Assembly (NCBI GenBank): GCA_046704965.1
Contig: JBJKQX010000417.1
Coordinates: 1 to 32,993, forward strand
Origin: Candidatus Binataceae bacterium
GTDB lineage: Bacteria > Desulfobacterota > Binatia > Binatales > Binataceae
Length of the DNA: 32,993 nt
Reading direction: 5' to 3'
Shown here: piece by piece, positions 1 through 32,993 of the stretch
How the letters are laid out: each line of letters begins with the position of its first letter
Position numbering within the stretch: the first letter of the stretch is position 1
Program-made: the position numbers and the translations under genes
Notes under the pieces: model-generated
Seen by the model: only the letters and a program-made list of their open reading frames with translations
Told to the model about the DNA's origin: nothing
Databases searched by the model: none

Positions 1-84
1 TTGATGAGGTTTAGGCGAGCCTCCACGACTCGGGTCAGGCGATTGAAGTCTATAGGGCATTCTGAGCTTATGAAGGAGCCGACG

Positions 85-561
85 ATGACGCGGATGACGA
101 AACGCCGCAGAAAGACGCCGAAAGAAGAAAATCAGACATATATCTTCGAGATTGTCGCTTGGCAGCCCGAATACCTGCTTAGTGTTGACTACGATCGTTA
201 CCGACGCGGACCTTACCATGAATATGCCGACATCGGTCTCTCGACGAGTTGCGTCCATCCAAAGAATTGGGCCGGACGGCCTGCCCAGATCGTCATCATG
301 GGCGAGGAGAATTTCATGATGCCGGAAGCGCTCAAGCGCGACCCCGACTGGACGCCGAACTGCGTGGCTGCGATCTACCTTCCGCCGGCCAATGGAGATT
401 TTGCCCTTAGCGTGCCAATGGAGAGGCTGCCGTTTTTGATGACGGCCTTCTCAGTAGGAATGTTTCGCTATCTCTTGCTCTGGGGGCCGCCTCTGAAGCG
501 AAGCCGATCGATGTGCACGTCGGTTCACTTCGAACGGACGGTCGATTTTACGGAATATTGA
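85..561 (+). CDS. hypothetical protein, no recognisable domain
   Basis: The frame is open from the window edge (track ORF 1..561). The ATG at 85 is preceded by AAGGAG at 73-78 with a 6-nt spacer, so I place the start there. ATG 70, or a start off-window, cannot be excluded. No motif recognised. Confidence 0.45.
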   Translation: MTRMTKRRRKTPKEENQTYIFEIVAWQPEYLLSVDYDRYRRGPYHEYADIGLSTSCVHPKNWAGRPAQIVIMGEENFMMPEALKRDPDWTPNCVAAIYLPPANGDFALSVPMERLPFLMTAFSVGMFRYLLLWGPPLKRSRSMCTSVHFERTVDFTEY

Positions 562-714
562 AGCCATTGGCCTGTCCGGCCAACCCGGACCGGTCTCCAC
601 CCCTTCCGCGTCGCGAGGAGCGTTTTTTTCGGCCCTCCAGGGGATGATCCCTTCCTTTTGTTGACGCCAACCTTCAGCTGACCGCCTCGCCCCGGTAGAT
701 ACGCCTGGATCGGT

Positions 715-1368
715 TTATTTGATCAGATGCTCGATTTGACCATCGGCTGAAACAAACAATGCGGTAATGCCCGTCCGGCGGCACGCGAGTTCCGGTAAGC
801 GGCTCCATAATCCCCTGAACTGCTGCATGTTCGGCAACGCGATTGAGTATCCGGCTTCTGCCGCGTCCATTCGCTGCAGCAGCTCGCCGAGGGTCGAAAT
901 GAAATAGTTGACCCGCATCGGCTGGAGTGAGCCGCATCCTTTCGCTTCGATGATCCAGGTTTCCTCTCCGCGCCGCGCGATAATATCGATGCCGGGCTTG
1001 TGGCCAGAGGCCACCTCGGTCTGCCAGCCATCCGCTTCGAGCCAGGTCTGAAGCAGGCGCTTTACCTCATCTTCAGCGAGCCTGTCCGTCTCACTGCGGT
1101 CGGATGGTTCGGCCGGCGTTAGTCGAGAGGGCGATGGCACCCTGCCAGCCGGGTGGTTTCCAAGGCGGCCCTCTGCACGATGGTGGCGCATAAGCTCGCC
1201 AGCATCGACGAGGCGCCGGCACGCCTGATTTACCCGTGAAGGGTGCACACCACGGCCCAGTATAACGTTAGCGATCTCACGGTCGGTGATGCCGGGCTGC
1301 GCCGACACAAGTTTTAAAATTTGCTCTCGCATGGCGCTTGCCTTGTCATTGTTTATCCTCGTTTCCAC
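715..1368 (-). CDS. winged-helix DNA-binding domain fused to a PD-(D/E)xK (Mrr/restriction-endonuclease-like) domain
   Basis: The N-terminus (MREQILKLVSAQPGITDREIANVILG...VNQACRRLVDAGEL) looks like a wHTH. The C-terminus (KPGIDIIARRGEETWIIEAKG) gives a D...ExK nuclease core. The track start is GTG 1368; ATG 1332 (MREQIL) is an equally plausible start. Confidence 0.65.
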   Translation of the reverse strand: METRINNDKASAMREQILKLVSAQPGITDREIANVILGRGVHPSRVNQACRRLVDAGELMRHHRAEGRLGNHPAGRVPSPSRLTPAEPSDRSETDRLAEDEVKRLLQTWLEADGWQTEVASGHKPGIDIIARRGEETWIIEAKGCGSLQPMRVNYFISTLGELLQRMDAAEAGYSIALPNMQQFRGLWSRLPELACRRTGITALFVSADGQIEHLIK

Positions 1369-1756
1369 TGCAATTTTCCAAGGTCACCAACCGGCTTCAT
1401 CCTTCCGCTCTTCGTAGTCCGCAAAAATCACTCAACAAGCGCCCCCGCCACAAAAACCCGAAAACTCCGCGGAATTTCACGAGGAAACGGGCCCTCATGA
1501 GGGTCACGATCGATGCCGGTGCCGATCACTCCGCGCCACGAAAGGTCGAATTAATATCAGTCTGTTGAGCGGCACCTACGAGAGGATCATGGTTTGGCGC
1601 GCGATCGCCGCTCTCCCGGTGATGCCCTCGATCTGCACCGCGAGCCGCACCCGTTGGCGCGGGCGGGGCAGCGGCCGAATGGCGCGCCCGACCACGACCC
1701 GTGCCAGACTTTAGAGCAGCCCAGGCCGCGGAGCGTCCAACGCCCAAGGCGGGCGC

Positions 1757-2986
1757 TCAGGCAATGGGGACGGTTTTGAGGTGTATTTCGATTGCGTCGA
1801 TGATGTGTTTGGTGAGGGGCAGGTTCTTCTTCTCGCGCCGCCAGTGCTCGTAAAATGCGTCGACCGTTTCGCGCGCGGTGTCGAGAACGAGCTTCTCGGG
1901 CAACAAGGCCTTGGCGGCAAGATGCGATAGCTCGTCTTTGGAGAACTCAGAGAAACGCTTCGCGCGACTGAAATTCAGGGCCGCGTTCCGGTCCGGAATA
2001 TAGGCGATCGTCGATACAAAATCATAGGCTGGCGCCAGTACAGCCTTGCGACGGTCGGGATAGATCAGCGACCAATTCTTGATGTGCATGTCGGCATTGC
2101 CGATCAGCGTGTTGAAGGTCAACCGACGGATAAATTCGGCGATATCCCCTTCGTCGCTTTCCGCCGCGATCACATTTGCGATGTTTCGGTAGCTCGCCTT
2201 CTTGTACTTCTCGTCTGGATAGATACCGAAGACTTGCGCAAAATCCTCCATATGCACGGCACTGCCATCGCTGAGACGGTCAAAGCGTTCAATCGCGAGC
2301 GCCTGTCCTCGGAAATGATCAATCCCTCGCGGGAGATTCTTGATCGCCCGAACATCGACCAGATGCAGCGGCGGAATATCCATGCCGATCAGCCGGGCGA
2401 GAGTCATCATCGAGAATTCATTTTCCGGCACGCCGTCGAATTCACGTGAAGGAAGCTTGACGATCCAGGAGCCGCCGACGCCTCTGGCAGGGATCGTTAG
2501 CCCGCCGCTGGCTTCGTTGACGGCAGAGAATTTGAGCTGGACGCCGGCAAGCGAGAAGCGCAGCGCATTGTCGCGCCGATCATCGTCATGATGATGATCG
2601 TCATCGACATCATCATCAGCGCCCGGAGGCCAGGCTTCACCATCAGCGGGCAGGACGGTAATGGCTCCCGGCAGGTCCCTACCAAGCAGCCAGAGGAGAA
2701 AGAACTCGCGCTCGGGATTTATACCGCCCTGGTCGGCGAGATAGGTGCGCATGTGCCCTTCGGGCAGGAGATTCGAAAAAAACGGCAGCAGCTTTGTCTG
2801 CGTCGGCCTGAATTCCGTAATCAGCGCGCCAAGCCGGTCTTTGAACCCCAGTCCGAGGGTGGGACGGTTTACATCCGCGATATAAGCCTCATTGAATGAA
2901 AACAGTATGCGGTCCCCGGCAACGCGCGTCAGCGTGCCGATGGGTTGGCCGTACAGCAAGACATTGAGGACGGACACATCAGCCAT
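1757..2986 (-). CDS. hipA: type II toxin HipA-family Ser/Thr kinase
   Basis: P-loop-like FSLAGVQLKFS, catalytic-loop GNADMHIKNWS (D-x-H-x-K-N) and Mg-binding APAYDFVST. The ATG at 2986 is preceded by AGGAGG (2993-2998, 6-nt spacer) and overlaps the hipB stop as ATGGCTGA. The track ORF extends to 3001. Confidence 0.9.
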   Translation of the reverse strand: MADVSVLNVLLYGQPIGTLTRVAGDRILFSFNEAYIADVNRPTLGLGFKDRLGALITEFRPTQTKLLPFFSNLLPEGHMRTYLADQGGINPEREFFLLWLLGRDLPGAITVLPADGEAWPPGADDDVDDDHHHDDDRRDNALRFSLAGVQLKFSAVNEASGGLTIPARGVGGSWIVKLPSREFDGVPENEFSMMTLARLIGMDIPPLHLVDVRAIKNLPRGIDHFRGQALAIERFDRLSDGSAVHMEDFAQVFGIYPDEKYKKASYRNIANVIAAESDEGDIAEFIRRLTFNTLIGNADMHIKNWSLIYPDRRKAVLAPAYDFVSTIAYIPDRNAALNFSRAKRFSEFSKDELSHLAAKALLPEKLVLDTARETVDAFYEHWRREKKNLPLTKHIIDAIEIHLKTVPIA

Positions 2987-3587
2987 CGCCGTCCTCCTCA
3001 TCGAGGCTATAGGCGGGCCGCACGGTTTCTATTTTCGGCGGGCGCGCAGAAGCGTGCGCAAGCGCGTTGCGCATGTCTCGAACCTGAGAGGCGACTTGAC
3101 GGATAGCCTCCTGGCTTTGTTTGTCGCCGTGCAGGTTCTGCAGCGTCATTCGGGCTTCACGAATGGATTTCAGGATCGTGTCATCAATTCGAAAATTCTG
3201 AAGGTCCTTTAGCTGACGCTGAAGTTGGGCAAGCTCGGTGGTCACGTGTCGCCTCTTGGCAAGTTCCGCAACAGCCTGCTGTATGCGACCTAACTCTTTA
3301 ACCGCCCGGCTCGCCGCAGCGGTGTCCGACGACGCGCCGGCTGCACTGCCGCGGACAATCGACTGAACCGCCGACACGGTCTTGCGCGGCACGAGTTCCA
3401 GTTCCAGATCGAGGACGCGCGCAAGCGCGATCAGGCTCGAAAGCCGGAGATCGACCGCGCCGCTCTCGATCTTCGAGATGTGGCTTTGCGGCACCCCCGC
3501 CTTCTTGCTCAGCGCGCGCTGGCTCAGCCCTTTGCCTTCACGGGCCTCCTTCAGCAGCCCGGCGATCTGTTCACTCACGTAGCTCAC
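2979..3587 (-). CDS. hipB: XRE-family HTH antitoxin (HipB-like) with a long C-terminal helical extension
   Basis: The N-terminal LSQRALSKKAGVPQSHISKIESGAVDLRLSSLIALARVL is a classic XRE/Cro HTH. The gene lies immediately upstream of hipA and overlaps it. GTG start at 3587 with no obvious SD, so the start is uncertain by a few codons. Confidence 0.85.
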   Translation of the reverse strand: MSYVSEQIAGLLKEAREGKGLSQRALSKKAGVPQSHISKIESGAVDLRLSSLIALARVLDLELELVPRKTVSAVQSIVRGSAAGASSDTAAASRAVKELGRIQQAVAELAKRRHVTTELAQLQRQLKDLQNFRIDDTILKSIREARMTLQNLHGDKQSQEAIRQVASQVRDMRNALAHASARPPKIETVRPAYSLDEEDGDG

Positions 3588-3640
3588 TTGATATGTTTTT
3601 CCATATCAATCTTGGAAATTGATATGCTTATATATATCGA
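3588..3640. promoter_or_regulatory. two tandem palindromic operator candidates for HipB
   Basis: Operator 1 is TTGATATG(3588-3595)-N6-CATATCAA(3602-3609), a perfect 8-bp inverted repeat. Operator 2 is TTGATATG(3619-3626)-N6-TATATCGA(3633-3640), with 6 of 8 positions matching. Their centres are about 31 bp apart, and operator 2 overlaps the predicted -10. Confidence 0.6.
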
Positions 3641-3659
3641 CGTTATTGGCCAGCGTCAA
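3631..3659 (-). promoter_or_regulatory. sigma70-like promoter of hipBA
   Basis: On the minus strand the region reads TTGACG (plus coordinates 3654-3659), a 17-nt spacer, then TATATA (3631-3636). Confidence 0.55.
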
Positions 3660-3674
3660 ATATTGATTTATTAT
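3646..3674 (+). promoter_or_regulatory. candidate divergent plus-strand promoter
   Basis: TTGGCC (3646-3651), a 17-nt spacer, then TATTAT (3669-3674). It sits back-to-back with the hipBA promoter. No protein gene follows, only the hairpin/U-tract elements at 3927-4171. Confidence 0.3.
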
Positions 3675-3926
3675 TATATATAGTTCTCACGAAACGATCT
3701 ATTAAACTAGATCATATTTCCCGCCCCCTCTAAAGTCCCGACGCAATGCCTTGCCGGGCGTTGGTGACCCGCTGCGAACCGACACTCGGCCGGAAACCTT
3801 CCTTTGAGCCTTCATAAAACAGTCACTGACCGTCACTAATCTGGCTCGCAGGGAGAACCGGCGCCTCGGGGCACGCGACCTCCCCTCGTCTTGTGATTCC
3901 CCCAGAACCAGCTGCGTCACGATCTC

Positions 3927-3953
3927 GCCCGGCTCAGGCCGGGCTTTTCTTTT
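3927..3953 (+). terminator. Rho-independent terminator-like hairpin 1
   Basis: Stem GCCCGGC (3927-3933), loop TCAG, stem GCCGGGC (3938-3944), followed by TTTTCTTTT. Confidence 0.55.
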
Positions 3954-4017
3954 GTCTGCAGGAACGCAGCACCCCTGGCCGTGGATGGCATTAAACGTCG
4001 CTCTTCCGGAGCGCTCT

Positions 4018-4051
4018 GCCCCGCCCTAGCCGGCGGGGCTTTTCTGCTTTT
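4018..4051 (+). terminator. Rho-independent terminator-like hairpin 2
   Basis: Stem GCCCCGCC (4018-4025), loop CTAGCC, stem GGCGGGGC (4032-4039), followed by TTTTCTGCTTTT. Confidence 0.55.
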
Positions 4052-4144
4052 GTCCCGTACCGTCAGGGGGGATATGCTTCGTGCCACAACAGGGCGGGGA
4101 CGGGACGACGGAGCACCGAACCTTGCCGGAGGTCCACTGCTATA

Positions 4145-4171
4145 GCCCCGGACAGGGAACGGGGCTTTTTT
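4145..4171 (+). terminator. Rho-independent terminator-like hairpin 3
   Basis: Stem GCCCCG (4145-4150), 9-nt loop, stem CGGGGC (4160-4165), followed by TTTTTT. Confidence 0.55.
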
Positions 4172-4671
4172 CTAGATGGTGTGTCGCCGCCACGCCGTGC
4201 TGGGCAATGACATCGGAACGGAGAAAACGTCCGCTTCTCTGATCCCCGCGATGATCGCGATGACCGCGACAGGGAGTAAGCCGGCCTTCGCGGCGCGGTT
4301 GGTTGAACGCCTCACCGCAGTTCGGGCGATGAGGCGGCCAATGTCCCGTAAGGCAGAAAGCGGCCGTTCGGGACCCGCAAGGGGCACGCGGCGCGGCAAG
4401 CGGTGCGAGCGCGACGCCGTGAATGAGATGTCCTACCCCATCGCAGATATTTAGCCGCCAGCGGCCAATATTGTTGCCAGATCCAAGAGTGGAAAAATTG
4501 CATTTGGGCTTTGGCGTTCGATCTCTACCGCGCCAATATCATTGACGGGAAAAACTCAACAAAAACAGCATGAAGCGCCGTGTGTGCCGAAGGATATAGT
4601 CTACTGCTGCCAATCGCGTGCAGATTATTTATGATCCTAATCCCGCAATTAGACATTGCAATGAGGCCGTT

Positions 4672-6315
4672 ATGGCGGAAGTTGCGCAAAAGTTTGTGAC
4701 CACCGCTCCGAGGGGCAATTCGGACGCCCAAGGTGTAGTGGCAGAACACTTCGCCAACGAGATCGTCTTCGCCGTCGTTGGCCACGTGGGTTCCGGAAAT
4801 ACAAAGGTCGCCGAGGAGCTGAGAGACATTCTCCTCAATCAAAAGATTGGCAATCAAGCATTTTCAGTTGCCATTATTAAGGCACGCAAAGTGATAGAAG
4901 AGAGGATGAAGCTACTCGGCACTCCGATTATTGCCGGCCAAGGCAAAACACTGGCCGACGTGATCAAGTATCAGGATGCTGGGGATAAGCTGCGCGAAAA
5001 AGATCATTCAGCAGTTGCGCTGGGGGCGGTTGCGCTCATCCGCAAAGAGCGGGCGAATTGGCAGGGCACCATTGTCGAGCAGGAGAAGCCCGTTGTGCCT
5101 GATGGAAAGCCCCGGGCCTTCATAATTGATTCGTTGCGTCACCCTGCCGAAGTTGGCCTGCTAAGGCGTATCTATGGTGATGGTTTCGTCCTCATTGGGG
5201 TGGTCTGCGAGCAGGAAGAGCGCAGAAAGCGCATATCGGAGAAATACGAGGACGCGGGCAATGCCGCCGCCGAGCGCTTCATGAGGCGTGACTCCAAGGC
5301 CCCTCAGAAGCATGGTCAACGTGTGTCTGACGCGTTTCATCTGTCTGATTTCTTCGTGGATAACACTGCGAAACGTATTTTGGAGGACGGTAGGGCAAAT
5401 AGTGAATGGGGAGTGACGGAGGACCTAGAGCGGCTCGTCCAGTTAGTGACGCACGCGGAAATCGCTCGGCCTACTACATCCGAAAGCGCCATGCATGTAG
5501 CAGCGGGGGCGGCAATGAGAAGTGCCTGCTTGTCGCGTCAGGTCGGCGCGGCCCTGGTCGATGCCGAGGGTAACGTAATTGCCACCGGCACCAATGAAGT
5601 GCCGAAGGCAGGCGGCGGTGTATATGGCCAAGGCTTCGAAGAGTTGCACGACCAAAGATGCGCTTACCGCAACAAGTTTTGCAGCAACACGCAAGAGCAG
5701 AAAAAAATCGCCGAGGAAGTTCTACTGGAAATCCTTGGCGAGGATGACGCCCGCATGAAGGACAGGAGTCAACGCGCCGATTTGATGGACATTCTTGCAG
5801 ATGGGCGAATCGGCGATCTCCTTGAGTTTAGCCGCGCGGTACATGCTGAAATGGATGCGCTGCTAAGCGCTGGACGAAAAGGGGCAAGCACCATCGGCAC
5901 CAGGCTTTTCGTCACCACTTTTCCGTGCCACTACTGTGCGCGACACATTGTCTCCGCTGGTGTAGATGAGGTACAATTTATTGAGCCCTATCCGAAGAGC
6001 CAGGCGCTAACTCTTCACAAGGATTCCATCCAATTCGAAAAGGGAACCACGGCGTGGGTCGCGCCGAGCGATCACACCTATTGGCACAACACGAAAGACC
6101 AGGAGAGGACGGGCGCGCCTCGAGTACTGTTCCGGCCATTCACAGGTGTAGCACCTAGGATGTATAGACGGGCCTTTCAGAAAGATCGCGAGCTCAAAAA
6201 CGCGAAGTCTGGCGAAATTTCGATACAAGAACCGGATTGGGGAACGCCTTACGACCTCTCGAAGAAAAGCTATGCAGAGCTAGAAGCTGCCCTGACTAAG
6301 GATATTCCGGCGTGA
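4672..6315 (+). CDS. P-loop nucleotide-kinase-like domain fused to a zinc cytidine/deoxycytidylate deaminase domain (DcdV/AvcD-type anti-phage dCTP deaminase architecture)
   Basis: The N-domain has VVGHVGSGNTKV (Walker-A-like, with Asn where the Lys is expected) and IIDSLRHPAEVGLLRRIYGDGFVLIGVVCEQEERRKRI. The C-domain has the HAEMDAL...(24 aa)...PCHYC zinc-deaminase signature. The ATG at 4672 follows GAGG (4663-4666); the track ORF begins at GTG 4618. Confidence 0.85.
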   Translation: MAEVAQKFVTTAPRGNSDAQGVVAEHFANEIVFAVVGHVGSGNTKVAEELRDILLNQKIGNQAFSVAIIKARKVIEERMKLLGTPIIAGQGKTLADVIKYQDAGDKLREKDHSAVALGAVALIRKERANWQGTIVEQEKPVVPDGKPRAFIIDSLRHPAEVGLLRRIYGDGFVLIGVVCEQEERRKRISEKYEDAGNAAAERFMRRDSKAPQKHGQRVSDAFHLSDFFVDNTAKRILEDGRANSEWGVTEDLERLVQLVTHAEIARPTTSESAMHVAAGAAMRSACLSRQVGAALVDAEGNVIATGTNEVPKAGGGVYGQGFEELHDQRCAYRNKFCSNTQEQKKIAEEVLLEILGEDDARMKDRSQRADLMDILADGRIGDLLEFSRAVHAEMDALLSAGRKGASTIGTRLFVTTFPCHYCARHIVSAGVDEVQFIEPYPKSQALTLHKDSIQFEKGTTAWVAPSDHTYWHNTKDQERTGAPRVLFRPFTGVAPRMYRRAFQKDRELKNAKSGEISIQEPDWGTPYDLSKKSYAELEAALTKDIPA

Positions 6316-9300
6316 CAGGTTCACAACGTCCCTATCTCCGCGTTGTCAGCTCGGCGCATCAAAAGACACAAGACGCTCCACAGCAGACGGCTGCGATGGC
6401 AGCATCCGGCACTCTTCGGCAGCCGATGCTATTTTCCGATGCTTCCCTTCACACGCTCGCATTCATCAAGGCGGGTGAGTTGGACGCAGATAAGTTCTCT
6501 AGCCTAATAAGAGAGGCGAAGCCGCTGGTTGTCTTTGATCTCCGGTCCATTCCTAGCTTCGCTCGGAGAACCCTTAGTCGAAAGGCCGTCTTCTCTCTTT
6601 TCCAGGAGAACGGAGTCGAATACTTCGACGTCGCTGGTACGCTCGGTGTATCTGGCGGACGCGATGGGCTCCTAAACCCCGCGCTGTTGATCAATGCGTT
6701 GCAGATTAGCGTGTTGAGACACGCCAGGGGTCTCATTGGTCCGGTCTTCTTTTTCGTTAACGATGATCTCTTTTACGACGACTACTTCTCGGCTGTTGCG
6801 GAGCAACTACCACACCAAGATGGTCGGGGCTGGGAGATCGCTTGCTGGCCAAACGAGCAGGCGTCAAAGAGTGTCGTTGAGCGTGACCTTGTTTTCATTA
6901 GCCATGCTAATCCTGAGGACAACGAGGTCGCGCGCTGGTTGGTATCCCGACTGGCGGCGAGGGGCTATCAAGTGTGGTCTGACATTACGCGCCTCCTTGG
7001 TGGTGAATTTTTCTGGGACACCATTGAAGACGCAATCCGAAAAAAGGCAGCTAAGGTCATTGTGATCCTATCCCGGCGTGGTCAGCTCAAGCCAGGCCTG
7101 TTGGATGAGGTGAATATCGCTATCTCAACGGAACGCAGTGAGGGGTTGAATAGATTCGTGCTTCCAGTTCGGGTAGACGATCTGCCTTTCGCGGACATCC
7201 GTGCAAACCTTGCCCGAAAGAACGTAATTGATGGCCGCGCCAACCTAGCGGAGGCGCTGTCTCGAATCTTAGCAATTTTGAGAGAGGATAAAGTTCCTCG
7301 CGCAGGCGATGATTCTGGCACACCGTTGCCGGATATTCGTCTGACTACGCCTCAAGCTGTGGACACAAGTGAATGGAATGTCCTATTCGAGAATAAAATT
7401 GAGGTTCTGGCGTGGCCGCGTGTCATCAGGAAATTTCGATCCACTCGCACGACGTTTCCGTTCGCGACGCATTCCGCTACCGACGGAGTAGTCACTTTTG
7501 AGGACTGGGATGTCATCGGGGCTGCACTTGGCGCTTCCGTGGCTAAAGCAGGTGAAGTCACCTTTGAACTAGGCGAAAATTGGGGCGCGCTTGATCTCGT
7601 CTTTGCTAACCGCGCAGAGGCTCGACGGGCAGCCTCAAATCTCCTGAGACAGGCATGGGACAGCATGTGCCAGAATCGTGGGTTCTCGCGCTTTGTGCTG
7701 GCAAACAACTTGTCCTGTTGGTTTTTGCCGAACGGATTTCAGAACGGAAATCGAGTTGGTTACTTGGACCCGAAAGGCGTCCAGCGGCAGAAAATCCTCG
7801 TCGGACGCAGCTCGCGTCGAAGAGTCTTTTGGCATTTTGCAATTGAGGCACGTGCTAGCTCGATTGATAGTTCCATACGCGTCGTTCCCCATGTCCTATT
7901 CTCTGAAGACGGCGAGACACCAATCCCCTCTCATGATCGTCAACACGCACTTCGGCGGGGATTCTGCAGGAACTGGTGGAATGCTCGGTGGCGTGATCTT
8001 CTCGCGGCCACGTTAAGCTACATGTCAGAGGGTCGTGACACTCTAGGTCTTCCTGTTTCACAGCGAGCCATTATCGAAGTTTCCGCTCGCCTAAAGGCTC
8101 ATGTTACCGAACCATCTGGTGAGCAACCGGGAACTGACATTTCCCGCAACGTTATTCGGTTCGAGGAACCCAAGGTGGTGGTTGGTTATGGGCAGACTGA
8201 TGATTATCCCAAAGAAGGACTGCTCCTGTTTGGGCCTGTACCGTTCGAAAGGAATCCGAAGAACATCAAAGCTGGTGTCATCGGCACAACGGAAGGAATT
8301 GCGCTGTACCGCGCATGGAGCACTCAATTCAATAGTTTCCAAGCCGATCCTGGCGCGAGTAGAAACTCTGTGCCATTTCCAGGCTTTGAGGCAGTCTTCG
8401 GGGCAAAATGGGATGTGAATCCGATCCACTCAATCGCTTTGTCGCGTACCGATTTAATCAACTCGATCCTTCTAGAGGATCGTCATCAAGCAATCTTCAA
8501 GTCCACCGGAATGTACGTTGACCAGATCACAAAGGCTATTCGCGAAGATGACGTTGATGTTGACATATGGTTTGTCGTCATTCCTGATGAGGTATTTGTT
8601 TACGGTCGCCCAGTGTCGCGCGTTCCTAGCGCTATTGCAATCGCGACACCAGGGGCGATGGGCCGTAATGTCGCGCGGCGGTTCTTAAATTCATCTCCCT
8701 CGCTGTTTCCGGAGGACAATGCGGAAGCGGAGATCTATGATTATCATTTGGATTTTCATCATCAATTAAAAGCTCGCTTATTGGATGTTCAAGCCGTCAC
8801 ACAAATCTTGCGAGAGTCTTCGCTCGTTACCATGACTGGTGCATCTGAACCAGAGCTGCTTGTTAGCGCCGAGCTGTGCTCTAAGCATGAAGAGTTAGAC
8901 GATATAGAGGAAATCGGTGACAAAGTAGCCAAACCTAGTCCAGACGAGGTGGAGGTCTTTGAGGAAGATTTATATGAGTATAATGCAGAAACGCGAAACG
9001 TTCGTGTTGAGTCGGGTCCAAATGCTTTTGGCACACATTTCGTCGTAAATCGGCGCATGCAGGATAAGGCAAGTGTTGCGTGGAACCTCTCTACAACCAC
9101 CTTCTTTAAGGCAGGCGGCCGCCCGTGGAGGGTAGCTAACGCGCGACAGGGGGTTTGCTATATTGGATTAATATTCAAGCGTGAGCCGGGCCTGCGATCG
9201 CGACAGTCCTGCTGCGGTGCCCAGATGTTTCTCCAGGATAGTGACGGTATAGTATTCAAGGGAGCTATGGGTCCCTGGTACTCTCCAGACACCGGCCAAT

Positions 9301-9851
9301 TTCATATCTCTCGCGAGGAAGCCAATAGGCTAATCGGCGTCGTTCTGAAGAGCTATGCTGAGGAACATCGTAAGCCGCCGCGAGAGCTATTTATCCACGG
9401 CCGCACTCGCTTCAACAGCGACGAGTGGGCTGGCTTCTGCGATGCAATCGACCCTATGAATACCCAACTCACCGCAGTCCGTATTACACGCACAAACGAG
9501 TTTAAGCTGTTTTCTGGTGGTGAGAAGGCAGTGCGCCGGGGTACGGCGATCAGGCTGAGCTCGCGAATCGGTCTACTTTGGACTTCAGGCTATGTGGAAC
9601 GTCTCGGGACCTATCCTGGGCGCGAAACGCCTAATCCGTTGCGTATTGAGATCGTAAACGAGACCGAGCGAACGACCAACATCGATGTCGTTATGAATGA
9701 CATCATTATGCTCACAAAGATGAACTTCAATTCGTGCGTATACGGAGATGGCATTCCCGTTACTATGCGATTTGCTGATGCAATTGGAGACGTTTTGGTG
9801 ACTGCGAAGGACAAAAAGGTACCACCTCTGCCTTTTAGATATTATATCTAG
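6312..9851 (+). CDS. single-chain short prokaryotic Argonaute fusion: unknown N-domain - TIR - APAZ-like - MID - catalytically degenerate PIWI (SPARTA-like)
   Basis: TIR at about aa 191-325: LVFISHANPEDNEVARWLVSRLAARGYQVWSD...FWDTIEDAIRKKAAKVIVILS...LLDEV. The PIWI shows typical blocks: GGRPWRV, CYIGLIFKRE, CCGAQMFL, ELFIHGRTRF, LTAVRITRTNEFKLF, GTAIRL...LLWTSG, PNPLRIEI and IIMLTKMNFNSCVYGDGIPVTMRFAD. The GTG start at 6312 overlaps the upstream stop (GTGA), with AAGGA at 6298-6302. Alternative ATG starts lie at 6396 and 6426. Confidence 0.85.
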   Translation: MTGSQRPYLRVVSSAHQKTQDAPQQTAAMAASGTLRQPMLFSDASLHTLAFIKAGELDADKFSSLIREAKPLVVFDLRSIPSFARRTLSRKAVFSLFQENGVEYFDVAGTLGVSGGRDGLLNPALLINALQISVLRHARGLIGPVFFFVNDDLFYDDYFSAVAEQLPHQDGRGWEIACWPNEQASKSVVERDLVFISHANPEDNEVARWLVSRLAARGYQVWSDITRLLGGEFFWDTIEDAIRKKAAKVIVILSRRGQLKPGLLDEVNIAISTERSEGLNRFVLPVRVDDLPFADIRANLARKNVIDGRANLAEALSRILAILREDKVPRAGDDSGTPLPDIRLTTPQAVDTSEWNVLFENKIEVLAWPRVIRKFRSTRTTFPFATHSATDGVVTFEDWDVIGAALGASVAKAGEVTFELGENWGALDLVFANRAEARRAASNLLRQAWDSMCQNRGFSRFVLANNLSCWFLPNGFQNGNRVGYLDPKGVQRQKILVGRSSRRRVFWHFAIEARASSIDSSIRVVPHVLFSEDGETPIPSHDRQHALRRGFCRNWWNARWRDLLAATLSYMSEGRDTLGLPVSQRAIIEVSARLKAHVTEPSGEQPGTDISRNVIRFEEPKVVVGYGQTDDYPKEGLLLFGPVPFERNPKNIKAGVIGTTEGIALYRAWSTQFNSFQADPGASRNSVPFPGFEAVFGAKWDVNPIHSIALSRTDLINSILLEDRHQAIFKSTGMYVDQITKAIREDDVDVDIWFVVIPDEVFVYGRPVSRVPSAIAIATPGAMGRNVARRFLNSSPSLFPEDNAEAEIYDYHLDFHHQLKARLLDVQAVTQILRESSLVTMTGASEPELLVSAELCSKHEELDDIEEIGDKVAKPSPDEVEVFEEDLYEYNAETRNVRVESGPNAFGTHFVVNRRMQDKASVAWNLSTTTFFKAGGRPWRVANARQGVCYIGLIFKREPGLRSRQSCCGAQMFLQDSDGIVFKGAMGPWYSPDTGQFHISREEANRLIGVVLKSYAEEHRKPPRELFIHGRTRFNSDEWAGFCDAIDPMNTQLTAVRITRTNEFKLFSGGEKAVRRGTAIRLSSRIGLLWTSGYVERLGTYPGRETPNPLRIEIVNETERTTNIDVVMNDIIMLTKMNFNSCVYGDGIPVTMRFADAIGDVLVTAKDKKVPPLPFRYYI

Positions 9852-10206
9852 ACACACTACGCTTTCACGCTGAGCTACGAGGGGTGAAGCAAAGCAGCTT
9901 GCCTACCGCAGCAACCGGAGAGACCGTTTTCGGCGCAAGCGGGCCGACAGACTTCAGCTCCGATCACGGCCCCGGCAGGGAGATTCCGGACAATCACGAA
10001 CGAGCAGCGGAACGCTCCGGCTTGGCCGAGATGATCATGCTTTTAATGTCTTCGCCGCTCACAAGCGGCCCTTTCGGTGTCGCCCTAAATGTCAAAATGA
10101 ACGCGGAACTGGACGCTGAAATCTTCGCCTTTCGGATACATCCCACGCCCTCCGTGACCGCGCCGTGGCTGCTGTACGGTCGATGCAGATTGTGAAGGCT
10201 GTCTTG

Positions 10207-10968
10207 CTATCTCATGAAGGAAACTAACACCGAAGCCAGCTTTAGCGCATCATAGATGATCGGCTCAAGGACCGGTTTGGCTCCATGCACATCGCTCATG
10301 TCCGACCTTAAAATCTGCATCACCATTGCCGCTTGGTTCAGTGCTCCCCGAAGATTGTGGAAAAGCATTGAGGCCCGCTCCGGCTTCCAGCCCAGACCAA
10401 CGAGCTCACGTTCCAATGCGGTAAGCCGACCAACAGCCTCGATGGCAAGCTTGGTTTTCTGCTGAAATGATTCGGCATCACTGGTATTGGCTACTGCTGC
10501 CGCGGCTGTCTCCACGGAGCCACTTGCAGCCGCAAGTGCGCCATCCAGGTCTCCATTGACGAGCCGGTCGAGTGCCGTCGAGATTTGACCAGCGGCGGCT
10601 TCTGGCAAGAACCGCAATTCGCGCTCATCGAAAAGCCCAACGGGAATGAATTTGCCTTGAATAAATTGGAAGCCATGCTCAAGCAGGAGCGCTTTCACGC
10701 GTTCCGGCGCGTCCTCGGGGTAGGTCCGATCAAGGAGCCGTTCTGCCAAAATACGAACGGTTCGAATTTGATTGGTAAACTCAAATTTCTCGAATTGCGC
10801 GTCAACCGACTGCATTAGCGGCTGCCAGTGCTGCATCCCCGTAGAGGCGAATCCCGCAGTTCTTAAAACCTGAGCCGCTTGCGTGATGCCGAACTGGGCC
10901 TGAACTTCAGAGGTTAAAGCAGCAAAGAGACGGCGAACATCACCTTGAGTTAGCTGTTTTTCGCCCAT
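10207..10968 (-). CDS. Abi_C-like abortive infection family protein
   Basis: The C-terminal LFHNLRGALNQAAMVMQILRSDMSDVHGAKP resembles the Abi_C signature (R..x..HG). ATG at 10968 (MGEKQL); the track ORF extends to 11022. Confidence 0.55.
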   Translation of the reverse strand: MGEKQLTQGDVRRLFAALTSEVQAQFGITQAAQVLRTAGFASTGMQHWQPLMQSVDAQFEKFEFTNQIRTVRILAERLLDRTYPEDAPERVKALLLEHGFQFIQGKFIPVGLFDERELRFLPEAAAGQISTALDRLVNGDLDGALAAASGSVETAAAAVANTSDAESFQQKTKLAIEAVGRLTALERELVGLGWKPERASMLFHNLRGALNQAAMVMQILRSDMSDVHGAKPVLEPIIYDALKLASVLVSFMR

Positions 10969-11527
10969 CGACGATCCCGCCTGTGACAAACGCTTTCGAG
11001 CGCGACACACCCACGAATGCACCTAAGCTCCTGATTGGGTGAAATAATTCCGTATCAGCCGGCATCACGTTTCGCGCAAAACGAGACACCTTTAGTAATC
11101 TACGCTTTCCTTACGAATTCAACTAGTTGAGAAAGTTCTAAACGGGGTCAAGCTTCGGGGCGCGTTTACAAGCTCGACAAGCAGACCATTCCGAGCCGCC
11201 ACGGAGAGCCTCATTTTGGTCGGGATTGTGATGACGTCGAGCTCGTCCCTAGGCAAGACGCCACTATTATCCAGTTGAATGCTTCGCCGCAGCCAAGATA
11301 GAGGCCCCCTCATATGGGAAGTGATCCTTCGGCCGCAACCGTGGCGAGGAGGCTTTCGTCTTCACTATCCGTTACGTCGGCGGGCGGGCTCGCCGTCAGA
11401 GAGTCCTCGGTTTTTCGAACCCACGAGATCCGATCTCATCGGCCCAAACCGGACTATATCTCCTTTACTCTGCACCAAACCAATGGAATAGTCCCGTCTA
11501 TCCGCTACGGTGGAGAAAGGGTGGGTC

Positions 11528-11770
11528 ATGTCTGATCGCTGGATGTCCGTCGAGGAGATCGCCGGCTATCTGGGAGTGAGCAAAGACACGATCTACGGCT
11601 GGATAACCAAGAGGGACATGCCGGCCCACAAGGTCGGAAGGCTTTGGAAGTTCAAGTCGGACGAGGTCGATTCATGGGTGAGGGCCGGTAAAGCATCCGA
11701 CGAGGGCGGTGAGCATGCGGTGAGTGATGCAAAAGGTCGAGAAAAGCGCGCCACGAAGGGGAAGCAATGA
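11528..11770 (+). CDS. excisionase/MerR-type helix-turn-helix (HTH_17-like) DNA-binding protein
   Basis: WMSVEEIAGYLGVSKDTIYGWITKRDMPAHKVGRLWKFKSDEVDSWV is the typical excisionase-family HTH pattern. The ATG at 11528 follows GGAGAAAGG (11512-11520). The stop overlaps the dcm start (ATGA at 11767-11770). Confidence 0.75.
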   Translation: MSDRWMSVEEIAGYLGVSKDTIYGWITKRDMPAHKVGRLWKFKSDEVDSWVRAGKASDEGGEHAVSDAKGREKRATKGKQ

Positions 11771-12861
11771 GTAGAGTGGCGTGCATCGACTTGTTTTGTG
11801 GCGCGGGCGGTCTGACGCATGGCCTGATCCAAGCGGGCATCCCGGTCGTCGCAGGCATCGATGTCGATGCGGCTTGCCGCTACCCGTTCGAAATCAACAA
11901 CAGCTCGCGCTTCATCGCCAAAGACATCAAGAACGTAAAACCGGCGGACCTAAAGAAGCTCTATGGTGATGCCGAGATCCGGATTTTAGCCGGTTGCGCG
12001 CCCTGTCAGCCATTCTCGACCTATTCCCAACGCTACGACACCTTGACGAGTCCGCGCTGGCCCCTGCTGTACCAGTTCGCGCGCCTCATAAAGTCAGTCC
12101 GTCCGGACGTCGTGACCATGGAAAACGTGCCTCTGGTCGAAAAGCACGCGGTGTTCGACGACTTCGTCGCTACTCTGCGTCGGCTGGGTTACAACGTCTG
12201 GCAGGGCGTCGTCGATTGCACCCAATATGGCTTGCCGCAAACCAGGCGGCGGATGGTCATACTGGCGAGCCTGATCGGTCCGATTGAGCTGATCGCGCCG
12301 ACGCACGAAAAGCCTCGGACCGTCAAAGATGCGATCGGAAAGCTACCCGCCATCGAAGCCGGCAGCGCTCACAAAAGCGACGCATTCCATATGTCGTCCA
12401 GGCTTTCGGATCTCAACCTAGAGCGCATCCGCGCCTCCCGCCCCGGCGGGACGTGGCGCGACTGGCCCAAACGGCTGGTCGCAGAATGCCATCGCAAGGA
12501 AACCGGCCGCACCTATCCCGGCGTCTACGGGCGCATGACGTGGAACGACCCCGCTCCGACGATCACGACGCAGTTCTATGGTTTCGGCAACGGTCGGTTC
12601 GGTCATCCCGAACAGGATCGGGGTATCTCCTTGCGAGAGGGCGCCATCCTGCAAGGGTTCCCTAAGGACTATGCCTTCGTGCCGGAGGGCAGTCCCACCC
12701 ATTTCAAGGTTCTCGGCCGAATGATCGGCAATGCTGTGCCCGTCGTCCTCGGCGAGGCGATCGGACAGAGCATTTCGGCTCACCTCGGCATCAAGGCCGA
12801 TCGGGAGGGCCAGAAGCAGGGAGGCATCGCGGATGTCGCGCGTAAGCCCCTCATCGCATGA
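11767..12861 (+). CDS. dcm: DNA (cytosine-5)-methyltransferase
   Basis: C5-MTase motifs are present in order: I IDLFCGAGGLTHG, IV GCAPCQPFS, VI TMENVP, VIII QTRRRMVILAS, X IGNAVPV. Confidence 0.92.
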   Translation: MSRVACIDLFCGAGGLTHGLIQAGIPVVAGIDVDAACRYPFEINNSSRFIAKDIKNVKPADLKKLYGDAEIRILAGCAPCQPFSTYSQRYDTLTSPRWPLLYQFARLIKSVRPDVVTMENVPLVEKHAVFDDFVATLRRLGYNVWQGVVDCTQYGLPQTRRRMVILASLIGPIELIAPTHEKPRTVKDAIGKLPAIEAGSAHKSDAFHMSSRLSDLNLERIRASRPGGTWRDWPKRLVAECHRKETGRTYPGVYGRMTWNDPAPTITTQFYGFGNGRFGHPEQDRGISLREGAILQGFPKDYAFVPEGSPTHFKVLGRMIGNAVPVVLGEAIGQSISAHLGIKADREGQKQGGIADVARKPLIA

Positions 12862-13258
12862 AGCGAGCCTCCGAATGGCTCGAGTGCGGCAGAAGGGCAC
12901 CGACGCCGAACTTTCCTTACGTAAGGCGCTGCACGCCAGAGGGCTGCGCTATCGCTTGCACGTCCCGCTACTGACGAAGCCGCGTCGAGTCGCAGACATC
13001 GTTTTTTCGAGCGCCCGGGTCGCCATCTTCGTCGATGGTTGCTTCTGGCACGGTTGCCCGCAACACGCCTCCTGGCCGAAGAGCAACGCGCAATTCTGGC
13101 GCGACAAGATCGAAACCAACCGGGCTCGCGACGCGGACACCGATCAACGCCTCCGGGCTTCGGGTTGGCGGGTCGTCCGTGTTTGGTCTCACGAAAGCGC
13201 CGGTGATGCGGCCGAACGCATCGAAGACCTCGTTCGTGCCGGGGAGAGTGCGCAGTGA
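12833..13258 (+). CDS. vsr: very short patch repair endonuclease
   Basis: SLRMARVRQKGTDAEL...ADIVFSSARVAIFVDGCFWHGCP...FWRDKIETNRARD...GWRVVRVWSHE matches the Vsr pattern. The ATG at 12833 overlaps the dcm 3' end by 29 nt; the track ORF starts at 12731. Confidence 0.88.
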   Translation: MSRVSPSSHEASLRMARVRQKGTDAELSLRKALHARGLRYRLHVPLLTKPRRVADIVFSSARVAIFVDGCFWHGCPQHASWPKSNAQFWRDKIETNRARDADTDQRLRASGWRVVRVWSHESAGDAAERIEDLVRAGESAQ

Positions 13259-16200
13259 TCGTCAGGGGGGCTGGCAGCGCGGCCGCACAGATAGCGCATC
13301 ACACCATCCCCGAGCCCGGCCAGTTGGTGGAAGCTCGCCGGCGTCAATGGATTGTTTCTGAAGTGGACGACGGCTCGGTCGCCCCTGGTCTGCCCAAACG
13401 CCACCTCATTCGGTTGGCTTCGATCGACGAGGATGCCCTCGGCGAGGAAATCGAGGTTTTGTGGGAATTGGAACCCGGCGCTCATGTCATCGAGCGCGCC
13501 GGCCTGCCGCGTATCACGGGTTTGGACGATCCAGACACGCTGCAAGCGTTTCTCGACGCCGTCCAATGGGGAGCGGCCACCAACGCAGACAGAGCGTACT
13601 TGCAAGCTCCCTTCCGTAGTGGCGTCAGCATCGAGGATTTCCAGCTCGACCCGCTAGTGCGCGCGATCGACATGGCTCGCACGAGCCTGCTCATCGCCGA
13701 CGACGTCGGTCTCGGCAAGACGATCGAAGCCGGTCTCGTGGTCCAGGAGATGCTCCTCCGCCACCGTGCCCGTACAGCGCTGGTGTTGTGCCCAGCGTCG
13801 CTGCAAGAAAAGTGGCGCACGGAGATGCAAGAAAAATTCGGCCTTGATTTTCGGATCGTGGATACCGAGTTCGTCAAGCATCTGCGACGCGAGCGAGGGC
13901 TGCACGCCAACCCGTGGACGTCCTTCCCGCTCCTGATCACCTCAATGGATTGGGCGAAGCAGGGTGAAGGCCTGCGCCTGTTTCGTGATGCATTGCCGCC
14001 CTCGGTCACACATCCCCGCAAATTCGATCTCTTGGTGATCGACGAGGCCCACAACGTCGCGCCAACGGTCGGACACTATGCCGTCGAGAGCCTCAGGACG
14101 CGGCTGGTCCGCCTTCTCGCACCCCATTTCCAGCACAAGCTGTTCCTGACCGCCACGCCGCACGATGGCTACACCGAATCGTTCACCGCTCTGCTCGAAC
14201 TCCTCGACGATCAACGGTTCGCCAGAAACGTCCTGCCGAGCGAGCCCCAGCGCGCCCGGGTCATGGTGCGGCGGCTGAAGAGCGACCTCGTCGACGCGAA
14301 CGGCAATCGGCTCTATCCGGTACGGCGCCTCGAAGCCCTCGGCGTCAACTATGCCGAGGACGAGCGAGACATCCGTCATCTTCTCGGGGACTACATATCC
14401 AGCCGGGAGCGGGGGGAAAAAGGCGCACGAGCCGTCGACCGCTTCGTCCATCAATTGCTGCGCAAGCGCCTGTCGTCGTCACCCGCGGCGTTCGCGACCA
14501 CGCTGGAGCGGCATGTCGCGACCATCGAAGGGCGCACCGCGGCCGACCACGGCCAACGAAAGTTGGATGAGCGCATCCTCCGCCGGGCCATCTCGAAGGC
14601 GGAGGAAGACTACGCCGACGATGCCCAGCGCGAGATGGCGGAAGACGAGGCGATTGGCGAAGCCAGCAAGCACGTCCGCCCGCCTGACGAGCGAGAAAGG
14701 CTGATGCTCCAGCGTTTGCGATCCTGGGCTCAGCAAGCGTCACGCAAGGAGGACTCCAAGGCTCGCGCCATCCTGGAGTGGCTCGCCAAGCATCTCCAGG
14801 TCGATGGCCAGTGGACAGACGAGCGCGTCATACTCTTCACCGAATACCGGACGACACAGCAGTGGATGCACCAGATCCTTGCTGCCCACGGCTTCGGTGG
14901 CGACCGGCTGGCGTTGATCTATGGCGGGATGGATCACGACGAACGCGAAACCGTGAAGGCCGCGTTCCAGGCCAGCCCCAAGGAATCGCCAGTCAGAATC
15001 CTCCTGGCGACCGATGCCGCTTCGGAAGGCATCGACCTCCAAAACCACTGCCATCTGATGATCCACTTGGAGATCCCTTACAATCCCAACGTGATGGAGC
15101 AGCGGAACGGCCGCATCGACCGGCACGGTCAGCGCTCCGGCGAGGTGGTCATTTGGCACCCGGTCGACGACGAGGGAGACCACGGCGAGGACATTCTGCG
15201 TGCCCTGCGCAAGCTCGATGCCATGCGGGCCGACATGGGCAGCGTCAATCCGGTCATCGCCCCTCAGTTGCCGGACCTGATCGAGGGGCGCCGGCGCGAC
15301 CTGGATACCCGGCTCGCCGAAGCCCGCATGGAAAAGTCTCGCCGCTTCGTCCGAGCGGAGCGCGATCTCCGAGAACGCATCGCGAAGCTGCATGAACGTC
15401 TCGCCGAGACCAAACGAGAGCAAAATCTCGCGCCCGACCATATCGAAAGATCGGTGAGGACGGCTCTGCGCCTATCGGACAAACCGGACCTGGAGCCCGT
15501 TTCCCTTCCGGGGGCTCTCGATGGATCGGTCTTCAGGATGCCGGCGCTGTCGGGTTCATGGTCGCGATGTCTCGAAGGTCTCGAGCATCCCTATACGAAG
15601 AAGGTTCGACCGATCACCTTCGATCACGACGTGGCGAAGGGGCGCGACGACGTCGTCCTGGCGCATCTCAATCACCGCCTCGTTCAGATGAGTCTGCGCC
15701 TGCTCCGCGCCGAGATCTGGGCGCGCGACGACGTAAAGAAGATCCATCGCGTCACCGCCCGGTCGCTTCCCGACGGTCGCTTGGAAGCTCCGACCATCGT
15801 CGTCGTTTCTCGCTTGGTGATCACGGGCGGAAGCCACCATCGCCTGCACGAGGAACTCACCGAGGCCGGCGGCTATCTGCGCGACGCGGGATTCCGCCGC
15901 GAGGAGCGCGTCACAGAGTTGCGTCGGTGGCTACAGGAATCCAAACCAGCGGCGCTGCCGGACACGACCTTCGCGGCGCTGCGCACCCGCTTCGACAAGC
16001 AGCGCGACTCCGTCCTGGCTGCGGTCGAGGCGCGTTCCAAGGATCGCCTGCGCTTCCTGTCCAACTCGATCGACGCCCGCCGGGAAAAGGAGAGCGACGA
16101 CATCCGCCAGGTGCTAGACGATCTCGACAAGGCTCTACGGGCCGAACTCGTCGCCGACCGTGAGCCGCAACAGCTCTCGCTCTTCTCCGAAGACGAGCGC

Positions 16201-16377
16201 ACACAGCTGCGACGCGATCACGCCGCTCTGGAAGCACGCCTCGCCCGCATTCCGCTGGAGCGGGAGCAAGAGGTGCGCGCCATCGAGAACAGATACTCCA
16301 ATGTCCGGGATCACACCTTTCCCGTAGCCGTCGTCCTGCTCGTGCCCGCCTCGCTGTCGACAGAGCGGATAACATGA
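13255..16377 (+). CDS. drmD: SNF2-family helicase, DISARM class 1 DrmD
   Basis: DDVGLGKTIEAG (motif I), LLVIDEAHNV (II), LFLTATPHDG (III), LLATDAASEGIDLQ (V) and EQRNGRIDRHGQ (VI). The GTG start at 13255 overlaps the vsr stop (GTGA), with GGGGAGAG 6 nt upstream. Context: sits with drmMI/drmA/drmB/drmC. Confidence 0.85.
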   Translation: MIVRGAGSAAAQIAHHTIPEPGQLVEARRRQWIVSEVDDGSVAPGLPKRHLIRLASIDEDALGEEIEVLWELEPGAHVIERAGLPRITGLDDPDTLQAFLDAVQWGAATNADRAYLQAPFRSGVSIEDFQLDPLVRAIDMARTSLLIADDVGLGKTIEAGLVVQEMLLRHRARTALVLCPASLQEKWRTEMQEKFGLDFRIVDTEFVKHLRRERGLHANPWTSFPLLITSMDWAKQGEGLRLFRDALPPSVTHPRKFDLLVIDEAHNVAPTVGHYAVESLRTRLVRLLAPHFQHKLFLTATPHDGYTESFTALLELLDDQRFARNVLPSEPQRARVMVRRLKSDLVDANGNRLYPVRRLEALGVNYAEDERDIRHLLGDYISSRERGEKGARAVDRFVHQLLRKRLSSSPAAFATTLERHVATIEGRTAADHGQRKLDERILRRAISKAEEDYADDAQREMAEDEAIGEASKHVRPPDERERLMLQRLRSWAQQASRKEDSKARAILEWLAKHLQVDGQWTDERVILFTEYRTTQQWMHQILAAHGFGGDRLALIYGGMDHDERETVKAAFQASPKESPVRILLATDAASEGIDLQNHCHLMIHLEIPYNPNVMEQRNGRIDRHGQRSGEVVIWHPVDDEGDHGEDILRALRKLDAMRADMGSVNPVIAPQLPDLIEGRRRDLDTRLAEARMEKSRRFVRAERDLRERIAKLHERLAETKREQNLAPDHIERSVRTALRLSDKPDLEPVSLPGALDGSVFRMPALSGSWSRCLEGLEHPYTKKVRPITFDHDVAKGRDDVVLAHLNHRLVQMSLRLLRAEIWARDDVKKIHRVTARSLPDGRLEAPTIVVVSRLVITGGSHHRLHEELTEAGGYLRDAGFRREERVTELRRWLQESKPAALPDTTFAALRTRFDKQRDSVLAAVEARSKDRLRFLSNSIDARREKESDDIRQVLDDLDKALRAELVADREPQQLSLFSEDERTQLRRDHAALEARLARIPLEREQEVRAIENRYSNVRDHTFPVAVVLLVPASLSTERIT

Positions 16378-19300
16378 GCGCCAACCACGATTGGCTCAAC
16401 CTCATCGAGGTGTCGGGGCCGTTCCTCGCGGTGCCCGTGCTTCGGGAGGCGCTTCCCCAAGGCTTGGAAGCCCTCACCTCCGGCCGACCTCAACGGCTCC
16501 GCGCCGCCTACGACGAATGGCGTGACGCCGTCGATGCGGACGATCCCGATATGCCGGCGATACATTCGGCGTGGATCGACGAGGTTCTCCAAAGCGCCTT
16601 GGAGGTGGACGATCAGGTTTTGCGCCGGGCGGCGATATTGCCGGAGCGGCTGAAGGTGTCGCTGCCCGAGCACGGCGTCACGATCGCGCCTGACCTGGCG
16701 ATCGTCAATCCGACCCAGGGCGACGACCCGCTCCTGCTCGTCCAGCTCTATGATCCCGACACCGATCTCGACGCCACCCGGAACTACGACGGGCTGGCAA
16801 CGACTCCGGGCGACCGGATGGTGTCGGTGCTTCGCGCCGCCGGATGCCCGGTCGGTCTCGTGACCAACGGCGAGCGCTGGATGCTGGTTCATGCGCCGGC
16901 CGGCGCTGTCGCGAGCTTCGCCAGTTGGTATGCCCGCCTCTGGGGCCAGGAGCCCGAAACGCTCCGCGCCTTCGTCAGCCTGCTCGGGGTTCGTCGGTTC
17001 TTCGGCCCGGAAGCCGAAAGGCTACCGGCGTTGTTCGAACGATCGCTGAAGCACCAGGACGATGTGACCGACGCACTCGGCGAGCAGGTCCGCCGTGCGG
17101 TCGAAGTGCTGGTCCAGTCCCTCGACCGCGCCGATCAGGATCGCAACCGGGATCTCTTGCACGACGTCGATCCGAAGGAACTCTACGAGGCCGGACTGAC
17201 GGTCATGATGCGGCTCGTCTTCCTCCTCGCGGCGGAAGAACGCGGCCTGCTTCTCCTCGGCGATCCCAGATACGATTCGTTCTACGCGCTCTCCAGCCTG
17301 CGCATGCAGTTGCGCGCCGACTCCGAGGAGATTCTCGAACGTCGACGTTCGGCGTGGTCACGGCTGCTCGCGCTGTTTCGTGGCGTCTATGGCGGAATCG
17401 ATCATCCGGTGCTTCGGCTCCCGGCGATGGGCGGATCACTCTTCGATCCGGACCGCTACCCCTTCCTCGAAGGGCGCAAGAAAGGGACGAGTTGGCGGAG
17501 CGACCCGGCGGAACCCCTGCCGATCGACGATCGGACGGTTCTGCTCCTGCTTGAAGCGATCCAGACCTTCGAAGGGCGCACGCTGTCCTACCGGGCGCTC
17601 GACGTGGAGCAGATCGGCCACGTCTATGAAGGCCTACTCGAACGCACGGTCCAGCGCGTCGATGACGTGACACTCGAACTCGAAGGATCGGCCAAGGCCA
17701 AGAATGCGCGTGTCACATTGGGCGAGGTCGAGTCGGCGCACCTCGACGGCGCCGCGAGGATCGTCGAACTCCTGAAGGAACGGAGCGAGCGCTCTGAGCC
17801 TGCCATTCGCAACGCCATCGGGCGAGCGCCGGACGAACGCCTCGCGGCGCGCCTGCTCACCGTCTGCCGTGGCGACGTGGCGCTACGTGACCGCATCCTG
17901 CCCTATGCCGAACTCCTGCGGACGGACCCGTGGGGATACCCTCTGGTCCATCACGCGGGCGCCTTCGTCGTCGTCCTCGGCGCCGACCGGCGCGAGAGCG
18001 GAACGCATTACACGCCCAAGAGCCTGACCGAGAAAATCGTCGAAGAAACCCTGACGCCGATCGTTTTTCGTGGTCCGGCCGAAGGTGCGGCGCGCGAGGA
18101 TTGGAAGCTCAAAAGCGCCGACGAACTCCTCGACCTCAAGATCTGCGATCCTGCGATGGGATCAGGCGCGTTCCTCGTGCAGGCGTGCAGCTGGCTCGCC
18201 GATCGGCTGGTCGAGGCCTGGTCGGGCATAGAAGCAGCGGACGGCCGGATCGACGACGAAGGCCGCACTCGCACCGCAGATGACGCGGCCGGGTTCGAAC
18301 CACTGTCGCGCGACATCGAAGAACGCGCCATCCTCGGACGTCGCCTGATCGCCGAGCGCTGCCTCTACGGTGTCGACAAGAACCCGCTCGCGGTCGAACT
18401 CGCCAAGCTATCGCTGTGGTTGACCACGCTCGCCAAGGGACGGCCCTTCGGCTTTCTCGATCACAACCTGCGGAGCGGCGACAGCCTTCTCGGCATCCAT
18501 GATCTCGGCCAGCTCATCGAGCTGGATATGAAGCCGAAGGGTAAGGCGCAGCTTCGCCTTTTCGGCCGGACGATCCGGACGGCCGTCGACAAGGCCCTTG
18601 AACTCCGCAGCCAGCTTCGCTCGATCCCCATCCGCGACATCGGCGATGTCGAGGCAATGGCGGCACTCGACGCCCAATCACGCAATGAACTCGCGCTTCC
18701 GGAGCTGATCGCCGATGGCCTCGTCGGCATCGTCCTCTCCGAGGATCGTGCCGGTGAACGGGCGATGAGAACCACGACGCTGGCAACCATTGCCGATGCA
18801 GCCGCGAACGGCGAAGCAAACGCTCAGGGCCGCGCGGCGCGCGACGCGTTTACCGACCTCGCGAGAGATGCTCCTGATGGCGCCTCACGACGACCACTCC
18901 ACTGGCCACTCGAATTCCCAGAAGTCTTTTCGCGGGACAATGGTGGGTTTGATGCCTTCGTTGGCAATCCTCCATTCTTGGGGGGACAGCGGATCACTGG
19001 GGTGGCCGGTACGGCTTATCGCAATTGGCTCGTTGACCAAGTCGCTGAAGGTCGGCGGGGGTCAGCCGACCTCGTCGCGTACTTTTTCCTACGCGCTTAC
19101 TCGCTCTTGCGGGACGGGGGTGGTTTCGGACTACTCGCGGTCAATACTATCGCGGAGGGCGACACACGGCAGGTCGGGCTAGAAGCCATGGTCGGCGCGG
19201 GCGCTGTCATTCATGCGGCCTATCCGAACGAGCCTTGGCCTGGGAAGGCGGCGGTTGTCACCAGTCGTGTCCATATCCACAAAGGCAAGTGGAGTGGCGA

Positions 19301-19784
19301 ATGCTCGTTGCGCGGACGCCCCGTTGCATTCGTGTCAGCGTACCTTGCAGATCAAGAGGAGTGGAGTCCGAAAGGGCTGAAGGCTGCACAGAACATTGCT
19401 TTCATCGGTTCCTATGTGCTCGGAAAGGGCTTCGTACTTGCGCCCGAGGAAGCGCAGCGCATGCTAGATGCTGACCCGCGAAACGTCGATGTGATCTTTC
19501 CGTACCTTGACGGAGACGATCTCAAATCAGTTCCAGAGCAGCGGGCCACTCGATGGGTGATCAGTTTCTGGGATTGGCCCGAGGCGCGCGCGCAAGAATA
19601 CGAATTACCCTGGCAGCGGATCGAAGATCGGGTCAGACCGGAACGCCAGCGTCTCAACGAGCGAGGTGAGTTCGTTCTTCGGAAGCCTCTGCCCGAACGC
19701 TGGTGGCAATTCGGCGAAAAACGTCCGGGCCTCTATCATGCGATAGGTCGCGGTTACTACTTCGAACAGCATCCCGAAGATTGA
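16374..19784 (+). CDS. drmMI: N6-adenine DNA methyltransferase (Eco57I/type IIG-like), DISARM DrmMI, truncated by an in-frame TGA
   Basis: HYTPKSL, ICDPAMGSGAFLV (SAM motif I) and FVGNPPFLGG (NPPF motif IV). ATGA overlap with the drmD stop. The frame ends at TGA 19782-19784 and continues in the same frame afterwards (see next feature). Confidence 0.85.
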   Translation: MSANHDWLNLIEVSGPFLAVPVLREALPQGLEALTSGRPQRLRAAYDEWRDAVDADDPDMPAIHSAWIDEVLQSALEVDDQVLRRAAILPERLKVSLPEHGVTIAPDLAIVNPTQGDDPLLLVQLYDPDTDLDATRNYDGLATTPGDRMVSVLRAAGCPVGLVTNGERWMLVHAPAGAVASFASWYARLWGQEPETLRAFVSLLGVRRFFGPEAERLPALFERSLKHQDDVTDALGEQVRRAVEVLVQSLDRADQDRNRDLLHDVDPKELYEAGLTVMMRLVFLLAAEERGLLLLGDPRYDSFYALSSLRMQLRADSEEILERRRSAWSRLLALFRGVYGGIDHPVLRLPAMGGSLFDPDRYPFLEGRKKGTSWRSDPAEPLPIDDRTVLLLLEAIQTFEGRTLSYRALDVEQIGHVYEGLLERTVQRVDDVTLELEGSAKAKNARVTLGEVESAHLDGAARIVELLKERSERSEPAIRNAIGRAPDERLAARLLTVCRGDVALRDRILPYAELLRTDPWGYPLVHHAGAFVVVLGADRRESGTHYTPKSLTEKIVEETLTPIVFRGPAEGAAREDWKLKSADELLDLKICDPAMGSGAFLVQACSWLADRLVEAWSGIEAADGRIDDEGRTRTADDAAGFEPLSRDIEERAILGRRLIAERCLYGVDKNPLAVELAKLSLWLTTLAKGRPFGFLDHNLRSGDSLLGIHDLGQLIELDMKPKGKAQLRLFGRTIRTAVDKALELRSQLRSIPIRDIGDVEAMAALDAQSRNELALPELIADGLVGIVLSEDRAGERAMRTTTLATIADAAANGEANAQGRAARDAFTDLARDAPDGASRRPLHWPLEFPEVFSRDNGGFDAFVGNPPFLGGQRITGVAGTAYRNWLVDQVAEGRRGSADLVAYFFLRAYSLLRDGGGFGLLAVNTIAEGDTRQVGLEAMVGAGAVIHAAYPNEPWPGKAAVVTSRVHIHKGKWSGECSLRGRPVAFVSAYLADQEEWSPKGLKAAQNIAFIGSYVLGKGFVLAPEEAQRMLDADPRNVDVIFPYLDGDDLKSVPEQRATRWVISFWDWPEARAQEYELPWQRIEDRVRPERQRLNERGEFVLRKPLPERWWQFGEKRPGLYHAIGRGYYFEQHPED

Positions 19785-19817
19785 AGCGCGCAGACCCGCC
19801 CACTTGAGCATATTCTC

Positions 19818-20507
19818 GTGGCGGGGCGTGTCGGAAAGTATTTCAATCCGTCAGTAGTACAAAACGACGTCATTTTTCACGAGAAATGTGTCGTTTTCGC
19901 CGTGACGGAGGCATTTGCCTACGCGGCAATCTTCAATTCATCCCCGGTCGATGCGTGGGTTTGGAAACAGTCTTCCCGGATGAAGCTTGATCTGAATTTC
20001 TCGCCGTCGGACGCGGTCGAGACTTTTCCCTTTTTGGAAGCCTCCGACGTCATTCGCTTCGACCAGCTGGGTCGTGAGTACCTGCAATCGCGACGAGAGA
20101 TAATGACTGATCCGGCCAACCAGATCGGTCTCACGAAGCTCTACAACCGTTTCCACGACGCCGCTGACGTTGAAGCGCGCATCGTGCGCCTTCGGGAGAT
20201 GCACCGCGAGATCGACGCCGCCGTCATGCGTGCCTACGGGTGGGACGATCTCGACCTCGGGCATGGCTATCATGAGCAACCGAACCTCGCGGAGAACGAC
20301 CGCGTTCGCTTCACGATCTCCGATGTTGCGCGTGCGGAGGTGTTGCGTCGATTTACCGAGTTGAACCGACGGCGGTACCAGGACGAGGTCGAAGCGGGAC
20401 TGCACAAGTCAGCCAAGAAAACAGCATCGAGGAAGGCGCAGGTCAACCAAGACACCGGCGGTTTCTTCGATGCCGATACTATTGAGACGGAGAGCGTCGA
20501 TGACTGA
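19818..20507 (+). CDS. drmMI: C-terminal portion of DrmMI, separated from the main ORF by one in-frame stop (same reading frame)
   Basis: 16374 and 19818 are in the same frame. Only one stop (TGA 19782-19784) lies between ...YYFEQHPED and SAQTRPLEHILVAGRVGKYFNPSVV... The sequence has no independent SD. It resembles the usual C-terminal region of large type IIG/PglX-like methyltransferases. Confidence 0.7.
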   Translation: MAGRVGKYFNPSVVQNDVIFHEKCVVFAVTEAFAYAAIFNSSPVDAWVWKQSSRMKLDLNFSPSDAVETFPFLEASDVIRFDQLGREYLQSRREIMTDPANQIGLTKLYNRFHDAADVEARIVRLREMHREIDAAVMRAYGWDDLDLGHGYHEQPNLAENDRVRFTISDVARAEVLRRFTELNRRRYQDEVEAGLHKSAKKTASRKAQVNQDTGGFFDADTIETESVDD

Positions 20508-22449
20508 CACATACAAGATGACGGTCGACCTCAACGTACTCGACCACCTCGGCATCAACCTCTACAGCAACATCGCCGCCGTCCTGACCGAAGCCGTCGC
20601 CAACGCTTGGGATGCGGATGCCGAGAAGGTGGACATTCGGATCGACCCAGACGGCAAGTGGATCGAGATCACCGATGATGGCATCGGCATGTCGGTCGTC
20701 GACATGAACGACAAGTATCTGCGCGTCGGCTACCGGCGTCGTGAAGAGACGAACGGTCGCGTGACGCCCAAGGGACGGCCGGTGATGGGCAGGAAGGGGT
20801 TGGGCAAACTCTCGCTCTTCTCGATCGCCGACACCATTGAGGTGCATTCGGCCAAGGACGGCGGCGCGCATGGGCTGCGCATGACGGTCGCCGGTATCCA
20901 TGACTCCGTCCGGGACCAAAAGCCCTTCTACAGTCCCGAACCGCTGCCGGCCGGAGACATCACCGTCGCGAAGGGGACGAAGATCATCCTCAAGGACGTC
21001 AAGCGCCAGCGTCTCGGGCCGGGAGCCGTGGCGCTCCGCAAGCGCCTGGCGAGGCGGTTCTCGGTCGTGGGGGAAGCCCACGGTTTCAAGGTCGAGATCG
21101 ACGGCCAGCCCATCACCGCTGCCGACCGTGGCGACCTCGCCATGGTCCAGTTCCTTTGGACGTTCGGGATCGAAGAGCCCGATCTGACGGCCTCTTTCCA
21201 GCTCAAGGAAAAGGAGTCTCTCTCCGACCGCTTCGATGCCTGGGACGCGACATGGCGCGTGAAGGGCTGGATCGGCACCGCCAGAAAGCCGAAGGATCTG
21301 GAAAGCACCGAAGCCGGCAACATGAACGGCATCGTCGTGTTCGCTCGCGGGCGGCTATTCCATGAGAACATCCTCGACAAGCTGAACGACGCCAGGATCT
21401 ACACCAAATACCTCACGGGACAGATCGAGGCCGATTTCCTGGACATCGACGACAAGCCCGACATCGCGACCAGCGATCGACAGCGCGTGCAGGAGGACGA
21501 CGAGCGATACCAGCAACTGCTCGCGTTCCTGCGGTCGCGGCTCACTCAGGTCGAGAGCCGCTGGAACGAGTGGCGGCGGAAGCACGAAATCGAGAAGGCG
21601 AAGGAAACATCGCCCGCCCTCGCGGAATGGCTCGATGGACTGCCGGAAGGCTTCCGTAAGAGCGCCGAGGAACTGATCGCAAAACTCAGCGCTCTGCCAA
21701 TCGAAGAGGACGACGATCGCAAGGTTCTGTATCGCCACGGCATCCTCGCATTCGAACGCATGAAGCTGCGGGGATCGACCGACGAATTCATCGCGAGTAT
21801 CGCCAGCGTGGACAAGCTGCTCACGCTGCTCGCCGATCGGGATTCTCTCGAAGCATCGCTGTATCGCGACATCGTGCGGTCTCGGCTCGGCGCCATCCAG
21901 GAGTTTCAGAAGATCGTCGATGAGGACGCGAAGGAGAAGGTCCTCCAGAAATATCTGTTCGATCACCTCTGGTTGCTGGACCCCGCCTGGGAGCGCGCTT
22001 CTGGCAGCGAACTCATGGAAAAGCGCCTCGTGTCCGAAGGCGTCATCGTCGAGGACTTCAACGAGAAAGAGAAACTCGGTCGGGTCGACATCGCTTATCG
22101 CACCTACGCCGGAAAGCACATCATCGTCGAACTGAAAAAGGCCGGTCGGGTGATGAAGCTCCTCGAATTGCAGGAGCAAGGCCAACGCTACGTCGATACG
22201 CTGCGAAAGATCCTGTTACAGCAAGGCGATTCCTCACCGAACATCGAGGTCGTGTTCGTTCTGGGCAAATCGATCGAGGAGGAGAAGGCGAACCCCGATC
22301 GACTCAAATCGTCCATGGCGGCGATCTCACCCGGTAGCCGGATCGCCCACTACGACACACTCATCAGGGGCGCCCAGGAAGCCTACGAGCAATATCTCAA
22401 GGCCAGCAAGGAGCTGGATCGTCTCGAAAAGTTGGTGAACCAGATATGA
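20500..22449 (+). CDS. GHKL (HATPase_c_3, MORC-like) ATPase with a coiled-coil middle and a C-terminal PD-(D/E)xK nuclease-like domain (DUF4263/Shedu-like)
   Basis: Bergerat-fold motifs: LTEAVANAWDADA (N box), ITDDGIGM (G1) and GRKGLGKLSLFS (G2). C-terminus: HLWLLDPAWE...GRVDIAY...HIIVELKKAG...QGQRYV (D...ExK...QxxY). The ATG at 20500 overlaps the drmMI stop (ATGACTGA), and the stop overlaps the drmA start (ATGA). Confidence 0.8.
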   Translation: MTDTYKMTVDLNVLDHLGINLYSNIAAVLTEAVANAWDADAEKVDIRIDPDGKWIEITDDGIGMSVVDMNDKYLRVGYRRREETNGRVTPKGRPVMGRKGLGKLSLFSIADTIEVHSAKDGGAHGLRMTVAGIHDSVRDQKPFYSPEPLPAGDITVAKGTKIILKDVKRQRLGPGAVALRKRLARRFSVVGEAHGFKVEIDGQPITAADRGDLAMVQFLWTFGIEEPDLTASFQLKEKESLSDRFDAWDATWRVKGWIGTARKPKDLESTEAGNMNGIVVFARGRLFHENILDKLNDARIYTKYLTGQIEADFLDIDDKPDIATSDRQRVQEDDERYQQLLAFLRSRLTQVESRWNEWRRKHEIEKAKETSPALAEWLDGLPEGFRKSAEELIAKLSALPIEEDDDRKVLYRHGILAFERMKLRGSTDEFIASIASVDKLLTLLADRDSLEASLYRDIVRSRLGAIQEFQKIVDEDAKEKVLQKYLFDHLWLLDPAWERASGSELMEKRLVSEGVIVEDFNEKEKLGRVDIAYRTYAGKHIIVELKKAGRVMKLLELQEQGQRYVDTLRKILLQQGDSSPNIEVVFVLGKSIEEEKANPDRLKSSMAAISPGSRIAHYDTLIRGAQEAYEQYLKASKELDRLEKLVNQI

Positions 22450-25400
22450 GCGAATCCAGCCCTCCGGATAACGGCACGACAGCACAGATGCCGGCTCAAG
22501 CGGCTTGGATGGCCGCTGATGCGACCGTTCGCGCAGGGCAGCACGATTTCGGCTTCTCGTGCGCGGGAGGACCCAACCTGTTCGCGAGCATCGCGGCGGG
22601 TGACTGGCTGCTTCTCTTCGATCTCACCCAGTCGGTCACGCGAGTCGGACGACTCCTTCGCGTTCGATCGACGGAAGCCGAAACCTACTTCTATTTCGAC
22701 AAGCTCCAAACCGTCACTTCGCCGACACCGTTGAGCGGATTGGGTCTCACTGCACCCGCCGGGCTGATCAACCGCCTCCCTTGGGATGATTTCGTGCGCG
22801 CAGCGAAGGCTGTCGGGATTTCCGACATCGATGCCGTGCCGCTCATCCAAAACGTCGCCTATGTGCGCGATCTGCTCGAAGTTGCCGTCCGCGATGATCT
22901 TCTCGGCCCTGCCGGCGGGCCGCATGAGCTGATCAAGGATATGAGCGTTCGCGACCGCTACCTGGTCGGGAAGCTCGCACCTCGACGGCCGGGTGACGGC
23001 GAGACGGTCCTCGTCGAGCCTGCGGCGGCCGATGAGATCGGCGACATCGAGGATGAACGAGCCGCGCCCATTCACGAGCCGGGCGCCGAATTCGCGAGCG
23101 CTTCCGGCCGTGTGGAGCCCGAGGACGATGCCCTCGACGAGATCGACACGACGAACAATCAATCGCTTGTGCCCTCCAGCCTGGGGCTCACCTTCTGCGT
23201 CGCGCAGGGCGTGGACTCGCTCGCGGTCGAGGTTCGCTGGGGGCGTTACGAGCGCGTCCCGAGTGACGAGCACGACGTCGTCAAGACCCGGAGGAATCGG
23301 GCGACCGGGAAAGAGGAAGAGACGAAGGTCAAGGTGTGGCGACGCATCCCGTGCGGCGGGGTCGTTCCCCTGATTCTGAGCGACGGACCGATAAGGCCCT
23401 CGACGCCGGACCGAGACCAGCCTGACGTCAGGCTGCAAGGCACCGTCCGGACGAACGACCAGGGCGAGCGCCTCGTCACCCTATTCCTGGTGAACGGCCA
23501 GTTGGAGCCCGATGACAACAAGGACCGCGCCTGGCTTTTCCAGCCGGAGATTTCCGTGGCCGCGCTCGACGGCGCTGTGGACAAGGCGATCTTCAGGCGA
23601 CGCCCATCCAATGAAATCGTCGTCGACGATCCGGAACGCGATCGCCTAGCGCTGATCTATCGCAATCGGCTGGAGTTCGCGGTCGGCCACGGCGTGTCGG
23701 TCCACGCCGACACGATGCTGGAAGATTCCGGGAAGGCTTGGCGGGTCCGCACCGAGATCATTCCGCGCTACGAGATCGCCGTGACGGAGACGCCGGGCCT
23801 CGACCCCGGCGATCGCCCGGCGATGCGCCGGATGGTCGACGAAGGTTGGCTAGACATGAGCCGCCTCGCGGAATTGGAGCCGCGGACGCTGCGTAATGCC
23901 CTGTCATGCCTGGTCGACGACTACGCCGTATGGATCGAGGAGCAACGTGCGCGGCTGAAAAGCGAGATCACCGGCTTCGATCAGCCGGGGCGAGACGTGA
24001 TCGCCCGCTGCGAGGAAACTCTGCGCCGTCTTCGCGACGGGATCAGCACACTCTTTTCTGATGACGCGGCCCTATCGGCATTTCGCTTCGCCAACAGGTC
24101 CATGGCACTACAGCGCGTCCGGAGCCTCTATGCCCTCAAGTGCAGGCGGGGCGAGGCAGCGGGCATCGCGCAGCTCGACATCCCAAGGAATAGATCCTGG
24201 CGCCCCTTCCAATTGGCCTTCCTATTGTTGTCGGTGCCTTCGCTCGCCGACCCGGCGCATCCCGATCGAACGAAACCCGTGGAGGCCTTCGCCGATCTGC
24301 TGTGGTTCCCAACGGGCGGCGGTAAGACAGAAGCCTATCTGGGTGTGGCTGCCTTCGCGATGGCGATGCGCCGGCTGAAGAACGACCTCGGTGGGCTCGA
24401 CGCCTCGCGCGGCGTCGCCGTAATCATGCGATACACGCTGCGCCTGTTGACGCTCCAGCAATTCCAGCGCGCGGCCGCGCTGTTGTGCGCAATGGAGGTC
24501 ATCCGTCGCGCCGACGAGAAGACCTGGGGCAAGGAGCCCTTCTCACTGGGACTGTGGGTCGGCAACAGGGTGACGCCGGGCCGAACCGAAGACGCTCACC
24601 AGGCGATCGAAGCGTTGCGCAATGGTGATCGGAATCGTGCCGGCATCGCGTCACCGGCGCAATTGACGAGCTGCCCATGGTGCGGCTCGGAGATCTCCGC
24701 TGGGCGCGACATCGAGGTCGACAGGGTTCTCGGCCGGACTCTCATTCACTGCGGGGACAAGCTCGGCACCTGCGAATTCTCGCGAGCCGGCTCCAGCGGG
24801 CTCGCCCACCCCGGATTGCCGGTGAAGGTGGTCGATGAGGAAATCTACCATCGTCCTCCCACGATGATGATCGCGACCGTCGACAAGTTCGCCATGATGG
24901 CCTGGCGGCCGGAAGTTCGAACCCTCTTCGGCCGCGTCGATGAAGAATGCGAACGCCATGGCTTGCTCTGGCCGGGGCACGATTGCGGCACGGGTCATCG
25001 CGCGCGCGGCGCCCATCCCGCGGCGAAGGTGAAGCCGGTGCGATCCGCTCTCCGCCCCCCCGATCTCATCATCCAAGACGAGTTCCACCTCATCAGCGGT
25101 CCCCTCGGCACCATGGTCGGCCTCTATGAGAGCGCCGTCGATGAGCTGAGCACCTGGCCCCTCGGCGATACGAAGGTCCGACCAAAGGTCGTGGCATCCA
25201 CCGCGACCGTCCGGCGCGCCGAAGATCAAGTGCGCAACGTGTTCATGCGGCGCATTTCGGTCTTTCCGCCCTCCGGTCTCGACGTCGAGGATAACTTCTT
25301 CTCGGTCCAGCGGCCCATCGAAGAGAAGCCCGGCCGCCGCTACATGGGCATATGCGCGCCCGGCAGCTCTCGCCCCGCGGTGCTTATCCGAACGTACACG

Positions 25401-26462
25401 GCCTTCCTGACCGCGGCGCAGGCGCTCTTCGATCGTTTCGGTCCGGTCGCCGACCCCTACATGACGCTGGTCGGCTATTTCAATTCGCTGCGCGAATTGG
25501 GCGGAATGAAGCGCCTCGCCGAAGACGACGTCCAGACGCGATCCTTCCGCGTCAGCATGAGCCTCGTCGATCGGCCGGGCTTATCGCAGCGACGAGTCGA
25601 CGACGTCCGCGAACTGACGTCCCGTGTCTCCAGTCACGACATTCCGCGCTATCTCGACCAACTCGAAATCCCCTTCAATGGGACGTTCGACCCCGCGACG
25701 CGGAAATGGCTCGAGAACCGGGCTCCCGGCGACCCACGCCCGATCGACGTCGTGCTGGCCACCAACATGCTTTCGGTTGGCGTCGATGTGAACCGCCTCG
25801 GCGTGATGGTCGTCAACGGCCAGCCGAAGGGAACGGCCGAGTATATCCAGGCGACCAGCCGCGTCGGCCGCACGCCGCCGGGCTTGGTCGCCACCGTCCT
25901 CACCTGGGCGCGTCCGCGCGATCTCTCACACTATGAGACGTTCGAGCACTATCACGCGACCTTCTATCAGCACGTCGAAGCTCAATCCGTGACGCCATTC
26001 TCGCCGCGGGCATTGGACCGTGGTCTCACGGGCGCGATGCTGTCGATCATGCGAAACGCCTATGATCCCTTCGCGCCAAATACGGGAGCGGGCGCGATGA
26101 ACAGTCCCAGTCGACCGGAGATGTTAACGACGATCGGTGTAGTTGCCGAGCGGACGTGGGAAGTCACCGAGGATTCCGCAAAGAAATCGCTGACCGAACA
26201 GGAATTGAAGCAACGAGCAGATGATTGGGCCAAAGAGGCGGGCATCGGTGGCCGCACGCTCGTTTATCAGAAGTATGGCGCAGGCCCGACGGCGTATCCT
26301 CTTTTGGAAGCTCCAGGCGTGAAGCCGTGGACGGATTGGACCGTCCCGATGTCGATGCGTGAGGTCGAGCCCGGCGTGAGGCTGGTGATGGAGGATTCTC
26401 GCTCGACGAGCGACCCCATCTGGCGAGCCCGAGTCACTCCAATGGACGGGAGTGACGCATGA
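22446..26462 (+). CDS. drmA: DISARM DrmA, large superfamily-2 helicase
   Basis: WFPTGGGKTEAYLG (motif I), LIIQDEFHLISGPLGT (II), VASTATV (III), VLATNMLSVGVDVNRL (V) and YIQATSRVGR (VI). It is followed by a DUF1998 protein and a PLD protein. Confidence 0.88.
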   Translation: MSESSPPDNGTTAQMPAQAAWMAADATVRAGQHDFGFSCAGGPNLFASIAAGDWLLLFDLTQSVTRVGRLLRVRSTEAETYFYFDKLQTVTSPTPLSGLGLTAPAGLINRLPWDDFVRAAKAVGISDIDAVPLIQNVAYVRDLLEVAVRDDLLGPAGGPHELIKDMSVRDRYLVGKLAPRRPGDGETVLVEPAAADEIGDIEDERAAPIHEPGAEFASASGRVEPEDDALDEIDTTNNQSLVPSSLGLTFCVAQGVDSLAVEVRWGRYERVPSDEHDVVKTRRNRATGKEEETKVKVWRRIPCGGVVPLILSDGPIRPSTPDRDQPDVRLQGTVRTNDQGERLVTLFLVNGQLEPDDNKDRAWLFQPEISVAALDGAVDKAIFRRRPSNEIVVDDPERDRLALIYRNRLEFAVGHGVSVHADTMLEDSGKAWRVRTEIIPRYEIAVTETPGLDPGDRPAMRRMVDEGWLDMSRLAELEPRTLRNALSCLVDDYAVWIEEQRARLKSEITGFDQPGRDVIARCEETLRRLRDGISTLFSDDAALSAFRFANRSMALQRVRSLYALKCRRGEAAGIAQLDIPRNRSWRPFQLAFLLLSVPSLADPAHPDRTKPVEAFADLLWFPTGGGKTEAYLGVAAFAMAMRRLKNDLGGLDASRGVAVIMRYTLRLLTLQQFQRAAALLCAMEVIRRADEKTWGKEPFSLGLWVGNRVTPGRTEDAHQAIEALRNGDRNRAGIASPAQLTSCPWCGSEISAGRDIEVDRVLGRTLIHCGDKLGTCEFSRAGSSGLAHPGLPVKVVDEEIYHRPPTMMIATVDKFAMMAWRPEVRTLFGRVDEECERHGLLWPGHDCGTGHRARGAHPAAKVKPVRSALRPPDLIIQDEFHLISGPLGTMVGLYESAVDELSTWPLGDTKVRPKVVASTATVRRAEDQVRNVFMRRISVFPPSGLDVEDNFFSVQRPIEEKPGRRYMGICAPGSSRPAVLIRTYTAFLTAAQALFDRFGPVADPYMTLVGYFNSLRELGGMKRLAEDDVQTRSFRVSMSLVDRPGLSQRRVDDVRELTSRVSSHDIPRYLDQLEIPFNGTFDPATRKWLENRAPGDPRPIDVVLATNMLSVGVDVNRLGVMVVNGQPKGTAEYIQATSRVGRTPPGLVATVLTWARPRDLSHYETFEHYHATFYQHVEAQSVTPFSPRALDRGLTGAMLSIMRNAYDPFAPNTGAGAMNSPSRPEMLTTIGVVAERTWEVTEDSAKKSLTEQELKQRADDWAKEAGIGGRTLVYQKYGAGPTAYPLLEAPGVKPWTDWTVPMSMREVEPGVRLVMEDSRSTSDPIWRARVTPMDGSDA

Positions 26463-28300
26463 GCAAGACACCCGTAGGCGAAATCCGGCCGAGCCAGCTC
26501 CTGTGGACCTACGGTCCAGGCGCGCTGGTCGATCTGCCCAATTTATCGGTCGTCACGATGGGGATCGACCATTGGGAAAAGGATAGATGCCAGCCCATCC
26601 AAGAGGCACGCCTGTTGGCGAACGTCCGCAGCGTTCTCGGGCCTCAAGTGGAATCGCTGCGTATGCCCCCGATCGGCGAGCCTGATGTCGTCGACCCGTT
26701 TTCTCCCGCAGCCCTGATCGGCGTTCCAGTGAAGCCGTTCCCAAGGTGGTTGCGTTGCGTGAAATGCGGGCTCCTTTCGCCGTTCGATGCCGGCTTATTC
26801 AAGCTGAAGGAAAACAGATACCGTCCGGAGCTGACCCGTTTCGTCCATGAGGGCTGCCGGGGTTCGAACAATGATCAGCGAGCTCGTGACGCCGACGCCG
26901 TCCCGGCGCGCTTCCTGACGGCTTGTCGTGCCGGACATCTGGACGATTTCCCTTGGCACTGGTTCGTTCATGCTGGCCCCTCTGAATGTCGCGGCACCCT
27001 ACGGTTTTTTGAAAGCGGTGCGTCGCTTCAAACCGAGAACCTCTGGGTCAAATGCGACGCCTGCGGCGCATCGAAGAACATGGCCCAGGCTTTCGGCCAG
27101 GCCGGCAGAGACAATTTGCCCGGGTGTCGCGGGAGGCATCCTCACATCGATCGTTTTGACGAAGATTGTGTCGAAGAGCCGCGGGCGATTCTGCTCGGTG
27201 CGACAAACGGGTGGTTCCCGGTCACGTTGTCGGTCCTCGCCATCCCCCAGACGGGTAGTCCCTTGGCGCAACTCGTCGGGGACGGCTGGACCTTCTTCGA
27301 GGACGTTTCGTCGGCCGGCGAAGTCGGTTTCGTCGTCAAAACGCTGAAGAAGACGGCGCAGCTCCCTGGCATCGAGCAATTCACCAGCGACCAGATTTGG
27401 TCCGCCATCGAAGCCCACAGGACGGGCGGCATAGATGTCGGCCAAAGCGACCTCAAAGAGCCGGAATGGCAGGTTCTGACGGCGGACGATCCGCCGACCG
27501 ACTACCCGCATTTCATGAGCAAGAAGGTCGGGGTTCCGAAAGGCTTCGAAGCGGCCATCACACGCGTCTTACTGTTGGAACGATTGCGCGAAGTGAATGC
27601 TCTGCTCGGCTTCACGCGCGTCGAGTCCCCCGATGAGGGATCGGGCGACGATGCCGCGCCGCGTGCTCCGCTGGGCCGTTCGGCGCCCGATTGGGTGCCG
27701 GCGACACAGGTTCATGGCGAGGGCATCTTTGTTCGCTTTGATGCCGACGCCCTGAAAGCATGGGCCGACCTGGATGCAGTCAAAGACGTCGATGCTCGCT
27801 TACGCACTGGGCATCGTGGGTGGCGCCAAAAACGGAATCTCGATCCGAGACAGGGCTATCCGGGCGCGCGATACGTATTGCTGCACACCCTGGCACACAT
27901 GCTGATCAGAGAGCTGGCTCTCGAATGCGGATACAATGCCGCCAGTATTCGTGAACGGATCTACGCGGAAGTCGACGAGGGGAAAAATCAGGCCGGATTC
28001 CTCATCTACACGGCGGCAGCCGATTCCGATGGAACTCTCGGAGGATTGGTCGAACTAGGTAAACCCGAAAATCTCGGGCGGCTGCTGCGCCAGGCCCTGG
28101 ATCGCGCGCACGTCTGCGCTTCCGATCCGCTGTGCTCCGAGCACGACCCCAGCAAAGATCAATCGCTACACGGAGCGGCTTGTCATGCTTGTTCCTTCGT
28201 GTCGGAAACGTCTTGCGAGCGAGGCAATCGGCATCTCGACCGCGCGTTGGTGGTCCCCACGCTCGAAAACCAAACCGCCGCATTTTTCCGGAACTCGTGA
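26459..28300 (+). CDS. drmB: DISARM DrmB, DUF1998 (MrfA-type Zn-binding) domain protein
   Basis: N-terminal RPSQLLWTYGPGALVDLP and a C-terminal Cys cluster, CASDPLCSEHDP...HGAACHACSFVSETSCERGNRHLDR. ATGA overlap with the drmA stop. Confidence 0.85.
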   Translation: MSKTPVGEIRPSQLLWTYGPGALVDLPNLSVVTMGIDHWEKDRCQPIQEARLLANVRSVLGPQVESLRMPPIGEPDVVDPFSPAALIGVPVKPFPRWLRCVKCGLLSPFDAGLFKLKENRYRPELTRFVHEGCRGSNNDQRARDADAVPARFLTACRAGHLDDFPWHWFVHAGPSECRGTLRFFESGASLQTENLWVKCDACGASKNMAQAFGQAGRDNLPGCRGRHPHIDRFDEDCVEEPRAILLGATNGWFPVTLSVLAIPQTGSPLAQLVGDGWTFFEDVSSAGEVGFVVKTLKKTAQLPGIEQFTSDQIWSAIEAHRTGGIDVGQSDLKEPEWQVLTADDPPTDYPHFMSKKVGVPKGFEAAITRVLLLERLREVNALLGFTRVESPDEGSGDDAAPRAPLGRSAPDWVPATQVHGEGIFVRFDADALKAWADLDAVKDVDARLRTGHRGWRQKRNLDPRQGYPGARYVLLHTLAHMLIRELALECGYNAASIRERIYAEVDEGKNQAGFLIYTAAADSDGTLGGLVELGKPENLGRLLRQALDRAHVCASDPLCSEHDPSKDQSLHGAACHACSFVSETSCERGNRHLDRALVVPTLENQTAAFFRNS

Positions 28301-29061
28301 TGGGATCGCTCTTGGATGCCGTCGCGGAGTTGGCCGCGCTACTTTCGCCGTCGAAGATCGAAGCGATCGCGTCGCGGCTGCGAGGCGCGTCCTCATCGGC
28401 TCGGGAACAAGACCTTCAGAAAATCGTTGGTACGCCGGTTGCCCGAGCGGCCTTGGAATCGTTCGTGACGGCGTGGCAGGATACGGCGTTGCCCGGAGAC
28501 GTCGTGGCCGGAATGCTGTTGGCCGCGGCTCATACTCGGCAGCGGTTGCAGGGAGATTGTAACGTCGAACTCGTCTGGACGGGGCCGACGACACCGTTCG
28601 TCGCGACTAGACGGACCGAACAGGTGCTCCTGGACCTCATTCAGCACGCGACGCGAGAACTCTTCATCGTAAGCTTTGTCGCCTACGATGTTCCTTCGGT
28701 CATAATCGCGATCAACGCGGCCACTGAACGAGGAGTCGACACTCGCATTCTTGTCGAAGCCTCCGTGACCCAAGGTGGGAGCCTGCTCGTCGATCCGGTT
28801 TCGACGATGAGAAACGCTGTTCCTTCAGCCAAATTGTATATCTGGACCGATCGCCCACAGCCGTTCACCAATGGTCGGGTTCACGCGAAGGTGGCCGTTG
28901 CTGACGGCAACGCTGCATTCTTGACGAGCGCCAACCTTACTGGCCACGCGCTCGAAAAGAACATGGAGGCAGGGGTTTTACTCACCGGCGGTGACGTTCC
29001 CTCCAATCTTCGGGCTCACCTGCGCGCACTGATTGAAACGAAAGTGATCCGATCGGTCTGA
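28300..29061 (+). CDS. drmC: DISARM DrmC, phospholipase-D-family (single HKD) nuclease
   Basis: HKD motif HAKVAVADGNAAFLTSANLT. The ATG at 28300 shares one nucleotide with the drmB stop (TGATG). I treat the longer track ORF from 28132 as an out-of-frame overlap artefact. Confidence 0.85.
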   Translation: MGSLLDAVAELAALLSPSKIEAIASRLRGASSSAREQDLQKIVGTPVARAALESFVTAWQDTALPGDVVAGMLLAAAHTRQRLQGDCNVELVWTGPTTPFVATRRTEQVLLDLIQHATRELFIVSFVAYDVPSVIIAINAATERGVDTRILVEASVTQGGSLLVDPVSTMRNAVPSAKLYIWTDRPQPFTNGRVHAKVAVADGNAAFLTSANLTGHALEKNMEAGVLLTGGDVPSNLRAHLRALIETKVIRSV

Positions 29062-29131
29062 TCCGATTACATCCACAGGATGGGCGTCACCCTGAATGAT
29101 TCTGGTTGAATGAGGCGGGAGTCAGAACGGA

Positions 29132-29965
29132 ATGTCAAGTGGTCCTTGGACGGACAAGGAAAACGACCTAATCGTGGAGGATTACTTCATGATGCTGGCC
29201 GATGACATTGCCCACCGGCCCTATAGCAAGTCGGAACATAACCGACGAATGCAAGAGAAGATCGATCGCTCTCGGAAGTCGATCGAATTCAAACACCAAA
29301 ATATCAGCGCTGTACTCAAGGGGCTCGGTGAGGATTGGATTCCTGGCTATAAGCCCGCCTTCCATTTCCAGATAACGCTGGTCGATGCAATAGTGCGTTG
29401 GCTAGATCGGAACCCCGCTTGGGTAGGCAGGGAACCAATCGCGTATCCAGCGTCAGGATTGCATGCGGCGACCGTCATCTGGATCGGGTCGCCGCCAACG
29501 CATTCAAACCAGCCGCCGCCACAGGAACTAGAGCAGATGCTCCACATCGCTCGAAAATTCGACGTTGCGGCGAGAGACGAGCACAATCGTACTCTCGGGC
29601 GAGCAGGAGAAGAACGCGTATTAGAACACGAACACGCCGTGTTGACCGGCGCAGGCCGTGACGACCTTGCCCGAAAGATACGATGGGTGGCTGAGGAAGA
29701 TGGAGATGGGCTTGGCTACGACATTGCAAGTTTTATCCCCGATGGTCGACCACGCCTAATTGAAGTCAAAACTACTAACGGTTGGGAACGCACCCCCTTT
29801 CAGATCACACGCAACGAGCTCGCAGTCGCGGAGCGGAAGCGTACCGAATGGTGTCTGTTCCGGCTTTGGAACTTTTCACGCGAGCCAAAGGCCTTCGAGC
29901 TATATCCACCACTCGACGCTCACGTCACCTTGACTGCGATGACGTTCCAAGCGAACTTTTGTTGA
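29132..29965 (+). CDS. DUF3883-type (PD-(D/E)xK-like) domain protein with a helical N-terminal domain
   Basis: The C-terminal GYDIASFIPDGRPRLIEVKTTNGWERTPFQITRNELAVAERKRTEWCLFRLW matches the DUF3883 pattern (GYDI...IEVKTT...NE...Y/W-LxRV/L). The N-terminal WTDKENDLIVEDYFMM...RSRKSIEFKHQNISAV resembles the helical domain often seen in front of HNH/restriction proteins. Confidence 0.7.
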   Translation: MSSGPWTDKENDLIVEDYFMMLADDIAHRPYSKSEHNRRMQEKIDRSRKSIEFKHQNISAVLKGLGEDWIPGYKPAFHFQITLVDAIVRWLDRNPAWVGREPIAYPASGLHAATVIWIGSPPTHSNQPPPQELEQMLHIARKFDVAARDEHNRTLGRAGEERVLEHEHAVLTGAGRDDLARKIRWVAEEDGDGLGYDIASFIPDGRPRLIEVKTTNGWERTPFQITRNELAVAERKRTEWCLFRLWNFSREPKAFELYPPLDAHVTLTAMTFQANFC

Positions 29966-30001
29966 AATTTGCACGGTCGGCCGGCTTGCGGCGCAATCTA
30001 C

Positions 30002-30505
30002 TTAGAGCGGATAAAATTCAAACTTTCTATCAGCGCGAGAGAATCCGGCGAAGAGGTACTTAGCGTGATCACCGTTCACAGCGTCGATCTGCCCAGAGAA
30101 AAGTCTCACATCACTGCGTAGTGCCGCGTGGTTTTTGTTCTGCCACACCAGGAGCCGAAGAGTGGCGCCCGAAAACACGAGTTTTTGAAAATCAGGCAAC
30201 ACCTCATCCTCAATCTGCATATCCCACTCGGATTCCATGGCTAGGGGCATTCGCTTGTAGAATTTATCTCCGCTACGTTCTAGCCAGCATAAGTCATATA
30301 GCCACTCACCCCACTCGGCTTTATCATCCGAAATGCCGCCCGCGTCGCTACAGCAAACTTCATAGCGGTGTCTATGTCCAATGACGGTGAGCCTTCTTTT
30401 GATCGCCTGTGTCCACGGAGTATCTCGGTCTTCGTTGCGACATTCTGCCGCCGCCTCTTCCAGAGCGCCCCTGATTTCCGATTTAATCTCGTTGATGTCT
30501 TTCAT
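30002..30505 (-). CDS. hypothetical protein (167 aa), possibly restriction-endonuclease-like fold
   Basis: ATG at 30505 (MKDINEIK) with GAAAGG upstream; the track ORF extends to 30712. EWLYDLCW ... LAMESEWD ... DFQKL is reminiscent of a D...ExE/K core, but this is weak. Confidence 0.5.
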   Translation of the reverse strand: MKDINEIKSEIRGALEEAAAECRNEDRDTPWTQAIKRRLTVIGHRHRYEVCCSDAGGISDDKAEWGEWLYDLCWLERSGDKFYKRMPLAMESEWDMQIEDEVLPDFQKLVFSGATLRLLVWQNKNHAALRSDVRLFSGQIDAVNGDHAKYLFAGFSRADRKFEFYPL

Positions 30506-31179
30506 AGTTTGGCCTTTCTGGTCGCGCTCTAATCGGCCTATTTTACTTGATAAATTCACGAGCGGCACTCTGACGTGAGAGCCTGCTTGCCGCCGCAGCC
30601 TGCCGCTACCAGCGTCGCTACAGCTGGAATGGGCGCCGGTGGGATTCCAGAGGTCTTTGGCTCGGCAACAACTCGACAGGAATGAACGGCTGCGATCGGT
30701 CGGGTGGCTCATTCAGAGATCAAAGATTTAAAGATCGAGAACCATCGTTTTCCACCGGTGCGAAACTCCTGATTTACGCACCGATCGACCGATTCCAGAC
30801 GTCCTCGGAATGGCCAAGATTGGAGGTCCGATTGCCACCCGCACCCAGCGTTAGCCCGCCAGGCCGGCAAGGTCTGCTTCGGGGCAAAACCGGCAACCTA
30901 TGCCAACGATCCCATTGGGATGTTCCGGGCGAGAGCAGGTTTCGCTGCGCCCGATGGCTCGTATGGGGTCGAGCGGTCATTTGTGGCGTCGCCGTTAACT
31001 CCGCCGCGATGCATCCCACTCGTGATTTGCGAAGGGCCGGAATCTCCCTAGCGGGGCCGTTGGCTGCGAGGCCAGTGGTCGGCCGGAATTTTCTCCGTTT
31101 CCAAGAACGAGGACCTTGCGCCGGAAGCGGTCGTTCAATCTGATAGGTTGCTACGACACGACGCGAAAACACGCGCGGC

Positions 31180-32019
31180 TCAACGAGTATGGCGAGCGGG
31201 GTTGACAGTGCTGAAAGACCTGGCCGCCGCTTTCGAGGCTATGTTCCTCTCGTAGTCGGCGATTGTCTGCTCGCGGGTTCTGTAATCACCTGGAAACCCC
31301 GTGTAGATCGGCATGACTGGTAAGCGCATGGTAACGCACGTGCGCCAGTCCTTGTAATTGAAGGCAGCGAGCCCGGAGATCTCGCAGAACCCAGACTCTG
31401 GTGGCTCCTGCCCCGCGAAAGTCATGATAAAGCCGAAAGGTGGAAAGGTGATCTCGGAAAACAGATGCAGGCGCCCCTTCGCAGTTCCCACGCCTTTGAC
31501 GAGGCCAGAGACACCAGCTCGTCGCATGCGGTTGGAAAACGTGTAAAAAGCGTAGATTTTCACGTTCCGCGGAAGCGCGCGTGAATGCTTATCAAGAACA
31601 AAACGTACGAGATCGGAGTGGGCAAGGCGAAAATCTGGGCTATTCACGCTGAAAAACATACAGGCGATTTGTTTAAGGACGCGTAGCGGGTACAGATTGA
31701 AGGGATAATCCAAAGATGCCTTTCCGCGAGTACCAATGAGAATTTGCATCGCCTGTACCGCCCACTCCGCATAGGCCGCGCTGTACCACGAACCGGTATC
31801 GTTATTGCACTGGCAGCAGAGGGTATAAGCGCCTAAACCTCGCTGAAGCACCCGGCCGCCGCGAATATCGTCTAGATTTTCCGCGCCGATGAAGTCGTCA
31901 AAGCTGAGCGCGAGCAGCCGGTGATCATTGAACGCCGAGCGGGGTGGTACGTGCTCGAATGAAAGCTTATCGGTCGTGCCGCAAATATGACAGGTGCCAA
32001 TATTTGGCTGTTTCGCCAT
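31180..32019 (-). CDS. hypothetical protein with an N-terminal HNH-like zinc-finger nuclease motif
   Basis: The ATG at 32019 (MAKQPNIG) is preceded by AAAGGA. CHICG...SFEHVPPRSAFND...CCQCNN follows the CxxC...(D/E)H...N...CxxCN layout of HNH modules. The remainder is unrecognised. The track ORF extends to 32166. Confidence 0.55.
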   Translation of the reverse strand: MAKQPNIGTCHICGTTDKLSFEHVPPRSAFNDHRLLALSFDDFIGAENLDDIRGGRVLQRGLGAYTLCCQCNNDTGSWYSAAYAEWAVQAMQILIGTRGKASLDYPFNLYPLRVLKQIACMFFSVNSPDFRLAHSDLVRFVLDKHSRALPRNVKIYAFYTFSNRMRRAGVSGLVKGVGTAKGRLHLFSEITFPPFGFIMTFAGQEPPESGFCEISGLAAFNYKDWRTCVTMRLPVMPIYTGFPGDYRTREQTIADYERNIASKAAARSFSTVNPARHTR

Positions 32020-32824
32020 AAGGTCCTTTTGATCCTTTCTATCCACGGCTATATGGAGGCCGAATATCCGTCTGCAAGGCCGGCACGCCCCGACGCGCAG
32101 AATTCCGTAAAGGTCGGCATTAATGACGCTGCCGCCGAAAGCCTGGATTGGGGAAGAATATCTCATTCATGATGATACGCTGGACCGACTGCCGCATCGC
32201 GTTTTCCTCGCACTTCGCGAATGGCCGCAAACTGGACACGGAGACATTGACGGACTCCTCGTGGGCGCTGCGGTGAAACCCGTAGCCGCCATGTCGCCAA
32301 CGGCAGCTTCTTCCCGATTCCGTTGAAAAAGTCGGCACGCAAATTTTGCTCACAATATCTATGCGTGTGCGAATTGGTCCACGCATCAAAGGGACCAAGT
32401 TTGGGTTTCCGGCGATTCATTGTTCCACAAAATTCGATTGGGGCCGTACAGCCCAGACTTTTTCAACACTATCTCCCTTGAGCCGTCCCTGGCCACAAGC
32501 GTTACTACAACAACACCCCGCTTTCAGTTCCTCGTTTAAGCGCGAGCGTTCAGCGGTCTCCGATTTAATTCACGACCATCCAACGGGCTCTATTCGGCCG
32601 GATTATTGCTGTGCTTGTGCCGGCGTCGGACACCGTTCGCGTCGCACAGTATTGCGATTTCTCTCCCATGGTTTTTCGGCGGCCGCGCCACCCGGCCTCA
32701 CGCCGGGCTTCTTCCGCGCGTCCGCCAGACTTGCCATTCCTCCTTTTCCTCCTTGTGAGATCAGGCAGGTCTCCGGATCCGTGGATACCCTCTGAAGTCT
32801 CTGCCCGGTCTCCCCATCCACCCT

Positions 32825-32853
32825 CCCGGCCGCACGCGGCCGGGTTTCGTTTT
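32825..32853 (+). terminator. Rho-independent terminator-like hairpin
   Basis: Stem CCCGGCCG (32825-32832), loop CACG, stem CGGCCGGG (32837-32844), followed by TTTCGTTTT. No convincing CDS lies upstream of it. Confidence 0.5.
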
Positions 32854-32866
32854 CAAGGAGGCCACC

Positions 32867-32993
32867 ATGGCGAACAATGCTCTCGATACCCTCACCCTCG
32901 CTCGGGCTCTCGAGCAGAGCGGCATGCGCCGCAACCAGGCGGAAGGCATCGCCGCCGCCGCCGGCAAGGCCGTCTCGGCATCCGGCTCAAAGC
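32867..32993 (+). CDS. 5' part of a DUF1640-like coiled-coil protein (runs off the window)
   Basis: The ATG at 32867 is preceded by AAGGAGG (32854-32860). MANNALDTLTLARALEQSGMRRNQAEGIAAAAGK resembles the DUF1640 N-terminus (FDTL...LE..G....QAE.IA). It is absent from the ORF track because it is open-ended. Confidence 0.5.
   Translation, partial: MANNALDTLTLARALEQSGMRRNQAEGIAAAAGKAVSASGSK

Follow-up and report, generated by a model that had tools for sequence, protein, structure and literature searches.

Closest described systems

Two kinds of defence system are closest to the locus described here. The first is SPARTA (clade S2A; MapSPARTA/CrtSPARTA, PDB 8fex, 8ifk and 8j8h), a heterodimer of a TIR-APAZ protein and a short prokaryotic Argonaute (pAgo). 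The APAZ protein is the sole specific associate of the short pAgo, and all short pAgos lack the DEDX catalytic tetrad (Koopal 2022). In SPARTA, target binding is reported to activate the TIR NADase via oligomerisation (PMC9097488, PMC10899771, PMC10355822). The second kind comprises the AvcD/DcdV dCTP deaminases, represented by the AvcID type III toxin-antitoxin system of V. cholerae, in which the AvcI sRNA binds and directly inhibits AvcD (PMC10511110), and by the single-gene dCTP deaminases of E. coli. In the locus analysed below, these two known defence systems are joined in one operon, which probably hits both the NAD+ pool and the pool of DNA building blocks upon sensing of foreign DNA. 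As the preliminary description of this DNA had supposed, no account of a deaminase that partners a pAgo was found in the searchable literature, and the same holds for the additional domain and the operon reported here.

A deaminase gene coupled to a SPARTA-type gene

The window, that is, the whole stretch of DNA analysed (32,993 nucleotides of a contig from a Candidatus Binataceae bacterium), carries two adjacent genes, ORF A and ORF B, with the following features:

4607..4635, + strand: promoter-like site CTGCCA-17 nt-TATGAT upstream of ORF A (weak; consensus scan only)
4672..6315, + strand: ORF A, predicted AvcD/DcdV-family anti-phage dCTP deaminase, 547 aa
4780..4803, + strand: P-loop-like motif GHVGSGNT in the kinase-like domain of ORF A
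5842..5937, + strand: putative deaminase catalytic/zinc motifs, HAE at 5842-5850 (HAEMDAL from 5842) and PCHYC at 5923-5937
6298..6315, + strand: translational-coupling junction, AAGGA at 6298-6302, GTG at 6312-6314, TGA at 6313-6315
6312..9851, + strand: ORF B, Ndom-TIR-APAZ-MID-PIWI in one 1179-aa chain, a fused SPARTA carrying an additional domain at its N-terminus

In ORF A, a P-loop kinase-like domain at the N-terminus is followed by a zinc deaminase domain at the C-terminus; the protein thus shares the two-domain plan and the catalytic motifs of AvcD/DcdV. It is matched by the PADLOC dCTPase profile (517 bits, 1.6e-155), by the NCBIfam equivalog NF041025, 'anti-phage dCTP deaminase' (426.3 bits against a cut-off of 400 bits, model positions 1-437), by Pfam dCMP_cyt_deam_1 (1.2e-16) and, weakly, by Pfam AAA_18 (0.056); its HAE/PCHYC region can be aligned to the active site of the dCMP deaminase 1vq2. 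These matches, together with the motifs found at the expected places, bear out the initial assignment of both domains; ORF A is an AvcD/DcdV-family dCTP deaminase with predicted enzymatic and anti-phage activity. HAE, PCHYC and G-H-x-G-S-G are invariant in the deaminase alignment (A4). The P-loop had been called degenerate; the GHVGSGNT motif is indeed present, but it is no peculiarity of ORF A, since GHVGSG[T/N][S/T] is the usual form among the 120 closest deaminase homologues and the Walker lysine is normally absent in the family. Of the two starts initially considered, ATG 4672 (547 aa) and GTG 4618 (565 aa), the former is more likely, because the gene as called in the database encodes 547 aa, a GAGG precedes this start by 5 nt, and GTG 4618 falls inside the promoter-like site, the position of which fits a start at ATG 4672.

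The GTG start of ORF B overlaps the TGA stop of ORF A, with AAGGA 9 nt upstream, at the coordinates originally reported, and such tight junctions recur: stop and start overlap or are separated by at most 3 nt at all 15 junctions inspected. The GTG start is further supported by homologues, which begin there as well (M1, L9 and R10 conserved). Both genes are AT-richer than their neighbours, in agreement with the first impression: the GC content is 0.549 in ORF A and 0.521 in ORF B against 0.592 in the whole window, and GC3 is 0.60 and 0.53, respectively, compared to 0.73-0.77 in the downstream DISARM-like genes. The window as a whole is a dense defence island that also contains HipBA, Dcm/Vsr and the DISARM-like cluster.

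ORF B is a predicted single-chain SPARTA

Profile and structure-based comparisons divide ORF B into the following parts:

6312..6866, + strand: Ndom, aa 1-185, homologous to stand-alone deaminase-partner proteins
6882..7271, + strand: TIR domain, aa ~191-320 (Pfam TIR_2, 2e-18, aa 194-318; SPARTA TIR-APAZ alignment)
7272..8126, + strand: APAZ region, aa ~321-605 (PADLOC Aga_TIR-PNTD1-PNTD2; PDB chain alignment)
8145..9851, + strand: short pAgo part, MID-PIWI, aa 612-1179 plus stop (PADLOC pAgo_I, 4.2e-178)
8829..9059, + strand: acidic insertion between MID and PIWI, aa 840-916, predicted to be disordered

The order TIR, APAZ-like region, MID and PIWI, already read from the letters, is upheld by the agreement of Pfam, PADLOC and PDB chain alignments. 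The PADLOC profile Aga_TIR-PNTD1-PNTD2 covers aa 190-604 (1.4e-97), SPARTA TIR-APAZ chains from the PDB align over their whole length with aa 191-591 (about 1e-40), and aa 613-1179 align with residues 3-507 of the 507-aa SPARTA pAgo chains (8fex_B etc.; 3.7e-118). The putative catalytic glutamate of the TIR domain, E266 (nt 7107-7109, within LLDEV, aa 263-267), is kept as in SPARTA and is invariant across 37 homologues. In the PIWI tree, the pAgo part nests among SPARTA sequences; by virtue of this clade membership, the PIWI domain is expected to lack the DEDX tetrad. Judged by these alignments, ORF B is a single-chain SPARTA, in which TIR-APAZ and short pAgo are combined.

Several features nevertheless set ORF B apart from SPARTA. 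It is one polypeptide rather than a heterodimer; it has gained an N-terminal domain of ~185 aa and, between MID and PIWI, an acidic stretch of ~75 aa, at which the PDB alignments break in two and which is absent from solved SPARTA pAgos (pLDDT <50 for aa 846-916); and a dCTP deaminase gene, obligatory and coupled to it in translation, stands upstream. Whereas the APAZ protein is the only specific partner of the pAgo in SPARTA, the deaminase is here a conserved third component. SPARSA-A (S1A SIR2-APAZ-pAgo fusions) likewise unites effector, APAZ and short pAgo in one chain (Koopal 2022), but its effector is SIR2 rather than TIR, its pAgo belongs to another clade, and neither deaminase nor Ndom has been described for it. 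In the Mrr-TIR-APAZ subclade of SPARTA, TIR-APAZ also bears an extra N-terminal domain as a second putative effector (Koopal 2022). There, however, the domain is a PD-(D/E)XK nuclease, whereas Ndom is proposed to recruit a separately encoded enzyme; the PADLOC REase-TIR-APAZ profile aligns with ORF B only from profile position 144, leaving the REase part unmatched. The Sulfolobus system SiAgo-Aga1-Aga2 is similarly reported to add a separately encoded further effector to a short pAgo/APAZ-type core, but this effector is a membrane protein, the pAgo is of another clade, and no adaptor-domain fusion is described.

Ndom is the partner of a distinct deaminase subfamily

Ndom is a previously undescribed, uncharacterised domain, which the preliminary description had not set apart from the rest of ORF B. 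It consists of a disordered tail with a conserved PYLRVV peptide (aa 7-12) and an alpha/beta core (aa ~45-180) modelled by AF2 with pLDDT >90, all structure predictions being of single chains. Ndom yielded no family match and no PDB profile hit, and the best Foldseek match had an E of about 0.04 and a TM score <0.4, with no neighbour having a known ligand site. Family and structure searches revealed no antitoxin-type DNA-binding domain, and no nuclease signature was found in Ndom. Among conserved residues are D76, R78, R90, Y104 and D106, which could form a ligand-binding or catalytic site rather than a protein interface.

The identity of the domain emerged from its homologues. BLASTP searches connect Ndom to stand-alone proteins of ~175 aa encoded downstream of deaminases (3e-47 and 1e-24), fused and stand-alone versions show conservation of the same core residues, and the family comprises 215 clusters. 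In all 80 metagenomic loci of the ORF A deaminase subfamily, Ndom is encoded directly downstream, 57 times as a stand-alone protein and 19 times as a TIR-APAZ fusion, with a spacing of -34 to +10 nt between the two (modes -8, -4 and -1). Even distant stand-alone Ndom proteins (P0204, P0213, P0222, P0262 and P0292) each follow a deaminase. A second type of fusion, an 878-aa Ndom-GNAT-PIN protein, is also encoded after a deaminase, with an 8-nt overlap, and suggests, like ORF B, that Ndom may act as a portable adaptor. On the strength of this homology and gene order, Ndom is best described as the deaminase's own partner protein, which, through its fusion into ORF B, would physically join the two systems.

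The preliminary description had regarded proteins built like ORF A as stand-alone defences. This does not hold for the subfamily of ORF A, which is always accompanied by a protein partner (80/80 loci). The subfamily branches off as a clade of its own, on a long branch; ORF A is 31-36% identical to the enterobacterial and Vibrio plasmid copies, and classical AvcD, at 31-34% identity, lacks Ndom. No Rfam family scored above the gathering threshold in the window, and a comparison of the 400 nt upstream of the deaminase in 21 loci detected no AvcI-like conserved element, sequence being shared only by one near-identical pair; an RNA conserved in structure alone may still be encoded there. The adjacent genes for an enzyme and a small protein are reminiscent of type II toxin-antitoxin systems; by analogy with those systems, Ndom might be a labile protein that neutralises the enzyme.

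Conservation and origin of the operon

To the question of whether the adjacency is confined to this genome, synteny gives a clear answer. Among 79 reference-genome loci with SPARTA-type genes, the deaminase is directly upstream in all 14 that bear Ndom and in none of the other 65 (Fisher p = 8e-16). A deaminase also precedes the TIR-APAZ(-pAgo) gene at L080, L084/L085 and L088 and, among the 80 metagenomic deaminase loci, at the 19 with a TIR-APAZ fusion; 38 further database protein pairs probably share a contig, according to a heuristic (equal 'longest contig' length). The flanking genes differ among all loci, and no neighbour is conserved besides the deaminase/ORF B unit. The four modules co-evolve: their pairwise-identity matrices are correlated (Spearman 0.69-0.85, Mantel p <= 0.0005), with identities reaching down to 52% for the deaminase, 22% for Ndom, 32% for TIR-APAZ and 45% for pAgo. 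From this genomic evidence, ORF A and ORF B are one conserved, self-contained candidate defence operon, and their adjacency is not a matter of chance.

Inside SPARTA, the 18 linked pAgos that were analysed fall into a single clade, and some relatives in the ORF B clade keep TIR-APAZ and pAgo as separate genes. Collectively, the comparisons show the following sequence of events: in one lineage, a SPARTA TIR-APAZ gene acquired the partner gene at its 5′ end; in the sub-lineage of the window, TIR-APAZ was later joined to the short pAgo as well; and all four components, including the deaminase, have been co-inherited ever since while moving among unrelated genomic contexts. Since the linkage to SPARTA arose once, the evidence is one of long retention, not of repeated independent origin. 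At L081, the deaminase is intact and the adjoining fusion gene broken, and at L088 the deaminase is split. Some copies are thus in decay, and maintenance of one part does not strictly depend on the other.

Possible coupling of the two effectors

The initial proposal of one sensor serving two effectors stands as far as the conserved operon is concerned; the coupling itself is our best reading of the genomic data. With moderate confidence, we propose that Ndom tethers or regulates the deaminase, so that guided target sensing by the pAgo would control both NAD+ hydrolysis and dC-nucleotide deamination. Ndom would bind the deaminase and restrain or position it, and could thus play, as a protein, a part analogous to that of the AvcI sRNA. 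When the pAgo, directed by its guide RNA, binds invader DNA, oligomerisation would follow and bring TIR domains together and, because Ndom adjoins the TIR domain, the same event might switch on the tethered deaminase, either by release from inhibition or by clustering. A single nucleic-acid-guided sensor would then drive hydrolysis of NAD(P)+ by TIR and conversion of dCTP/dCMP to dUTP/dUMP by the deaminase.

A less probable but serious alternative is that an accidental fusion within a defence island left two systems that are co-expressed and co-inherited, each with its own trigger, such as partner turnover for the deaminase and guide/target binding for TIR, and no cross-regulation. Both halves occur and function independently in other organisms, so that simple co-expression could suffice; 57 of the 80 deaminase loci encode the partner in its solo form only, 65 of the 79 SPARTA loci have neither Ndom nor deaminase, the fusion is of single origin, and unrelated systems lie side by side in the window. 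However, the fusion has been kept while Ndom diverged to 22% identity, Ndom and TIR-APAZ have separated again in none of the 18 linked loci analysed, the cassette travels as a unit between unrelated flanks, and the independent fusion of Ndom to a second multidomain protein suggests an adaptor role.

It is rather unlikely that Ndom, instead of being a tether, is a small-molecule-binding or enzymatic domain, possibly related to DUF488, which senses or processes dCTP, dUTP or dUMP; the NADase would then respond to the nucleotide pool, with the deaminase acting upstream of SPARTA. The five conserved residues named above and an RDA.LNP-type motif are (near-)invariant in a compact alpha/beta fold, and DUF488 (PF04343) gave weak hits in 8 of 60 family members (best E = 0.0082). 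Yet these hits are below the Pfam gathering threshold, Ndom of the window gave none, structural and profile searches returned no ligand-site neighbour, and the conserved LRLV peptide in the disordered N-terminal tail looks more docking-like.

A Thoeris-like relay, the second option originally offered, in which a nucleotide signal made by TIR binds the P-loop domain of the deaminase and turns on deamination, is very improbable. TIR domains of other bacterial systems are generally known to produce signalling nucleotides. Furthermore, the kinase-like domain is essential for defence by an E. coli dCTP deaminase (10.1101/2021.04.26.441389). However, the P-loop variant is subfamily-wide although roughly three quarters of the members are without any TIR, and the relay leaves the perfect co-occurrence of Ndom and deaminase unexplained. 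The SPARTA TIR is described as an NAD(P)+ hydrolase yielding NAM and ADPR(P) (PMC9097488), the match of ORF B to the ThsB model is weak (E = 0.0049), and neither ORF A nor ORF B contains a SLOG, Macro or SIR2 domain.

Finally, coincidental crowding of defence genes in one genome, to which the neighbouring HipBA, Dcm/Vsr and DISARM-like genes might point, is ruled out by the synteny contrast (14/14 versus 0/65), the dozens of additional, including metagenomic, loci, and the conservation of overlapping junctions between non-conserved flanks.

A deaminase gene translationally coupled to a single-chain SPARTA

The two ORFs of the preliminary description are both present as it described them. The product of ORF A (ending at position 6315) matches the PADLOC dCTPase model (1.6e-155) and the NCBIfam equivalog NF041025, 'anti-phage dCTP deaminase' (426 bits, cut-off 400), and contains a Pfam dCMP/cytidine deaminase domain. 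The motifs reported for it were located at nt 4780 (GHVGSGNT), 5842 (HAEMDAL) and 5923 (PCHYC). Of the two starts proposed, ATG 4672 is more probable than GTG 4618, because the public annotation gives it 547 aa, a GAGG lies 5 nt upstream of the ATG, and the GTG falls within a promoter-like site (4607-4635), between its two hexamers. The P-loop previously called degenerate does exist, but it is not peculiar to ORF A: the lysine-less form, GHVGSG[T/N][S/T], is the norm across the deaminase family. The HAE and PCxxC motifs and the P-loop glycines are retained in the deaminase alignment (A4).

ORF B (6312-9851) encodes a 1179-aa protein, in which the following parts are recognized downstream of an N-terminal domain (aa 1-185, hereafter N-domain):

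aa 194-318: TIR_2 domain (Pfam)
aa 190-604: APAZ-type region (PADLOC Aga_TIR-PNTD1-PNTD2, 1.4e-97)
aa 612-1179: class I short pAgo (4.2e-178)

Among PDB sequences, residues 191-591 match essentially entire SPARTA TIR-APAZ chains and residues 613-1179 match entire SPARTA short pAgo chains (3.7e-118). The catalytic residue of the TIR domain, E266, is retained. The pAgo alignment is split between MID and PIWI by an acidic insertion of ~75 residues (aa 840-916, window 8829-9059), which AlphaFold predicts to be disordered and which is specific to the close relatives of the window protein, being found neither in solved SPARTA pAgos nor in most homologues.

At the junction, the stop codon of ORF A (TGA 6313-6315) overlaps the start codon of ORF B (GTG 6312-6314), with AAGGA 9 nt upstream, as first noted. 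This GTG is a real start, because 37 full-length ORF B homologues share its position and conserve M1, L9 and R10. The AT-richer composition attributed to both genes is likewise borne out: GC is 0.549 in ORF A and 0.521 in ORF B versus 0.592 in the window, and GC3 is 0.60 and 0.53, respectively, versus 0.73-0.77 in the downstream genes.

The deaminase accompanies one clade of SPARTA systems

The window is a defence island that carries HipA/HipB, HTH-Dcm-Vsr and a DISARM-like helicase/methylase/DUF1998/PLD cluster, and chance adjacency was therefore taken as the null hypothesis. Searching one genome per prokaryotic species with aligned ORF B homologues yielded 79 loci, which were then searched with ORF A by tblastn. 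A full-length deaminase (52-70% identical) directly precedes the pAgo-system gene in exactly 14 of these loci, the same 14 in which the match to ORF B reaches its first ~40 residues, whereas none of the 65 ordinary SPARTA loci (match from residue ~164-194) has a deaminase within 10 kb. The association between N-domain and deaminase (14/14 versus 0/65; Fisher p = 8e-16) shows the adjacency to TIR-APAZ-pAgo genes to be conserved in other genomes, and chance placement in a defence island is excluded.

Single-chain fusions like that of the window are found in 5 of the 14 linked loci, and separate TIR-APAZ and pAgo genes in 9. In all 15 loci inspected, the deaminase stop either overlaps the next start or lies at most 3 nt from it. 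Contig look-ups added further linked instances, L080 (fused) and L084/L085 (split), and another copy is on a conjugative Rhizobium gallicum plasmid. In addition, the 'longest contig' lengths agree for 38 pairs of database proteins, a heuristic sign that each pair shares a contig; contigs labelled Verrucomicrobiaceae and Pirellulales are among these. Comparison of the genes flanking the linked loci revealed none in common besides the cassette, which therefore moves as a unit. The closest large-contig relative of the window is L080 (deaminase 70% identical), where a separate 328-aa TIR_2 protein is encoded ~5 kb upstream of the module (L080 2680-3666). Two copies are decaying. In L081 (9602-11629), the deaminase is intact and the N-domain-TIR-APAZ-pAgo gene is frameshifted and truncated; this locus was considered as a stand-alone N-domain close to the fused form and was rejected when tblastn identified the gene as a fusion remnant. 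In the other copy, on the R. gallicum plasmid (L088 5944-7561), the deaminase is split into two CDSs.

Among linked loci, identity falls to 52% for the deaminase, 22% for the N-domain, 32% for TIR-APAZ and 45% for pAgo, and over this set the pairwise-identity matrices of the four correlate strongly (Spearman 0.69-0.85, Mantel p <= 0.0005). In a tree of 81 PIWI sequences (this and all other trees being neighbour-joining without bootstrap support), the 18 deaminase-linked pAgos form one clade nested within ordinary SPARTA, with the fully fused type as a sub-clade. The linkage thus arose once, and the argument therefore rests on retention rather than convergence; the linkage has been kept through deep divergence and horizontal movement. 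Collectively, it is close to certain that a conserved three-part module exists, and these data show the synteny of its parts to be obligate, co-evolving and translationally coupled.

The N-domain is the partner of a deaminase subfamily

Deaminase homologues without a nearby pAgo are still followed by a tightly coupled gene for a ~180-aa protein homologous to ORF B aa 8-185 (BLASTP 3e-47 and 1e-24). A word-index homologue search with the N-domain alone gave 4 truncated TIR fragments and nothing else. With phmmer, 1.84 billion representative proteins were searched exhaustively, and 215 clusters (counted at 50% identity) were recovered at E <= 0.001, the domain being always N-terminal in the proteins found. 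The best 150 of the 215 clusters comprise 109 stand-alone proteins (131-215 aa), ~24 fusions to TIR-APAZ or full pAgo and one other fusion. Proteins of 216-450 aa, considered as new architectures, were mostly contig-truncated N-domain-TIR fragments.

Metagenomic loci were also sampled around the deaminase, by means of a deaminase alignment seeded on a solo-type member (one followed by a stand-alone N-domain gene). Each of the 80 loci obtained contains the N-domain immediately downstream of the deaminase, at a spacing of -34 to +10 nt. It is stand-alone in 57 loci and fused to TIR-APAZ in 19 (17 with pAgo visible on the contig); two more are cut by contig ends and two have slightly longer ORFs. 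Thus, the assumption that AvcD-like proteins stand alone does not hold for the subfamily of the window, and a large AvcD subfamily proves to be a two-protein system. Every individually sampled member among distant stand-alone N-domains (about 25-36% identical to the ORF B copy) follows a deaminase, and a plasmid deaminase with 45.6% identity is accompanied by a diverged copy (hhalign probability 96.6%). Classical AvcD-type plasmid genes of E. coli, Klebsiella, Vibrio, Photobacterium, Pantoea and Pararhizobium share only 31-36% identity with ORF A; tblastn detected no N-domain at them, and none of the three loci inspected has a co-directional downstream partner. In the deaminase tree, a long branch separates these classical types from the window subfamily. 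The number of transitions between the SPARTA-linked and the solo state in this tree, whose backbone is short ('3 changes'), is indicative only.

The one other fusion architecture described here, L094 (1519-4155), is an 878-aa protein composed of the N-domain, GNAT, PIN_3 and ~400 aa of no recognized family; its gene overlaps by 8 nt the end of an upstream deaminase gene, whose product shares 52% identity with ORF A. Beside the SPARTA fusion, it means that the N-domain has been joined to multidomain proteins at least twice, L094 being an independent second case in which the putative adaptor is fused to sensor/effector domains.

Fold of the N-domain

In an AlphaFold model built from a 60-sequence alignment, a disordered tail of ~40 residues precedes a compact domain with core pLDDT above 90 and the order beta-alpha-beta-alpha-beta-alpha-alpha-beta-alpha-beta. 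The tail contains a conserved P-x-L-R-L-V motif, of which L9 and R10 are invariant among fusions, and an LRLV-like motif is present in 81 of 109 stand-alone proteins. D76, R78, R90, Y104 and D106 are (near-)invariant in fused and stand-alone forms. Foldseek comparison of the model with PDB and BFVD gave a best E of about 0.04 and TM below 0.4; the top matches, methyltransferase/phosphatase Rossmann-like folds, were judged non-specific. A profile search of PDB sequences returned no match, and neither PADLOC nor NCBIfam holds an N-domain model. With no recognizable relatives, the N-domain therefore constitutes an uncharacterized family. Membership in DUF488, which one paper lists solely for its fusion to ParB-CTPase folds, was rejected, the Pfam matches being sub-threshold and confined to 8 of 60 members. 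The PADLOC candidate-system model PDC-M45B weakly matches 3 of the 60 stand-alone proteins in alignment A2 (best E = 4.5e-4), which hints that a small protein related to the N-domain may already be part of that predicted defence candidate.

Possible coupling of the deaminase to pAgo sensing

SPARTA is described (PMC9097488, PMC10899771, PMC10355822) as a complex of short pAgo and TIR-APAZ in which guide-RNA-directed binding of target DNA leads to oligomerization and TIR NAD(P)ase activity. The substrates of AvcD are dCTP and dCMP, which it deaminates; the V. cholerae enzyme is bound and inhibited by the sRNA AvcI until transcription is shut off (PMC10511110). Defence by the E. coli dCTP deaminase requires the kinase-like domain as well as the deaminase domain (10.1101/2021.04.26.441389). 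No Rfam match to an AvcI-like RNA was found upstream of the deaminase in the window, nor did sequence-level comparison reveal a conserved upstream element across deaminase loci. The N-domain protein of the subfamily may be a dedicated deaminase binder, acting as a regulator or antitoxin-like inhibitor. Fused beside the TIR domain, it would tether the deaminase to the pAgo sensor, and target recognition could then control NAD+ hydrolysis and dC-nucleotide deamination together.

We modestly favour functional coupling of the deaminase to pAgo sensing via the N-domain. More tentative is the fuller proposal that the N-domain is a portable adaptor linking dCTP deaminase to varied sensors (SPARTA here, GNAT-PIN elsewhere), with pAgo recognition directly switching on conversion of dCTP to dUTP in addition to NAD+ destruction. 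That deaminase and SPARTA are co-expressed, each with an independent trigger, seems unlikely, and it is decidedly improbable that the N-domain is a nucleotide-binding or enzymatic module feeding pool status into SPARTA. The Thoeris-like relay raised in the preliminary description, whereby a TIR-made signal would be sensed by the P-loop domain of the deaminase, can be largely set aside, because the P-loop variant is family-wide and most family members occur without a TIR domain.

By sequence, the window system falls within the SPARTA clade, but it differs from the SPARTA definition in its single chain, extra N-terminal domain and conserved third gene; we regard the operon as a SPARTA to which a new adaptor domain adds a dCTP deaminase. 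Descriptions of short pAgo systems so far comprise the pAgo and a single APAZ-fused effector: according to Koopal 2022, no protein but the APAZ protein associates specifically with short pAgos, and Mrr alone is given there as an extra N-terminal domain. Ryazansky et al. 2018 do not mention a deaminase; a side remark there says of one TIR-APAZ protein that it 'is short pAgo'. In the papers on dCTP deaminases, the enzyme appears as a one-gene system or as a toxin under sRNA control. As in the preliminary description, no account of a deaminase as partner of Argonaute, pAgo, SPARTA or APAZ was found in the searchable full text, which covers only part of the subscription literature; reviews there mention the two separately.

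What emerges is a whole SPARTA clade with an obligatory third component, and a partner domain that can be fused to different multidomain proteins. Should the proposed adaptor role be true, the operon would place the deoxynucleotide pool under nucleic-acid-guided control for the first time and would give short-pAgo systems their first conserved third effector encoded by a gene of its own, and the solo-partner members (roughly three quarters of the subfamily) would represent a new protein-regulated AvcD class. Were the coupling real, a single guide-directed sensor would deliver two independent metabolic blows, making escape hard for phages with NAD+-regeneration pathways and providing a new adaptor principle for effector-sensor wiring in bacterial immunity. 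The coupling hypothesis is open to direct testing, because SPARTA can be triggered by established means (high-copy plasmids, defined guide/target pairs) and LC-MS of dCTP/dUTP is an established read-out for the deaminase.

Genomic surroundings of the module

The remaining features of the island are as follows:

1757-3587 (-): HipA-like kinase toxin (414 aa) and overlapping HTH (HipB-like) antitoxin
3927-3944, 4018-4039 and ~4146-4172 (+): three GC-rich hairpins with T-runs
11510-29061 (+): HTH_17 gene, Dcm C5-methylase and Vsr endonuclease, then a DISARM class-1-like cluster
29132-29965 (+): NOV_C (NO VEIN C-terminal) domain protein
31180-32166 (-): weak HNH_5 protein

The HipB-like antitoxin comprises 202 aa, including a long C-terminal extension. 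Between the HipA/HipB pair and ORF A, ~1 kb (3588-4600, + strand) is without a convincing ORF; the hairpins within it match no Rfam family and may be small RNAs, or terminators stacked at an island boundary. Convergent with ORF B lies a 271-aa ORF (10207-11022, - strand) with no Pfam match, which is not conserved beside the module at other loci. The DISARM-like cluster encodes a SNF2 helicase, an Eco57I/MmeI-type N6 methylase, a 229-aa ORF without known family, a HATPase_c_3 protein, a large helicase, an MZB/DUF1998 protein and a PLD nuclease; the HATPase_c_3 gene is not known as a standard DISARM part. The NOV_C and weak HNH_5 proteins are located at the far end of the island.

Follow-up and report, generated by a model that had tools for sequence, protein, structure and literature searches.

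A gene of the BbrUII/HgiDII restriction enzyme family between drmMI and drmA of a class 1 DISARM operon

Gene organization of the operon

The analysed stretch of DNA (hereafter the window; 32,993 nt from a Candidatus Binataceae bacterium) carries a class 1 DISARM operon in which co-directional, overlapping genes on the forward strand follow one another in the order HTH_17, dcm, vsr, drmD, drmMI, R, drmA, drmB and drmC. The operon opens with a gene for a small HTH_17-type DNA-binding protein (11510–11770; PADLOC mad1, 8.6e-15), whose Bradyrhizobium counterpart is called HTH_17 and whose last 4 nt are shared with the start of dcm. The second gene (11767–12861) encodes the C5-cytosine DNA methyltransferase Dcm, which is DrmMII in class 1 DISARM (Pfam DNA_methylase, 8.6e-53; PADLOC DrmMII PDLC02651, 6e-93). 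It is followed by the very-short-patch repair endonuclease Vsr (12833–13258; Pfam Vsr, 5.3e-17; PADLOC Vsr), 94% identical to its Bradyrhizobium orthologue; its start is uncertain in that ATG 12731 is open too, and position 12833 agrees with the 141-aa length of that orthologue.

The class 1 backbone begins with the SNF2 helicase DrmD (13255–16377; PADLOC DrmD PDLC02621, E = 0; Pfam SNF2-rel_dom and Helicase_C) and continues with the N6-adenine methylase DrmMI (16374–20507), whose gene is interrupted. A premature in-frame TGA at 19782–19784, where relatives with an intact 1369-aa protein have a tryptophan, divides it into two pieces (16374–19784 and 19818–20507) that lie in one frame and align with PADLOC DrmMI PDLC02643 over positions 9–1130 and 1140–1336, respectively. 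The overlap with the drmMI stop noted in the first-pass annotation is real, but the ORF concerned (19818–20507) encodes just a C-terminal fragment of DrmMI, 229 aa long. Further downstream lie the YprA-family SF2 helicase DrmA (22446–26462; PADLOC DrmA PDLC02567, E = 0), the DUF1998/MZB protein DrmB (26459–28300; PADLOC DrmB, 1e-78; Pfam MZB, 1.2e-11) and the PLD nuclease DrmC (28300–29061; PADLOC DrmC PDLC02585, 2.8e-104; Pfam PLDc_2). Scanning the operon for promoters and terminators yielded nothing above chance, with a scan that is unsuited to the promoters of this organism.

Between drmMI and drmA lies the subject of this study, a gene for a 649-aa protein (20500–22449, forward strand; hereafter the R gene). 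Translation is assigned to ATG 20500, which is preceded by GGAGAG 6–11 nt upstream, and ends at TGA 22447–22449. An alternative in-frame ATG at 20470 would lengthen the ORF, whereas the close homologues are 649 aa long and begin with MTDTYKM. The R gene is tightly packed inside the operon, as had been noted from the sequence: its start overlaps the upstream stop codon (TGA 20505–20507) by 8 nt, and its stop shares a 4-nt ATGA with the drmA start (ATG 22446). The gene is complete, with a full-length ORF and all ATPase and nuclease catalytic residues kept.

Family membership and domain architecture of the R protein

The R protein matches the NCBIfam equivalog NF050001, "BbrUII/HgiDII family restriction enzyme", at 2e-259 (862.6 bits, cutoff 550), and the alignment is full length, pairing residues 5–649 with profile positions 1–659 of 659. 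The REBASE-derived PADLOC model REase_II (PDLC03419) matches at 1.5e-114, databases give close homologues the same family name, and orthologues at the same operon position are 96% identical in Bradyrhizobium and 93% identical in Roseomonas. Judged by its sequence, the R gene is a member of the already named BbrUII/HgiDII family, in which a Shedu-like nuclease follows a GHKL ATPase. The same architecture has been described before, both as paraMORC3 and as Shedu type I-D (VcSduA). A tblastn search of plasmid records returned just distant relatives (at most 42% identity), annotated as "ATP-binding protein", and no composite locus.

Within this family, an N-terminal GHKL domain was described for R.HgiDII in 2008 (PMC2441816), and M.HgiDII and M.BbrUII are 5mC methylases, the site of M.HgiDII being given as GTCGAC (PMC5867850). 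GTCGAC occurs 22 times in the window against 14.3 expected and is not depleted, a count that says little on specificity; avoidance of this site was dropped as a specificity clue, and the missing depletion runs against a restriction-modification reading of the gene.

The domain order that had been read from the letters is borne out: the GHKL ATPase comes first, with a transducer of the Hsp90/MORC type, followed by a helical linker and finally a PD-(D/E)xK domain. All the motifs quoted for it are present in the translation, both those of the Bergerat boxes (EAVANAWDA, DDGIGM, GRKGLGKLS) and those of the C-terminus (HLWLLDPAWE, GRVDIAY, IIVELKK, QGQRYV, IEVVFVLGKS). The profile search proposed alongside them places Pfam HATPase_c_3 at residues 25–128 (E = 1.4e-15). 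Together with Foldseek matches and invariant residues, this supports a GHKL ATPase and S5-like transducer module at residues 1–330 (20500–21489, forward strand). Across 89 family members E31, N35, D38, D59, G61, G63 and G97–G102 of the Bergerat fold are invariant, as is R327 of the transducer. An AlphaFold model of the R protein (pLDDT 81) comprises the GHKL domain and transducer, helices at 335–500 and an alpha/beta C-terminal domain. The GHKL-transducer module, where pLDDT is mostly above 85, resembles TRAP1/Hsp90 and MORC2 over about 420–460 residues (Foldseek E about 1e-11 to 1e-14). The linker (residues about 335–500; 21502–21999, forward strand) is all helical, DSSP on the AF2 model placing helices at 335–370, 372–397, 404–444 and 448–488 with a lower pLDDT of 50–77.

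Foldseek matches of the full-length model were confined to the N-terminal GHKL and transducer part, and the C-terminal domain was therefore modelled on its own. Motif and profile matches place this domain (residues about 501–649; 22000–22446, forward strand) as an SduA_C-like PD-(D/E)xK nuclease. Its core consists of E507, D530, E544-x-K546 and Q560xxxY564, all invariant in the 89 family members, so that motifs I–IV (E, D, ExK, Q) of Shedu are conserved in the family. The separate model has a pLDDT of 88.9, and its best Foldseek match, the Bacillus cereus Shedu nuclease 8ti9, is weak (E = 0.034, TM 0.40); the C-terminal profile, run against PDB sequences, gave nothing meaningful (best E = 0.22, ALIX). 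The proposed assignment to DUF4263/SduA_C holds insofar as this is the nearest Pfam and fold relative, but not at the Pfam gathering score, the R protein reaching 14.5 bits against 27 (E = 0.04). The PADLOC SduA profile matches at 3.8e-4, and SduA_C matches occur in 24 of 34 C-termini from the family, the best at 8e-7. The combination of a GHKL ATPase with a DUF4263-type nuclease is the architecture of Shedu type I-D, which the R protein matches.

The methylase partner and the drmMI-drmA slot

Outside DISARM, members of the R family keep company with Dcm. Of 60 loci without DISARM, drawn from different species, 53 encode a Dcm homologue (48–59% identical to that of the window) no more than 500 nt away from R, often with Vsr nearby; in 48 it stands directly upstream on the same strand. 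Vsr flanks R in many of these simple cassettes. R and Dcm have correlated distance matrices, with r = 0.51 overall (Mantel permutation p = 0.001) and 0.82 in composite loci. Wherever a DISARM locus has an intact R gene and its upstream region can be seen (12 loci), Dcm is present, and we infer that it is the cognate methylase of R. By the same token R is no self-contained, methylase-free single-gene system of the Shedu kind, being Dcm-linked in 88% of the non-DISARM loci; the suggestion that a single-gene Shedu defence is nested in the operon is not upheld by the proximity of Dcm.

In the window, Dcm and Vsr lie 7.6 kb upstream of R, before drmD and drmMI in the same operon, a split arrangement common to about 20 species of several phyla. 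With drmD-drmMI between them, M and R lie farther apart than is usual in a type II pair, which speaks against a restriction-modification reading. Seven DISARM loci have Dcm without an intact R gene; Dcm and Vsr persist in R-less DISARM loci, such that Dcm could be DISARM's own, which likewise tells against that reading. The HTH_17 gene precedes Dcm in DISARM loci both with and without R, and stands beside Dcm in a single non-DISARM locus (L048, 41% identity).

The first-pass annotation had called for a count of R genes between drmMI and drmA. Among 55 backbone clusters with closely related DrmA, sampled from metagenomes with DrmA as the anchor, the R gene is intact in 11 (about 20%) and persists as remnants in three. 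The slot holds instead a different GHKL ATPase (GHKL474) with the methyltransferase-like gene Methyltransf_35 in 17 clusters, a pair for which no PADLOC model exists, and a GHKL-TIR protein in seven; it is empty in eight, and its other contents in this sample are a KAP NTPase, PDC-S39, retron III-A, OLD, a methyl-directed REase and helicases. The three GHKL-type modules together account for about 38 of the 55 clusters and never share a slot. DrmC is kept irrespective of the cargo. The cargo differs even among backbones with DrmA at least 95% identical. Cargo at the drmMI-drmA junction turns over fast, making it a hotspot for exchangeable defence genes, and R, given that near-identical DrmA backbones carry different cargo, is therefore an exchangeable restriction module and no obligate subunit.

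The gene adjoining drmA is usually the GHKL gene, with other cargo distal. That R nearly always stays directly upstream of drmA even beside other cargo hints at more than passive nesting, an observation that counts against a restriction-modification reading. R correlates with DrmA, DrmD and DrmB in composite loci (Mantel r about 0.72), and DrmA with DrmD at r = 0.95; a DISARM core gene would be present in most loci and co-inherited as tightly as the backbone genes, and R is neither. The translational coupling of R to drmMI and drmA and its co-variation with DrmA, DrmD and DrmB nevertheless count against restriction-modification. Differently ordered associations of R with drmABC occur in L016, L036, L038 and L039. 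A lack of enrichment in DISARM loci, named in the first-pass annotation as a refuting result, is not cleanly seen either: one clade of the family is strongly DISARM-associated. In an NJ tree five simple-cassette members are nested in the DISARM clade, as escapes or as poorly resolved basal branches.

Interpretation and comparison with known systems

We consider it probable that the R protein is the restriction subunit of a methylation-controlled restriction-modification module of the HgiDII/BbrUII type that is nested in DISARM and is no core subunit of it. Dcm would put 5mC on host DNA at a short palindromic site, which, going by the family name, could be a hexamer with a TCGA core, for instance GTCGAC, and Vsr would repair the T:G mismatches that arise from 5mC deamination. 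By analogy with MutL, MORC and Hsp90, ATP binding would dimerize R via the GHKL domains; the transducer and helical arms could then clamp DNA, with two PD-(D/E)xK domains placed to cut unmethylated sites. R would add another layer of restriction that is transcribed and transferred together with DISARM and uses the Dcm mark in common with it; Dcm would serve DISARM as DrmMII, and DISARM would be functional without R.

The sixth-subunit proposal of the first-pass annotation does not survive the census, with carriage of about 20%, a varied or empty slot, cargo swaps at DrmA of at least 95% identity and decayed remnants. A broader form of it, rather unlikely in our estimate, sees in R an integrated DISARM effector or matchmaker, a GHKL-nuclease that physically cooperates with DrmD or DrmAB, e.g. 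by being loaded at helicase-engaged DNA, and that would contribute the cleavage activity not provided by DrmC, the dispensable PLD protein; GHKL-TIR and GHKL474 with Methyltransf_35 would be alternative effectors at the same docking site. The overlap of both ends of the R gene with its neighbours drmMI and drmA, the retention of the composite arrangement in about 20 species of several phyla, the further drmABC associations in L016, L036, L038 and L039, the mutual exclusion of three GHKL modules filling about 38 of 55 clusters and the habit of the GHKL gene of adjoining drmA while other cargo is distal all favour such a role, as do the 2008 report of MORC/paraMORC genes with SF2/SNF2 helicases, Dcm and Vsr (PMC2292703) and the acknowledged open question of the DISARM nuclease (PMC9142583). 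Yet the slot also takes stand-alone systems (retron III-A, OLD, KAP NTPase, PDC-S39, methyl-directed REase) or nothing; cargo is swapped between near-identical DrmA backbones and R decays to remnants; DrmC is kept with or without cargo; the same family elsewhere forms a simple Dcm-linked cassette without DISARM; the six-gene Serratia DISARM works without R; and the R-backbone correlation (r = 0.72) falls short of that between DrmA and DrmD (0.95).

A methylation-independent, Shedu-type single-gene defence, in which an infection cue perceived by the GHKL domain would release the nuclease, with Dcm unrelated, is improbable. VcSduA has the same architecture and loses defence on the GHKL E27A or nuclease K557A substitution (PMC12137116), R matches Shedu type I-D, SduA_C comes closest to the C-terminal domain in both Pfam and fold comparisons, and some paraMORC3 genes stand alone (PMC2292703). 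Set against these are the Dcm adjacency in 88% of non-DISARM loci and the presence of Dcm in all intact-R DISARM loci with a visible upstream region, the NCBIfam equivalog of characterised restriction enzymes, and an SduA_C score below the Pfam gathering threshold (14.5 vs 27 bits). Least credible is the view that R is decaying or without function, a mere passenger in a DISARM operon that the drmMI nonsense codon has itself inactivated: the premature TGA and the remnants in L091, L125 and L137 would fit, but the ORF is full length, the catalytic and near-invariant residues are all intact, and the 96% and 93% identical orthologues sit in loci with intact drmMI.

Taken alone, the R gene is unremarkable: its family is named, its paraMORC3/Shedu I-D architecture is published, and VcSduA is experimentally validated. 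Wider significance attaches to the operon, since class 1 DrmMII is of the same methylase family as the HgiDII-type partners, often with Vsr and in a subset with a GHKL nuclease; therefore phenotypes credited to DISARM sensing unmethylated DrmMII sites should be checked for a GHKL nuclease. The drmMI-drmA slot could be mined for new defence genes, such as GHKL474 with Methyltransf_35, and the GHKL dominance and mutual exclusion in it are a testable lead on DISARM's effector. It is quite unlikely, though worth stating, that in this class 1 lineage the slot directly upstream of drmA is a dedicated docking slot for swappable GHKL effectors (GHKL-PD-(D/E)xK, GHKL-TIR, and GHKL with Methyltransf_35) cooperating physically with DrmD/DrmAB and that DrmMII is a captured HgiDII-type methylase; if so, GHKL modules would explain the dispensability of DrmC and supply DISARM's missing effector.

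Among known systems close to R are R.HgiDII and R.BbrUII, with which R shares a full-length family match, an N-terminal GHKL domain and a C5-cytosine methylase partner of the M.HgiDII/M.BbrUII type; in the window, by contrast, drmD and drmMI separate M from R, which is squeezed in between drmMI and drmA. The C-terminal domain, left unplaced by the 2008 classification, is assigned here as an SduA_C-like PD-(D/E)xK domain. By its description, paraMORC3 (Iyer, Abhiman and Aravind 2008) likewise joins GHKL and S5 to a C-terminal RE-fold with E-D-ExK and occurs in restriction-modification-type operons with Dcm, Vsr and SF2/SNF2 helicases, but that work is older than DISARM and the drmMI-drmA position is absent from it. 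Its "distinct SFII helicase" was considered as DrmA, DrmB or DrmD; the DThhQXuRhFG motif is absent from all, so that operon type is not DISARM. VcSduA of the Vibrio cholerae WASA lineage combines a GHKL ATPase, an Hsp90/MORC-like middle and a DUF4263-type PD-(D/E)xK domain with catalytic Glu and Lys at positions close to those in R (E27/K557 against E31/K546), and differs in being stand-alone and methylase-independent, whereas the R family is methylase-linked and the SduA_C similarity of the window protein is sub-threshold.

The class 1 DISARM of Serratia sp. SCBI has the same drmD-drmMI-drmA-drmB-drmC backbone and an extra 5mC methylase, DrmMII, which methylates the TCGA-core MTCGAK, reminiscent of GTCGAC. 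That characterised system, known here by its published description, consists of six genes without a GHKL enzyme and with no mention of Vsr, and the PADLOC definition of DISARM likewise contains no GHKL ATPase, as had been stated at the outset. A defence gene inside the operon of another methylation-based system is familiar from PrrC in EcoprrI and from Shedu genes within BREX; the window differs in that the embedded gene encodes a restriction enzyme, one that either shares its methylase with the host operon or has borrowed it from there.

The GHKL gene product and its family

The GHKL ATPase-nuclease gene (hereafter R) is a 649-aa ORF on the forward strand that runs from an ATG at 20500 to a TGA at 22449, with GGAGAG located 6-11 nt 5' of its start codon. 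Its start overlaps the upstream stop codon (TGA 20505-20507) by 8 nt and its stop overlaps the next ATG (22446) by 4 nt, as ATGA. The window sequence thus confirms the ORF and both overlaps as described in the first-pass annotation, and every peptide motif quoted there is present in the translation. The overlapped 229-aa ORF (19818-20507) is however only the tail of drmMI.

The R protein matches over its full length the NCBIfam equivalog NF050001, "BbrUII/HgiDII family restriction enzyme" (2e-259, 862.6 bits; cutoff, 550 bits), and is labelled REase_II by PADLOC (PDLC03419, 1.5e-114). Close homologues carry the public names "ATP-binding protein" or "BbrUII/HgiDII family restriction enzyme". 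Judged by sequence, the product is a member of this known restriction-enzyme family, which comprises 678 clusters (50% identity; E of 1e-30 or better) of uniform architecture, nearly all members listed being ~650 aa. The GHKL residues E31, N35, D38, D59, G61, G63 and G97-G102, the transducer residue R327 and the C-terminal residues E507, D530, E544, K546, Q560 and Y564 show no variation in either an alignment of 69 diverse relatives or the 89 sequences from fetched loci.

The AlphaFold model (pLDDT 81) consists of three parts: a GHKL and transducer module (residues 1-330), a helical region (residues 335-500) and an alpha/beta C-terminal domain (about residues 501-649). The N-terminal 420-460 residues align with TRAP1/Hsp90 and MORC2 in Foldseek. 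The two domains proposed in the first-pass annotation fared differently in Pfam searches: HATPase_c_3 is found at residues 25-128 (E=1.4e-15), whereas SduA_C reaches 14.5 bits against a threshold of 27. A weak SduA match is reported by PADLOC at residues 528-628 (3.8e-4). When modelled separately (pLDDT 88.9), the C-terminal domain has as its top PDB match the Bacillus cereus Shedu nuclease domain (8ti9), a weak hit (E=0.034, TM 0.40) followed by other PD-(D/E)xK proteins. Among 34 C-termini of the family, 24 match SduA_C (best 8e-7), 11 match NucS_C and 9 match PDDEXK_4. The description of the C-terminus as Shedu-like PD-(D/E)xK is therefore reasonable, given the SduA_C matches in the family and 8ti9 as the top structural match, although the R protein itself falls outside Pfam SduA_C.

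The operon and its defence island

R belongs to a nine-gene co-directional operon with overlaps between most genes: an HTH_17 gene (11510-11770; PADLOC mad1-like), the methylase gene dcm (11767-12861), vsr (about 12833-13258), drmD (13255-16377), drmMI (16374-20507), R (20500-22449), drmA (22446-26462), drmB (26459-28300) and drmC (28300-29061). The class 1 DISARM definition of PADLOC contains DrmA, DrmB, DrmC, DrmD and DrmMI only, in line with the earlier claim that the defined gene sets include no GHKL ATPase; we found no mention of a GHKL gene in the DISARM literature searched. The small HTH_17 gene, which overlaps the dcm start, may regulate the operon. In DISARM loci it lies ahead of Dcm whether R is present or not, and outside DISARM it does so in one locus only (L048, 41% identity).

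The PADLOC DrmMI model PDLC02643 aligns through positions 9-1130 with 16374-19784 and through positions 1140-1336 with 19818-20507, in the same frame. The gene is cut by an in-frame TGA at 19782-19784, which leaves coding stretches of 1136 and 229 aa. Roseomonas and Bradyrhizobium both encode Trp (TGG) there, and the Bradyrhizobium protein is uninterrupted at 1369 aa. The TGA reflects either a nonsense mutation or an error in sequencing, so that this DISARM copy may lack an active adenine methylase. The C-terminal part of DrmMI (19818-20507), which has a sub-threshold match to Pfam MmeI_TRD, is much more divergent than the rest. Since it is 44% identical to Bradyrhizobium (86% for the rest) and 78-80% identical to Roseomonas, the sequences suggest that the target-recognition region has been swapped between otherwise near-identical operons.

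The surrounding region is a defence island. A HipBA module lies at its edge (1757-3587, reverse strand), comprising a HipA kinase toxin (HipA_C and Couple_hipA) and an overlapping HTH_3 antitoxin-like gene. Two overlapping genes 5' of the operon (4618-6315 and 6312-9851) encode a dCTP-deaminase-type defence protein (PADLOC dCTPase, 1.6e-155) and a 1179-aa single polypeptide with TIR and APAZ-like PNTD domains and a short pAgo, a fused SPARTA-like architecture. Directly 3' of drmC, a NOV_C (DUF3883) protein (29132-29965) is a full-length match to PDC-S36, a PADLOC candidate (3.3e-123); none was seen in the related loci examined.

Linkage of R to a Dcm methylase

We mapped the window proteins onto 80 loci of R relatives, one genome per species, and 10 further loci from exact look-ups. 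Outside DISARM, 53 of 60 loci have a Dcm homologue (about 48-59% identity) no more than 500 nt from R, in 48 of these 53 directly upstream on the same strand, and Vsr lies within 1.5 kb in 21. This layout is a canonical methylase-restriction enzyme(-Vsr), or M-R(-V), cassette. The split arrangement of the window, Dcm-(Vsr)-DrmD-DrmMI-(extra genes)-R-DrmA-DrmB-DrmC, recurs in ~20 species, including Bradyrhizobium, Roseomonas, Aromatoleum, Thauera, Pandoraea, Marinobacter, Caldimonas and Competibacter as well as Gemmatimonadetes, Bacteriovoracaceae and other genomes. R genes of these loci group in a single clade at about 65% identity or above, among which five simple cassettes are scattered. Other gene orders are drmMI-drmABC-R-Vsr (L016), drmABC-Vsr-R (L039) and a divergent one (L036). 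One locus (L121) carries two GHKL enzyme paralogues, 47% identical in the DISARM slot and 41% in a Dcm/Vsr cassette just 3' of drmC.

Distance matrices of R and Dcm correlate at r=0.51 over 67 loci and at 0.82 over composite loci (R within a DISARM operon); r is ~0.72 for R versus DrmA, DrmD or DrmB and 0.95 for DrmA versus DrmD. In the DrmA-based sample described below, Dcm is present wherever R is intact and the 5' region can be seen (12 DISARM loci), upstream of drmD in 11 and downstream of drmC in one (L028); seven loci carry Dcm but no intact R. Such asymmetry would be expected for a restriction enzyme and its protecting methylase.

Cargo of the drmMI-drmA slot and competing readings

For an R-independent sample, we collected 80 metagenome loci by DrmA similarity (61-91% identity) and read the content between drmMI and drmA. 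Backbones whose DrmA is at least 95% identical were pooled, which gave 55 classifiable clusters; six of these hold more than one cargo type, so that slot counts total 62. The count proposed in the first-pass annotation, run on this sample, places an intact R in 11 of the 55 clusters and R remnants in 3: L091 (about 9400-10000; residues 53-157), L125 (8902-9969; residues 423-649) and L137 (about 8560-9966; residues 2-83 and 465-649, with an internal deletion). All three remnant loci retain Dcm, and DrmA of L125 is at least 95% identical to that of L123, where R is intact. The commonest cargo (17 clusters; e.g. L127:1829-4238 and L092:7480-9894) is a gene for a 474-aa GHKL ATPase (HATPase_c_3) with one for a Methyltransf_35 (PF20553) protein of 331 aa after it. 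PADLOC has no model for either, the literature searched yielded no mention of Methyltransf_35, and the two may form an undescribed defence pair. Seven clusters carry a 626-aa protein (e.g. L130:8104-9984, L147:3031-4932 and L112:8120-10000), which shares 28-30% identity with the window enzyme across its GHKL and transducer half and whose C-terminus matches SpbK/TIR (PADLOC spbK, 2.7e-15), a paraMORC4-like GHKL-TIR layout. The slot is empty in 8 clusters and holds a KAP NTPase alone in 4, PDC-S39 alone in 3 and retron III-A alone in 2; seven other cargos occur once each (OLD, a methyl-directed REase, a NERD/UvrD helicase, p595 with DUF262, a second SNF2 with a 542-aa protein, p274 and a Methyltransf_35 remnant). 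The second SNF2 helicase (about 1045 aa) and 542-aa protein, the latter with no family match, recur as a pair inserted between the GHKL gene and drmA (L005/L006, L023, L136, L161, L164 and L167). Five different cargos occur within one cluster of at least 95% identical DrmA, so cargo is exchanged quickly compared with the divergence of the backbone. Loci without R keep Dcm, Vsr and the HTH_17 gene at the operon 5' end.

R is probably the restriction enzyme of a Dcm-linked module, a reading based on the family to which it belongs, its intact catalytic residues, the Dcm and Vsr linkage and the behaviour of the slot. The main rival casts the GHKL gene as a plug-in effector working with the DISARM helicases; it draws on the translational coupling of R to both drmMI and drmA, on its usual position right beside drmA even with other cargo stacked upstream, and on the three GHKL module types, which fill ~38 of 55 slots and never co-occur (a count uncorrected for shared ancestry between loci). 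We nonetheless consider it unlikely, as the slot also holds unrelated cargos or none and turns over rapidly, DrmC is kept whatever the cargo, the family exists as a simple cassette outside DISARM, and the Serratia DISARM is described as a six-gene system without such a gene. The Shedu-type single-gene defence entertained in the first-pass annotation, with R acting as a stand-alone system, conflicts with the Dcm linkage in 53/60 non-DISARM loci and is improbable, and the intact, highly conserved ORF leaves very little room for a dead passenger.

As a restriction module, Dcm would methylate a short site and Vsr would repair 5mC deamination, while the R enzyme would dimerise through its GHKL domains upon ATP binding, clamp DNA and cut unmethylated sites with paired PD-(D/E)xK domains, adding a second layer of restriction that moves along with DISARM. 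The slot findings offer a testable lead on the effector of DISARM. In the literature searched, we found no account of the split M...R arrangement in class 1 DISARM, of the cargo behaviour of the drmMI-drmA junction or of the dominance and mutual exclusivity of its GHKL modules.

The gene itself is of a known kind. R.HgiDII was described as an N-terminal GHKL domain with an unassigned C-terminal domain (Orlowski and Bujnicki, 2008; PMC2441816), and M.HgiDII (site GTCGAC) and M.BbrUII are 5mC methylases (PMC5867850). Shedu type 1D architectures include GHKL (HATPase_c_3) with an Hsp90/MORC-like middle domain (Gu et al.), and the GHKL-Shedu protein VcSduA from Vibrio cholerae, a stand-alone example, has been validated experimentally (PMC12137116). 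ParaMORC3 combines GHKL, S5 and a C-terminal RE-fold domain with E-D-ExK and was found alongside Dcm, Vsr and SF2 helicases in operons of the R-M type (Iyer, Abhiman and Aravind, 2008; PMC2292703).
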